Of a stretch of DNA of 55,558 nucleotides, positions 1 through 55,558 are shown one piece after another (position 1 is the stretch's first letter; every line of letters begins with the position of its first letter). A program made the position numbers and the translations under genes. The notes below the pieces were generated by a model, which saw only the letters and a list, made by a program, of their open reading frames with translations, did no database searches and had not been told where the DNA came from. This DNA comes from a virus (lineage: Duplodnaviria; Caudoviricetes). The stretch spans positions 1 to 55,558 of IMG/VR virus record IMGVR_UViG_3300017912_004183; one strand, given 5' to 3'.

Positions 1-499
1 CATGTTTATTAGCTGCAAATCCTGCGAGTTCAAGGTGCCCCATCGACACTTTGCAATCCGTCTTTTCAATGAGTTTAAAAGTACTTTCTTCATTTTCTGA
101 ATTGATCCAAGGGATAAACAAGACCTTAAGTTTATCAATTAATACTTCGGTTGCTTCAGAATATACATTTACATTATCATATTCACGAAGGAGAAGATCA
201 ACTGCATTCACATCATTTGTATTCTTATAGTAAGAATCATGATTGCCAACAATCAAGTGAACATTAATACCCCTCTCTTTAATCGGATCAAAGATGTTAT
301 CTTTTGCCCAAGATAGTGCCCCAAAATTGATCCCTGTGCGATTATCAAACGCATCGCCAAGATGCAAGATCGTATCTATACCTTCCTCATCTATGGTAGG
401 AAAAAATATATCGTTATAAAATCTTAAAAAGTAATCATGAAATAATTTAGAGTTTTTACGAGCACCATAGTGTGTGTCCGTAATGATTGCAACTTTCAT
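1..499 (-). CDS. gp47: Recombination endonuclease subunit (Mre11/SbcD-like), 3'-truncated by window edge
   Basis: Manual translation MKVAIITDTHYGARK...LHLGDAFDNR...IVGNHDSYYK...MGHLEL shows metallophosphoesterase motifs DxH, GD and GNHD. ATG overlaps the gp55 stop (TGATG). Missing from the ORF track because it is truncated. Confidence 0.93.
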   Translation of the reverse strand, partial: MKVAIITDTHYGARKNSKLFHDYFLRFYNDIFFPTIDEEGIDTILHLGDAFDNRTGINFGALSWAKDNIFDPIKERGINVHLIVGNHDSYYKNTNDVNAVDLLLREYDNVNVYSEATEVLIDKLKVLFIPWINSENEESTFKLIEKTDCKVSMGHLELAGFAANKH

Positions 500-1035
500 C
501 AGTGGCGAAGTTTTGAATGAACATTATCCTTAATAGAATTATAGTCAGAATAGTTAGATCCGTCAAGTGTGTTGCTATCATCAAACACTTCGCTATATCC
601 AGATTTCTCAATAATTTTATTTTTAATATCTAATTGACGCTTCTCTCTTTGAATACGACGAAGAAATGCGTAGTGGATGATTTGAGTAAAGTATGCAAAA
701 GGATTCTGAGATTTCTGTGGATCAAAATTGTGAATGTACTGAACACAATTCTCAATGCCATCAGAGATCATATCCTCCTTAAACATATAGTTTACAAAAT
801 TTGGTTTAAATGACAAATGATTTGCAATCTTAAGAAAACAGTCTCCAATGTATCTGGGTATGACTGGTTTCGTATCCCACCTCTTAGATCTATCTTCCTT
901 GGTTGGTTCTCTACCATACTTCTGAATAAAAGTTCTCTCAACTTCTGCTCTGTAATCAGACAGGGCTGCCAAGAACTCTTTATTATTTACATAGTGCTCT
1001 GATCTTTTTCTTTTTGCCACGGTATTACTCAACAT
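499..1035 (-). CDS. gp55: Late-transcription sigma factor
   Basis: HYVNNKEFL, NFVNYMFKEDMISDGIENC and NPFAYFTQIIHYAFLRRIQREK motifs; position next to gp47. Confidence 0.95.
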   Translation of the reverse strand: MLSNTVAKRKRSEHYVNNKEFLAALSDYRAEVERTFIQKYGREPTKEDRSKRWDTKPVIPRYIGDCFLKIANHLSFKPNFVNYMFKEDMISDGIENCVQYIHNFDPQKSQNPFAYFTQIIHYAFLRRIQREKRQLDIKNKIIEKSGYSEVFDDSNTLDGSNYSDYNSIKDNVHSKLRH

Positions 1036-1060
1036 AAAATACTCTCATAATTATGTAGTA

Positions 1061-1089
1061 ATTATATCACCGAATTCTAATCTTGACAA
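1061..1089 (-). promoter_or_regulatory. Sigma70-like promoter for gp55-gp47
   Basis: Minus strand reads TTGTCA-N17-TATAAT with an extended -10 (TGATATAAT), about 25 nt upstream of the gp55 ATG. Confidence 0.65.
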
Positions 1090-1094
1090 TCGAC

Positions 1095-1123
1095 TTGACA
1101 AAGAAGCAAAATGTAAGTAGGAT
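1095..1123 (+). promoter_or_regulatory. Divergent sigma70-like promoter pointing antisense into the uvsW operon
   Basis: TTGACA(1095-1100)-N17-TAGGAT(1118-1123); no credible plus-strand gene downstream. Confidence 0.5.
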
Positions 1124-1157
1124 AACTCTGTCAGGGTTGATAAGAATACTATAGATA

Positions 1158-1577
1158 CTAATCCAAATCAGTTTCAGACTCAGATTCTTTATTGAAGAGT
1201 TTTTCTAGAATCTCTTTTGCATCATGAATATTACTAATGTATCCCATTCTCTTAGTAATTTGTCCTGCTCCACCATTCTTTATTCTTTTATTACGATGGA
1301 TATATTCTTGATGTATTCTGATGATTTCAAGATCAAATGATTCTGACATTGTCAATACATCATCTAAACTTATGAAAAATAAATCATCCTTTGACATTTT
1401 GATCCAAGGTTCAATTTTATATCCAACAACATCAGACTTAATATGCACTTCTCCTATTACTACAGGATTAGATAATATTAAAAATATCTTTTCACTTTCT
1501 TCTGAAGCAGCAACTTTTGCAAATATTTCTTCTCCAGTTTTAAGTTTAAGAGTAGCATAAAAGTCTTCTTCTATCAC
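1158..1577 (-). CDS. Conserved cyanophage hypothetical protein (possible Sm-like fold)
   Basis: 139-aa ORF with FYATLKLKTGEEIFAKV...LSNPV...EPW; usual position between uvsW and gp55. Confidence 0.8.
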   Translation of the reverse strand: MIEEDFYATLKLKTGEEIFAKVAASEESEKIFLILSNPVVIGEVHIKSDVVGYKIEPWIKMSKDDLFFISLDDVLTMSESFDLEIIRIHQEYIHRNKRIKNGGAGQITKRMGYISNIHDAKEILEKLFNKESESETDLD

Positions 1578-3061
1578 ATGGAATCTCCTTTTCTAAGTTG
1601 AATTGTGACTATTTCATAATTAAATTTTTCTTCATTGTATATCTTAATTCTTTCGATTAAGTGATTCAATGTATAGTTATTTTTTGTACCTTTTCTTATA
1701 TCATCTCCAATATCATAGAGAATTGCTTTAGATTTATTATTCGATTTCCTCAGTACCCTACCAATAGATTGAAGGTTTCTGATTCTTGATTTGGACGGAG
1801 AAGCAAAAATAACATTATGGAGATTCTTTATATTATTGCCTGTTGAAAATGTTCCATAAGATGCTACAATAATAGCATTATTTTCTCTCTCAGCGATTTC
1901 ACGAACAAGCTCTCTTTCTTCAGTATTCACTCCACCATGAACAAAGAATACTTTATGACCATCTCGCTTATTACTATTTATCTTTTCGTAAAGTATTGCG
2001 CCATGACTTTCTACTCTTTGAAAAAGAACAAGTGTATTTCCTTTCAAGTCTAAAGTGAGATTTTTTATAAAGTTGTTTCTCTGTTCATGAGAAATAAGAT
2101 ATTGAATTTCATCTTCATATGTATTAAAGTTTTGCCCATCATGTTTTAGAACAAGACATTGGATATCAAGTTGAGCAAGATGCCCCTTTCTCATTAACTC
2201 CTCAGTTTTAGTTACCTTATATGATGGTCCAAACAATCCCTCTAAGACCCACTTATGCGTCTGTGTGCCGTCTAAAGTACCCGTGAACCCAAATCTATAC
2301 TTAGCATGATGTAATTTGGTCATGATTTGAATCAATGACTTACTCTTGAATAAATGAGCTTCATCACCTATAATTACATTGAAGTCCTCAAAGAAGGATC
2401 TATCTAACTTATAAATGGATTGCCATGTTGTGATTGTGACGGGCATATCATTACTTTTTTCTCTGCCAGAATATATCTTATGACAATATGACTCTGAATC
2501 CCATCCATAATCCTCAAAATCCTTATATAACTGCTCTACTAAAGATGTCGTTGGTAGAACTAGCAATATTTTTTCGCCTTGAGAATGATAATATCTCACG
2601 ATTGAATAAATCATCAGAGATTTTCCAGAAGCAGTTGGGCTTATCAATAATTTCCTGTTATGTTTTAGCGCACCATATACTCCCTCGATCTGGTACTTCC
2701 TTGGACTATAACGAGTAATCGCTTCCATATATCCTTTGACACCCTCATATGTAATATCTTCATTCTCTTCATAGGGAGTACCATAGAACTTATTGTCTTC
2801 AAATTTATAGGTGTAATTATAATTTTCACAAAATTGCACAATCTTATCTAACAGACCAACATAGATCTGCTTTGATCTCATATCAAATAAATGTATTTCT
2901 CCATTCCAATTTTTGCCACGATACTGTGGCATGAACTTTGCATTTGGAACTTCAAAAGTAAAATGATCTCTTAGTTCGTATTCAATATGAGGTTCTGTTT
3001 TAACTTTTAAAAATACTTCGTTGGATTTGGATATAATAAGATTTGCTGTCGTGTCAACCAC
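1574..3061 (-). CDS. uvsW: UvsW SF2 DNA/RNA-DNA helicase
   Basis: Walker A SPTASGKS, DEAH, TGT and QSIGRVLR motifs; N-terminal FMPQYRGKNWNGEIHLF. Confidence 0.96.
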   Translation of the reverse strand: MVDTTANLIISKSNEVFLKVKTEPHIEYELRDHFTFEVPNAKFMPQYRGKNWNGEIHLFDMRSKQIYVGLLDKIVQFCENYNYTYKFEDNKFYGTPYEENEDITYEGVKGYMEAITRYSPRKYQIEGVYGALKHNRKLLISPTASGKSLMIYSIVRYYHSQGEKILLVLPTTSLVEQLYKDFEDYGWDSESYCHKIYSGREKSNDMPVTITTWQSIYKLDRSFFEDFNVIIGDEAHLFKSKSLIQIMTKLHHAKYRFGFTGTLDGTQTHKWVLEGLFGPSYKVTKTEELMRKGHLAQLDIQCLVLKHDGQNFNTYEDEIQYLISHEQRNNFIKNLTLDLKGNTLVLFQRVESHGAILYEKINSNKRDGHKVFFVHGGVNTEERELVREIAERENNAIIVASYGTFSTGNNIKNLHNVIFASPSKSRIRNLQSIGRVLRKSNNKSKAILYDIGDDIRKGTKNNYTLNHLIERIKIYNEEKFNYEIVTIQLRKGDSM

Positions 3062-3088
3062 ATGAGTCCAATCATCTGTTAATATTTA

Positions 3089-3301
3089 TCACATCTCGTG
3101 GAACTTATGATCAAGAATACAGCGATATAAATTATCTCTTAAATCCCAAAGAGCTTGCTGCTCTTCTACTGGGCGAGCAGGGGCACCAGGCCAATTCTTA
3201 ATTGTTTCCTTAACACAGTGGTACATTAAATATATGTCATCTATACCAACTTCTAATTGATATCCTGCTTCAAATTCTTCCTCAAAAAATTCTTCGTCCA
3301 T
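3089..3301 (-). CDS. Small acidic hypothetical protein
   Basis: 70-aa ORF coupled to the uvsY stop (TAATG); contains WPGAPARPVEEQ. Confidence 0.7.
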   Translation of the reverse strand: MDEEFFEEEFEAGYQLEVGIDDIYLMYHCVKETIKNWPGAPARPVEEQQALWDLRDNLYRCILDHKFHEM

Positions 3302-3783
3302 TATCCCAATCCTGAATTGAACTTCATAAAATCAATTGCAGCTCGAATCTGATAAGATCTATTAGCAATCATTTTATTCAGTATATTATCTATATAATCT
3401 AAAATTATGTCATAGTACTTGATTTTTAACGAAAATCTTGAGAGTTCCTTATCTGCATCCAAATACTTTTGCATAGTTTCCTTATCCCTAATCTTTTTGG
3501 GAAACGGATCTTGGTTATATATTTCTGGATCTGCTTTACCCGAATAATATTCATATCTTTCGTGTCTAATATTCTTTCTTGTATGCTCTGCTCTCTCTTT
3601 TAGCAATTTCGTCATATTATATAAGTCATAATATTTGGCATGGAGCCTAGGTATATTTATAGATTCTTGATGAAGATTATCCATATCAAGTTCAGAATCC
3701 TTTTCCCACATATCTTGAACTACTTTAAGATTGATCGCACCACGGTCAACCTTAATCACAATGTCATCTTCAAATCCAGTCAT
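3301..3783 (-). CDS. uvsY: UvsY recombination mediator
   Basis: MWEKDS..D.DNLHQES..IP.LHAKY, YYSGKA.PE.Y and RSYQIRAAIDFMKF motifs; synteny. Confidence 0.92.
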   Translation of the reverse strand: MTGFEDDIVIKVDRGAINLKVVQDMWEKDSELDMDNLHQESINIPRLHAKYYDLYNMTKLLKERAEHTRKNIRHERYEYYSGKADPEIYNQDPFPKKIRDKETMQKYLDADKELSRFSLKIKYYDIILDYIDNILNKMIANRSYQIRAAIDFMKFNSGLG

Positions 3784-4328
3784 AGTGGTTTTCCTTGAGC
3801 ATCAAGTATATTATACATAGTATACTTGAAACTGACCTCAGATGTAAAGTACTCGATACTGGTGTCGGTTGCATCAAAATCTAGAGTTGTCAAGCTATAG
3901 GGAAATAAATCTTTAAAACTAATTTCAAATTTTGGTATGTAGTTACTGCTCAATACCTGCAGCGTACCATCAGAGTAAATATCTTGCCCATCAGTACTAA
4001 TTGGATAATTGGGGTCATTTTCTAGATCAGAAAATTGCATAGAATTTTCCGGAAATCCAAGTCCTCTTATCCATTTTTGTATTTCCAAATAATTTGTTAG
4101 ATCTTCATCTACTAAAAATCTTATTTTTAAATCGCCAAACTCTATAATCTCACCTGGTTGTGGGATTGGTCTGTAGTAGTTTGGTTGAACTGTCATTCCT
4201 AAAGTTAAATCAGGTATATTTGCTTTATTGCAAAAGAATGATGCTTTAGGACTTCTATTGATAAGAAATTTAAATCCTACAGGAGCAAGAAAATTTCTAT
4301 TATCAATTTGTTTTGAAAAATCGGACAT
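3780..4328 (-). CDS. gp3: Tail tube terminator / tail completion protein
   Basis: NRNFLAPVGFKF, FLVDEDLTNYLEIQKW and FKDLFPYSL motifs; downstream of gp23. Confidence 0.9.
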   Translation of the reverse strand: MSDFSKQIDNRNFLAPVGFKFLINRSPKASFFCNKANIPDLTLGMTVQPNYYRPIPQPGEIIEFGDLKIRFLVDEDLTNYLEIQKWIRGLGFPENSMQFSDLENDPNYPISTDGQDIYSDGTLQVLSSNYIPKFEISFKDLFPYSLTTLDFDATDTSIEYFTSEVSFKYTMYNILDAQGKPL

Positions 4329-4346
4329 TTTATTGATTATTTAGAT

Positions 4347-4374
4347 AAAAAAAGAGGGTCTCGATGAGACCCTC
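4347..4374 (-). terminator. Rho-independent terminator after gp23
   Basis: Perfect 9-bp stem GAGGGTCTC/GAGACCCTC with a 3-nt loop, followed by T7 on the minus strand. Confidence 0.9.
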
Positions 4375-4406
4375 AAACACTTCCTTCACACGGAACCTAT
4401 ATTATA

Positions 4407-5882
4407 TCACATAAGGTTCTTAACCATTACACGTCTGTAGTAACGGTTGGAGTTCATTGTCAGTCTTCCAAGACCTTGAGCACCGTTAGCGGTGTCTGGA
4501 CCTTCAGCGAATGGGTTAGCTACCAGACCGTAACGGGTCTTAAAGCCGATCTTAGGCTGGAAGGTGTTCTCTCCAACTGCACGTACCATCTGCAGAGGTA
4601 CATATGGGCAGTAGAACATGCCAGCGTCATAAGGTGAAGAACCCTTATAACCCATGACATAGTACTGAGCACCATTGGATCCTGGGTTTGAACCACCTGA
4701 ATAAGGATCGATGTATACACGATACTTGCCTTGCAGTGTGCCTGCGAAGGTGTTGCCGGTGTCATCAACGTTCAGGTTTGCATTCAGAGCAGGGGTGTAG
4801 TCGAGTACACCAGCCATGGTCAGTGCAGAAGCAACGTCTGCTGAGCACATGACGATGTTGCCCTTTCCACGACGTGTTCTTTGTGCGATTGCGTTTGCAT
4901 CACGCTCCATCTGGAACAGAAGACCTTTGAACTTCTCAACAGACCAACGACCGTTGGAGTCAACATCGAGGTCAAACAGACCAGCGGTTGCAACATTGTG
5001 CTGTGCGCCAGGTTCAGCAACCTTGTACAGAGTTCTGATGACTTCACGGTTGATTTCAGACAGAATCTCAGTTGACAGAATGTTTGCCAACTCAGCTTCT
5101 GCATTCAGACCATGAATCGCCTTCAGATCCTGTGCAAGCTCAAGGCTGTATTCTGCCTTCAGTGCTCTGGACTTAGCGGTTACAGTGACCTTCTCGATTG
5201 AGAATGCCATCTGGTTGAAGTGATCGCCCGCTGCGCTTCCGAGTGCCTCAGAATCTGCAGTTTGCATACCCTGACCAACTTTATACTGAATCTGCTGTGC
5301 ATTTTGTGCAGCTTCATCAGCGCCAATTGGGTTCAGGACGTTGGGGTTAGATCCTGCTTGTGCAGCAGCACCAAAACCAGCAGCAGCACCACTGGAACCA
5401 TCAACATAGTTACCTTGGGTGATGTCGCCACCAGCATCTTGTCCAGAGAATGCTGAATCGACTTCGTCGAAGAATGTTTCCGCTCCAGCCTGATTTTCGT
5501 AGCGTGAACGCATTGCGAAGATCAGTCCAGTAGGACCATTCATTGGTTGAACGCCTGCGAGGTCATAAGCGACCAGGTTAGGCATAGAGCGTCTGATCAG
5601 GGAGATCAGAACTGGGTCGAAACCTGCAACAGGACCTGCTGCTGCAGCAGTACCTGAGAAACCAGCAGGTGAACCAGATGCACCGCTATTGGTGTGCATG
5701 TTTGGTGTTTCTGTAAGCATTGTAGTGCCATTTTCAAATGCACTTTGCTCACGGAGGAATTTTTCTTGATTTTCAAGCAGGACGGCAGTAACTGCCTTAC
5801 GGTGGGAATCCTTGATAGGATCAAGACCCTCATAGTTGAGGAGAGGTGCCCACTTTTCCTGCAGATGCTCTGAGTGGAACAT
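4407..5882 (-). CDS. gp23: Major capsid protein
   Basis: KWAPLL, GVQPMNGPTGLIFAMRSRY, KSRALKAEYSLELAQDLKAIHGL and FQPKIGFKTRYG motifs. Confidence 0.99.
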   Translation of the reverse strand: MFHSEHLQEKWAPLLNYEGLDPIKDSHRKAVTAVLLENQEKFLREQSAFENGTTMLTETPNMHTNSGASGSPAGFSGTAAAAGPVAGFDPVLISLIRRSMPNLVAYDLAGVQPMNGPTGLIFAMRSRYENQAGAETFFDEVDSAFSGQDAGGDITQGNYVDGSSGAAAGFGAAAQAGSNPNVLNPIGADEAAQNAQQIQYKVGQGMQTADSEALGSAAGDHFNQMAFSIEKVTVTAKSRALKAEYSLELAQDLKAIHGLNAEAELANILSTEILSEINREVIRTLYKVAEPGAQHNVATAGLFDLDVDSNGRWSVEKFKGLLFQMERDANAIAQRTRRGKGNIVMCSADVASALTMAGVLDYTPALNANLNVDDTGNTFAGTLQGKYRVYIDPYSGGSNPGSNGAQYYVMGYKGSSPYDAGMFYCPYVPLQMVRAVGENTFQPKIGFKTRYGLVANPFAEGPDTANGAQGLGRLTMNSNRYYRRVMVKNLM

Positions 5883-5934
5883 TTGCGTTTACCTTTGTGT
5901 GACGTTTACGGTTTGATTAATAAATCAGTTTCAG

Positions 5935-7128
5935 TTATTTAACTGTGCTTCCCAGTGCTCTAACATAAGCATTCATCGATCCAGTATATTGCTGGTGATC
6001 ATTGCTTACGCCTTCAGACAGGGTTTCAGTTGTTGCAGCTGTAGACTGTTTCTTAGGTGCAAAATATGCTTCCTTTAAAGTCTCCAACTTTTCACGATAT
6101 TGGGTTTCACTTTCAAACTCTACACTTTCGGCAAGTGAGGCGAGCTTCTCTTTCTGTGTCTGTGCAAGACCTTCAGAGACTTGATCTACGATTCCATCAG
6201 CAACAGACTCGGAGAGACGTGCATTCAGGGAAACGTTTTTCTCAATCTGCTCGTTGAGTTTACTTTCCATTTCATCAAGTTTATTTGTCATGCTATGGAG
6301 AACATCATATTTATCTTCAGGAATTTCTACATAATGTGCTTCAAAAAGATCCTTCATGCCTGAGAGGAAACTCTCAGTCATGTCAATCTTCAGACCTTTT
6401 TCGATACTGATCATGTTCTCAGTGAACCACTCATCAGCAACGTACTCAAGGTAGGAGTCCACTCTTTCAGTGAGCGCACTCTTCATTTCTGCAACTTCTT
6501 CTTCAAATGCTTCCTCGTACTTCTGAGTCAGCTGCTCATTCAGTTGATCGAGCTTAGAGTTGATTGCAGATTCAAAAATTGTTTTTGCTTTATCTTGGAA
6601 TTCTTCTGAGAGTTCCTCACCTTCAAATAATGCATTGACATCTTCTTCAATGCTATATTCGACAGTGATTTGCTCTTCTTCGGAAACTTCTTCGCCTTCC
6701 TCTTCAGATTCTTCTGAGCAAGACTTTTTCTTTCCTTTCTTGCCATATGCCTCTTCTACTTCATCTTCGGCAACAACTTCGGTCTCCAGTTCAGATTCCT
6801 CTACTGCTACTTCTGACTCTTCAGATTCGACTTCTTCTGGCAAAGCATTTTTCTTATCCAAGGTTGGCATTGGGTCAGCAGCCTTTGCTCCCCTTGTGAT
6901 TATATCCTTCACCTGTTTCAAGGTAGCTGAAGGATCCTTGAACTTGGCGGAATCATCGTCGGGCTTATAGTTCTCGGGGGTGGGACCGCCGAGATCTTCA
7001 ATAGCACCTAGTTGAGTTCCTGGGTCAGCCATTTTTGGCATTGGTTCAGCAGGTTTTGCACCAGCATTTACAGCAGTTTTGGACTGCTTTGTGCTTACTT
7101 CCATTTCTTGTAGATCTCCACTGGACAT
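5935..7128 (-). CDS. gp22: Prohead core scaffolding protein
   Basis: Acidic coiled-coil; EDLGGPTPENYKPDDDSAK, VDSYLEYV and LFEAHYV motifs; upstream of gp23. Confidence 0.93.
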   Translation of the reverse strand: MSSGDLQEMEVSTKQSKTAVNAGAKPAEPMPKMADPGTQLGAIEDLGGPTPENYKPDDDSAKFKDPSATLKQVKDIITRGAKAADPMPTLDKKNALPEEVESEESEVAVEESELETEVVAEDEVEEAYGKKGKKKSCSEESEEEGEEVSEEEQITVEYSIEEDVNALFEGEELSEEFQDKAKTIFESAINSKLDQLNEQLTQKYEEAFEEEVAEMKSALTERVDSYLEYVADEWFTENMISIEKGLKIDMTESFLSGMKDLFEAHYVEIPEDKYDVLHSMTNKLDEMESKLNEQIEKNVSLNARLSESVADGIVDQVSEGLAQTQKEKLASLAESVEFESETQYREKLETLKEAYFAPKKQSTAATTETLSEGVSNDHQQYTGSMNAYVRALGSTVK

Positions 7129-7177
7129 GTTTATTCTCCCAATTTAACCTTTGAATAATCTATATTTATTTAGTAAT

Positions 7178-7828
7178 TTAAAGTTTTGATATAAAATCTT
7201 CGAAAAGACCTAATTTATATTCGTCAAGCAATCTTTGATCGACTAAAGTATTAATTTTCTTTTTTTTTTTTTTTTCAAGTTGCTCCCTAAGGATACCACC
7301 TTCCCAAACCCATTCTCTTCCTTCAATGATGCCATTAACGAAAGCATCTGGCGCAGAAGGATCGGCAACAATATCGGCAGCTGTTGCTAACTGAAAATCT
7401 TCACCAACTTCTTTATACCCATCCTTTGTTTCTCTTAACGAACCAATACCACGAGAAGAGACGCCAAGAGTAACACCATCTTTCAGTAAAGATTCTGCAA
7501 TTTTCCCCATTGGTGTAGAGAGGATTTGTGCTTTTCCAATAAAATTGTTACCTTCTCTATGTAGACCTACAATTTTATGAGAAACTCTATCGAGGTTGAT
7601 AGTTGGACCATCTGGATGACCCAACTCACCTAAAGCACGACCTTTATTAATGTAAGATTCAGTGTACCTACCAACCTCTGGTTCCATTACACTCATTCTA
7701 TACATTCTACCATTTCTATTCTTCATCTCTGTTTGAAGAAATGGTCCTTGAATAAAGAGTGTTTTTTTGCCATTTACATTCTCAGTAATGACTTCTATGT
7801 TCTCTATCTCTTCTCTGATTAGTTTCAT
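7178..7828 (-). CDS. gp21: Prohead core protease
   Basis: NRNGRMY, ALGELGHPDGPTINLDRVSH, GVSSRGIGS and DIVADPSAPDAFV motifs. Confidence 0.96.
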   Translation of the reverse strand: MKLIREEIENIEVITENVNGKKTLFIQGPFLQTEMKNRNGRMYRMSVMEPEVGRYTESYINKGRALGELGHPDGPTINLDRVSHKIVGLHREGNNFIGKAQILSTPMGKIAESLLKDGVTLGVSSRGIGSLRETKDGYKEVGEDFQLATAADIVADPSAPDAFVNGIIEGREWVWEGGILREQLEKKKKKKINTLVDQRLLDEYKLGLFEDFISKL

Positions 7829-7832
7829 TTTC

Positions 7833-8093
7833 TTAGTTTGTAAATCCTACTTTTGCTCCTCTCAATGATGCACTGCACCAAATGGTGAATGTTGGTTTCT
7901 TTTCAATAAGCTCAACAGTATTTGCCATGATAGTAATAGATACAGATTCTGCATCATCATTAATCATTGTCAAAGTTTCTGCTGAAGCGGTAGCATTCAC
8001 CACCCTAACAACAGTAGCGGAATCAAAAGTACTGGCAGAAGTGCTTAGTGTTGGAATTGGAGATTCATCCCCAATCATTAAAGTTCTATTCAT
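7833..8093 (-). CDS. Small beta-rich hypothetical (probably virion) protein
   Basis: ORF-track 88-aa ORF; ATG at 8093 (MNRTL) preferred; ends GAKVGFTN. Confidence 0.75.
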   Translation of the reverse strand: MNRTLMIGDESPIPTLSTSASTFDSATVVRVVNATASAETLTMINDDAESVSITIMANTVELIEKKPTFTIWCSASLRGAKVGFTN

Positions 8094-8259
8094 CCCCAAT
8101 CTCCTCCTCTTGTCCTTCTAAATCAAAAGCAGTTTTTGCTACCATTGGTTGAAATGCGTCAACCCTTTGAGTTGCTTTTTGGAATAAAAGCTCTTTAATA
8201 GAATCGCTCACTTGGGAGGGTGACTCATCCCGTGAAATCATATCTAATAGCTCATCCAT
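8086..8259 (-). CDS. Small acidic prohead-core-like protein (57 aa; gp67-like position)
   Basis: Manual translation MDELLDMISRDESPSQVSDSIKELLFQKATQRVDAFQPMVAKTAFDLEGQEEEIGDE; TATAAATA late promoter at 8290-8297; below the ORF-track length cut-off. Confidence 0.75.
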   Translation of the reverse strand: MDELLDMISRDESPSQVSDSIKELLFQKATQRVDAFQPMVAKTAFDLEGQEEEIGDE

Positions 8260-8289
8260 AGTTATAAAATATTAAAGTTTACTAACAGT

Positions 8290-8297
8290 TATTTATA
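8290..8297 (-). promoter_or_regulatory. T4-type late promoter TATAAATA
   Basis: Exact T4 late consensus overlapping the gp20 stop codon. Related (A/C/T)TAAATA boxes lie at 3083, 4338, 7163, 10023, 12922, 16518, 17959, 20256, 29328, 32897, 35400, 36128, 50318 and 50501, each just upstream of a gene start. Confidence 0.85.
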
Positions 8298-9999
8298 TCT
8301 CACCACCCTTGGGCATTTCTGGTGCTTTTGTTGCTCTTGCTTGCTGCTCCAAATCTGGTTCTATTGGAACATCTCCCATACCTCCAGCAGAACCTCCTGC
8401 TCCTGGATCACCCTCCATTGATGGATCCATTGGCATTCCAGTCTCAGGATCAACTGGTTGATTTGGATCTGGAATAACGCCATCCGCAATTTCTTTCTCA
8501 ATCATCTTATCTTGTTCAATGATTTGTTCATCAGTTTGACGCAAAATCTTTCTGCGTACATAATCTTGTGAGAAATATTTTCCAACATATGGTTGAGCAG
8601 TTTCTAATAAACCAAACCTATCTTGCATTAATTCAGATTCTTTTAGTTCTGAGAAGTGATTATCATATAAGAAGTCAAATTGAATATGCTCCTTCATTCT
8701 TTCCCAATCTTCTGGGGTAACCACATTCTTCAGAATTAGTTGGGTCCTCAGAATATCATGGAACATATTTGAGAATCTCTTTCTCAAACGACTTACAAAT
8801 TTTGTAAATTTTAACTCATCCCTAAGGATTTCAGATGATCTACCCAGATTAAATCCACCTTCTCCGTCCATACGCGACGGCGGAACATTAAGGGCCCGGT
8901 AGAGTTTTTTCTTAAAGTATTCAATATCTGTGATTTCTCCGAGGTTTTGACCTCCAGGCAGAGTAGTAATTTCAGTTCCACGTCCTCCCTCCCTTCTAGG
9001 AAGCCAGAAGTCCTCAAGCATAGACATGAACTTTTTGTCATCTCTGATCTCTCCTGTTGATGCATCGTATACAAGTTTATTTCTGTAACGCATCATTACG
9101 TCACGCAAATACTGCTCTGCTTTTACTTTAGGCAAATTGCCAACATCGATGTAAAAAATACGACGCTCTGGTGCTCTTGACAATCTATAGATTACCAAAC
9201 TATCCTCAATCATTCTGAGTTGATTGAGAGATTTAATTGATTTATGAAGATATGAAAGAGTGGTTCCTTTGTTTCTATCTACCAAACCAGATGTGCAATA
9301 TGTGATGGAATCTTTTGCAATACGAATACCTTTTGTTGTATTTGTTTGCATTGGGTTTCCAGTCCCAGTAGATTTGGGGTTATAGATGAAATATTCTTCT
9401 ATTTCTGGAAAATTATATTCCATTGGATTTTCATCTCTCAGCATATTACTACTAATAAGCTGATTATACTTATCCTTTTCTGTTTTCTTTTGCTGCCTAA
9501 CATACCTCATTTTCATTGGGTCTATGTAACGCAGTTCTTGAATGCCATCTTGTGGATTTTTTAAATCAATAATTTTGTGATAATACAATCTACCATCAAC
9601 ATACCAATTCCTATAAATTTCGTGAGATTTTTTATGAAAATCAAGCATATCAAGGATATGCCTAAATTCTTCTCTAATAGTCTTCTTTATACCATCACTA
9701 GCCTTAAGATTTGATAGTTCGATTTCTATTGGACTATCATTCTGATCAGAAACAATTGCTTCGTTTACAATATCCTCAATAGCAGTATCAACTTCTGGGT
9801 GAAGTGACATCTCACGATATCTTTTTATTAGATCGAATTCTGTCTTGTAAACCCCTTCAATATCAAGGTAAGAACCAAAAAAACCACTACTCATATAATG
9901 ATCAACCCCGTCCTCATTATTTGGAGGAACGGGGGAGACCGCTGATTTACTCAGCTTATCTTCATTATCATCAATTGAAAAACCAAAGAGCCTTGCCAT
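8293..9999 (-). CDS. gp20: Portal vertex protein
   Basis: MARLFGFSI, WYVDGR, YRLSRAPERRIFYIDVGNLPK and EDFWLPRREGGRGTEITTLPGG motifs. Confidence 0.99.
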   Translation of the reverse strand: MARLFGFSIDDNEDKLSKSAVSPVPPNNEDGVDHYMSSGFFGSYLDIEGVYKTEFDLIKRYREMSLHPEVDTAIEDIVNEAIVSDQNDSPIEIELSNLKASDGIKKTIREEFRHILDMLDFHKKSHEIYRNWYVDGRLYYHKIIDLKNPQDGIQELRYIDPMKMRYVRQQKKTEKDKYNQLISSNMLRDENPMEYNFPEIEEYFIYNPKSTGTGNPMQTNTTKGIRIAKDSITYCTSGLVDRNKGTTLSYLHKSIKSLNQLRMIEDSLVIYRLSRAPERRIFYIDVGNLPKVKAEQYLRDVMMRYRNKLVYDASTGEIRDDKKFMSMLEDFWLPRREGGRGTEITTLPGGQNLGEITDIEYFKKKLYRALNVPPSRMDGEGGFNLGRSSEILRDELKFTKFVSRLRKRFSNMFHDILRTQLILKNVVTPEDWERMKEHIQFDFLYDNHFSELKESELMQDRFGLLETAQPYVGKYFSQDYVRRKILRQTDEQIIEQDKMIEKEIADGVIPDPNQPVDPETGMPMDPSMEGDPGAGGSAGGMGDVPIEPDLEQQARATKAPEMPKGGEI

Positions 10000-10022
10000 T
10001 ATTTAAGTAATTTGTTTTCTAC

Positions 10023-10030
10023 TATTTATA
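10023..10030 (-). promoter_or_regulatory. Late promoter TATAAATA for gp20
   Basis: Exact consensus about 24 nt upstream of the gp20 ATG. Confidence 0.85.
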
Positions 10031-10033
10031 GTA

Positions 10034-10720
10034 TCAAAAACCAGTACTATTCTCCTCATTCTTATTATCATCCTTTTTATCTTGGAGTTTACTTGGATGC
10101 CAGTAGTTCACTTGCATTTCCACCTGGAACTCTTCAATTGCATTTGTGCTTTCATAATTCAATTCAATTGCACTAAGATTAGTTGGGAAAATACTAAAGA
10201 AAGTATAGTGTGCAATTGGAGATAATCCATTCCCCTCATAATGACTCAAGTTTGATCCTGTTGGATCCTTCTCAGTAGTGTCACCACTAGCACCACTAGC
10301 AGGTGTTGCTGCCGATGCTGCAGGTGTTGCTGCCGCTGCTGCATGTTTTCTACCCAATTGCGTAACAAGTGCATTCTTCATATATCCTTGTGGATTTGAA
10401 TATCCAGAAGCATCTGAATATTGTGCAATTTCTTGCATCCACAGCTCAAATTTCTTTCTGATCGCGAAATCTTCATCATTGATAACTGTGATTGTCCATG
10501 GTTCAAATGTCCTATCTCCAGCAACCTTTAGAATTCTACCTCTAAATGGTACATCAATAGATGCTACGACTGAAGCAGGAATTGCAGCTGCTTTACAAAG
10601 ATACGAGAAAGTATCATCGTTACCAAAGAATGCAGGAATTTCCACTTTAAATAAATTGGGGCGAGCTCCCCCACCCCTTAGTCTAGATTTAAAGTCGTTG
10701 ATAGTATGTGCTGATCCCAT
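10034..10720 (-). CDS. gp19: Tail tube protein
   Basis: GGGARPNLF, FRGRILKVAGDRTFEPWTITVINDEDF and IEEFQVEMQVNYW motifs. Confidence 0.96.
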   Translation of the reverse strand: MGSAHTINDFKSRLRGGGARPNLFKVEIPAFFGNDDTFSYLCKAAAIPASVVASIDVPFRGRILKVAGDRTFEPWTITVINDEDFAIRKKFELWMQEIAQYSDASGYSNPQGYMKNALVTQLGRKHAAAAATPAASAATPASGASGDTTEKDPTGSNLSHYEGNGLSPIAHYTFFSIFPTNLSAIELNYESTNAIEEFQVEMQVNYWHPSKLQDKKDDNKNEENSTGF

Positions 10721-10757
10721 TGTTTTTTCCTCCGTTTTTTTGTGTTATGGATTTTTA

Positions 10758-12887
10758 TCAAGATCTACCAGTTACTTCTTCAAAACTTACGCCAGTTCTT
10801 GTGGCAACAAATGTCAATGTAATATAATTAATTGACTTTGTTGGTTTTAAGAAGATGTCTGCTCTGAATTCATTGTTATCAATGATATCTGGAGTATTAT
10901 TTGTTCCATCACAAATAATACGGTAATCTGATAATCCTCTCTTTGCTTGAATATCACGAAGGAATGGATCAACAATATTTACAAATGCTGATCTTGTCAG
11001 ATCATCGTTAAGTTCGAATAACTGAGCTTGTGCTGCACTTTCGAGGGTTTGTTCGACTGTTAAGAATAACCGACGAACGTTAATTCTATCAAAAGCAGAT
11101 GGGTAAGAAAGTGCAGTCTTATCACCAAATAAGAATGTTCCTTTTCCAGTTTGCGTAATAAAGGAATTAACTCTTTGTGGATAAAGACGGTCCCTTTGTG
11201 CTTTTGATGGATTAAATGCAAGTTTGATTGCATTGTTAATAACACCTCTGTTTTCTCCAGCAGGGGAGAACCATGGGAATGATGTTATATTTGTTCTTGC
11301 CATAATTCCGGCAACATCTGGGTTGCATGGAATATATCTAAATTTATTTGAGAATCTATCATAAGTATACTTATATCCACTATCAAATACTGCATATGAT
11401 GAAGATTGTAGTGAACCAAAGTATGAAATTAAATTATCGGTTTGAGTTTCTGTATTCGCAACTCCAATCAAATCGCTCATGTGTGGACCGCAAACTGCCA
11501 TACAATCCTTTCTCATTTCTGCAATAGAAATCAGATAATTTGCTTTGGCAATAGATTGGTTTCTGTCAGAAAGACCTGGTCCCATGATAAGAAAATCAAT
11601 ATCAGTTTCATTGTCATTCATGAACAGACTGTATGATTCCATCAGGTCTGTTAATGATGTATCCATTGAACCATCTGCACCATAATCCTCTCCACCTGAA
11701 AGGGTGAATGATAAGTTTCCTGCAGATTTATATACGCTATCTTGTGACTTTTCTCCCCACTCTGCACTATCTGCTACAAATCCGGATGAGAATCCTGTTG
11801 CAACTTTAGTTAGTGCCGCATCTCCAACGTACAGATTATCTGAAAAATCTGCAATATATGATTTATAATAATTTTTTTGTGGAGCATTTACATCCGAAGT
11901 TGAATCTAAAGATTTTGACAAGAAGAGGTGCTTCTCTAAAATATTACCTCGAACTCCAGTTACAGTTCCCAAGTCATCAACAGCAACAATATGAATACCA
12001 TCGTTCTTTCCGTTTCTGGAAAGCGTGTAGTTCGTTGAGGTTGGTTTTGGTGCAATGGACTTCCAGTAAATTGTAGAATTTTCTAATCCAAGAGTCTGTT
12101 GATCATACCAGTCGTATGATGAATCAACAATTGATGTTCCAGATACTGATCCGGTTGGATCGATATATGATATAGTTTTTCCTGCTTCAAATGAGGCATA
12201 AGCACTCATAGGAATATAATCCATAGGAGTTTCAACGCCAGTAGAAGAAATCCTAGATACAACCTTAACAGTCAATTTGCTGTTTGATACTGTTGAATTT
12301 GTTATAGATGTAATAATACCCTTTATATCTCCAGTGAATGTTTCTACTCCACCAGATCCAGGAATTTCTACTGCGGTTAACGGTGCAATAATACCTTCTC
12401 CAACGACAGCCCCATCTGTAGTCAAATCATTGGTATCAACTTCAATTATTTGATCGGCCATATCATCGATCATACATACTTTCATTCCATTTGCCCATGT
12501 TCCTGGGTTTTTTGCAATGAAACTATAACCACTTGCACTGGTGTGATATAGTTGGTAGTCATCATAATTTTTGATCATGCTTGCAGAACCGGTATCATTA
12601 GCATTCTTCAGATTGCTTCCTGATGTTCTGACAATGCTCATATTTCCGCCATATGACAGATATGACGATACACTCATCCAATATTCATAGTGATTTCCTG
12701 ATTCACTTGGTCTTCCAAATACACTAATTAAATCTTTTTCACTATTAATATTGATTGGTTCGTCAACTGGTCCAATAGAAAATGGTCCAGCAAAAGCACC
12801 AGTAATATCAATTACATTATCAACTCTACCAACTGTCAGGTCAATTTCTCTAGAAATCAAACCGGGAGATAATTGTGGAGTTGCCAT
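10758..12887 (-). CDS. gp18: Tail sheath protein
   Basis: LSPG...REIDLT, PWFSPAG..RG, GDKT and SAFDRINVRRLFL motifs. Confidence 0.98.
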   Translation of the reverse strand: MATPQLSPGLISREIDLTVGRVDNVIDITGAFAGPFSIGPVDEPININSEKDLISVFGRPSESGNHYEYWMSVSSYLSYGGNMSIVRTSGSNLKNANDTGSASMIKNYDDYQLYHTSASGYSFIAKNPGTWANGMKVCMIDDMADQIIEVDTNDLTTDGAVVGEGIIAPLTAVEIPGSGGVETFTGDIKGIITSITNSTVSNSKLTVKVVSRISSTGVETPMDYIPMSAYASFEAGKTISYIDPTGSVSGTSIVDSSYDWYDQQTLGLENSTIYWKSIAPKPTSTNYTLSRNGKNDGIHIVAVDDLGTVTGVRGNILEKHLFLSKSLDSTSDVNAPQKNYYKSYIADFSDNLYVGDAALTKVATGFSSGFVADSAEWGEKSQDSVYKSAGNLSFTLSGGEDYGADGSMDTSLTDLMESYSLFMNDNETDIDFLIMGPGLSDRNQSIAKANYLISIAEMRKDCMAVCGPHMSDLIGVANTETQTDNLISYFGSLQSSSYAVFDSGYKYTYDRFSNKFRYIPCNPDVAGIMARTNITSFPWFSPAGENRGVINNAIKLAFNPSKAQRDRLYPQRVNSFITQTGKGTFLFGDKTALSYPSAFDRINVRRLFLTVEQTLESAAQAQLFELNDDLTRSAFVNIVDPFLRDIQAKRGLSDYRIICDGTNNTPDIIDNNEFRADIFLKPTKSINYITLTFVATRTGVSFEEVTGRS

Positions 12888-12965
12888 TTGTTTCTCCGTT
12901 AACTAAACTTAAACTAAAAATTATTTATTAAAAGGGCAAGTTTCATTGGGGAAACCTAGCGTGAA

Positions 12966-13205
12966 CTACCAATCTGGATACTCCCATCTATCGATAGCAT
13001 CCTTTTTTCGTCTTTTTGATATGATTCTTTTCTTTGTACACTCTTTGCATTCATATGAATATGATGCCGCTGCAGGACCCCTATCTTTTCTCGTTCTATA
13101 AAAGCAATCTAATAAATTTTTAACTTTCCCACATTTTCTACAGATTCTATCAGTGAGAAGAAGATGTCCTAGTTTAAGTTGGTTGTCATCAAAACCTTCT
13201 ATCAT
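12966..13205 (-). CDS. Small zinc-finger protein (CxxC...CxxC)
   Basis: RICRKCG...FYRTRK...SYECKEC...WEYPDW; small ORF between gp17 and gp18. Confidence 0.8.
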   Translation of the reverse strand: MIEGFDDNQLKLGHLLLTDRICRKCGKVKNLLDCFYRTRKDRGPAAASYSYECKECTKKRIISKRRKKDAIDRWEYPDW

Positions 13206-13405
13206 TTCTCTGCTGCATACAGCGCAAATGTAGAAGTAGTTATAAGAGTCATCATATTTGCAATATATTGCTTTGATTCTCCATCACAAGTTTTACCTGG
13301 CACAAAGCACCCAAAGATAGTAGCAGCAACAATCATCAATTGTATAAAAATTACAAAACGTATAAGATCAATAACTTTTTCTTTAGTGCTTTTTCTATTG
13401 ATCAT
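13202..13405 (-). CDS. Small two-TM membrane protein
   Basis: Two hydrophobic segments with a Cys pair between them; ATG at 13405 overlaps the gp17 stop (ATGA). Confidence 0.7.
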   Translation of the reverse strand: MINRKSTKEKVIDLIRFVIFIQLMIVAATIFGCFVPGKTCDGESKQYIANMMTLITTSTFALYAAEK

Positions 13406-15051
13406 GATAGATAATCCCACATATATGCTCTATCACCATACTCATCTACATGCCAACGATCACCATCTTCATCAACGAAACTCTCTGTATCATCCAATCC
13501 ATCAGTCATAAAACCAAATGGTGCCATATCTTGCTCTATCTGATTCTTTTGCTCTTCATATAATCTCTTTCTTACATCCTGGTCAGTTAGTTCTTTAAAA
13601 TAATCTTGTGCTACTAACCATGCATATATGACTAGACACATTGCTAAGTCATCATTACACCCATCTTCTGCCTCAAATGAATTTCTTTTTGATATGAAAG
13701 TTGTAAGTTCTGAGATTATTTCATAATCGGAGAATAAAAGTTTGTCTTCCTCAATCAGTGTTTTTAAATTAAGAGATCCAACTTTCTTTACTGTTTTGGA
13801 CATCTTTAGACCCAATTGAGTTTTCTTTCCAGAAAAACCTTGACCAACTACTTGTCCAGCACGACCTCTCATAGAGCACATTAATAAATTTTGGTACTCT
13901 AAATCATATTGTATAATTGATGCCACTTGATCCCCAACATCATTTACCTCGCACAGTATAAATGCATCATTGTAACTCTTGCCGACTTGATATATGATGT
14001 TTGGGAACATCATCGGTTTTATTTCATTATTTCTATATTTTGCTACAACTTTATGCGGAAACTCTGTAATATCAATAACAATGAATGCCGAGTAATCCTC
14101 ACCAACTCCACGGGCAACATCAACAGTTATTACATAATCATGATTATCTACTGGTTCTTTATAAACATCTAAACCAGCATTCATTGTTTGTGGATTCTCA
14201 TACACCATTGTTTTAAGTTTGCTTGGTGCAATTAAGGTATCAACAGATCCTAAGAATTCACACTCAAACTCAACCTTAAACTGAGATTCAGATGTGTTTG
14301 CAATTGTTTGTTTTTTCCACTTATCGTCTCTACCTGGAACTTCTGACCAGTGGACTTCAGTTGGTACATATTCGCTAACTGATTTCTCGGCATCATGCCA
14401 CATTCGGTAGAAATGATTCATACCATGTGGCGTAGAAACAATAATTACTTTGGTGCTTTTACCAGAAGTAATAGTAGGATAAACAGATGCAAAGAATTGG
14501 TCAGCAACGTGATTTGGGACGAACGCGAACTCGTCGAGAAAGAGGATGTTAAACGACATACCTCGCACAGCACTTGCAGACGTAGAAGCTGCCAATATTT
14601 TACTGCCATTTTCTAATTCAATATTTCCTTTGTTCCAGTTTATCACACCTTGCTGCATCCACTTTGGAATGTTTTCATATGCAGTTGCAAGTCTACTTAA
14701 AAGTTCTCTAGATGTTGATGCTTTGTTCGCTAGAATGCCAATACTTACATTTGCATTAAATAGCATGAAGTGTAGGAGATATGATATAACTGTTGTAGAT
14801 TTGCCAGTTTGTCGTGGCATCTTACAAATATTAAATCTATTCTCATGGAAGTTATTAATTAATTTCTCCTGAAAATCATATGGTTTAAATTGAGTTAAAC
14901 CTTCGTCAAGTGAAACAATTTTGATATAATTATTAGCAAAGTAAACTGGATCATTCTGGGACTTTACTATTTCTATAATTTGTTCTTCTGTAAATTCATG
15001 TGTTGTCCCATACTTCTTAAGTAGGGGATTACCGAGATAAGAATCAGTCAT
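13402..15051 (-). CDS. gp17: Terminase large subunit
   Basis: YLGNPLLK, Walker A PRQTGKSTT, Walker B ILFLDEFAF, VSTPHG, nuclease DVARGVGEDYS and NDDLAM motifs; ATG at 15051 preferred; no intein visible. Confidence 0.98.
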   Translation of the reverse strand: MTDSYLGNPLLKKYGTTHEFTEEQIIEIVKSQNDPVYFANNYIKIVSLDEGLTQFKPYDFQEKLINNFHENRFNICKMPRQTGKSTTVISYLLHFMLFNANVSIGILANKASTSRELLSRLATAYENIPKWMQQGVINWNKGNIELENGSKILAASTSASAVRGMSFNILFLDEFAFVPNHVADQFFASVYPTITSGKSTKVIIVSTPHGMNHFYRMWHDAEKSVSEYVPTEVHWSEVPGRDDKWKKQTIANTSESQFKVEFECEFLGSVDTLIAPSKLKTMVYENPQTMNAGLDVYKEPVDNHDYVITVDVARGVGEDYSAFIVIDITEFPHKVVAKYRNNEIKPMMFPNIIYQVGKSYNDAFILCEVNDVGDQVASIIQYDLEYQNLLMCSMRGRAGQVVGQGFSGKKTQLGLKMSKTVKKVGSLNLKTLIEEDKLLFSDYEIISELTTFISKRNSFEAEDGCNDDLAMCLVIYAWLVAQDYFKELTDQDVRKRLYEEQKNQIEQDMAPFGFMTDGLDDTESFVDEDGDRWHVDEYGDRAYMWDYLS

Positions 15052-15053
15052 AA

Positions 15054-15797
15054 TCAATAATCATTTTTTATGCATACAATAGAGAAAGTTGAAGAGCATT
15101 TCATATTATTTGTCCCAGATAAAGCCCTAACCTCAATATCAGTCTTCTCCTCAATTTTTATTGGGAATTGATATCTTCTCTCTACATCATTGACATTTGT
15201 ATGGATCGTATCTTGCGCTCTCCAAGTTCCATTATCATTGGATCCCCTTTTCATGAGAAAAATATCACCATCTGCTTTTGCAGTGCTTACATCCCAGGAG
15301 TAAATGTATCCAGTATATCCAGCACAAATCGTGTATTGTGCCATAAAAGTTTGTCCTAGACCAATTGAGATTGGAGATCCTACAGTGCGAATTTGTGCAA
15401 GAGTAGTTGCTCCCGATGATATTGAAATTGTTCCCTCATTTGTCCCAGAACTCCCGGAACTTGCAACAAATGCGCGAAAGACTCTAAAAAATTCTAAAGT
15501 TCCAGCCGCTCCACCAACTATTAAAGTTTCTGAAATTAGTTCATAATTTTCATCCAAACCCTCAATAGTAACAGTTCTTGCACCATTACCAGATACAGAG
15601 TCGTCTGCGTCAGTACTCGTGACTGTCAATACACCTGCAGTAGTAAGATACGTGTAGAGACCTCCACCATCCCATATTGTTTCTAAAGATCCATCAACAT
15701 CCAAATTTGTACCAAATTTGGTAATTTTGAATGCTCCTCTTACTTTCCCCCTTGATACATTTAAACCAAATTCTTCGTCCCAGATAAAATTAGACAT
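15054..15797 (-). CDS. Hypothetical beta-rich protein inserted upstream of gp17
   Basis: 247-aa ORF; KFG.N.DVD...ETIWDGGG.Y, GARTVTIEGLDENY and FFRVFRAFV; Gly/Thr/Ser-rich like virion proteins. Confidence 0.7.
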   Translation of the reverse strand: MSNFIWDEEFGLNVSRGKVRGAFKITKFGTNLDVDGSLETIWDGGGLYTYLTTAGVLTVTSTDADDSVSGNGARTVTIEGLDENYELISETLIVGGAAGTLEFFRVFRAFVASSGSSGTNEGTISISSGATTLAQIRTVGSPISIGLGQTFMAQYTICAGYTGYIYSWDVSTAKADGDIFLMKRGSNDNGTWRAQDTIHTNVNDVERRYQFPIKIEEKTDIEVRALSGTNNMKCSSTFSIVCIKNDY

Positions 15798-15808
15798 TTT
15801 TAATTACC

Positions 15809-16492
15809 TCAGCAATTCCAGCGACGACGTGCTGCTTTTCCTCTTTCCCCAGTCCAACTCCGTGAACGAGCACAAAAACTCTTTCTACGATTGTATGACT
15901 TTGATCCCTTTTTAAGTTTCGATGGTGGAGTAGTTACAGCTGTTTTAAGATTGCCACCAGTTCGTCTGTTGTACTTTGCGACACCCTTTGCAGTCATACC
16001 TGCACCACTCTCTGTACTTCTCTTATCTCCGGATCTCTGAGACATTCCAGACATATCCTCAATCTGTAGAAATGGTTCTCCAGATACTACTTTTGAAATG
16101 CTATGAGTTACTACACGAGCACCTGGATATGCTTTTTCTATCTGGTCATTAATATCTTTCTTAGTTGGCATTCTCACTTCTGGAAAAAACATTTTAAGTG
16201 ATATATATCTCCCTCTCCAGTTGAAATATACATCAATCATGTTTCCAGTTTTTGCTGGAACTCTAACTGCCTCATCAATATTATAATAATCTTTAAGACT
16301 TTTATTCTTAATTATGTCTACTACTTTTGCATATGCTTTACCATTTGCATCATCAATCACCACAGATTCTCCAACATCTCCGCCGTTGGAACACTCTTCT
16401 GGGTCATCTTCTATACCAAATCTTCCCCAATACCCACGACCAATACCTTTGATCTTTTCTTTGTCACTCTTCTTTTTCTTTTCTTCTAACAT
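15809..16492 (-). CDS. Hypothetical multi-module protein with basic C-terminal RRKSFCAR...RRWNC domain
   Basis: 227-aa ORF with its own ATAAATA late promoter (16518-16524). Confidence 0.75.
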   Translation of the reverse strand: MLEEKKKKSDKEKIKGIGRGYWGRFGIEDDPEECSNGGDVGESVVIDDANGKAYAKVVDIIKNKSLKDYYNIDEAVRVPAKTGNMIDVYFNWRGRYISLKMFFPEVRMPTKKDINDQIEKAYPGARVVTHSISKVVSGEPFLQIEDMSGMSQRSGDKRSTESGAGMTAKGVAKYNRRTGGNLKTAVTTPPSKLKKGSKSYNRRKSFCARSRSWTGERGKAARRRWNC

Positions 16493-16516
16493 GTCACATC
16501 AGAAAGAATACCTGTT

Positions 16517-16939
16517 TTATTTATCAAGATCCTTAAGACCATTTTTTAATAACTTTGATAACTCTGCAGTTGATCCAACAAATAGTGCATTGTTGACTGT
16601 TGAAGGACCCTTTGTTTTTCCACTTTCTTCTTCAACATCCTTTAGTTTTTTCTGGAGCTCCATCAACTTGTCTGTAGTATCTGAAACGTTCTTGATTAAT
16701 TGCCCGAGAACTTCATATGCTCTTGGTTGCTCAGTTTCCTGTGCCAACTCAAGAACGCTATCAATTGCCTCTTGCCCCTTTTCTATTATAGAATATAAGT
16801 TTCCACGAGTATACTCATAATCTTTTTTGATATCTTCTACTGTAGAACTAATTTGTTCAATTTTCTCTATTTTACTAGATTTAGAATCATCTGGTTCAAT
16901 ATCAAAAGTCTCATTTAATTTGTTAAATTTATCTGCCAT
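16517..16939 (-). CDS. gp16: Terminase small subunit
   Basis: DYEYTRGNLYSIIEKGQEA, PRAYEV and NNALFVGSTAELSKLLK motifs. Confidence 0.95.
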   Translation of the reverse strand: MADKFNKLNETFDIEPDDSKSSKIEKIEQISSTVEDIKKDYEYTRGNLYSIIEKGQEAIDSVLELAQETEQPRAYEVLGQLIKNVSDTTDKLMELQKKLKDVEEESGKTKGPSTVNNALFVGSTAELSKLLKNGLKDLDK

Positions 16940-16941
16940 AA

Positions 16942-17937
16942 TCAGAATATATCTCCATTAAATCCAAAGTCGTCACCTTCTTCAACAAGTATATCATCTG
17001 CTTGAGTGATTGACTTGACTGGGGCCCCTTTCAAGTGAGAAGTAACTACGGCATTATCCCGACCTCTTTCTACTAATACCTTTGACCCAGAGATTCCTTT
17101 GATATATATTTGCTCACCTTCAATATCAATATATGAGTCTTCTGTCAATACACTTGGATCGTCAACAATTATAGTTATTGCAGTGGTATCAAAATCTTCT
17201 GTTATTGTGGTTACAATATCTCCACTATAATCTTTTATTGCCCTTGGTTGCACAGAATATGTGATATCACGAATTGCACTAGTACTATCCTTTCCGCCAA
17301 GATAATTGATAGTTGCTTTTTTGATGATATCTTTAGATGCAGAAATAACAGGACCATACAAATATGTCTTTGCCGTAAATTTTAGGGTATATGTTAAAAC
17401 CCTTCTGCTGGTAAAATCTCCAGTGTAATCATCTTGCATTGTGATATTATCAAGAACAATCGGAATATCTCTTTTTTCTTTTATTCCGTCAACCAACTCA
17501 ATGGAAATATTATATGCAGGTTGAAAGTATGGTAATATTTGCTCAACTATTTGGAGCATATCATCATTAACTTTTGCCATAATACTTAGCTCAAAATCCA
17601 TATTATATGGAACTGGCATGTAAGTTTTTTTAATACCATCAACCTCATCTATAGCAACAAATTGCTGGGTTGTTGTTACTTTTCTGGCAGAATCGTACTT
17701 AAGTCCATTGAACTCAAATGACATCCTTGGTAAAGTAAGTGATGTCGATTTATTTAAATCTGGAGATTGCTCAAGTCTTGCAAGAAACTTCTGCGTTGGT
17801 CCATATGCAAGAGGAACCTTCACAACATCAAGTATTTCATTATTTTTGTCAAAATGCTTGATGGAAATATTATTAAAAATTGTGCCAAAGGCAATAATCG
17901 TTTTTCTTAATATTTCGTTGTAATAATATTCAAACAT
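16942..17937 (-). CDS. gp15: Tail sheath stabiliser / completion protein
   Basis: IAFGTIFNNI, VPLAYGPTQKFLARL, LPRMSFE and QIVEQILPYFQP motifs. Confidence 0.95.
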   Translation of the reverse strand: MFEYYYNEILRKTIIAFGTIFNNISIKHFDKNNEILDVVKVPLAYGPTQKFLARLEQSPDLNKSTSLTLPRMSFEFNGLKYDSARKVTTTQQFVAIDEVDGIKKTYMPVPYNMDFELSIMAKVNDDMLQIVEQILPYFQPAYNISIELVDGIKEKRDIPIVLDNITMQDDYTGDFTSRRVLTYTLKFTAKTYLYGPVISASKDIIKKATINYLGGKDSTSAIRDITYSVQPRAIKDYSGDIVTTITEDFDTTAITIIVDDPSVLTEDSYIDIEGEQIYIKGISGSKVLVERGRDNAVVTSHLKGAPVKSITQADDILVEEGDDFGFNGDIF

Positions 17938-17961
17938 AACTAGAGGTTTTATATACTGTAT

Positions 17962-19389
17962 TTATGGGGTTCCAAATGGATTCATCTCAGAGAAATCTAT
18001 AATATTATCGGACTCTGCTTCTATATTGTAATTATCTGCAAATCCATCATCCGTTGGGAACTTATCAACAAACAATATTCTATGAGTTGCACCAGATTCC
18101 TCACCAGTAATTAATTCCCCAATCTTAAATTCTCCTGTTATATTTGAAACATCTAGTACATTTGTATAACTCCAAGTTCTAACTCTTGCTGTTGTACCAG
18201 ACTCAGATCCAGTTACTTTTTCATTGAAGGTAAAGTTTCCTTGAGATTCTAGATATGGATCGGATATTGTAATGACGGGTGCTTCTGTATAACCAATACC
18301 TGCATTAATTAGATTAATTGAGGATATTTGCCCATCTTCACCAATTACAGCGGTTGCAGACGCTCCTACGGTCGAATTGCCGCTTATTGTGATGGTAGGT
18401 TGATCTATATAACCCAGTCCTGGGTTTGTTACTTCAAACTTTCTTATCACACCATCAGCAATTTCAGTCACAGCTTCTGCACCACTACCATCACCATAGA
18501 ACTTTATTCCAGGTGCTTCTACATATCCAGAACCAGTGTCCACAATATCCACATTTTGAACTAATCTTGTCCTTGTTCCAAGAGTTGCATCATGCAGATT
18601 TATACCACCAATTAATCGTGTTGTCGCTATTCCAGTCACTCCTCCAGTGGGTGCAGAAGAAAACCCAACTGATGGGAAGTCAGAATATCCACTACCTCTA
18701 TTTGTAATTGTTACAAACTGAATACCACCATTAGCAATAGTTGCTGTAGCAGTAGCAGTAACCCCAACACCAGTAACCAAAATTGTTTGAGTTGGACCAA
18801 GGACTACAGAAGTTCCATCAGATGTCCTGCCATCCATTTCATTCCCAACTAAATTATCATCAATTTCTTGAATATCTGTATCAATAATCTCATTCTCATA
18901 ACGGAAGATTTCGCATCTTAATTCATAAACATAATTTTTTTGAAGTTGATAAAATGGTTTTTCGTGCTCTACATATTTAATCTCATAAAGTCTATCACCT
19001 AAAGGTAGATATATTAGATCTCCTTCTTTTGGTCTAGATGATAATTTGATATCTGGTTTATCTCTTATTAGTGGTTCAATATAAGTTTCCCATCTTTCTT
19101 GGGAGATTACAAAAACAACTTCTTGAGTTTGCTCGATGCCAAATTTAGATAATAGCACAGGATTTTCTGCGTACCCTTCATAATTTTGTATATATGCTTC
19201 TATGGGGTATGAATTTATAAATGCAGATTTAGTTACTTCTTTTATTATATCATTTTCACTTACATATGATCTGGGCATATAATGAACTTCTATGCCATAC
19301 ATTCTTAATTGTTCATTAATAAGATCTTGAATGAGACTTTGCTCACCCGATGTTCCTTGGGTAAAAAATGGATTTAACATATCAACCAA
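17962..19389 (-). CDS. gp14: Neck protein
   Basis: LNPFF.QG...EQ.LIQDLINEQ, RPKEGDLIY.PL, VEHEKPFYQL and DFSEMNPFG motifs; internal G.GY repeat insert. Confidence 0.94.
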   Translation of the reverse strand: MVDMLNPFFTQGTSGEQSLIQDLINEQLRMYGIEVHYMPRSYVSENDIIKEVTKSAFINSYPIEAYIQNYEGYAENPVLLSKFGIEQTQEVVFVISQERWETYIEPLIRDKPDIKLSSRPKEGDLIYLPLGDRLYEIKYVEHEKPFYQLQKNYVYELRCEIFRYENEIIDTDIQEIDDNLVGNEMDGRTSDGTSVVLGPTQTILVTGVGVTATATATIANGGIQFVTITNRGSGYSDFPSVGFSSAPTGGVTGIATTRLIGGINLHDATLGTRTRLVQNVDIVDTGSGYVEAPGIKFYGDGSGAEAVTEIADGVIRKFEVTNPGLGYIDQPTITISGNSTVGASATAVIGEDGQISSINLINAGIGYTEAPVITISDPYLESQGNFTFNEKVTGSESGTTARVRTWSYTNVLDVSNITGEFKIGELITGEESGATHRILFVDKFPTDDGFADNYNIEAESDNIIDFSEMNPFGTP

Positions 19390-20230
19390 TCATATCTAGT
19401 GGTGGTAATTCGTATGTACTTGACATCTCTTCTAAAATAAAGTTTATCTCATTCTGAGCATCTTCATAAATCATTCTTCCATTTAACTCCACTCCACCAG
19501 GAAGTTTAACTCCTTGGAATTTGATAAGATTCTGTCCCCATTGTCTCTTAACAAGTGCTGTAAGATATCTCTTTAAAAAAGAATCATTCCATACTTTAGT
19601 ATATTCATTTGGATCAAGAAGACGATAGCAATCAATAATTAAATGCTCGCCTTCTTTCACAGCAGACCAATCAATATCAATATACAACCTATCCATTCTT
19701 TGATTAAATCTAATTTGTTTTTCAGTTGTTAGTAAGAAATTGAGATCTTCCAAATATGTTTTAGTCATAGCATATGTGAGAATCTCCATTGATCCCCAAT
19801 AGTAGAGATCGTTGAGGAACATCTGATATTTCAAACTAAACATATTATTTGTGGTGGTATTTGCACCATCAAAATGATATATCTTAGTTATTCCTATTAC
19901 AGATGATGGGACCTGTAAGTAGTTGCCAGTTTCATTGTATGAGAAATTTACAGTTCCCATACCTGGCATCTCCGAACTAACGGTAGTTGTAGTTACACCT
20001 ACATTTCCATCCTTTTCTTTTGCCCTACCTCTGTCAATATCATCTTGGGTGATTTTATATTTTAGGTAGGTTTGCACTACCCCATCAAAATGCCTCTCAT
20101 GATAATACTGTAGAGCATCATCTACTAAATCATCAAGTTGCTCTTCGGCAACATTGATTTCTAATACTGGAGCGCCTAACTGCCTTTTGCAGTAGTTTAT
20201 CAACTCAGACCTACTTGATGGTTGTGACAT
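19382..20230 (-). CDS. gp13: Neck protein
   Basis: RQLGAPVLEINV, HFDG, KRQWGQNLIKFQGVKLPGG and YELPPLDMIG motifs. Confidence 0.96.
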   Translation of the reverse strand: MSQPSSRSELINYCKRQLGAPVLEINVAEEQLDDLVDDALQYYHERHFDGVVQTYLKYKITQDDIDRGRAKEKDGNVGVTTTTVSSEMPGMGTVNFSYNETGNYLQVPSSVIGITKIYHFDGANTTTNNMFSLKYQMFLNDLYYWGSMEILTYAMTKTYLEDLNFLLTTEKQIRFNQRMDRLYIDIDWSAVKEGEHLIIDCYRLLDPNEYTKVWNDSFLKRYLTALVKRQWGQNLIKFQGVKLPGGVELNGRMIYEDAQNEINFILEEMSSTYELPPLDMIG

Positions 20231-20268
20231 TTACTTAAAATAGACCTATTAATAGTATTTATCATTAT

Positions 20269-20535
20269 TCATAAAAACTCTCCATCACCATCACAAATTC
20301 CTGTTTCCACATACTTTATAGTGCTATACATTTCTCTTCTAGCATCTTCTTGGTGATAGACAGACCAACACCAAGATAATGCCATTTTTCTCATCTCCTC
20401 AATATCATCACAATCTTCAATATATGGTATTAGGTTCTTAAACTGTGGGTGTCTTGGTGGATTCTCAAGACACTTTTCTTTTAATTGTTCAAAATTTAAC
20501 ATATTGCCATTAAGTATAAGTTCATCATATTCCAT
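20269..20535 (-). CDS. Hypothetical protein
   Basis: 88-aa ORF overlapping the upstream small ORF; no recognisable motif. Confidence 0.6.
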   Translation of the reverse strand: MEYDELILNGNMLNFEQLKEKCLENPPRHPQFKNLIPYIEDCDDIEEMRKMALSWCWSVYHQEDARREMYSTIKYVETGICDGDGEFL

Positions 20536-20731
20536 CAGTGAGTTTTTTTAACATCATTTTAATTTCACTAATTTCGTCTTTCATATTGTCCAAATCAACT
20601 CTTATAGAATCAACCTCTTTATCATGTTTTATCTTAGAGTTTCTTGTTGATATATACTCTTCATATTTGCTTATATTTGTATTGGATATTGAATTTGTAT
20701 TCAAGTCACGTTTGTAATCTAAATTATCCAT
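20525..20731 (-). CDS. Small coiled-coil protein
   Basis: RD..TNSI.N....YEEY plus C-terminal heptads; ATG at 20731 follows the VrlC-like stop. Confidence 0.75.
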   Translation of the reverse strand: MDNLDYKRDLNTNSISNTNISKYEEYISTRNSKIKHDKEVDSIRVDLDNMKDEISEIKMMLKKLTDGI

Positions 20732-20732
20732 A

Positions 20733-23700
20733 TTATGCAAGTGCAATTACTTTTAAATCACGGATCTTTGGAATGTCTACCTGACTATTTGAAGTCATAA
20801 TAATCTTTATCTTATAGCACTTAAAGTCGGGCAAATTGTCAGCAGTAAATTCATACTCCCTATAACCCGCTGACTTTTCAACTTTTTTATCTGATGTTCC
20901 ATCATATTTTGATTCTTTACCTGGGAATGGGGTAAATACTGGATCAAATCCTTTATTTTCACTTATAGCATAGAATGCGCGGATTTCATTATCCTTACTT
21001 AAATCTCCATTTAAGATTATCTTAAGGGCAGATGCTTTGCTCTCAATATCCATTTCTTTAGAAATATACTGACACGCAGTTGGATCAGTAAATATTCTAT
21101 TAACTCTATCATCTGTAACATAATCAGTTATTATATTATTGATTCTGTTTGATGTGAATATCATGCTCACTCTTTCTGAATCAATAACCGGACTTAACTT
21201 TGAATTTGTTGTGGACAGGAACAATCTAAGATTGGCAGATTTACTTCCTGGACTTGCAGTCATTCTTGTATCTTCATTGACCTTTGAGCATATGATTCTA
21301 GGTGAATTTAAATAATTTGGTTTGTTAATTGAAATCTCCTCAAATCCAGGAGTTAAGAATGGCACCTCACTTCCACTTTGTGACTGCCCAGTAGTTGTTT
21401 TTATTTGACCAGATAAATTTGTACCATCAACAGTTAAGTTATGGATATTTGGTGTTATCACCTCAAATGGTATATTTTGTGATGCTTTTATCTCATATCC
21501 ACCAGAAGTTTTTGTTTCTCTCGCAAATAATTTTGCAAAAGTAGTATCATCACTTCTATCATCATTACTTGGATTATATATTACCTGAGTATTGATTTTG
21601 ATGTAGTAGGAATCAAATGTTATTGGATATTTGTCTCTATCAGATACATCAGAGAAATCATGAGCTCTGTTTATTCTTCTAAGACTTATTCCATTATTCT
21701 CATACTTATAAACTGGGGTTCCTACTGGATATGTTTTTGATATTGTATCCTCAACTCCTCTAGCAATTCCAATAAGTTGATTTCCACTAACACTAGTGTA
21801 TTCAATGATTTCATCCTCTATTAAGATATATCCGGTATTGTTTGTTCCAACTGAAGCATTTTCAAATTCTGCAAATTGACTTGAGTCATCAACAGATATT
21901 GATGCTGTAGAAGAAGAACTATATGCTACACTCAACTTAGTTGGTTTAGAGTCTGGTTGTACTCCAAATAACTCAACAACATTATTAGTCGAATGCATAC
22001 CATGATTTTTATGATTGACTTTTACATGCAATCCATCAGAATACTCACTATTAATTTCGCTTAAGTAAACTGGATTATCATCATCACCTAAAACATCTGA
22101 TGAAGTTCCATTATCTTTAACATATAGCAACTTGTTGGTTGTAGCATTCTTAAGGAATTCTCCTTGTATATTATCAAATATTAACTGATTAATATTTCCA
22201 ATAGTTGCAACTGTTAGTCTTGCTCCAATTCCAGTTCCAGTTGTTGAGATTCCAACAACATCACCAACATTGTATCCATAACCACCAGATGTAATTGTTG
22301 CTGCACTAACTTCTCCGGATGAGAGAGTTATGGTTGCCTTTGCATCTCTACCATTACCAGTAATTGCTGTCAAATCTACATCAGTAAGTGATGCTGCATT
22401 ACCATATCCAGAACCTGCAGAGGTAACTGTTAATGATCCAGTTGCTTCTGCTGCTTTACTAATCAAAGTTGCGTGTGCATTTGTATTCTCTTGCTTGTAT
22501 TTTCTGCCAGGATCTAATGCATAACTATCCATTACTGTCGAACCACCAATATGTGTTGATAATCCTACACTTAGTTTTTTAGAACTAAATGATAGTGAAT
22601 CTGGCATTAATTTTGTAACTTTCAATTCTGGATTATAGAACTCAACAGACCCAGAATCTAAGAAGTCCGCTCTATATAAAGAGAATTTTAGGTTCTCATT
22701 TGTACTTGGTTCCCAATTGGATGTATTTTGCGATTTGAATAATGGACCAAGATAAGAAAGATTTGAGATATATGAATCAGAAAGTATATCAAGCTCTCCA
22801 ATCATAGAAACGTAAACTTCATATCTCGTTGAATTTGACTTCAAGCAAATTGCATATTCTGTATTTTCTCCTTCCAAATACACTGGAGATTTGAAGTTAA
22901 AAGATGTTGCTGCAGATCCATCTGAAGATGTTTGAATCTCTTCAGGATCTAAAACTACACTAGATCCTGGAATTATTTTATTTGATGGAACTCCGTTCTT
23001 CATTGGTCTTATTTGGATTTCAATTGGAATTCCACTAACATCTTTTGATCTAAAATATACATCACATCTTGTTACAAATATTCCATGATCATCTTCAACC
23101 GTAAATTCTTGTGCAAATGGGTCATACCATGCTGTTATATTCTCTAATGATGTTTGTGAAGAAGAACCAGATACTATTTCTGTATCAATGGTGTCTCTTA
23201 CAGATGCTTCTTTAATCTCATGTCTTGCTTGAGACATTGGTGTTCTAATTGAAACTATGTCATTATGAACCGTTTCAATAATACCCGAAGACATGTATGA
23301 ACTCTCAGCAATAGATGTTGAAAGATTTTCGTCATTATCTGGGTCACTGGTTAAAGTAAAAACTTTCTCACCAGATTCAAATCTAGGATTTGAGGATCTC
23401 ATAGAATCTGGAATATACAAACTTCCAGATAAGCATGATGCATAATCAGATACTAATCTATTATTAGTAACTGTTGCTTGAGCTCCACTTTCTCTTCCAC
23501 AAAGAACCATACCGACTTCTATCCATCCATGATAATCAATCTCACAATCATTAGAAAGTGATAAGGTGTCTACATTTAAGGTTATAGATGTGGATGAATA
23601 TATTTCCGGTATTTGTATACCTGTATATTGGTCTTCTCTGTATATTTTTGTTGGAGAATTATATGGACCTTCTTTATGGTTTGCTTGTGCAACTCTAAAT

Positions 23701-26700
23701 GAAATATGTGCGGATTCACTTGTCTTCTGGTCCAAATCATTGGAAATCATCAATCCATCTACAGTTTCTCCAACTTCAAATATTCCATCAATCATTGTTA
23801 TTTCCAACATCTTTGGAACACAATAATTACTTACATCTTTTCCATCAAAGAATGCATACATTCTTGTATTTGGTTTGATATTTTTAGACTCAAAGTGAAT
23901 ATTTGTTGACTTTGTACTCAAATTGACTTTATCAACAATTTTATTTTGAACTCCAGTTCCAACACTTCCCTTTGTCTTTAGAATATTAATATGATTATTA
24001 ATACCTACAGATTCTTTATCCTCTTCTTGCGATAATGAAGTGCTTATATTATATTTTTGTGAATATGTATCTGAATCAAAATTTGGATTCATTCCTATCC
24101 AATTTTTTTGCCAAGAGTTCCAAACATTTGGTTCAAAACCTTCTTGATGATCAGAATTATGACCTCTTCTAACATCAACCCAATAACTTGAACTGGGACT
24201 AAGATCAATTGTTCCTTGCCAAAAACTGACCACGAAAGGAGATACACTTTCAGTCCTAGTTGCGAATGATTGTGATAACCATTCAATCTCAGAATAATCT
24301 AGAGTTATTATATTATTTTCTTTTCTTACATTTATGCCTTCTATCGTAGAATATGCAAGATCCTCTCCAGGAGTAACACCAGACACCGGTCCTGGCATAA
24401 ATCCAAGTGAAGTTGTATAGTGCTTTGGTCTCAATTCATTTGTGGTCTCATCAATACTATTATTAATTGGGACCGAATCATCCTGAGACTTAAATGATGT
24501 GAAGTCATCAACAAAGAATCCAGATTTAAATCTATTGGAGTTATTTACATCCTCAATGAATAAATTTTCTGTCGATGACTCTAATATTGATAAAGTTGTG
24601 AATTTTTCTAAATTACTAATCCTATCCTCTAAGTGCTTTATATCACTCATGGTATATCTCTTATGATCAGATGCATTAATTACTGCATCTCTAGTATCAT
24701 ATAGATATGGTGGTATATTAACTGTTGCTATTTCTAGAGTGCCATCAACCTGATCTGGTCTTTCTGGGAAATCGGACTCTACTCCATACTTAACTTGAAG
24801 TTTTCCTGATTTTGTTAAGAAGATACTATCAATTCTTCCTCGATAATATGATAGATCTACCGAGATTTTTTCATTTGGTGCTAGAATATTCTTAGAAGCA
24901 TTTCCACCTACAGAAAAGTTTCTACCATAAAATTCTAATGGTGAACGATCTGTAGACGGTGTATGTACATACTCAGATACTCTTGGTCTAGTGTCAATAA
25001 TATCAGTATTTCTTATACCCGAAATTGATTGAATTTCTTTTGAATAGTCAAAGCTTTGATATGAATTAACAGTTGTTACATCTCCAGTGTCTGCAGAATC
25101 ATAGGATGCACTAGAAAAATAAATTCTTAACTTTCTAGTTGGTTCCTCAACATCCGTTTTTCTCTTTATAGATGCATAATTGTAAAATGTCTTTTCCTGA
25201 CCTGTTGAATATGTGTAATTAGTTGATACATCAAAACTTGGTGAAGTTATAGAATTTAAATTCGCAGAGTAACCAGATTCTTCAAAATCCAGAATTTCTC
25301 CGACAGTAAATCTATTTTCATTTTTATATAGAACTGATATCGAAGAAGAATTGGTGCTAATTTTCTCTGCTACTATCGCTACAGATCCACTTAATTGCCC
25401 AACAACCCTTTCTCCAATAATCAAGTCACTAGTTGTTAACGATGGCGTATTCAAAGAAGAAAGGGATAATACTGGACTGGATGGGTCAGTAATATTTGCA
25501 GATTCAAAAACTCCATGAATCTTAATAATGTCTGGTTTGTTTACAGATATAACTTCATCCTGAACTCTAGTTCCAAATGGATAATCTCCACTCGTTAAAC
25601 CGTCATTTAAAGTTGTTGCTCCAATTCCTGACTGTTGCAATTTAGATTTATCAATGATAATTGAATCTACTTTGCTGAGTACTTTTGTTTTTGAACTTGG
25701 AGATGATTTTTCTATTGTGGCAATTAATTTTGCTCCACTATCATCCAATCCTAGATTTTCTATTTCAATAAATTTCGAATCTATTGATAATTTAAAATTA
25801 CTAAAATCTAATTCTTCTATGCTTCCGTCCGATCTAATTAATGTATATCTATCTGGTTTGAACTCTAAAAATACTTCTCCACTTCCAGCAGAAGGTCTTG
25901 TATTAGTTGTTATTTTATTATTAACAATATCTACAGTATATGTTTTTCTAATTGTAATGGATGAATTATCTAAATTTAAAGATGAAATATTTTTCTTTGG
26001 TACTACAGCAAATAAAGAATCATCAATTGACTGATTTATTCTATCTACATCGGCACTAAAATCTACCGTCCCACCATCTTTTGATAAGATGGATTTGACA
26101 TCAGACATTTTATAAGTTTGAATCGAAGATATAGTTATACCACTCTCAATACCATCAATACTCAGACTCTCATCAACTAAGAATGTCCCACTTATCCCAT
26201 ATACTTTGGCAATATTAGAATTGGTAATATCTTCAACTAAAAATGCTGTTGCTCCACTGCTATTACCTCTCATAAATGTTGGTGTTGAAAATGTTTTCGC
26301 AATATTAAGAGTTAATTGGGCGAAAATATCTATATCATATAAAGAGATGCCCCATTCATTTTGATTTGGATCTGTATTATATGAACTTGATTCTAAATTA
26401 AAATCATATACTCTAGCAATACCAATCTCACTCCCTGCTTCAGCTGTTGGAGACCCGACAGCAGTATCTCTTAAACTTACATGATATGAAGTACCTATCC
26501 CAGTAGTTGGGGAATTGTATAATTTTTTAAGAATTAGGGTGTTTCCATTGTTGAAGGAAAGTGGTTGATTGGTTAACGTCTTACCAGTTCTTGGTTTTTG
26601 AACATCAATCATAACTGGTGATGTTGTTTCTACTTCATAACCACGCACAAGTGCTGATCCTGGTGATATTTTGTATACAGCTAATTCTTCTGAGGGTGTT

Positions 26701-27752
26701 CCTCCACTTGGAGTAAATTGATCTAATTCAAATAAACCCCTATTTCCAATTTTATCGTCTAAAGAATCCTCTAGTGTTACTTCAAACGGTTTAGTATAAA
26801 AACTTCCAGATTCTACATAACTCCTATTTGCAATAGTATCCGAAATACTATTTCTAACTTCTATACTAGAATTTGATGTATTTGTATTGGTTCTTAATAC
26901 TCCATCTTCTATTACAGCAAGTTCAATGAAATTTGTATCATCAAAATCATTTAAAGGTTTCTTAAACAAACTGGCAGTAATTCTTAATCTATCTGCTCCT
27001 GGAGCCGAATAATTATTAAATCCTTGAGAATTGTCGTTCAGGGAGTCATCTATATCTGCAGTTATAACTTCTTCATTAATGAATAGACCAACTCTATAAT
27101 TTGGTCTATCTGTATATTGATCTAATATTAAATATTCTCTATCAACTTCTACAAAATTTCCTCTTATGAAGTAAACTCCACTTTCTATCTGGAAAACAGA
27201 ACCAGTTGCAGTTGAATCTTCTGCAAATGTTGTTGCAAATGGCGTCCCTTCTTGGATAAATGGATTTCCGAATAGTGTAGATGTAATTAGTTGGTTAGAA
27301 ACAAGTTCTTCTCCATCTAAAAATGTCTGAGTACTATTATTCTCAGTACTTGAACTGATATAGTTAATATACAGTGTTATATTTTCTCTTTCTGATTGCT
27401 CGGCGGGTAGGACAAAATCAACATATGCAGAAACTCCAGAAGTTTGACCAGTTATTTTTGATCCTATAAGCTGATCCATATATGAAGAAACTGGAACTCC
27501 TAAGTGTGTTGCATTTAACTGAACACAATAATATAACTGGGAGTATCCAGTATTTCCTGGGATTACTTTGGATCCCTCTTTAAAAAAATGTTGACCAAAC
27601 TTTTCAACCTGATCTTGCAATATTGATTGCAGAGTTGTTAACTCTCTTGCCTGAACGGGGTATCCTGGTTTGAATAGAACTCGATGATAATCATTGGTTG
27701 ATTCAAAATCATCAAAATATGGTTCTACGTTGAGATTAGTTTGCTGTGGCAT
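20733..27752 (-). CDS. Large virion structural protein (VrlC-like)
   Basis: 2339 aa; MPQQTNLNVEPYFDDF, VLFKPGYPVQARELTTLQSILQ, APGADRL, RFKSGFFVDDF and DPFAQEF motifs; ends PKIRDLKVIALA. Confidence 0.9.
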   Translation of the reverse strand: MPQQTNLNVEPYFDDFESTNDYHRVLFKPGYPVQARELTTLQSILQDQVEKFGQHFFKEGSKVIPGNTGYSQLYYCVQLNATHLGVPVSSYMDQLIGSKITGQTSGVSAYVDFVLPAEQSERENITLYINYISSSTENNSTQTFLDGEELVSNQLITSTLFGNPFIQEGTPFATTFAEDSTATGSVFQIESGVYFIRGNFVEVDREYLILDQYTDRPNYRVGLFINEEVITADIDDSLNDNSQGFNNYSAPGADRLRITASLFKKPLNDFDDTNFIELAVIEDGVLRTNTNTSNSSIEVRNSISDTIANRSYVESGSFYTKPFEVTLEDSLDDKIGNRGLFELDQFTPSGGTPSEELAVYKISPGSALVRGYEVETTSPVMIDVQKPRTGKTLTNQPLSFNNGNTLILKKLYNSPTTGIGTSYHVSLRDTAVGSPTAEAGSEIGIARVYDFNLESSSYNTDPNQNEWGISLYDIDIFAQLTLNIAKTFSTPTFMRGNSSGATAFLVEDITNSNIAKVYGISGTFLVDESLSIDGIESGITISSIQTYKMSDVKSILSKDGGTVDFSADVDRINQSIDDSLFAVVPKKNISSLNLDNSSITIRKTYTVDIVNNKITTNTRPSAGSGEVFLEFKPDRYTLIRSDGSIEELDFSNFKLSIDSKFIEIENLGLDDSGAKLIATIEKSSPSSKTKVLSKVDSIIIDKSKLQQSGIGATTLNDGLTSGDYPFGTRVQDEVISVNKPDIIKIHGVFESANITDPSSPVLSLSSLNTPSLTTSDLIIGERVVGQLSGSVAIVAEKISTNSSSISVLYKNENRFTVGEILDFEESGYSANLNSITSPSFDVSTNYTYSTGQEKTFYNYASIKRKTDVEEPTRKLRIYFSSASYDSADTGDVTTVNSYQSFDYSKEIQSISGIRNTDIIDTRPRVSEYVHTPSTDRSPLEFYGRNFSVGGNASKNILAPNEKISVDLSYYRGRIDSIFLTKSGKLQVKYGVESDFPERPDQVDGTLEIATVNIPPYLYDTRDAVINASDHKRYTMSDIKHLEDRISNLEKFTTLSILESSTENLFIEDVNNSNRFKSGFFVDDFTSFKSQDDSVPINNSIDETTNELRPKHYTTSLGFMPGPVSGVTPGEDLAYSTIEGINVRKENNIITLDYSEIEWLSQSFATRTESVSPFVVSFWQGTIDLSPSSSYWVDVRRGHNSDHQEGFEPNVWNSWQKNWIGMNPNFDSDTYSQKYNISTSLSQEEDKESVGINNHINILKTKGSVGTGVQNKIVDKVNLSTKSTNIHFESKNIKPNTRMYAFFDGKDVSNYCVPKMLEITMIDGIFEVGETVDGLMISNDLDQKTSESAHISFRVAQANHKEGPYNSPTKIYREDQYTGIQIPEIYSSTSITLNVDTLSLSNDCEIDYHGWIEVGMVLCGRESGAQATVTNNRLVSDYASCLSGSLYIPDSMRSSNPRFESGEKVFTLTSDPDNDENLSTSIAESSYMSSGIIETVHNDIVSIRTPMSQARHEIKEASVRDTIDTEIVSGSSSQTSLENITAWYDPFAQEFTVEDDHGIFVTRCDVYFRSKDVSGIPIEIQIRPMKNGVPSNKIIPGSSVVLDPEEIQTSSDGSAATSFNFKSPVYLEGENTEYAICLKSNSTRYEVYVSMIGELDILSDSYISNLSYLGPLFKSQNTSNWEPSTNENLKFSLYRADFLDSGSVEFYNPELKVTKLMPDSLSFSSKKLSVGLSTHIGGSTVMDSYALDPGRKYKQENTNAHATLISKAAEATGSLTVTSAGSGYGNAASLTDVDLTAITGNGRDAKATITLSSGEVSAATITSGGYGYNVGDVVGISTTGTGIGARLTVATIGNINQLIFDNIQGEFLKNATTNKLLYVKDNGTSSDVLGDDDNPVYLSEINSEYSDGLHVKVNHKNHGMHSTNNVVELFGVQPDSKPTKLSVAYSSSSTASISVDDSSQFAEFENASVGTNNTGYILIEDEIIEYTSVSGNQLIGIARGVEDTISKTYPVGTPVYKYENNGISLRRINRAHDFSDVSDRDKYPITFDSYYIKINTQVIYNPSNDDRSDDTTFAKLFARETKTSGGYEIKASQNIPFEVITPNIHNLTVDGTNLSGQIKTTTGQSQSGSEVPFLTPGFEEISINKPNYLNSPRIICSKVNEDTRMTASPGSKSANLRLFLSTTNSKLSPVIDSERVSMIFTSNRINNIITDYVTDDRVNRIFTDPTACQYISKEMDIESKASALKIILNGDLSKDNEIRAFYAISENKGFDPVFTPFPGKESKYDGTSDKKVEKSAGYREYEFTADNLPDFKCYKIKIIMTSNSQVDIPKIRDLKVIALA

Positions 27753-27758
27753 AATTCT

Positions 27759-29312
27759 TTAGAATTGCAAGATGACTTTTATATCTTCTTTTTGATTTTT
27801 TGATCTAGTAATAGAAGGTCTATTATCTACATAAATGATGTTTCCAGATTGTTTTTTAACTTCTGGTGATGACAGACCATCTACAAATTCTTGACCAAGA
27901 TAGTAAGTTCTATTATTTATTGTGGTAGAAATACCTGAGAAATTGGTGTCTATTTCTAAATCTTGTCCAGAAGATGGGACAATTGTTAAACTTCCACCAG
28001 ATTCTGGCAAGTTAGTAAATTCAATCAATTCAAATCCATATTGTGGATTTGTAACAGCATTACCAGATACATCAAATCCATGTGGAGTTCTATCTTGCCA
28101 ATATTTTAAAACGCCTGTAGTTTGATCATAACTAATAACTCTACCAACTGCAGTCACACCAGCTCCCACATTCTGTGTTATTGTTGCATCAGGATCAAAT
28201 GTTGCGGAATCTACCCCAACTCCAGTCAATTTTAGTGCATATACTGCACTAGCTTTATCTAAGGACAAAATAGAATTGTCTGTTTGCCGTGGATTTTCTA
28301 CAATGCCAACTCTTGCAACTTGGTTTCCAGATATAAAATCTGGATTTGATTGGTCATTTTCTATCCTAGTATATAAAAGAACATTATATGCACCTAACTC
28401 TCGATATATATCTGCACCATGTCCTCCCTGTGGGGACATTATAACATCAAATACTGGTTGAACATCCCCTTCAGGAACAGAACCAGCACTTAAGTCAACT
28501 GATCCATATGTATAATTACTACCTTGATTTGAAATCGTTATAGATTCTACTCTTCTATCATTGTTTGTTATAATTGTACACTCAGCTCCACTTCCATCAC
28601 CTCTAATTGGAACTCTTGTAAATTCTGTTCCACCAATTGGTCCTATATTTTCTCCACGATTTAGTATAATTGCAGTTTTAATTGAACCATTCACTGCATT
28701 ATTTCTTACAGAGTCATTATCTGGGTTCGTTTCCCAATCATCTGGTACAGGTATGAAATCTGTTGATTCAAATTTAACAATATCACTTGGTTTAATAGTG
28801 TATAGATATTTCCATATATATCCATCCCCACTGCTTCCTGCTGCTCTTGGTTCTAGGTCAGTAAATGTTGGTTCATCCAGAGATGGTTTTCCATTAGGAG
28901 TATCTGGATCTGTACCATTTTGTAGACATATATAAACTTTATATTCACTATTCATTACATAATATGATGAATTATATAAGTTTGTAGAACCAGAAATTCT
29001 AGCAGTATTTGATCTGCTATAATCATGTCTATACATGTCATAAGTTGTTCCAGAATTCCAAGGTCTTCTTACAACAACTCTCCTTACATCTGAAGAATTT
29101 ATTTTCTTCAAAGCAATCATCGTATCCCAATAGTTATTCTCTTCATCAAAATTATCTTTTGGTGAAGGTGGAGTTACATTCCAATCGGATTGATATTCTG
29201 TTGCGTTGGGGAGACCAATAAATGAGTAGTAAGAATTGTTAGAAGACTTTACTTCATTAACAAAGTTCTTTGCATTTAAAATTCTAATTTGGTCTGTGAT
29301 TATTGCTGCCAT
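27759..29312 (-). CDS. gp8: Baseplate wedge subunit
   Basis: MAAIITDQIRILNA, W.SGTTYDMY, YKVYICLQNG, DGYIWKYLYTI and YVDNRP.ITR...QKEDIK motifs. Confidence 0.93.
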   Translation of the reverse strand: MAAIITDQIRILNAKNFVNEVKSSNNSYYSFIGLPNATEYQSDWNVTPPSPKDNFDEENNYWDTMIALKKINSSDVRRVVVRRPWNSGTTYDMYRHDYSRSNTARISGSTNLYNSSYYVMNSEYKVYICLQNGTDPDTPNGKPSLDEPTFTDLEPRAAGSSGDGYIWKYLYTIKPSDIVKFESTDFIPVPDDWETNPDNDSVRNNAVNGSIKTAIILNRGENIGPIGGTEFTRVPIRGDGSGAECTIITNNDRRVESITISNQGSNYTYGSVDLSAGSVPEGDVQPVFDVIMSPQGGHGADIYRELGAYNVLLYTRIENDQSNPDFISGNQVARVGIVENPRQTDNSILSLDKASAVYALKLTGVGVDSATFDPDATITQNVGAGVTAVGRVISYDQTTGVLKYWQDRTPHGFDVSGNAVTNPQYGFELIEFTNLPESGGSLTIVPSSGQDLEIDTNFSGISTTINNRTYYLGQEFVDGLSSPEVKKQSGNIIYVDNRPSITRSKNQKEDIKVILQF

Positions 29313-29334
29313 TACACAAAAGTTTTTTATTTAT

Positions 29335-31596
29335 TTATGTCATATCTGGTAGATTCATTCTATGGCGACCAACACTGTTATTTACTCTTGGATATGTCAT
29401 GCCCGAAGATGGTCTTTTGCCATGATGTTTTATTTTATGTAAAAATGGGTGACTATCATGATCTTGTGGATCAAAGTATGCTCTTAAGGAGGTAGTACCT
29501 GTCATTTCAGTATATGTATATGAACCATTACCACCATAACCATCATAAATTCTTAAGTTTAAACTCGAAATTGTATTGGATATCGATGTTCCATCTGCAC
29601 TTGGCACATTTGACCAATTAAATCCAGAACCACCCGATGACATGCCTCTGCACTTATTTTTTGCTTTTGCTAGTAAAATTTCTTTCGTTTGATCTGGTGT
29701 TGGCCAAGTACCGTTATACCAGAAGTATTCTTCCATAATACATGCTGCTTTTCCCACTACAGTTGGTGTAGCACAACTTGTACCAGAGAACATTCCCCAT
29801 TTATATGTACCACCATATGTAGTAGTGGGATAGGAAGACCAAGTATTTGCACCAAGACCTACAATATCAATACCAGGACCACGAGTTGAATATCCATCTA
29901 AACCAGGATATTCTTCGGAATTATAACCAGCAGCAACATCAATATTATTGTCTACGCCAGCTGGTCCATATGGCACAAATGGATACCATCTTGTTGTGTT
30001 ATTAGTAGTAGCAACATTATTTTGATTATATTGAACATTGATAACGTCGTAATCTGGACCAGCATCAACATCTAAACTTGTAGCATACTTACTACTATTT
30101 TTATTATAAGTTCCTCCATTATTACCAGCTGCATTGATGCAAACAACTCCATTATTCCAAGCATTTTCTAATGCAGTTTTTAAACTGGTATATTCGAATT
30201 GTGATGGCATTACAACCGACCATGTATAATTTGCAAGTGATGGGTTATATACTCTGAAAGGTATAATATTTTCTCTTACAAATTCTGAATAATCAGATCC
30301 CCAGCTAGCACCTGGTCTATTTACTACTGTTCCATCTGCCTTATTAATTTTGGATACACTATCAACAGGAATTGCAGTTCTTCTATCATTCAAATATTGA
30401 TATTCTGCGATCATGATAGTGGGATTTTTCTCTCCAGTTTCTGGATTAATTGGTTTGGCATTATGCCAATCAATCAACGCCTGAATACACTCTGTTGGAC
30501 TGTCACCAGTAACCAGGTACATTGCATAAAGATTTGCTTTTTTTGCAAATCCACAAATAGTACCACCAGAAACACTTAATACCCCCATAGCATGAGATGT
30601 CAATCCACTATTACCACCAGTTTGAGCATCTTGAGCTGTTATTTGATTATTAGCATCAGATTCTAGATCTGGCCAGTTCATTGGGGTGAATCTAGATGAT
30701 GTTCTTAATTTCCAAATTATATCACCACCCGAAAAACCATTATTTGTAACACTGCCATCACTCACGGCACTCCCGCCATCAGAAAGACGAATTTCAAATG
30801 GGTGACCAGGAGCAGATACACTAAATGTTACCCAATCTCCCTCCTGGAATACTAACCCAGGATTATTTCCATTAACCGTTCCATTTCTATCAGAACCACT
30901 AATACTATAAGAACTAAAACCATTAGCAGTAACAGTTAAGGTATATGAATATCTAGTTCCATCAGCAGGATTAACTGTGATAGTTCCTTTCATACCGGAG
31001 TGGTTTGTACACTGATACCAGTAAGCACTTGTTCTTGCATGAGAATCATCTTCGGAAGGTAATTTCTGCCAGTCTGGATGAATGTCATGCAAACCTTGGT
31101 TACTTGTCCAATCTCCATCACTACCAGCTTCTAAAGTAACGATATCAACATGTTTTCCCGTCCATCTAGATTTATATGTATATTCCCCTTTTGTAGAATA
31201 CTGGTCGTCAGATCTACCTACAGTAAAAGCACTATTATTAAGTAATGGTGTAATTTGGTTGGTATCATAAATGAATTGTGCGGGGGCATTATCTTCCCCT
31301 TTGCCAGAAGGGTGTCTGTGTAGATAAGATGTGCTGGTAGTAAACCACTTTGACATCTCTTCTACTGATGGTGGAGTAGAAGCTTCGAATGATTCTGGAA
31401 TTTCTGTTGCCTGAACAACTGAAGAATGCGAACGAAAGGTTTCTATGTAATCTTCCTCAACATTCATGACAAGTAGAGTTGGCATGCTACCTAGCATGTT
31501 CCACCAGTCTGCTTCAGTATCGGCGTTAAAGCTATCTACGAATTCTTGCTTATCAGTTCCTTCTACAAGAATCACATCTAATAGTACCTTTGCCAT
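29335..31596 (-). CDS. Subtilisin-like (S8) serine protease with N-terminal prodomain-like region and cupredoxin-like insert
   Basis: TGKHVDIVTLEAG (acid site), TSHAMGVLSVSGG (His), AAGN (oxyanion Asn), YSTRGPGIDI and FSGTSCATP (Ser); insert carries YQCTNHSGM and GHPF. Confidence 0.85.
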   Translation of the reverse strand: MAKVLLDVILVEGTDKQEFVDSFNADTEADWWNMLGSMPTLLVMNVEEDYIETFRSHSSVVQATEIPESFEASTPPSVEEMSKWFTTSTSYLHRHPSGKGEDNAPAQFIYDTNQITPLLNNSAFTVGRSDDQYSTKGEYTYKSRWTGKHVDIVTLEAGSDGDWTSNQGLHDIHPDWQKLPSEDDSHARTSAYWYQCTNHSGMKGTITVNPADGTRYSYTLTVTANGFSSYSISGSDRNGTVNGNNPGLVFQEGDWVTFSVSAPGHPFEIRLSDGGSAVSDGSVTNNGFSGGDIIWKLRTSSRFTPMNWPDLESDANNQITAQDAQTGGNSGLTSHAMGVLSVSGGTICGFAKKANLYAMYLVTGDSPTECIQALIDWHNAKPINPETGEKNPTIMIAEYQYLNDRRTAIPVDSVSKINKADGTVVNRPGASWGSDYSEFVRENIIPFRVYNPSLANYTWSVVMPSQFEYTSLKTALENAWNNGVVCINAAGNNGGTYNKNSSKYATSLDVDAGPDYDVINVQYNQNNVATTNNTTRWYPFVPYGPAGVDNNIDVAAGYNSEEYPGLDGYSTRGPGIDIVGLGANTWSSYPTTTYGGTYKWGMFSGTSCATPTVVGKAACIMEEYFWYNGTWPTPDQTKEILLAKAKNKCRGMSSGGSGFNWSNVPSADGTSISNTISSLNLRIYDGYGGNGSYTYTEMTGTTSLRAYFDPQDHDSHPFLHKIKHHGKRPSSGMTYPRVNNSVGRHRMNLPDMT

Positions 31597-31597
31597 T

Positions 31598-32863
31598 TTA
31601 TACCTCTAGTTGTGTTACCGTTATCTCTACATTGATACTTTGTGTGAACCCACTTTTGTTTACAACTTTCAAATATATGTTTGTAGTTGGTGTTGAATCA
31701 TCATTATATCCAATCAATGCTGGGGTAAACAATACAGTTTCAGAAGATGATTGCGTAATTGCTTCTGCAAGTATTCCACTACCAGGAGATGGATCTTCAG
31801 TGATCAATCTACTTATATCGGATATTCTAGTGGCAGAACTGACATATAAAGTCACCCAAGCTGGTTGAGATACCTTTACTTTATATAATACATATCCTTT
31901 ATATGCAGCGATAGTTAAGTTTTGTGATGCATTATTTGCATGAGAATTGCTGGTAGAACCACTGAAAATTTGTCTGCTGCCTAAGGTAGCACCTCCTCCG
32001 CTGCCACCTTGTGCTGCAGCTGGTATCCAAGTAGAACCATTCCAAGTTAGTACATCATTAGTGCTAGGAGAATTATTAGAAACATCAGCAAGTTCGCTAA
32101 TATTTGATCCAGTGTCTAGTAACTGTGTCCATGCACCTGCATGTGCAAAATATCCATGACCTTCAGCATGGACATGAGCAAACATACCATGATAGGTAGT
32201 TGCGTTTGGAAGGTCTCCAGTCGTGGTAAAGTTGTTGGAGAAGTAAACCTTACCAGTGGTTGTAATATCTCTGGTAGTTGTTGCACCCAGAGCAAGAACA
32301 TTGTCTAGTGTTTGTGTCTCTGTATAAGATGTTAGATAACCAGCAGATGCATGATTGCCCCAACCATATGCAGTATCCCAGTTAGAAATCTTAGCAGCAG
32401 TTACAGCAGCAGCATCAGAAGCAGCAAATACAGGATCAGTTTCTGTATAACTTGTTAAATACCCTGCCTGGGAGTGATCTCCCCATCCATATGCCGTATT
32501 ATAATTTGCAACGCCAGCGTCTGTAATTATATTAGTACCAAAATCAATAGAAAATCCGTTACAATCTAATATTCCCCCTAACTGTGGTGTGGTATCATCC
32601 ACCAATTCATCCATAGATCCGCCACTTCCACTACCATAACCTGCTAGAGAATGGTCCCCCCAACCATATGCTGTGTTCCACTCCGTGACATCCTGACTTG
32701 ATATTAGTCCCGCAGGAGATGCAAGAAATACTGGATCACTTTCATTTTGTTCTGTTTTACTCTTCCAAGTAATACCGTCCCAAATCCATGTAACTTCACC
32801 ACTTGTAAATGTAAATGTACCGTCTGTTGGTTGTCCTACTGTTGAAGGAAAATTTAATGCCAT
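31598..32863 (-). CDS. Tail-fibre-like structural protein with TAYGWG(D/N)H repeats
   Basis: N-terminal MALNFP...WIWDGITW module; three (W/Y)(N/D)TAYGWG(D/N)HxxAGY repeats; DVLTWNGSTW; TATAAATA promoter at 32897. Confidence 0.75.
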   Translation of the reverse strand: MALNFPSTVGQPTDGTFTFTSGEVTWIWDGITWKSKTEQNESDPVFLASPAGLISSQDVTEWNTAYGWGDHSLAGYGSGSGGSMDELVDDTTPQLGGILDCNGFSIDFGTNIITDAGVANYNTAYGWGDHSQAGYLTSYTETDPVFAASDAAAVTAAKISNWDTAYGWGNHASAGYLTSYTETQTLDNVLALGATTTRDITTTGKVYFSNNFTTTGDLPNATTYHGMFAHVHAEGHGYFAHAGAWTQLLDTGSNISELADVSNNSPSTNDVLTWNGSTWIPAAAQGGSGGGATLGSRQIFSGSTSNSHANNASQNLTIAAYKGYVLYKVKVSQPAWVTLYVSSATRISDISRLITEDPSPGSGILAEAITQSSSETVLFTPALIGYNDDSTPTTNIYLKVVNKSGFTQSINVEITVTQLEV

Positions 32864-32912
32864 TTTTACAATTTATTGCTACTAGGACTTTTTATATATT
32901 TATATCCAACAA

Positions 32913-35375
32913 TCAGGAACCACTATTTAGATGATCCTCAAGATCTTTAACTCTAGATTTAAGTTGCTTTATTTCATTTACAGCAGCAGCCAAGAGATAA
33001 GTAAATCCTTCATTATCAATTGCTTTAAATGTTTCTTCCTCAAAAGAAGGATCGATGATATTATCTGAATCTGGTTGATATTTAATATCTTTAGTTGTTC
33101 CTGGAATTGTTGCTTCAAATTGATGGGCATCAAAACCAGAATAATAAGATCCAATTTCATGGTCAGAACTGCAATTAGTTTCTGAAAGTTTTTCCTCATT
33201 CCACTTAAAACCTATGATTGAAATATTATCAATTATATACTCACAGTGAGAATTTAATTTTATCTGATCACTATCAACATCTTTTAATTTTGTATCAGAT
33301 GCTACAGTTGTAATCTGTCTATATCCACCACTTTGACCATGTTCATATGCCAATCCTGCCCCATTTTGCCTTAACTTAAGGAAGCTGTTAGATGACTCTG
33401 GATTATGAGCTAAAAATCCTTGATTATAAGAGTCAAATCTAATTGCACCATCACATGTAATATTACTACCGGCATAAAGAACTCCGCCAACAGTAAATGA
33501 CCCACTAATATTACTTTGTGGTCCAGGGTCTCCCTGTGGTCCTTGTGGACCTTGTGGTCCCTGCGATCCTTGAGGTCCTTGACTTCCTTGAGGTCCTTGA
33601 CTTCCTTGAGGTCCTTGACTTCCTTGAGGTCCTTGACTTCCTTGAGGTCCTTGACTTCCTTGTGGTCCTTGATCACCCCTATCACCAGTTCGCATAAAAG
33701 AAATAACTATATCTTCTTCATCAGCAAAACTTGTTACAGTACCAGAAATATATGAACATGCGATCTCAAAGGCAGCACCACCAAATATTGGTGTTACTCC
33801 TGTAATTGAAAATAAAACATATTTAGAAGAATCTGAAGAACTTGCTACTCTGATATGCCCTTTATTTGAAGACGTAACGTTATTAAATGATGTGTAAAAA
33901 TCCGAAATATCAGAGTCAGCACCATCTTTAAAAGCGGGAAAAATTCCAGTAGTGCTTTGATTGAACAGAGTATTACTAGTTATTAGTCTTCCCGGTACAG
34001 GACCTGATTGTGATGATCCAGGTATATCATCAAATTTATATTGAAAAGATACTCCTCCTCCACCTCCAGCACTTATTGGAGAACCATTGACAGTTATTCC
34101 ACCAACATCAACATTTCCAGTAAATGCAGCAGCACCAGTTACATTAATATCGCCATTAACTGAGAATGTTCCGGTTATATCATTTGATACACTTCCAGGA
34201 TCTCCTTTATCTCCCTTATCTCCCTTATCTCCCTTATCTCCTTGGATTCCTTGGATTCCTTGGATCCCTTGAATTCCCTGTAATCCTCGTGGACCTTCGT
34301 CTCCCTGATCACCCTTCGGTCCTAGGTCTCCTGGGTCTCCTTTGTCCCCTTTAACTCCGGGATTTCCTTGAATTCCCTGTAATCCTCGTGGACCTTCGTC
34401 TCCCTGATCACCCTTCGGTCCAGGATCTCCACCCAATCCTTGAGCACCCATTGGTCCCTGAAGACCTTGTGGTCCTTGTGGTCCTCTAGGACCCTCTTCC
34501 CCTACTGGAGCATTGACAAATTCTACTGCGTTACCAGAGGAATTAATTGCTAGATATTTATCAGCAAGAAAATTACTAGGAGTATCAGTTAAACCCAAAA
34601 ATGTAGAAAAACCTCCTTCTCCACCACCGACGTTGGAGATATCTGCAGGAGTAAAGGTAAATATACCAGTTGTATCATCAAATACTAAAGAACCACCACC
34701 AGAAGATGGAGATGCAGTGGTAACAGAAATAGCCGTTAAATCAATACCTCCCCCAGATACTGTTGCATCTATTTTATTGTTTTGGTCGTCGTAAGCAAAT
34801 GAAATTCCAGAGTGAGTGCCAGATGAAAAAAGAGATGCTACAGCATCTTCAGCTTGTTCAATGCTAATTCCAGTTCCTCCTCCAATAAGAGCCGTTGCGC
34901 CACCAGTTGGAGAAGCATCTACCCATTGAGCACTACTACCATCATTATAATATACTTTCATCCTCCCTTCATCTGCTTTCCACCACAAATCTCCTGGGAG
35001 TGAGTTTGCCGGTGCCGAATCCCCAATTGTTACAGAAGCACCTCCCCCCGTATTTGGTGGTATATTGGTAAGACTGTAATAATCCCCATCAAATAATGTT
35101 GGTTTATTTGTGAGATTATCATAATCACCATCAAATAAAATAGGTACATTTACAAGACTATTATAATCTCTATCAAATAAATCTGTAATTAGTGCATACT
35201 GAGCAAGATCGCTTTTTAATGCGATATCTGAAGAACTGATGTTTATATTAGTTCCATCTCCAAGAAAGTTATATAACTCTTCAAAATTACTGTTTATGGA
35301 GTATCCTGCATTTTTTAGGGTAGTTCCAGTACCGTCATTTGCTATAGTTCCCGTACTTATACCAATCCTAGGCAT
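32913..35375 (-). CDS. Collagen-repeat tail fibre with gp9/gp10-like N-terminus and C-terminal intramolecular chaperone (S74-like)
   Basis: N-terminal ANDGTG..L......INSNF.ELY; two Gly-X-Y tracts; GDLWW...YY.DG...QWVDA module; C-terminal SDTKLKD...FKWN...GF.A...EIKQLKSRVKDLE; TATAAATA at 35400. Confidence 0.82.
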   Translation of the reverse strand: MPRIGISTGTIANDGTGTTLKNAGYSINSNFEELYNFLGDGTNINISSSDIALKSDLAQYALITDLFDRDYNSLVNVPILFDGDYDNLTNKPTLFDGDYYSLTNIPPNTGGGASVTIGDSAPANSLPGDLWWKADEGRMKVYYNDGSSAQWVDASPTGGATALIGGGTGISIEQAEDAVASLFSSGTHSGISFAYDDQNNKIDATVSGGGIDLTAISVTTASPSSGGGSLVFDDTTGIFTFTPADISNVGGGEGGFSTFLGLTDTPSNFLADKYLAINSSGNAVEFVNAPVGEEGPRGPQGPQGLQGPMGAQGLGGDPGPKGDQGDEGPRGLQGIQGNPGVKGDKGDPGDLGPKGDQGDEGPRGLQGIQGIQGIQGIQGDKGDKGDKGDKGDPGSVSNDITGTFSVNGDINVTGAAAFTGNVDVGGITVNGSPISAGGGGGVSFQYKFDDIPGSSQSGPVPGRLITSNTLFNQSTTGIFPAFKDGADSDISDFYTSFNNVTSSNKGHIRVASSSDSSKYVLFSITGVTPIFGGAAFEIACSYISGTVTSFADEEDIVISFMRTGDRGDQGPQGSQGPQGSQGPQGSQGPQGSQGPQGSQGPQGSQGPQGPQGPQGDPGPQSNISGSFTVGGVLYAGSNITCDGAIRFDSYNQGFLAHNPESSNSFLKLRQNGAGLAYEHGQSGGYRQITTVASDTKLKDVDSDQIKLNSHCEYIIDNISIIGFKWNEEKLSETNCSSDHEIGSYYSGFDAHQFEATIPGTTKDIKYQPDSDNIIDPSFEEETFKAIDNEGFTYLLAAAVNEIKQLKSRVKDLEDHLNSGS
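33525..33680. repeat. 18-bp tandem repeat encoding (GPQGSQ)n collagen
   Basis: CCTTGAGGTCCTTGACTT repeated five times identically within 33568-33657, with degenerate flanks. Confidence 0.92.
34200..34500. repeat. Collagen tract with 9-bp arrays and an exact 56-bp duplication
   Basis: (GDK)n and (GIQ)n 9-mers; 34267-34322 is identical to 34366-34421. Confidence 0.9.
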
Positions 35376-35411
35376 TTCTATTCTGTATCACATTATTTGT
35401 ATTTATAGGAC

Positions 35412-36110
35412 TTAGAAGGTATACTTAAAATAGTCAATATCTTTTTCGAAAAGTCTTGCTACAACTTTTTTATTATAACCAGTGTAAACTTCTTTGTAAT
35501 CATCTGCTTTGTTTACTCTGTTTAAGTGCTTCTTTCTGATATTTATTCTACCATCGGTTTCCTCTTTAATTCTAATTATTGCCTCATCCATCTCTTCCAC
35601 TTTATAAATGTAATCGGCAATTATCTTACCTTCACGATCCTCGAACCAATCTAACTGACACTTTGTCTTTAATGGATGTATGCAAGTGTCACTAGAAAAA
35701 CTGAGTCTATCTATGAACATAGAAAATGTCATTTCATCCCGACAACCTACTCCTTCTCTGCGAGTGTATAAAGAATATACTCTTGCCCAAGGATTTCTCA
35801 CTGATCCAAATTTATACATCTCGTCAAATATTTTCTGTGAAGCTATCCGAAGGTCTTCATCCGATGGGTGAAAATCTGGTGTTGGGTGACTTGAATTTGT
35901 ACCAAGATTGCATCTAAGGAGATATGGATATATTATATCTCTGAGTTGATTTAAAGTTAGATGTGGATTTGGTATAAAATTTTTGCCATTACTTGCCAAT
36001 TGATCTCTAATTGATGTTGTACCTGTTTTAGGGATCGCTACAAAAATACAATTCAAGTGTATATTGATTGCTTCATTTATGCTATTGAATTCTTTACAAA
36101 AAAACTTCAT
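35412..36110 (-). CDS. PAPS-dependent sulfotransferase (Sulfotransfer_2-like)
   Basis: 5'-PSB motif FVAIPKTGTTSI, 3'-PB motif VRNPWARVYSLY and C-terminal FEKDIDYFKYTF; own ATAAATA box at 36128-36134. Confidence 0.85.
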   Translation of the reverse strand: MKFFCKEFNSINEAINIHLNCIFVAIPKTGTTSIRDQLASNGKNFIPNPHLTLNQLRDIIYPYLLRCNLGTNSSHPTPDFHPSDEDLRIASQKIFDEMYKFGSVRNPWARVYSLYTRREGVGCRDEMTFSMFIDRLSFSSDTCIHPLKTKCQLDWFEDREGKIIADYIYKVEEMDEAIIRIKEETDGRINIRKKHLNRVNKADDYKEVYTGYNKKVVARLFEKDIDYFKYTF

Positions 36111-36130
36111 AATAAAACATTTATTGGTAT

Positions 36131-39100
36131 TTATGGTGAATAATCACTATGCTGCAAAGGGACAGATCTCTTTATTATTGTAGATGATGAAATGCCATCA
36201 TATCCACTAAGTATACTTGCAGTATAATTATAATGCTTTGTTCTGTTGCCTAAAATTATTTTACCCCAACTATACTCTCCAATGTATGGTTCTGTTGATA
36301 TTGCTCCATTATATACTGTGCCAGTAGATATTATAGTTTCATTATTATCGAATGTTTCTACAGTGCTATCAAAAGTAACGGTGTCTGAATCAAAACTGAA
36401 AGAATCTCCTTCTTGCTTTATGTTGCAAAAAACTCTTCTAACAGTAACACTTACTCCATTTACATTTTTTTGAATATCTTGAGCAGATTGGACAACAAAT
36501 ACGGAATCAACGAAAGATTGTGTAACCCCTACTAATTGAGTTCTATCTTCATTATATGATAATAGTGGATACAATGATGAATCTGCATTAATGTTCGAAC
36601 TGTGAACACAGAAATAATCCCCAATAGATAATTCGCTAACAGTAGTTGCCGTACCAACAATCGATGCATCTCTTAATATAGAATCTTCTGGAATATAAAG
36701 ATCAAATATTGCTTTATTAGTTGGGTTAGACGTAACACCAAATCCAACTATAACCCCATAATCCCCAGAATATGTTAGTACTTTAGCATCTTCTACTTTA
36801 ATATCATCTTGCGCTATAAATGTTATATTTTTTTGGAAAGAACGAGTTATAATACTTTCATTTCTTGGATCAAATGCTGGTTTTATATTATCAACATAAA
36901 GTGTTGTTTGACCTACACCAACTTGATTTAGTAAAAATGCTACTGGATTTATTACTGGTTCATAAAGTTCTCTATCCTTTCCTACGGGGATATCATTAAT
37001 AATTCTATCTTCAGTTTGCCTTGTCCAAATTATTGGTCGTAAAAGAGATTCTTGATCAACATTTCCTGGTCCATAGTATGGGTTTGTTAAAACAATATTT
37101 GTCGATCTAACATCCTCAGCAATTCTTAAATCTTCTTTCAGAAATAAACTTTGTCCAACAGAAGGATCATTTACAATTTGAAGATCATCACCTGTCTTTA
37201 CGGTGTCTATAACATTCTTTGGTATAACATCAACCTCACCACTTCCTTTATAGAACATAATATCAACAGTATCACCTTTTCTTAGTGGTTCTCTAAATTC
37301 AACCATACTTCCACCATTAAAATCATAAGCCTTTCCGGGAACTTGTAATATACTATTCACAAATATAATTAATAAATTTTGTAGAACAATATCGGAACCT
37401 CTTTGAGCAAGAATAGATTTCTCTTTGTTGTTTTTTAGTAATGGGAACATTTTAGCTTCGCCATCAATATAGGGTTCAATATTATCCATTACTTCTAATT
37501 CGCCTAGTGTCCATCCACTAAATTTATCAGTAGAAATTCTATCAACTGTTATGATAAACTCTGTAAAGTTTGTATTTGTTTGTATTCCAACTGATGAGGT
37601 TATCGGCACAGTTAATCTGTCACCAGATTTATAACCATATCCAGAGTTTGTTATTGAAAAATCAATAACTCTAGATTCTTGTCCTACTACAACACTAATC
37701 GATGCCCCTATACCAGTCCCAGTAGTATTGTTTGCATATACTAATGGCAAATCAGAATAACCTAATGGAGAATCAAATATAACTTCTGGTTCTACCAAAT
37801 AACCACTTCCTGGGTTTGTTATAGTAACTCCAGTAACTCTACCATCAACTACATCTGCTGTGCCAACCTGTACTCTTTCATTAGAACTATTTCTAACGCT
37901 AACATTAACAACCTGGAATCCAGATCTATATCCAGATCCACTATTTCCAATTGATATAGAATCAATTTCTCCATTTGCATTAAGTGATGCCGACCCTCCT
38001 GCAGTGATTAACGGTTGATATCCGAAACCTTCTGATGATCCGACTGAGACAATTTGACCACCTTTGGGGAAGCTAGATATTCCGACATCATTAGTAATTG
38101 TTCTACTTTGCCCAGAGAATGTCATAGTTGTTAGTCCAGACAAAGTAGAACTTTCTATTTCAAAGTTAACACCATTGGGGTATTGGAACATTCCATTTAT
38201 CAGAATTATTCCATTCTCTATTCCGCTTATATTTGAACCTTCTGATTTTAGAATAAACTCTTTTTCTACAGCATCAAATTGATCTGATATATCATCAAAA
38301 ACATAGTTGGTACTATATGGTTCTTGAGATGTATTTGGGATGCCGGATCTTAGGAATATTCTACCGTTAAATGTAGAACTAGATCCCACACCATCCCAAT
38401 CTCTATCCTCAGGAGAACCTAATGGATTTGAAATAGGTACTGTTCCATATGGGGGGTCAATAAAGTAAAGCATATTATCGACAATATTGAAATTGCCAGA
38501 TATTTTTGTAATAGTTGTTCCAACTGGGTATCCAGATACTTTAGTACCCAGTTGATCTCGTCTAACTCTAACTAAATTTTGATTTTGAACTCCAACAGCA
38601 TCGATCCTCATAATTTCTTCGCCTATCCGAATCAAATCTCCAGAATAGAATCCTGTGATATCATCAAAAGCAATCGTGTCATTAACTGTATAAACTTCTT
38701 CAGCAACAAGTGTGGTTAAAGTAGTAGATACAATTGGAGATTGTACGACATTATCTACTGAAATTAATGCCTTTCCATTTTGATCTCTTGCAGATATTTT
38801 GTGAGATGTTCCGACACCAAAATTTTTAAATTTGATAACTTCTGGAGTAAACTTTAAAGCATTTTTTGCACTTGATGCAAATTGTATTTCATCATTAGAA
38901 ACCTTGACCGCAAATAAATCCGTTGGTAATCTATCAGTTACTCCAATTCCGCTGAAAGATGTTGGTTCAATTTCTATTGCACTGAAAACACCATCATAAT
39001 TACCTGGTTTATATTTTATTGGTTCCCCAGATACAAAGAAATGATTCTCTACAGTCAATAAACTATCTTCAAGATTTACAGTTAGTTCATCTTCACTATC

Positions 39101-42100
39101 GAAAGTTCTTTCAAATATTTTAACACCATTATTTGTCAATTCAAATTCTTTTTTTATACTGGTACTTGTTCCTGTATAAGATCCAAGATAGCTGCCAATG
39201 AATCCATTCATATCAGTATCCACTCTATTATCATCTTGAACTCTTAATGCTGACATGAAGATATTCACATGAGTACTAATATTTGGTGATGGGGTGAATA
39301 AAATTTGAGTTTTGTACTTATTGTCCGAACCATCTAAAATAATTCTGGAACTGATGTTCCCCAAAGATTCTCCGGGATCAGTGTTGACTGTTCCAAATGT
39401 AGTATTGTATGTTTCGTATATTGGTATTCCCAACTGATAGCTATCAACAACAACAAATTCATTTAATTCTATTCTATGGTTTGGACCAGTTGTAGTATCT
39501 GTGATTTGGACAATTGCATATGCAGCATCATATGCACCATGTGTATCATACTCTGCTATTACTGTTTCTTGGGGGTTGATGGATGCTGGTATAGATGTAG
39601 TTTCAGATACAAATGTTGCATTCTTTAAATATTCTGTCTGTGAACCAATAGAATTTTCATCCTCTAATGCAATAACATATGTATTAATAACTGCAGCACT
39701 TACATTGAAATTTTGATGTGGTGTAAAATTAACTACCAACTTTGATTGCTGAATAGATGCATCAAATGTTCCAAATCCAGCATCACTATGCTCTTCTATA
39801 TTTGTGGTTAGTTTTCCAAGTTCCAGAAGATGAACTGTTGACCCATCATTTATAATATTCAACTCTACAACATGATATTCTTTAATAGCTGCTAGAGGAT
39901 TTTGATCTATTTGAACAATTAACTTCATAGATGTATATGAAGAGTCCAATTCAAAGATTTTAGTCGTACCATTTGGTATTGACAATCCTTCAGATCTTAT
40001 TAATGTAGATCCAATAGGATTATTTTCAATACTCGAAATCGTATCTCCCAAATTAAATGATATTGCTGCAACATCATAATTATTAATTTCATATCTTTCT
40101 GGATAGAAATTCAACAATCCTTGATTTCCAAAAGTTGTATAGTCGAATGATCCCAAATCATATTCAGTTTCGACCACAGCATATTGGTTTATATATCCAT
40201 TAAAATTATCACTAATCATATCGATTATTGTGATCTGTCTTTGCTGGGTATATCTTCTATCTTTAATAAGAGTGATAAATTTTGAATATCTTATTTCTCT
40301 ATTATTGAATACAGCTACAGTACTATATTTTGTGGATCTTGGGTTACTATCAAATAAAACAGATAAATCATCAATTTCTAAAACTCTGTTTCCAACAGAT
40401 TCAGAATAATCACCCAAAACTCTACTATTAAATATGATTTTGTTTGATATACCATTTACATCATTCTCTGATACCAAATCAAAATCAGAAAACGAATTTA
40501 AGTTGACCTTTCCAATCAAATCATTAACCTGTTCAAAAGAACCGCTAGATATTCCAACTACCATAGATCCTGGAATGCTTGGAGTTGATTCTATTTGGTA
40601 ATCAGAAAACTTCTTAAATCCAGCTACATGGGTCAATGGAGATACGTCATCATTCCATGTTTCATAAGGAATTCTAGATTTTATAGAATATGAGAAATTT
40701 TGATAGTAATCACTATCTTGCAATCTTTGGAAATCATTATTTAAGAATCCAGATACTGTTTTTGATTTATTTCTAATTTGTAAAGAAGATCCTAGTGGCA
40801 GATGTGATTTTAATCTAAAAGAAGATATAACCTCTCCTTCTGCTTTTGAAGAAGATCCCTTTACTCTTGATCCTATATCATATATTTCATTGGATATAAT
40901 ATGCATGAATCCAGTTTCTTTTTCCCAATGCTGAATACTACCATAGCTCTTTTTACCTTTTATTTCTTCATTTATTTGATAGGACTCTCTACTTAAAAAA
41001 TCACTCTGTACTAAAGAGATATCAAATTTTGGGAAATACGATTCCGGTATTATTCTTCCAAATGAACTTACTTCATCATAAATTCCAGCATTTTCTCCTG
41101 GATCAAATAAATCTGACATACTATATGATATACTACCATAACCACCACCAATACTCTCAACAGTAGAAGATGCAGTGAATAATTTATAATTATAATCTTC
41201 AGAATTAAATCCAATTCCACCTGGTTTTACAGATGTACTTTCTACTAAGAACTTATCACCTGGTTTGATTGGAAAATCTTCAGAATCGCTATATTGAGTA
41301 GATAATACTATTGTTGTATCATGATTGTCCGGATTATATGAAATAGTACTAATACCAATACCATTATTATTGTGAATTGGAATTATAGATGGTATAGCAT
41401 TACTAAGATTATGAGTATTTTGAATAATAGATACTTGGGAATTTCCAATCTCGTATTTTAAATCTAAATCTTCAATAACTTCATCTGTAACCAAATCTTT
41501 CACAATTAACTTTGGTGGTACTAGATAAGCTTTTCCAAAATCAGTTAAAGATATTGATTCTACAGAATATAGTGGATTTACTTTCAAGATTTGAGTGAAT
41601 GATACTGTTGGTCTTAAAGTTTCGTCAGATGGGTAATTTTTCTTCAGATCAGATATCTTAACATTGTTAATTTTTCCAATTGAACTACTAAATGGTTCTA
41701 ATAAAGCATTAATTCCAGCATCACTATCTACCCCAGAAATTCTAGGAATTTTTTTATACCCTTTGCCGGGATTTGTGACAATTATTTTAGAAATAGGACC
41801 CTGTGCAGTTAATGAAGAAGTTTCGTAGGATATATCTGATGTACTAGATGTATATTTGTCTTTTTCGCAAATTTCATTAGTTCCAAACTTTATTTCATCA
41901 TTGGAAACTACTTGGGATTTGTATTTTCCATTATAATTGCTCTCACCGATAGAAATAGTTGACATTCCAAGAATTTCGACATCAGCTACTGGATACCTCT
42001 TTGAATCCGGCATGCCATCTTTAAATATTGGCGTCAATTTGTAAAAAATCGTATCTGGGCAATTTTCATCAATTTTTAATGTTATTGTAGCCCCTGAATC

Positions 42101-45100
42101 AATACCGATGTCCCCAACTCTTTTTATATCACCAATAGAATCTTGCCATTTTATTGTCATCTTATTGTCGATATAAAAATCTAACCTAAATGCACTATAT
42201 CGTATAGATTGGATTAAATATGATAAAGATTCATCTGATACGTTGAATACTATGGTCGAATCTCTATATAATTTTATTTTAGGACTAATAGAACTAATAT
42301 CTCCAGATGATGGGGTATTTACAGATATAAACTTATTCTGAGTCGAATCAGAATAAGAGTTTGACAATGCAATTGTATCAGAATCGATAACTACGATGTA
42401 ATATATTCTATCTGACTCCAAAGTATCGGATGGATTTGATGAGGTGTAGATTACCTTATCTCCAGTACTAAAGCTATGATTCTGTATTTTAATTGTATTA
42501 TTTAAAAGATCAAAATCTGAGTCTACAAATGATTTTTTATTTACAACTAATCTTCTGTTAGTTTCGTTATAAGAAATATAAAATGTGAAAGTTTCTTTTG
42601 GATTTACACTAACAAATATTTCATCACCATTTGATAATCCATGATCCGTATCAGTTTTTATCTTAATCTCATTTTTAGAGACATTACCAATAGTCGTGTC
42701 ATAATTCGTAACAAAACTGTGGTTTTCTCCCAGTCCAACCCCTTCAAAATAAAGCGTTCTACTTGCCTCAAAACCGCTCTGAAGACCTACAAACTCCCCC
42801 TTACCATCTAACCCCACCCTTACAGTGGATATTCCAATTAAGTCCTTTGATATTCTAGCTACAAACAAATTCTGACCATCTGAGAGTGGCGTATCAAGTC
42901 CAACATTTTCTTCAGAAAAAACAATTGCATCTCCACCATTTAAATTATATGTGATAGAATCTCCTGTGATTAAACCATGATCTTTAAGATAAATTGATTT
43001 TGGTGGAACATATAAATCTCCATCCTCAGTAGATACTAAAGTTGCTGATCCGGATCCTAACCCAAGAGATTGCGATGGACTAAAGTAAAATTCCTTGTTG
43101 GATTTCAGATTAAATGACTCATTTGATAAAATTGTCAATTTTCTAGAAAGTTCGCTTAAACCTGAGAATATACTATGAGCTGCCCCCACAGTATTATCAT
43201 ATCCTCTTAATACTCTTAATTTGGACTGAGTTTTATATACATTCAGAACTTTTACCTTTTCTGAGTCGATCTGTAGAATATCATTTTCTCTTATTCTGTC
43301 TGCAGATAAATTTCCAACAACACTAAATTGGGTAATAATTCCAGTTTGGGATGAATCAAGAATATTTTCAGATATTTTTAAAATATTTTCATTAACCTTT
43401 GCAGTGTATACTCCACCCAATTCAAAATTATTAGACAAACCATCAACACTTATGATATCGTTATTGTTTAGATTGTGTGGTAATTGAGAAGTAACAATAT
43501 ATTCATTTTTTCTATTTGTTGAGGATATTTCTATATCATCAACTTTAACATTTTCTGAAGTTATTTCATTTACAGATTTTCCCTTGATTCTGAATACTTC
43601 TGCAGATGCATTTTCCCCATCACTATCAATATTGTCAAAAATTACTTTATCTCCGACTTTATAAGAATCTCCTGAATTTTTTACGATTATTGATTCAATA
43701 TTGCCAAGATTGATTGAATTAACCGTCAATCTTTGTGAGGATATATCTGGTAAATCTAAGTACTCGTAATCTTCATCTAAATTGTATGGTGAAGTATTTC
43801 TTGCCCAATTATTATTAAATACATATTCACTTTGATTTGATGATTTTTCAAAATTAAAATCTATTGGAGAATTATTGAAAGAATCTCCAATTAAATATGG
43901 GAATTGTGGTTTTTTATATCTTATAAACTTTCCAGATGATTCTACAGAAACTGGGTTGACAGTTGAAAAATATGCATATGTCCCTTCTGGAAAATCTGGA
44001 GTTATACAGAATCTTCCATTATTTTCATCTAGAACATCTTCATCTGTAGAATCAAAGTACGTATAATCTTCGACGAAGAATCCCTCTGGATATATTCCAG
44101 TGGGGGGTCTATTTGGTTTCAAATCTAATCTATATCCAGATTTCATTTGTGCAATTGAACCACCATCTATTCTAGAATATCCATATGGACCATAAATTGG
44201 GTTTCCATCATAAGCCCAACCTATAATTGGAGAGTGATCTACCGATTCAATTTCTTTATTATTATTTTTTCTTAAATCTTTTGAACCATATATTTCATTT
44301 CCGGTTGAATCTATTGAATTTAAAGATTCTCTTAATGATCTTGGTGCATAAATGTATGAGCATTGCAATCCATAGTTATCATTTATAGAATTTGCTATAA
44401 TTACATCATCTTGTTCTATATCATTGATATTCTTCTCAAACAAGTTTATATTCCACGACTGAATCTTAGTATTAAACTTTGCTTCCTGTCCGGGTGATTC
44501 TATAATTATGAAAGTTTCTTGACTATATCCAAATCCACTATTTACTACCTTAATTTCTCGTAAAAATCCATTTTCTACTATTGGAGTTAATACAGCTCCA
44601 GATCCTTCTCCAACAATTCTTAAATTCGGAGTAGAAGTATAATTTCTACCTTGATTTAGGATAATTATATCAACAATTTCTCCATTATTCACGACTGGAC
44701 TTGCTTGTGCGCTTACACCAGAGTCTAGATAAACATCTGGTGTCCTATTATAATTTACAATTTCAGAAGATCCATATCCATGTCCACCATTCGATAAATG
44801 TACACTTTCGACTTGTCCCTTAAAAATAGGTTGTACTTTAACTTCAAAATTTTCTTGTCCGATTGCAGAAATACCAATTTTGCTTGATATCTTTACTTGT
44901 ATCTCTGGGCAATTAAATATATGATTGCCACTTCCATATGAAGTTAAGTTTACGTATTGCTTATTTTTGTAGAATATGTCTTTGTCATCATTATCAACAT
45001 GAGAAAGAATAAATTCATTAGAATTTATTGCAGTAACGATATACTCATCACCTATAACTAATCCACCAATTGCAGTTCCTGTGGTAGAAAAATATTTAAT

Positions 45101-47947
45101 ATATTCCCCAGAAGTGTACCTATGATTTTCAATGTAAAAAGAGTTCTTCTGTAAGTTTATATGATCTTCTTTTACTATTCTCTTTTTATTTTGATAATTG
45201 ATGCCACTACTAATAATATTGAATGATTCTACACATTGCTTATTTTCGGTAGATTCTAAACTATGATACCCCTTACCAATAGAAGTTAAACTTACTACAT
45301 TTGTTCCAGAAATCGCATCATTTCTTGTTTCATGCAATAAAACAGTGACATCATCCTGTACAGAAACATAATATGCAGATCCATTAGCAATACCACCAAT
45401 TGTCTGTTGATCATTTGTCTTATATAAAACACTTTCACCGGTTTTAAATTTATGATAAGTAGAAAAACCAATAGTGTTATTGACAGTAGAAATTGATAAT
45501 GAATTAAAATCCTCTGAATGGATTATTTTCTTCATATTTGTAGAAATCTTTGCACCAACTCCATTTCCGCCAACTATTGTAATAATTGGTGGTTCTTGAT
45601 AATCAAAACCTGGATCTATAATTTGTATCTCCTCCAGAGATCCAGATATATCAACAAATCCTTCAGCATCTTGCCCATATTGATCAGAAATGACTAAATT
45701 TGGTGGATTTATGATATCATAATCAAATCCATTAGAAATTACATCAATTTTTTCAATTTTTCCGTAATTTATTGAATATTGTGATTTATAATTTAGAATT
45801 TCTGTTCCATTGATCAGAATTCCAGTAAATCCTGGACCTGTTTTTACTTTTTCAGAAGTTTTTTCTGGTTTTTGTAATTTTCTTGTTAAAAGTTGATTTC
45901 CAATCGATTTTTCTTTAAATTCATATGGTTCTATGGTGTTATTTTCGACTATTTTTTGAGAATTTAAAGAAATGAACTTCGATTTATCAATATTTGATAA
46001 ACTTAACGAAAATTTAACCTCTGTAGCGGAGATTCTCTTGATAAAGTACAAACCTTCTTCAAATATTGAAGATTTTGTAACTTCAGTCTCTGTAAAACCA
46101 AGGAGTGACTCATCTGGATCTTCATCTATGACTATTTCTACCTCTGGTTTGTAGTAAATTGCATCGCCAGTGTAAAAACCATGATCTCCTGACTGTACAA
46201 TTTTGAATATTTCTGAATTTTCTACAAAAGTTCCAGAAAAAGTGACTTTTTTTCCTCCAGTTTTTACCAAATTTGATGGTATTGAGGATGATGCGATCAA
46301 ATGTTGATCCTTAGTATTGTGTTTGTATACATTTTGTACGTCTGTTAAGAAAAAATTGTTGGATTTGTGTATATTCCTTCTAACTTTTAACCTATCTTCA
46401 GACAATGCAACTTCACATCTTACAATCAAACTAGTATCTGACACTATTTCGGATACTGACCCCAATTTTTCAGAAGAATCTGGAAAAATTATAGTAACAG
46501 AGTCGCCCTCTCTAAAATAATGTGATTTTTTTAAATTAATTTGATATGTATTGTCAGACTGATCGATTAAAATGGACTCGTCAATCTTGAAAACCGCAGA
46601 ATTGTTGTATGCCCAGTGATGATCTTTGATAGTTTCTCCACTATATCCAAGAGTTTTGAACTGTATTGGGAGATTTTTATGATATCCATAATTTTCATCA
46701 GAAAATTCTATGCTTTGTGGTATTGAATTGACTCTTACTTGAATTATGTCATCACCAGACTTTGCATATGCGAATGTATCAATCGATATTGTATAAGAAT
46801 CTAATATTTTTTTAGTAACATTAGAACAACCAAAGAATTGATTGAGTGATTTTGATGTATATGTGACGGATCCAATTGTCTGATCCTCATATACCACATA
46901 TAATTCCCCATCATTCGGGAAACCAATAGTAGAATCGACAGTTATAACTGTAGAATTTGCCAGTATATCGCCAATAACCTTTGTTTTTGGATGTACAGTA
47001 AAGGATCCAGATATAGAACTTTTTAATCCAATGTCCCTATTGGATCCGTCACCAGAATCCAACCTAGCTTTATAATAAACATCTCCTCCCGGATCACTAA
47101 TTTTTTCAATAATCGTAATTGGTGAGAATGCTTCTCCAAAAATATCCTTATATGGGTCTTGATATAAAGTGGAAAGATTTAACTTTTCTGGATCTCCTGA
47201 TATAACTTCTAATACTATTTCATCATATATATCATAATTTGAGTTAGATGGAGTAAATATATAATTTTTAGGACTGATAATGTCAATTTTTTCACCATAA
47301 AGTAACTTGAAGAGTAATTCAAATCCAGTTTTTGTTCCTTTTACTGCATAGAAATCTCTACTTTTCTGTAAAAAAAGATTTTCATCTACAGAATCTGCAA
47401 ATTTCTTATTTTCCAGTCCCGGTAGGAACTGGTATTTCATTTTTGTGAACATTTCTTTCAAGAAAAGTACGCTAAGATTTTCTATTTTTGCGCCCTGATC
47501 ATGACTAGAAACTCTGGTCTTTTCAAATGTTAGATCACCTAAGTTATTATCATCTACAAACTTTGTTATACCACTAAAACCACGAATACATCCAGTAAAA
47601 GAGAACGCAGTTTTTCCTCTATATGTAATAACTTCATCATCAATTTTAAGAAGTCCAAATGATTCTGGGAACCCAGTTGTTCCTGTTGGAGATGTTGTTG
47701 GGTCAATATGAATTGTACTATCAAATAAACTTACATCTCTCAGCAAATATACAGAATCTTTTATGTTTGATAATGCATCAATCCCAACATACTTATCAAT
47801 ATTTTGTATCAAATCAAGCGGTCCACCCTGATATTCCTGTCCAATGTAATATTGCTCTAGAAATTTTTCAAATATGGGGTATTGTTCACGAACATAGTTC
47901 GGAATCTGACTTTTTAATACTTGACTAATCTGAATTCTTTCGGACAT
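36131..47947 (-). CDS. gp7: Baseplate wedge initiator (giant cyanophage form)
   Basis: 3938 aa following gp6; DFYAVKGT..GF..LFKLLYG, HSPIIGWAYDGNPIYGPYGY, LDENNGRFCITPDFPEGTYAYF and LQDSDYYQNFSY motifs. Confidence 0.88.
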   Translation of the reverse strand: MSERIQISQVLKSQIPNYVREQYPIFEKFLEQYYIGQEYQGGPLDLIQNIDKYVGIDALSNIKDSVYLLRDVSLFDSTIHIDPTTSPTGTTGFPESFGLLKIDDEVITYRGKTAFSFTGCIRGFSGITKFVDDNNLGDLTFEKTRVSSHDQGAKIENLSVLFLKEMFTKMKYQFLPGLENKKFADSVDENLFLQKSRDFYAVKGTKTGFELLFKLLYGEKIDIISPKNYIFTPSNSNYDIYDEIVLEVISGDPEKLNLSTLYQDPYKDIFGEAFSPITIIEKISDPGGDVYYKARLDSGDGSNRDIGLKSSISGSFTVHPKTKVIGDILANSTVITVDSTIGFPNDGELYVVYEDQTIGSVTYTSKSLNQFFGCSNVTKKILDSYTISIDTFAYAKSGDDIIQVRVNSIPQSIEFSDENYGYHKNLPIQFKTLGYSGETIKDHHWAYNNSAVFKIDESILIDQSDNTYQINLKKSHYFREGDSVTIIFPDSSEKLGSVSEIVSDTSLIVRCEVALSEDRLKVRRNIHKSNNFFLTDVQNVYKHNTKDQHLIASSSIPSNLVKTGGKKVTFSGTFVENSEIFKIVQSGDHGFYTGDAIYYKPEVEIVIDEDPDESLLGFTETEVTKSSIFEEGLYFIKRISATEVKFSLSLSNIDKSKFISLNSQKIVENNTIEPYEFKEKSIGNQLLTRKLQKPEKTSEKVKTGPGFTGILINGTEILNYKSQYSINYGKIEKIDVISNGFDYDIINPPNLVISDQYGQDAEGFVDISGSLEEIQIIDPGFDYQEPPIITIVGGNGVGAKISTNMKKIIHSEDFNSLSISTVNNTIGFSTYHKFKTGESVLYKTNDQQTIGGIANGSAYYVSVQDDVTVLLHETRNDAISGTNVVSLTSIGKGYHSLESTENKQCVESFNIISSGINYQNKKRIVKEDHINLQKNSFYIENHRYTSGEYIKYFSTTGTAIGGLVIGDEYIVTAINSNEFILSHVDNDDKDIFYKNKQYVNLTSYGSGNHIFNCPEIQVKISSKIGISAIGQENFEVKVQPIFKGQVESVHLSNGGHGYGSSEIVNYNRTPDVYLDSGVSAQASPVVNNGEIVDIIILNQGRNYTSTPNLRIVGEGSGAVLTPIVENGFLREIKVVNSGFGYSQETFIIIESPGQEAKFNTKIQSWNINLFEKNINDIEQDDVIIANSINDNYGLQCSYIYAPRSLRESLNSIDSTGNEIYGSKDLRKNNNKEIESVDHSPIIGWAYDGNPIYGPYGYSRIDGGSIAQMKSGYRLDLKPNRPPTGIYPEGFFVEDYTYFDSTDEDVLDENNGRFCITPDFPEGTYAYFSTVNPVSVESSGKFIRYKKPQFPYLIGDSFNNSPIDFNFEKSSNQSEYVFNNNWARNTSPYNLDEDYEYLDLPDISSQRLTVNSINLGNIESIIVKNSGDSYKVGDKVIFDNIDSDGENASAEVFRIKGKSVNEITSENVKVDDIEISSTNRKNEYIVTSQLPHNLNNNDIISVDGLSNNFELGGVYTAKVNENILKISENILDSSQTGIITQFSVVGNLSADRIRENDILQIDSEKVKVLNVYKTQSKLRVLRGYDNTVGAAHSIFSGLSELSRKLTILSNESFNLKSNKEFYFSPSQSLGLGSGSATLVSTEDGDLYVPPKSIYLKDHGLITGDSITYNLNGGDAIVFSEENVGLDTPLSDGQNLFVARISKDLIGISTVRVGLDGKGEFVGLQSGFEASRTLYFEGVGLGENHSFVTNYDTTIGNVSKNEIKIKTDTDHGLSNGDEIFVSVNPKETFTFYISYNETNRRLVVNKKSFVDSDFDLLNNTIKIQNHSFSTGDKVIYTSSNPSDTLESDRIYYIVVIDSDTIALSNSYSDSTQNKFISVNTPSSGDISSISPKIKLYRDSTIVFNVSDESLSYLIQSIRYSAFRLDFYIDNKMTIKWQDSIGDIKRVGDIGIDSGATITLKIDENCPDTIFYKLTPIFKDGMPDSKRYPVADVEILGMSTISIGESNYNGKYKSQVVSNDEIKFGTNEICEKDKYTSSTSDISYETSSLTAQGPISKIIVTNPGKGYKKIPRISGVDSDAGINALLEPFSSSIGKINNVKISDLKKNYPSDETLRPTVSFTQILKVNPLYSVESISLTDFGKAYLVPPKLIVKDLVTDEVIEDLDLKYEIGNSQVSIIQNTHNLSNAIPSIIPIHNNNGIGISTISYNPDNHDTTIVLSTQYSDSEDFPIKPGDKFLVESTSVKPGGIGFNSEDYNYKLFTASSTVESIGGGYGSISYSMSDLFDPGENAGIYDEVSSFGRIIPESYFPKFDISLVQSDFLSRESYQINEEIKGKKSYGSIQHWEKETGFMHIISNEIYDIGSRVKGSSSKAEGEVISSFRLKSHLPLGSSLQIRNKSKTVSGFLNNDFQRLQDSDYYQNFSYSIKSRIPYETWNDDVSPLTHVAGFKKFSDYQIESTPSIPGSMVVGISSGSFEQVNDLIGKVNLNSFSDFDLVSENDVNGISNKIIFNSRVLGDYSESVGNRVLEIDDLSVLFDSNPRSTKYSTVAVFNNREIRYSKFITLIKDRRYTQQRQITIIDMISDNFNGYINQYAVVETEYDLGSFDYTTFGNQGLLNFYPERYEINNYDVAAISFNLGDTISSIENNPIGSTLIRSEGLSIPNGTTKIFELDSSYTSMKLIVQIDQNPLAAIKEYHVVELNIINDGSTVHLLELGKLTTNIEEHSDAGFGTFDASIQQSKLVVNFTPHQNFNVSAAVINTYVIALEDENSIGSQTEYLKNATFVSETTSIPASINPQETVIAEYDTHGAYDAAYAIVQITDTTTGPNHRIELNEFVVVDSYQLGIPIYETYNTTFGTVNTDPGESLGNISSRIILDGSDNKYKTQILFTPSPNISTHVNIFMSALRVQDDNRVDTDMNGFIGSYLGSYTGTSTSIKKEFELTNNGVKIFERTFDSEDELTVNLEDSLLTVENHFFVSGEPIKYKPGNYDGVFSAIEIEPTSFSGIGVTDRLPTDLFAVKVSNDEIQFASSAKNALKFTPEVIKFKNFGVGTSHKISARDQNGKALISVDNVVQSPIVSTTLTTLVAEEVYTVNDTIAFDDITGFYSGDLIRIGEEIMRIDAVGVQNQNLVRVRRDQLGTKVSGYPVGTTITKISGNFNIVDNMLYFIDPPYGTVPISNPLGSPEDRDWDGVGSSSTFNGRIFLRSGIPNTSQEPYSTNYVFDDISDQFDAVEKEFILKSEGSNISGIENGIILINGMFQYPNGVNFEIESSTLSGLTTMTFSGQSRTITNDVGISSFPKGGQIVSVGSSEGFGYQPLITAGGSASLNANGEIDSISIGNSGSGYRSGFQVVNVSVRNSSNERVQVGTADVVDGRVTGVTITNPGSGYLVEPEVIFDSPLGYSDLPLVYANNTTGTGIGASISVVVGQESRVIDFSITNSGYGYKSGDRLTVPITSSVGIQTNTNFTEFIITVDRISTDKFSGWTLGELEVMDNIEPYIDGEAKMFPLLKNNKEKSILAQRGSDIVLQNLLIIFVNSILQVPGKAYDFNGGSMVEFREPLRKGDTVDIMFYKGSGEVDVIPKNVIDTVKTGDDLQIVNDPSVGQSLFLKEDLRIAEDVRSTNIVLTNPYYGPGNVDQESLLRPIIWTRQTEDRIINDIPVGKDRELYEPVINPVAFLLNQVGVGQTTLYVDNIKPAFDPRNESIITRSFQKNITFIAQDDIKVEDAKVLTYSGDYGVIVGFGVTSNPTNKAIFDLYIPEDSILRDASIVGTATTVSELSIGDYFCVHSSNINADSSLYPLLSYNEDRTQLVGVTQSFVDSVFVVQSAQDIQKNVNGVSVTVRRVFCNIKQEGDSFSFDSDTVTFDSTVETFDNNETIISTGTVYNGAISTEPYIGEYSWGKIILGNRTKHYNYTASILSGYDGISSSTIIKRSVPLQHSDYSP

Positions 47948-47955
47948 GTTTCTCT

Positions 47956-49884
47956 TTATACTCTATTTGGGCGGACTAATGTATTTGAAGCATAACTTGA
48001 CGATACAATATAATTTGATGCTGATGGGTCAAGTCCGGATGAAATATTATCGATGATTGTTTCAAATGTACTATTACTAGTATCTAGCTGTAAATAAAGA
48101 TCCTGTAATCCGATAACATCATTAGAGCTTGGGCATGCTGATATTTCAATTGTTGGTTGACCATTTCTCATATTTGCTTCTGTAATTACAACAGGATTCA
48201 GTGTTATAATTCCATTGATATAATCTATTCTTCCAACATTTCTTCTAACAATCGTTGGAGTCTGGGAGTTTTCTGATGGAACTGTAAAGAAGAAAAGTGA
48301 TCCACTTTCTTGATTTGTATCTGGGACATCTGTTAGATACAAATCAGAATCAATGCCATCAATTTTAAATGATGTTGATTTGATATTATATCCATTTGCA
48401 GATTTGATATGGAAACGATTTCCAAATCCAATTGCATATTCAGCAAAACTATTTAAAACGGGTCTTAAATCTCTACGAATATTAATACTTGTAATGTTTG
48501 ACGTAATGCCATCATGACTATTGTCGATAATATTAAGAAACTTACTATACTTAAATCTAGATCCATATCTATTTAAATCAGTAGATCTTGAGTACTTTGT
48601 GATATTATACTGAACGATATTGGATACTTCAAGTTTATCTGCTTTACTTGAATTGTAATATATCTTTGAATCTACTTCAATATAAAGATATTTCAAATCT
48701 AAGATCTCTGGAACAATTCCTGTAACAGCATATTTCTTTAACTTAAGTTTGATTTCACTTTTAACTAAGCTTGAAAGAAAATCTCCGTTCCTTGGTTTGA
48801 TACTGATGAATACTTTTCCATATTGTGGAGGAACTAGTTCTTCTCCACCGAACACCGATATTGACTCGGTCTCTGGATAAATTTTATTTGGTATCAGCAC
48901 TTCATAATCTTGTGCAGTTACTGCTCTATTTTGTGTACCATAGATCTTTGGTGCATACCTACGAATAGATTCAATAGTTTCAATCGCATCTCCTCCATAT
49001 GATGGGGCAACTGTTGTTACTGCAGATATTCCCTGAGTCGCATTATATTCTGCACCATTCCTAATGTAGTACAAACTTCCAGTAAATTGGAATCCTGATA
49101 CACCATTTGCTGCATCACCATTTGTTGTAATATAGTCAATAGTAATGACATTTCCTTCCTCTAATTTATCACCAAATACACCATCTCCAAAGAATATCTC
49201 ATACTGCTCATTTGCAGATTCTTGAATATAGAAAACCTTAGATTTGTTTAAATTTAAAATATCAGCATATGCTCTATATGTTGTGGATGCAGTAGAACTT
49301 TCAGTTTTACGAACTTTAACTCTGATCAATTCAGTATCGATACCAACATTAGGTAGCATGAATTTCTGTTTATCATCTCTTGCATTAAATGTATAAGATT
49401 TTGATAAAAGTGTTCCTTCATAGATTGAAATATCATCAAACAATGCAATTCCATTTACAACTGGAACAGTAATGTCCTCTGAGATTGAATATACAAATGA
49501 TTGCCCAGTAATACTAGAACCAGAAATTGCAACAGGTCCTTTCCGTAATGTAAGAGTAGATGGCGCTGGTGATATATCTGCTGCATTTACAGAAAAAGAT
49601 ATTACTGCTTTTGATGCTTTTCTAGATCTTGGCAAATATCCAATATTCTTTGCAAGTGATACAACATTTTCTCTTAATGTTGCACTATCAATAAAAACTT
49701 CATTTGCCACCATGTTGGCATTATATGATGAGATATACGTATTATACGCTAGTATATCGAGCATCGTTGATATGTTTGATCCCTCAAAATCATAATCAGT
49801 AAAATTAGAATTCGCTCTCAAGTAACCTTTGAGCAATTCTCTTATATCTTCAAAATCTAAGCTGGTGAAATTGATAAGTGGCAT
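47956..49884 (-). CDS. gp6: Baseplate wedge subunit
   Basis: LDFEDI, FTDYDFEGS, LAYNTY, FGDGVFG, QNRAVTAQDY and PPQYGKVFISIKP motifs. Confidence 0.96.
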   Translation of the reverse strand: MPLINFTSLDFEDIRELLKGYLRANSNFTDYDFEGSNISTMLDILAYNTYISSYNANMVANEVFIDSATLRENVVSLAKNIGYLPRSRKASKAVISFSVNAADISPAPSTLTLRKGPVAISGSSITGQSFVYSISEDITVPVVNGIALFDDISIYEGTLLSKSYTFNARDDKQKFMLPNVGIDTELIRVKVRKTESSTASTTYRAYADILNLNKSKVFYIQESANEQYEIFFGDGVFGDKLEEGNVITIDYITTNGDAANGVSGFQFTGSLYYIRNGAEYNATQGISAVTTVAPSYGGDAIETIESIRRYAPKIYGTQNRAVTAQDYEVLIPNKIYPETESISVFGGEELVPPQYGKVFISIKPRNGDFLSSLVKSEIKLKLKKYAVTGIVPEILDLKYLYIEVDSKIYYNSSKADKLEVSNIVQYNITKYSRSTDLNRYGSRFKYSKFLNIIDNSHDGITSNITSINIRRDLRPVLNSFAEYAIGFGNRFHIKSANGYNIKSTSFKIDGIDSDLYLTDVPDTNQESGSLFFFTVPSENSQTPTIVRRNVGRIDYINGIITLNPVVITEANMRNGQPTIEISACPSSNDVIGLQDLYLQLDTSNSTFETIIDNISSGLDPSASNYIVSSSYASNTLVRPNRV

Positions 49885-49886
49885 CT

Positions 49887-50294
49887 TTATCTAGTTGGCT
49901 GTAAAACAAATTCTAATCTCTGTACTTGCGAATTGATGTCAATTCCAATAATTTCAAATGTAATTGTTACATTGAATTCATTGCCATCATAGTTTGGACT
50001 TACATCAACTCCTATTAATCTCACTCGTGGTTCATAATTAATAATCGAAGCACGAATCTTACCCTGGATCACAGATGAAGTGATTTCATCTAAGTTTTCA
50101 AATAGTGCATTCTCTATATCAGATCCAAATCTGGGATCAAAAAATTTTTCGCCATACTGAGTATATACAATATTACGAATAGATCTCGCAATTGCAGTTT
50201 CGTTACTAATTGTAATGATATCATCAGTTAAAGGATTCCTTTTGAAAGATAAACTAATATCTTTGAATCCTTTACTGACTCTCTCTAAAGGCAT
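49887..50294 (-). CDS. gp25: Baseplate wedge subunit / sheath initiator
   Basis: FKDISLSF..NP, AIARSIRNIV.T..GEKFF.P.FGS and YEPRV motifs. Confidence 0.95.
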   Translation of the reverse strand: MPLERVSKGFKDISLSFKRNPLTDDIITISNETAIARSIRNIVYTQYGEKFFDPRFGSDIENALFENLDEITSSVIQGKIRASIINYEPRVRLIGVDVSPNYDGNEFNVTITFEIIGIDINSQVQRLEFVLQPTR

Positions 50295-50300
50295 CTAAAT

Positions 50301-50441
50301 TTATAATTCTTCTTTTTTATTTATTGCCGTTTTTTTATCTTTTTTATTTCCTTTTAAATACTTCTCACTTGAAATCTCAGTGATCAGTGTCATCCCAGAA
50401 CGGATGAAATCTTTGCTTTTATCGACTGGTGAATTTCCCAT
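50301..50441 (-). CDS. Small hypothetical protein (46 aa)
   Basis: Manual translation MGNSPVDKSKDFIRSGMTLITEISSEKYLKGNKKDKKTAINKKEEL; SD AGGAG 6 nt upstream; late promoter at 50501. Confidence 0.7.
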   Translation of the reverse strand: MGNSPVDKSKDFIRSGMTLITEISSEKYLKGNKKDKKTAINKKEEL

Positions 50442-50453
50442 AATAGTCTCCTG

Positions 50454-50495
50454 CTAATGTACATTAGAACTTTTTACGGGTGTTGCTATCCCATC
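50454..50495 (-). promoter_or_regulatory. Candidate structured 5'-leader (H-type pseudoknot plus competing hairpin)
   Basis: AUGGG-AUAGCAACA-CCCGU-AAAAA-GUUCUA followed by the palindrome CUAAUGUACAUUAG and an SD. Confidence 0.45.
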
Positions 50496-50561
50496 CTGAC
50501 TATTTATTTTCTAAGAGGTTCATAGAGCGTTTTGCGATTCTTAGAGTCACGTTACGGACAT

Positions 50562-50593
50562 AAAAAAAGAGAGCGCCTCATAAAGACACTCCC
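50562..50593 (-). terminator. Rho-independent terminator
   Basis: GGGAGTGTCT-TTATG-AGGCGCTCTC stem with G-U pairs (valid on the minus strand only), then T7. Confidence 0.8.
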
Positions 50594-50600
50594 ATAAACC

Positions 50601-50741
50601 TCAGTGTTTGCCCTGACCACGATAACGCTTTCGTGCATTATTCCGAGAAGTAGCAGCGTACTTTGTATGCTTCCCAGAACCTTGCCTTGTATTTTTTGGG
50701 CGTGACTCAATGAGATCACCAGTTTTACTACGAATTGCCAT
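50601..50741 (-). CDS. Small very basic protein (46 aa)
   Basis: Manual translation MAIRSKTGDLIESRPKNTRQGSGKHTKYAATSRNNARKRYRGQGKH; SD GAGG upstream; terminator directly downstream. Confidence 0.8.
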   Translation of the reverse strand: MAIRSKTGDLIESRPKNTRQGSGKHTKYAATSRNNARKRYRGQGKH

Positions 50742-50752
50742 AAATCTTTACC

Positions 50753-51532
50753 TCAAATAACACGGGACTTTTCATGACCGACACGAATGCGTGGGTCGCA
50801 GAGAATACTGAAACCAGCTTCCTTTGCATCTAAGCAGAAACTGACATCCTCGCCACACATGTCCTGAACTTCACCACTTTCAAAGATTTGCATTTTTGGT
50901 GCAAACCATGGATATGGCATCGCTTTATCCTCAAAAACTCCTTTGCGAATTAGCGTCCATCCAAATCCTGCATAATCTACAGTGAATGGTTCAGTACGAC
51001 CTTGGAGACTTGTCAAAGTCTCATGGTTCATTACACCGCCATTCTCTTTGAATCCATCCTCATCCATCCAGTGAGCAACACTCGAAGTCTTACCATCCTC
51101 TGTACAATACCATCCGCAACTGATGGCATTCTCCTTGCCGTTATCAGGTTCTGCTAATGCACATAATTGCCAGAATTTCTCGGAGTTAAATACGATATCA
51201 CTGTCAATCCATAACTGATAATCATAATCCAACTTACCGTCCCATGGTTCCTGGTCGGGGCCCCTCAATACATTGGCACCCAAACATTTGCAACGGGCGA
51301 AATTTACCATCGAACTATAATCTTGACTGATCTGAATGCTCATGCCATTCTGTACCATGTCAAAACATAGTTGTACAAAATTTTTGAGAAACGTATACGA
51401 TACTCCCCTGCCTGGAAGGCAAAATACAATCGTCTTCCCTCTCATACTATCTTTGATTGCTGCATAGTCCCACTCTGGTTGTGGTGGGGCGACCTCTTCT
51501 GAGTCAGCTTCTACTGTAAATCCTTTAGACAT
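50753..51532 (-). CDS. GT-A-fold glycosyltransferase-like protein
   Basis: IVFCLPG, VNFARCKCLG, DxD motif LWIDSDIVF, GFGWTLIRKGVFE, GEDVSFC and RVGHEK motifs. Confidence 0.75.
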   Translation of the reverse strand: MSKGFTVEADSEEVAPPQPEWDYAAIKDSMRGKTIVFCLPGRGVSYTFLKNFVQLCFDMVQNGMSIQISQDYSSMVNFARCKCLGANVLRGPDQEPWDGKLDYDYQLWIDSDIVFNSEKFWQLCALAEPDNGKENAISCGWYCTEDGKTSSVAHWMDEDGFKENGGVMNHETLTSLQGRTEPFTVDYAGFGWTLIRKGVFEDKAMPYPWFAPKMQIFESGEVQDMCGEDVSFCLDAKEAGFSILCDPRIRVGHEKSRVI

Positions 51533-51555
51533 AATCTTTGAATGACTACCCTGTA

Positions 51556-51584
51556 ATTATAACAAACTTATATATCCTTGTCAA
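51556..51584 (-). promoter_or_regulatory. Perfect sigma70 consensus promoter
   Basis: TTGACA-N17-TATAAT, about 24 nt upstream of the GT-like ATG. Confidence 0.9.
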
Positions 51585-51589
51585 TACCA

Positions 51590-51885
51590 CCCATTATTTT
51601 TTTCTCCGCGACCCCTTGAAAACCCTTTTTGGTTGGCGAAAAATTTTGGAGTTTTTTTATATACATCGCGTTTTGTCACCTCTGTAGGTTAGGGATGTTT
51701 GCTTTTTCTAATATGGGGTTTATATAATAAACACGAATAAATTAAATTAACTGTTAATAAGAATTAAATAGTGCTGTTTAATAAGAATTAAATAAGAGTT
51801 TGTGTTATTAATAGATAGTGATTTGTTATTTGATAATTAAGCGATTGCTATGTAATAAGAATAGATAGCAATCGCTTAACTATTA
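51590..51885. other. Non-coding AT-rich tract with direct repeats and a 15-bp inverted repeat (origin-like)
   Basis: CTGTT(T)AATAAGAATTAAATA twice (51751, 51774); TTAAGCGATTGCTAT-N13-ATAGCAATCGCTTAA (51837-51879); no ORF. Confidence 0.5.
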
Positions 51886-52230
51886 CTAATCGCCACAATG
51901 TGTGTCTACCAGTTGCCAAGTCCTCACCATCATTTCCGTCTGATCCTTTAACCTGTGCTCGTAATATCTGCGCCTTGAGTAAGCATTAACCCTACAAGAA
52001 GGCGGCAAAATCATATGTCCGTACTCATAAAATGCGGACTCCAACATATCGTAGTTGCAACGATTAAGCAAAGAAGTAATAAACTCTAGCGCCATTTTTT
52101 CGCTTGATGAACCATTCACTTGCAAGTGCTCGAAGTACACTTTGACCTCAGATTTGTTGCACCAGGTTTGTATAAACTCATCGCAATTAACAGGAGTGCG
52201 ATCAGCGTAAGGAAGGAACTTAAAAGGCAT
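51886..52230 (-). CDS. Hypothetical protein (early-type region)
   Basis: 114-aa ATG ORF co-oriented with its neighbours. Confidence 0.6.
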   Translation of the reverse strand: MPFKFLPYADRTPVNCDEFIQTWCNKSEVKVYFEHLQVNGSSSEKMALEFITSLLNRCNYDMLESAFYEYGHMILPPSCRVNAYSRRRYYEHRLKDQTEMMVRTWQLVDTHCGD

Positions 52231-52249
52231 GGGACTGAAGAATAGGGTG

Positions 52250-52288
52250 GAAAAATGTAAAGAATAGGGGGAGGATTAGTCCCCCTAT
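52250..52288 (-). terminator. Probable terminator
   Basis: 9-bp stem ATAGGGGGA/TCCCCCTAT (52264-52288) followed by a T-rich tract on the minus strand, just after the stop at 52292. Confidence 0.6.
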
Positions 52289-52291
52289 GTA

Positions 52292-52621
52292 TCAAAGACG
52301 CATCGAAGAAAAGAAAGGAACAGTGCTTAAACCTTGTACAGTGTTCATGGTAACAAACCACTCACCTTTCTCCTGGAAAACTCTATCACCGGGTTCACCA
52401 TGCTCAGAGAGAATGGCATTAAGGCGGGATTTTGTGGTCTTAGTTTGATGGTCACCGTCGAAAAGGCGGATCAAATTCTCACCAACCTCAGCGATTTTGT
52501 TGCCATAGAGATGAACATAGGAGATCTGTTCTAGGGGATCATAGGTAACAACAGTGTGTCCAGATCGCCAGTCCCGGCAGTCGCTGATGGCGGCGTTCAT
52601 CTGCTCTTCAATCTTACGCAT
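52292..52621 (-). CDS. Cyanophage early-type hypothetical protein (109 aa)
   Basis: Probable start MRKIEEQMNAAI...W.SG.T.V; contains V.LYGNKIA and TTKSRLNAIL; the ORF-track N-terminal extension overlaps the promoter. Confidence 0.75.
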   Translation of the reverse strand: MRKIEEQMNAAISDCRDWRSGHTVVTYDPLEQISYVHLYGNKIAEVGENLIRLFDGDHQTKTTKSRLNAILSEHGEPGDRVFQEKGEWFVTMNTVQGLSTVPFFSSMRL

Positions 52622-52687
52622 TGGAGTGGGGGGTGAACTCGACATACACAGTGTCGCCCAGATCTCCGGATCTGTCACTAGGGCATT

Positions 52688-52868
52688 GTGCCACTATGCC
52701 GGGTGGTTTGGAATGTTAAGTTTTGTCAAAGTTTGGCGGATCTGCCACGGTACTGCCTCCCGGTGCGCTACACTATAGGGGACAACCAAACGAGGGGTGA
52801 GGTAACCCTGCTGACGACAATGATCGCCACTCCCCCTGCAATGAAATAATTGTTTCATTATGTTACAA
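52688..52868 (+). repeat. Intergenic module copy A (about 180 bp, similar to 53521-53700)
   Basis: Shared blocks GTGCC..., TGGTTTGGAATGTTA, CGGATCTGCCAC, CCGGT.CGCTA.A.T, AGGGGACAA, the 57-nt core and TTATGTTACA. Confidence 0.85.
52792..52848 (+). ncRNA. 57-nt structured repeat element, copy 1 (putative ncRNA)
   Basis: GAGGGGTGAGGTAACCCTGCTGACGACAATGATCGCCACTCCCCCTGCAATGAAATA; -10 TACACT at 52769-52774. Confidence 0.55.
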
Positions 52869-52886
52869 AACCCCTGTCAAGGGGTT

Positions 52887-52912
52887 GTGTGCCAGTTTGT
52901 GGACTGGCACAC
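52887..52912. promoter_or_regulatory. Palindromic operator-like box
   Basis: GTGTGCCAGT-TTGTGG-ACTGGCACAC, a perfect 10-bp inverted repeat; family members near 52688, 53521, 53701, 54826, 54985, 55008 and 55152. Confidence 0.7.
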
Positions 52913-52926
52913 CGTAACATAAAGTA

Positions 52927-53463
52927 TCAATTAGCGGTGAGATATTCCAACAGACTGCCATCATAATCCTCGGGCAATTCGTCGCGTCGAGTAACAAAAA
53001 TAGAGACCTTATTCTCCCAACGATTAACAGTGTTTTCCAATACATTCAGGCGCTCTTTAATGTCCATGGACTCCCAATACTCTACCGCTTCTTCCCACTG
53101 CATCTTGCTATAGTGTTCATCACTAGCGACCGGATAATCTGCCAGAAAGCAACACCATTCTTCCGCTACTTTTAGTGCTTCGGCATCACTTTTGTGGATT
53201 AAGAGTTGTTCATACCAACCACAACCCCAGTGTCCGAATCGATGGATCTCAGTATCATTGTGCTTCGCTACTTTCAGAATCTCATCAGTCACCACCTCCC
53301 AATTTGAGCGGGTTAAGATATCAGCATCACGAGATGTTGATACTGGGGCAAGGAAATAGTGATCGCGAAGATGATCCGAATCTCCACTAAAGTTGCGGGC
53401 AGAATCAAAACCAGTGGGATGATCCCACTGCTCAAGGTGTTCGGGGACGAAGGTGACTTGCAT
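52927..53463 (-). CDS. Hypothetical protein (178 aa)
   Basis: Probable start MQVTF at 53463; contains SNWEV, RFGHWGCGWYEQLLI and LADYPVASDEHYS. Confidence 0.72.
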   Translation of the reverse strand: MQVTFVPEHLEQWDHPTGFDSARNFSGDSDHLRDHYFLAPVSTSRDADILTRSNWEVVTDEILKVAKHNDTEIHRFGHWGCGWYEQLLIHKSDAEALKVAEEWCCFLADYPVASDEHYSKMQWEEAVEYWESMDIKERLNVLENTVNRWENKVSIFVTRRDELPEDYDGSLLEYLTAN

Positions 53464-53520
53464 TGCTGTTGTGCAACTAAGGGAACAATAAGCGGTTACA
53501 GGATGAAAACCAGGGTGACT

Positions 53521-53700
53521 GTGCCGGTTTGCCGACTGGTTTGGAATGTTACGAGATGTTAAAGGTTCTCGGATCTGCCACACTGCCCCCATCCGGTACG
53601 CTATAATTAGGGGACAATCAAGAGAGGTGCGGGGCAGCACTGTAGACGACAAAGGGCGACACTCACCCTGCAATGAAATAATTATTAAATTATGTTACAG
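53521..53700 (+). repeat. Intergenic module copy B
   Basis: Colinear with 52688-52868. Confidence 0.85.
53624..53680 (+). ncRNA. 57-nt structured repeat element, copy 2
   Basis: GAGGTGCGGGGCAGCACTGTAGACGACAAAGGGCGACACTCACCCTGCAATGAAATA; -10 TATAAT at 53602-53607. Confidence 0.55.
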
Positions 53701-53734
53701 GTGTGCCACTTTATGAACTGTCACAGTGCCACTT
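53701..53734. promoter_or_regulatory. Palindromic operator-like box plus half-site
   Basis: GTGTGCCACTTTATGAACTGTCACAGTGCCACTT, between convergent element copies 2 and 4. Confidence 0.65.
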
Positions 53735-53760
53735 TTATATGTGGTTTTGTTACATAATTG

Positions 53761-53817
53761 TATTTTATGGCAGGGTCAGTGGCGATCGTTGGCGTCTCCG
53801 GTGCTACCCCACACCTC
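53761..53817 (-). ncRNA. 57-nt structured repeat element, copy 4 (inverted)
   Basis: Minus strand GAGGTGTGGGGTAGCACCGGAGACGCCAACGATCGCCACTGACCCTGCCATAAAATA; extended -10 TGCTAAGAT at 53867-53875. Confidence 0.55.
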
Positions 53818-53922
53818 AACAGGTTGTAACAATCAGAGCATAATGCTGCCTCCCTTGACTGATCTAATCTTAGCACGGCAGGAGCAGATCCGTGACCCAC
53901 TCCGTTACATAATGAAATCTTA

Positions 53923-54180
53923 TCACTTTGCCAGCATAGAGTTTGAGTGATATTGTGCAGCGATTGCCTTCGCTAAATGTCTGAAAAAATGATGAATGTC
54001 GCCGTTACATACATCTAACTGCAACAATATATTTGAGATCTTTGCTCTCTCATCTCCTTTTGTTGATAGGATTTTCTCGATCACCACATCTGTTGTGATT
54101 ATGTGAGTCCATCCATCAATCTCAACTTCATAACATTGGATGTCCAAATCTTTCTCTTCAAAGAATACTTCAAGGTTCAT
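53923..54180 (-). CDS. Hypothetical protein (85 aa)
   Basis: ATG ORF with FFEEKDL and NGDIHHFFRHLAKA. Confidence 0.7.
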   Translation of the reverse strand: MNLEVFFEEKDLDIQCYEVEIDGWTHIITTDVVIEKILSTKGDERAKISNILLQLDVCNGDIHHFFRHLAKAIAAQYHSNSMLAK

Positions 54181-54228
54181 GATGATGACGAAGATGATGT
54201 TAGCGAAGGTGATGATTGTGAAGGTGAT

Positions 54229-54465
54229 TCAATACTGTGGGTTGATAAACATCACAGTACATGATCCACGCGGGCGAAGAACAATCATCTCGCCCAATTC
54301 TTCTCGGTCACACTTTACGCCAGATAATCCCACTGCTTCCTTACATGCTAGGACAATCTGTCGATCAGTGGCACAATCTGAGAGAGTTACTGTCTCCCGC
54401 TCACACCAACTATAGTTTGCATCACCGCCAAATGTGTCGGTGTATTCAACAAGAAAGTTCTGCAT
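54229..54465 (-). CDS. Hypothetical protein (78 aa)
   Basis: ATG ORF with VEYTDTFGGDANYSW. Confidence 0.7.
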   Translation of the reverse strand: MQNFLVEYTDTFGGDANYSWCERETVTLSDCATDRQIVLACKEAVGLSGVKCDREELGEMIVLRPRGSCTVMFINPQY

Positions 54466-54503
54466 TGTTCAAAAGAAGAATAAAGTTTGCTGGTAAAATC
54501 TTA

Positions 54504-54767
54504 TCAGGTATGAGTGCTGCCATCAGGTAACATGCAACCATGAAGACCACAGTTTGGCAGAATGCCTTCAATGATGACACTGTAGGTGCCATTATGATGG
54601 TTTCCTTGTACATCTTCCTCCACCATTAACCCTTGCATAAGTTCAACAACACTCTTGCCTGTTTGTATGCTCCACATAGAAAACTTTGCGAGTTGCTGAT
54701 AAGTCAGAACCTGGAAGTGATCGCCCAGGGTTCCATCAGATTCGAGAAGTGGTGCTCTGTAACGCAT
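54504..54767 (-). CDS. Hypothetical protein (87 aa)
   Basis: ATG ORF preceded by extended -10 TGCATAAT and an operator-like box; ends GCMLPDGSTHT. Confidence 0.7.
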   Translation of the reverse strand: MRYRAPLLESDGTLGDHFQVLTYQQLAKFSMWSIQTGKSVVELMQGLMVEEDVQGNHHNGTYSVIIEGILPNCGLHGCMLPDGSTHT

Positions 54768-54898
54768 TTGGTTGGTTGCGATTGATCTAATTATGCAGCA
54801 GATCCGGCATCTTGCCTACCCCATAGGACCACTAAACCAACTGTCCACGGATGCCCTCAGAGACCCCTGAGAGGCGCTACAATATAAGCAAATCAAAC

Positions 54899-54955
54899 GA
54901 GAGGTGGGGTAACCTCGATGACAACAATAATCGACACTATCCCTGCCATAAAATA
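54899..54955 (+). ncRNA. 57-nt structured repeat element, copy 3
   Basis: GAGAGGTGGGGTAACCTCGATGACAACAATAATCGACACTATCCCTGCCATAAAATA; -10 TACAAT at 54878-54883. Confidence 0.55.
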
Positions 54956-54984
54956 ACTATAAGAATATAAAGAATTGTTACAAT

Positions 54985-55030
54985 GTGCCAGTTTGTCAAG
55001 TGTCACAGTGCCAGTTCATAAAGTGTCCAC
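54985..55030. promoter_or_regulatory. Tandem palindromic operator-like boxes
   Basis: GTGCCAGTTTGTCAAGTGTCAC-A-GTGCCAGTTCATAAAGTGTCCAC. Confidence 0.7.
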
Positions 55031-55217
55031 TCGGTCCTACTGCCTCCCTCCCATGCTCCACCCTTCTAGTGTAGGCGCTCCCGCTCGGCGGCGCTGTATA
55101 AACCGCTACAGTTTTATGAATTGTCACAAAGACACATAAAGTACTGGCACTGTGACAGTTCGCGAAGTGTCCACTGTGTGAAAACCGCGACTTTATGAAT
55201 TTTTATGGCGGGGGTGC

Positions 55218-55246
55218 TTGACAAAACGGCGATCGTGTGATAACAT
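55218..55246 (+). promoter_or_regulatory. Sigma70-like promoter with no downstream ORF
   Basis: TTGACA-N17-TAACAT with an extended TG. Confidence 0.6.
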
Positions 55247-55260
55247 GCCGCCCAAGATCA

Positions 55261-55300
55261 CAAGGTCTCGGAGGGTTTCAGAGGGTCTCAGAGGGTTTCA
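55261..55300. repeat. 10-bp tandem repeat
   Basis: GAGGGT(T/C)TCA three times (55271-55300) plus a degenerate CAAGGTCTCG. Confidence 0.8.
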
Positions 55301-55558
55301 TAATACTTTACATAAGATTTTGAAATATAAACATTACTTATATTTGATATAAGAAAAACAAATACATCATGCCCTAGCAGATAATTACATACATGCCAAG
55401 AGATAAGTAACAAAATTTAAGATAAGTTTTGTTACATATTATTTTCCACAATTCCACAAAGTATTCCACAGGTATTATGCCCCCTGGGGGGATGATCGTG
55501 AAGATGATGTTAGTGAAGGTGATTATTAGAAGGTAGTTTATGATAGTGAAGATGATAC

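What the first reader, a model, noticed from the sequence alone, without database searches (positions are those of the whole stretch)
52792..54955. Family of four promoter-associated, ORF-less 57-nt elements with a covarying hairpin and possible pseudoknot (candidate novel phage ncRNA)
Seen: four ungapped copies at 52792-52848(+), 53624-53680(+), 53761-53817(-) and 54899-54955(+), consensus GAGRKGYGRGGYARCMYYGNWGACRMCAAHRRKCGMCACTNNCCCTGCMATRAAATA. The 4-bp stem changes sequence but keeps pairing (GGGG/CCCU, GGUG/CACU, GGUG/CACC, GAGG/CCUC) around an 8-nt loop YGRGGYAR. GYGRGG can alternatively pair with the invariant CCCUGC (one mismatch in copy 1), giving a pseudoknot or switch. G-U pairs fix the orientation. 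Each copy lies downstream of a -10-like hexamer on the same strand (TACACT, TATAAT, TACAAT at 15-17 nt; TAAGAT at 49 nt) and is followed by an AT-rich tail ending in TGT(T/A)AC, with no ORF. I do not recognise it as a known ribozyme, riboswitch or tRNA. Inference: multicopy early small RNAs, for example protein sponges, anti-defence decoys or replication primers. A single-stranded DNA signal is an alternative.
Basis: partly seen in the sequence, partly recalled or inferred. Interest (0 to 1): 0.85.

Follow-up and report, generated by a model that had tools for sequence, protein, structure and literature searches.

The report
Undescribed small RNA family in cyanophages
The four repeats are real and belong to a widespread family of short, promoter-driven, hairpin-forming RNA genes of T4-like cyanophages that matches no catalogued RNA family and sits at the conserved joints between swapped gene cassettes.

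Summary
Four copies sit at the stated coordinates, and none are expected by chance. The window is a fragment of a Kyanoviridae (T4-like) cyanophage whose genes all lie on the minus strand.

The copies belong to a large family. I found 92 copies with 55 distinct cores, in 72 of 117 metagenome stretches and 11 of 11 IMG/VR stretches. None was found in 185,579 cellular genomes.

The hairpin is 5 bp with a 6-nt loop, not 4 bp with 8 nt. It pairs in 275 of 275 cells, three pairs show compensatory changes, and 44 G-U pairs fix the strand. A -10 box precedes 73 of 74 contexts. No reading frame is open, and Rfam 15 has no match.

The pseudoknot is not supported.

Copies usually lie antisense to their neighbours and face the terminator of the convergent gene. 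Against a 207-kb relative, the element blocks are conserved while the genes between them are swapped.

The best reading is an independently transcribed small structured RNA. Its function is unknown, and transcription itself has not been shown.

The parts
52792..52848 (+). Element copy 1 (core). P1 hairpin is 52794-52798 paired with 52805-52809.
   Evidence: Model R1 scores 69.9 bits. Its positional orthologue in the 207-kb relative shares 53 of 61 bases.
52769..52774 (+). -10-like hexamer TACACT, 17 nt before copy 1
   Evidence: A -10 box is present in 73 of 74 family contexts, against 23.5 of 74 after shuffling.
53624..53680 (+). Element copy 2 (core)
   Evidence: R1 scores 69.0 bits. Its orthologue differs at core positions 5 and 16, a compensatory U-A to G-C change.
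53602..53607 (+). -10 hexamer TATAAT, 16 nt before copy 2
53761..53817 (-). Element copy 3 (core). It is the only copy on the gene strand and converges on copy 2.
   Evidence: R1 scores 61.0 bits. The same convergent pair is kept in two related phages.
53837..53842 (-). Candidate -10 hexamer TATGCT, 19 nt before copy 3
   Evidence: It is a weaker match (4 of 6).
54899..54955 (+). Element copy 4 (core)
   Evidence: R1 scores 68.1 bits.
54878..54883 (+). -10-like hexamer TACAAT, 15 nt before copy 4
52654..52913 (.). Conserved intergenic junction block 1, holding copy 1, its upstream region, a terminator and a palindrome
   Evidence: 77% identical to G001 184019-184277, while the genes on both sides are not homologous.
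53513..53954 (.). Conserved junction block 2, holding copies 2 and 3 and the hairpins between them
   Evidence: 85% identical to G001 185062-185491.
54836..55470 (.). Conserved junction block 3, holding copy 4 and the palindromes
   Evidence: 87.5% identical to G001 186807-187437.
52871..52883 (-). Terminator-like hairpin of the convergent minus-strand gene (52927-53466), about 25 nt beyond copy 1
   Evidence: An opposite-strand terminator lies at element positions about 75-105 in 49 of 74 family contexts.
53728..53745 (+). Terminator-like hairpin between the convergent copies 2 and 3
52889..52910 (.). Palindrome GTGCCAGTT-N4-AACTGGCAC (1 mismatch). Further copies lie at 53703-53724 and 54985-55006.
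   Evidence: 3 hits against 0.01 expected. The same motif flanks the P-SSM2 and S-SRM01 copies.
52292..52621 (-). Neighbouring gene of the Kyanoviridae Gp96 family. It fixes the taxon and the coding strand.
   Evidence: PF23790, E 6.7e-38
52927..53466 (-). Cassette gene (179 aa, no family) between copies 1 and 2. The relative has an unrelated gene here.

Best explanation
Each copy is a small, independently transcribed, structured non-coding RNA gene. The family is confined to T4-like cyanophages (Kyanoviridae and their uncultured kin).

Inferred from sequence: host RNA polymerase starts at a -10-type promoter 10-17 nt upstream. The RNA opens with a short A-rich leader, then a 5-bp hairpin (P1) with a 6-nt, usually RGGGUA, loop. 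An A-rich spacer follows, then a nearly invariant pyrimidine-rich stretch (CACU..CCCUGC) and an AU-rich tail.

In most genomes the gene points against its neighbours and runs into the terminator of the convergent upstream gene. The RNA or its read-through is therefore antisense to that gene's 3' end.

My inferred mechanism is not shown. The conserved 5' module (hairpin plus C-rich single strand) would be a binding module for a conserved partner, either a purine-rich RNA of Shine-Dalgarno type or a protein. The variable 3' part would act in cis on the convergent cassette gene, as lambda OOP RNA does on cII.

The element-bearing intergenic blocks also serve as conserved homology at which gene cassettes are exchanged between related phages.

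Shown: the family, the strand, the hairpin, the promoter box, the non-coding nature, the phage specificity and the junction position. Inferred: transcription itself, the ends of the RNA, the partner and the effect.
For: Repeat reality: 4 hits, 0 expected by chance.

Family size:
- 72 of 117 metagenome stretches and 11 of 11 viral stretches carry a full copy.
- That gives 92 copies and 55 distinct cores.

Hairpin P1:
- It pairs in 275 of 275 cells.
- 3 of 5 pairs show changes on both sides, and there are 16 distinct helix versions.
- RNAalifold predicts it on its own.
- For the whole tested structure the covariation score is 0.354, against 0.165 +/- 0.013 in shuffles (0 of 500 reach it) and at most 0.103 when partners are slid.

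Strand: 44 G-U cells would be A-C mismatches on the other strand.

Orthologous copies: each window copy is closest to the same-position copy in the 207-kb relative (50-56 of 61 identical, against 38-49 for paralogues). Copy 2 and its orthologue differ by a compensatory U-A to G-C change.

Promoter:
- A TANNNT box ends 5-25 nt upstream in 73 of 74 contexts.
- 36 of these are perfect TATAAT.
- Shuffles give 23.5 of 74.

Non-coding: every frame has stops in 11-39 of 55 members, with no 3-base periodicity.

Orientation:
- ORF cover within 2 kb is 71 kb on the opposite strand against 31 kb on the same strand upstream, and 53.5 kb against 34.8 kb downstream.
- Annotated CDS around the P-SSM2 copy, and the CDS next to the S-SRM01 copies, are on the other strand; S-SRM01 has one same-strand HNH endonuclease gene about 800 nt upstream.
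- An opposite-strand terminator lies at element positions about 75-105 in 49 of 74 contexts.

Specificity:
- A strict pattern gave 0 hits in the cellular-genome collection.
- The looser pattern gave 54 hits, all at 30.1 bits or less, against 58.9 bits or more for true copies.

Carriers: they encode Kyano_Gp96, gp25, gp6 and other T4-like proteins.

Junction role: conserved blocks alternate with non-homologous genes.
Against: - No transcript has been seen. No listed sequencing run holding this DNA is RNA, so transcription, RNA ends and timing are inferred only.
- The hairpin is short. Single-sequence folding of three of the four window copies is no better than shuffles (z -0.31, -0.02, -0.05; copy 4 gives -2.17). 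The minimum-energy folds of three of the four window copies (1, 3 and 4) choose a competing long-range helix instead of P1.
- Only 14 of 74 contexts have a terminator-like site on the element strand. The 3' end is therefore undefined.
- No -35 box is evident.
- Much of the 'invariant' 3' half was imposed by my search pattern. Copies found by synteny and the model vary there.
- No complementary target for the C-rich stretch exists in the window apart from the elements' own opposite strands.
- The element is absent from Syn9, S-PM2, P-HM2 and P-SSM4, so it is not essential to the virus family.
Confidence: 0.68

Rival explanations
1. It is a riboswitch-like or factor-responsive attenuator that gates antisense transcription. 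The conserved 48-nt module would bind a small ligand or protein and decide whether polymerase stops at the U-rich tract just after CCCUGC or reads on, antisense, into the convergent cassette gene.
For: - The size and the many conserved unpaired bases resemble small pseudoknot riboswitches (recalled knowledge).
- 28 of 74 contexts have a U-rich tract starting 0-6 nt after the C-rich stretch.
- Minimum-energy folds pair the G-rich 5' part with the C-rich 3' part, competing with P1.
- The geometry relative to the convergent gene is fixed.
Against: - No long-range helix pairs above what composition predicts.
- 46 of 74 contexts lack the U tract.
- No Rfam riboswitch matches.
- Relatives with an ACGAA loop cannot form the G-rich/C-rich helix in the same way.
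- There is no candidate ligand.
Confidence: 0.12
2. It is a DNA-level element only. The blocks would be promoter/terminator junctions of the PeSL type, or a single-stranded-DNA hairpin signal used in recombination or replication. The conserved core would be a protein-binding or recombination site, not a functional RNA.
For: - The blocks sit exactly at cassette swap points between two related phages.
- They contain terminators, -10 boxes and palindromes.
- G-T pairs are also tolerated in single-stranded DNA.
Against: - A duplex DNA site cannot explain strand-asymmetric G-U pairing (44 cells) or compensatory changes that keep a 5-bp hairpin in 275 of 275 cells.
- PeSLs are defined by a stem-loop, an early promoter, a Shine-Dalgarno sequence and a start codon in the gene's own orientation (PMC4122927, read). 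Here the promoter faces away from the genes and is followed by a conserved 48-nt core.
- Homology for recombination does not need a conserved -10 box at a fixed distance.
Confidence: 0.1
3. It is a primer RNA of R-loop-type replication origins, like T4 oriF/oriG. The promoter-driven transcript would stay hybridised in the AT-rich stretch just downstream and prime leading-strand synthesis.
For: - Each copy is a promoter followed by a structured RNA and then a stretch of 81% A+T, against 40% in the core.
- All four copies cluster in about 2.2-2.8 kb in the window and in the complete relative.
- They lie next to an AT-rich region with an iteron-like repeat, GTGAAGRTGAT, present 10 times against 0.84 expected.
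- The cluster sits at the border between the structural genes and the small-gene region.
Against: - The AT-rich stretch is equally well explained as the U tract of the convergent gene's terminator.
- Priming would send forks head-on into the convergent genes.
- The GC-skew profile shows no inflection at the cluster, although skew there follows transcription.
- P-SSM2 has one copy, elsewhere in its genome.
- A primer does not obviously need this degree of sequence conservation.
Confidence: 0.06
4. It is a 5' leader or cis-regulatory element of a small gene on the same strand.
For: Some copies carry mini-ORFs, such as ATG-AAA-TAA after copies 1 and 2. The 5' arm of P1 resembles a Shine-Dalgarno sequence.
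Against: - No frame is conserved.
- The mini-ORFs are missing from copies 3 and 4 and from most relatives.
- Downstream sequence on that strand is the terminator and antisense of the neighbouring gene.
Confidence: 0.03

Closest known systems
PeSL elements (promoter-early stem-loops) of T4-type phages (Arbiol et al. 2010, listing only; Comeau et al. 2014, PMC4122927, whole text read)
   Same: Both are short conserved intergenic blocks holding a terminator stem-loop and a sigma-70-type promoter box. Both are concentrated in the variable small-gene regions of T4-like genomes. Both lie exactly at insertions or replacements between close relatives.
   Different: PeSLs face the same way as the genes and run straight into a Shine-Dalgarno sequence and a start codon. 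Here the conserved promoter faces the opposite way in 3 of 4 copies. It drives a 48-nt core with a covarying hairpin that is conserved far beyond one phage pair. The one library paper holding both 'PeSLs' and 'cyanophage' that discusses them in a cyanophage judged them unlikely in S-PM2 (PMC4503421, passages).
Lambda OOP RNA and other phage cis-antisense small RNAs such as CfrI of cyanophage S-PM2 (from the table and text of review PMC12197685)
   Same: Each is a small RNA with its own promoter, placed downstream of a gene and transcribed towards it, so that it overlaps that gene's 3' end.
   Different: OOP and CfrI are single-locus RNAs whose sequence is dictated by the gene they oppose. This family keeps the same structured 5' module next to unrelated genes, in several copies per genome and across distant phages.
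Cyanobacterial trans-acting sRNA Yfr1 (its features are recalled from memory, not retrieved)
   Same: As recalled, Yfr1 is a short RNA in which a conserved pyrimidine-rich single strand lies between a 5' hairpin and a 3' hairpin. The hosts are the same ecological group.
   Different: Rfam gives no match on the window or on 10 other loci. The conserved stretch here is CACU..CCCUGC. No copy was found in cellular genomes.
Structured RNAs already known from cyanophages: manA, wcaG, glnA/Downstream-peptide, PhotoRC-II, abiF (Weinberg et al. 2010, PMC2864571, passages; review PMC12197685)
   Same: They occur in the same viruses and environments and were found the same way, by comparative analysis.
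   Different: Those are cis-regulatory 5' UTR motifs with Rfam models, and none matches. This element has no downstream gene on its strand. One marine-only motif in that paper's table, Ocean-VI, has no Rfam accession and is described only in supplements I could not open, so identity with it cannot be excluded.

Membership tests
Any Rfam 15 family (4227 models) | Score at or above the family's gathering threshold, or at least a low E-value | tested here: not met
   There were 0 matches at gathering thresholds on the whole window. At E up to 10 on 52400-55558 only two unrelated chance hits appeared. At E up to 1 on 10 loci with diverse family members only one unrelated hit appeared.
tRNA / tmRNA | Cloverleaf recognised by ARAGORN | tested here: not met
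   0 genes in the window.
PeSL (T4-type promoter-early stem-loop) | Lies at the borders of indels or replacements between closely related phages, in variable regions | tested here: met
   Conserved blocks at 52654-52913, 53513-53954 and 54836-55470 alternate with non-homologous genes when compared with the 207-kb relative.
PeSL (T4-type promoter-early stem-loop) | A stem-loop just upstream of a -35/-10 promoter in the gene's orientation, followed by a Shine-Dalgarno sequence and a start codon | tested here: not met
   The conserved -10 box is on the strand opposite the genes in 3 of 4 window copies and in most relatives. It is followed by a conserved non-coding core. No conserved -35 box was seen.
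Riboswitch / cis-regulatory leader | Sits in the 5' UTR of a regulated gene on the same strand | tested here: not met
   Downstream sequence on the element strand is the convergent gene's terminator and its antisense. The genes flanking the copies in P-SSM2 and S-SRM01 are on the other strand; S-SRM01 has one same-strand HNH endonuclease gene about 800 nt upstream.
Riboswitch / cis-regulatory leader | Ligand-dependent alternative structure | not testable with these tools
   The only finding is that no alternative helix shows covariation.
   Cells are 88.6% paired, but 0 pairs show changes on both sides. Pairing equals the composition expectation in every register. The GAUGUA loops (7 of 55 cores) and the ACGAA-loop relatives lack the G run.
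Cis-antisense small RNA (OOP-like) | Own promoter, convergent with and overlapping the 3' end of a neighbouring gene | tested here: inconclusive
   The geometry fits: an opposite-strand terminator lies about 30 nt beyond the core in 49 of 74 contexts. The transcript and its 3' end have not been observed.
T4-type R-loop origin (oriF/oriG) | A promoter followed by an AT-rich unwinding element, with the transcript priming DNA synthesis | tested here: inconclusive
   The 30 nt after the core are 81% A+T, but that stretch also serves as the neighbour's terminator tail. Priming is not testable here.

The most novel reading that the evidence does not exclude
The element is a portable regulatory module that travels with shuffled gene cassettes. 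Its conserved, partner-binding RNA domain (for a ligand, a protein or an RNA) would sit at the 5' end of an antisense transcript and decide whether that transcript extends into, and silences or processes, the cassette gene it faces. Every cassette picked up at these junctions would then come under one common control signal.
Probability: 0.15. Interest if true: 0.9.

Novelty: new variant of a known kind. Interest (0 to 1): 0.74.

Why it matters
T4-like cyanophages kill a large share of marine Synechococcus and Prochlorococcus, yet almost nothing is known about their own regulatory RNAs. The RNAs described so far are one antisense RNA (CfrI) and a few 5' UTR motifs.

This element is widespread in marine and other aquatic metagenomes. 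It is specific to these phages, shows clear covariation, and has a cultured carrier (P-SSM2) in which it can be tested directly.

It also ties a conserved RNA gene to the junctions where these phages swap accessory genes. That would extend the PeSL idea of cassette shuffling to cyanophages and suggest that the junctions do more than supply homology.

If the RNA has a conserved host or phage partner, it offers a new handle on host takeover in ecologically dominant viruses.

Tried and rejected
- **Rfam and tRNA searches.** These found nothing.
- **blastn against 50,697 phage records.** The 3-kb region gave no match. Short marine copies gave only partial hits (S-CAM9, Klebsiella phages, Bacillus phage), which I judge to be terminator or low-complexity matches, plus S-SRM01, P-SSM2, P-SSM5 and AG-345-F15. 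The S-CAM9 place is the gp23 terminator region, and the model scores only 11.7 bits elsewhere in that genome.
- **Pseudoknot, long-range helix and P2.** The pseudoknot and every other long-range register show no signal above composition. P2 (core 19-21 with 32-34) is weak, with 78% of cells paired. I do not claim it.
- **Coding.** Rejected.
- **Trans target inside the window.** The C-rich stretch matches only the elements' own complements.
- **Host target search.** Not done.
- **Expression.** No RNA holder was listed for window 52600-55100. I did not use read laying because all the listed runs are DNA.
- **Literature.** Nine successful searches found no description of this element. The Syn9 transcriptome paper (PMC5029184) is not held, and Syn9 lacks the element anyway. 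I did not check the marine metatranscriptome sRNA groups of Shi et al. 2009, which I know only from recall.
- **Supplements.** They are closed, so the Ocean-VI motif of Weinberg et al. 2010 could not be compared.
- **Origin check.** GC skew and strand use across the complete relative gave no origin-like inflection.


Full report
**1. The observation**

- The repeat finder gives a three-member direct family (92 nt; 100, 79 and 68% identity) plus inverted matches to 53761-53827.
- A 36-nt degenerate consensus hits exactly the four places with no mismatch. None of 100 dinucleotide-preserving shuffles gave a hit.
- The -10-like hexamers and the TGTTACA/TGTAACA tails are as described.
- No tRNA and no Rfam 15 family matches, either at curated thresholds or at E up to 10.

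**2. What the window is**

It is an IMG/VR virus record estimated to be 26% complete.
- All long ORFs are on the minus strand.
- The ORF at 49887-50294 is a gp25 baseplate wedge protein. The ORF at 52292-52621 belongs to the Kyanoviridae Gp96 family.
- The window is therefore a fragment of a T4-like cyanophage.
- The repeats lie in the spacers between small minus-strand genes, in a stretch that is richer in G+C (43-47%) than the structural genes (about 29-44%, mostly 30-37%).
- Three copies are antisense to those genes. Copy 3 is sense and converges on copy 2.

**3. The family**

Exact-pattern scans found the element well beyond this phage.
- A script separated true copies from chance matches by conserved positions that were not in the pattern. 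It found 72 of 117 metagenome stretches and 11 of 11 viral stretches with a full copy, 92 copies in all and 55 distinct cores. The other 45 metagenome stretches are chance matches.
- A covariance model (R1) scores true copies at 58.9-78.1 bits.
- The same loci hold more divergent copies at 19-54 bits, with altered spacers or loops.
- In the collection of one genome per 185,579 bacterial and archaeal species, a strict pattern found nothing.
- The looser pattern found 54 places, about what chance predicts, and all score 30.1 bits or less.
- Carrier contigs encode gp6, gp25, a UvrD-type helicase, GP88 and GIY-YIG proteins.

Among cultured phages the element is patchy.
- P-SSM2 has one copy at 30.2 bits.
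- S-SRM01 has one or two divergent copies.
- Syn9, S-PM2, P-HM2 and P-SSM4 have none.

**4. Structure**

On the 55 distinct cores the hairpin is 5 bp (core positions 3-7 with 14-18) around a 6-nt loop.
- All 275 cells pair.
- Three pairs show changes on both sides: U-A 26, G-C 25 and A-U 4 at one pair, and five pair types at another.
- There are 16 distinct helix versions.
- RNAalifold predicts this helix and nothing else.
- Forty-four cells are G-U. On the opposite strand they would be A-C, so the hairpin forms on the element strand.

The copies are kept as separate paralogues.
- Each window copy is closest to the copy at the same position in a complete 207-kb relative, G001 (50-56 of 61 bases, against 38-49 for paralogues).
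- Copy 2 and its orthologue differ by a compensatory U-A to G-C change.
- The four are therefore old paralogues kept separately, not recent duplicates.

The other proposed helices do not hold up.
- A second short helix (19-21 with 32-34) is weak, at 78% paired.
- No long-range register pairs better than base composition predicts.
- Seven of 55 cores have GAUGUA loops, and a divergent subgroup has ACGAA loops without the G run.
- I do not accept the pseudoknot. It remains possible only for part of the family.

Two cautions apply.
- Single-sequence folding gives no help: z-scores are -0.31, -0.02, -0.05 and -2.17 for the four window copies. In three of the four window copies (1, 3 and 4) it prefers a G-rich/C-rich long-range helix over P1.
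- GAC, AA, CG.CACT and CC(CTGC) are invariant in my alignment partly because the search patterns required them. Copies found through synteny vary in the C-rich tail.

**5. Signals around the core**

- A TANNNT box with at least 4 of 6 matches to TATAAT ends 5-25 nt upstream in 73 of 74 distinct contexts. Thirty-six are perfect TATAAT, and the distances peak at 10 and at 16-17 nt. Shuffled upstream sequence gives 23.5 of 74.
- No reading frame is open across the family, and variability has no 3-base period.
- The 30 nt after the core average 81% A+T, against 40% in the core. In 28 of 74 contexts a U-rich tract starts within 6 nt.
- A terminator-like hairpin with a T run lies at element positions about 75-105 on the opposite strand in 49 of 74 contexts. 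Only 14 of 74 have one on the element strand, and 11 have both.
- ORF cover within 2 kb favours the opposite strand.
- The annotated genes around the P-SSM2 copy, and those next to the S-SRM01 copies, are on the other strand.

The usual layout is therefore: gene, its terminator, about 30 nt, then the element pointing back at that gene.

**6. Genomic role of the blocks**

- In G001 the model finds four strong copies, all between 184152 and 186921. Almost every gene in that genome is on one strand.
- Aligning the window with that region shows conserved element blocks: 52654-52913 at 77%, 53513-53954 at 85% and 54836-55470 at 87.5%.
- These blocks alternate with genes that have no counterpart: 51889-52653, 52914-53512 and 53955-54178 (ORFs).
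- This is the pattern described for PeSL elements of T4-type phages (PMC4122927, read).
- The architecture differs, however. The conserved promoter faces away from the genes and is followed by a structured core.

Of 80 IMG/VR loci holding a gp25 relative:
- 7 have strong copies, all 2.5-9 kb on the 5' side of gp25;
- 4 have weak copies;
- 69 have none at E up to 0.01.

Three related phages keep the same layout of three antisense copies plus one sense copy.

**7. Explanation**

The data fit a small RNA gene with its own promoter. The evidence is a strand-specific covarying hairpin, a conserved -10 box at a fixed distance, the absence of coding capacity, and conservation of the core next to unrelated genes in distant phages.

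What the RNA does is not shown. I favour a two-part model. The conserved 5' module would bind a conserved partner, and the 3' part or read-through would act as an antisense RNA on the convergent gene, as lambda OOP does (named in the review PMC12197685).

The rivals, each scored in its own section, are:
- a factor-responsive attenuator of antisense transcription;
- a DNA-only junction or single-stranded-DNA signal;
- an R-loop primer;
- a leader of a tiny ORF.

Strand asymmetry and compensatory change argue against a duplex-DNA site. The AT-rich tail and the neighbouring iteron-like repeats keep the origin idea alive but weak.

**8. Novelty**

- No Rfam family matches the window or 10 diverse loci.
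- Nine successful literature searches found no description.
- The known cyanophage RNAs named in what I read (manA, wcaG, glnA, PhotoRC-II, abiF, CfrI) are different things.

Two caveats remain.
- The Ocean-VI motif of Weinberg et al. 2010 has no Rfam accession and is described only in supplements that were closed.
- Older marine metatranscriptome sRNA lists were not checked.

I rate the element as an undescribed RNA family: a new variant of known kinds (phage small RNAs and PeSL-type junctions).

**9. Limits**

- There is no expression evidence, because no RNA run was listed.
- The RNA's 3' end, its timing, its partner and its effect on the phage are unknown.

Noticed in passing
window 52889-52910, 53703-53724, 54985-55006; also L145 (P-SSM2) about 3960-3985 and 4130-4155, and L131 (S-SRM01) about 4450-4472: A 22-bp palindrome, GTGCCAGTT-N4-AACTGGCAC, occurs 3 times in the window against 0.01 expected. 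The same motif flanks the element in P-SSM2. In S-SRM01 it lies about 30 nt before the element's -10 box. In the complete relative, 6 of 8 loose matches lie at 184-191 kb. It could be an operator or an upstream promoter element for a dimeric regulator.
   Followed up: partly
window 54181-54232 and 55491-55558; L003 8748-9069 (beyond the window end): The motif GTGAAGRTGAT occurs 10 times, all on the plus strand, against 0.84 expected. The copies lie in an AT-rich, gene-poor stretch next to the element cluster. The pattern is iteron-like. On the gene strand it reads ATCAYCTTCAC just upstream of a start codon. Its function is unknown.
   Followed up: partly
window 51889-55470 compared with G001 183250-187437: Between two related phages, the genes between the element blocks are swapped for unrelated ones: the Gp96-family gene plus the ORF at 51886-52230, the 179-aa gene, and the 85-aa gene. 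G001 also has an extra 421 nt at 186386-186806.
   Followed up: yes
L071 4509-5243, L034 6857-7645; possibly L004 1348-2145 and S-SRM01 L131 3084-3818: A gene of about 245 aa belonging to the GP88 family (PF17338) lies between two element copies in two metagenome loci. In G001 an ORF of about 265 aa sits between two copies, and in S-SRM01 an annotated 'Gp37/Gp68-like' gene does the same. These last two were not scanned against Pfam.
   Followed up: no
window 52000-55558: G+C is 43-47% here, against about 33% (range 29-44%) across the structural genes. This fits a region of imported cassettes.
   Followed up: no
window 36131-47947 and 20733-27752 (minus strand): There are two very large ORFs of 3938 and 2339 aa in the structural region. 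They were not examined.
   Followed up: no
L034 1663-7845 (plus strand): One metagenome locus carries at least six weak, divergent copies (18.8-23.8 bits) with a short tetraloop-like hairpin and the same CACU..CCCUGC tail. They are spaced about 0.6-1.7 kb apart on one strand, and there is one strong copy on the other strand.
   Followed up: partly
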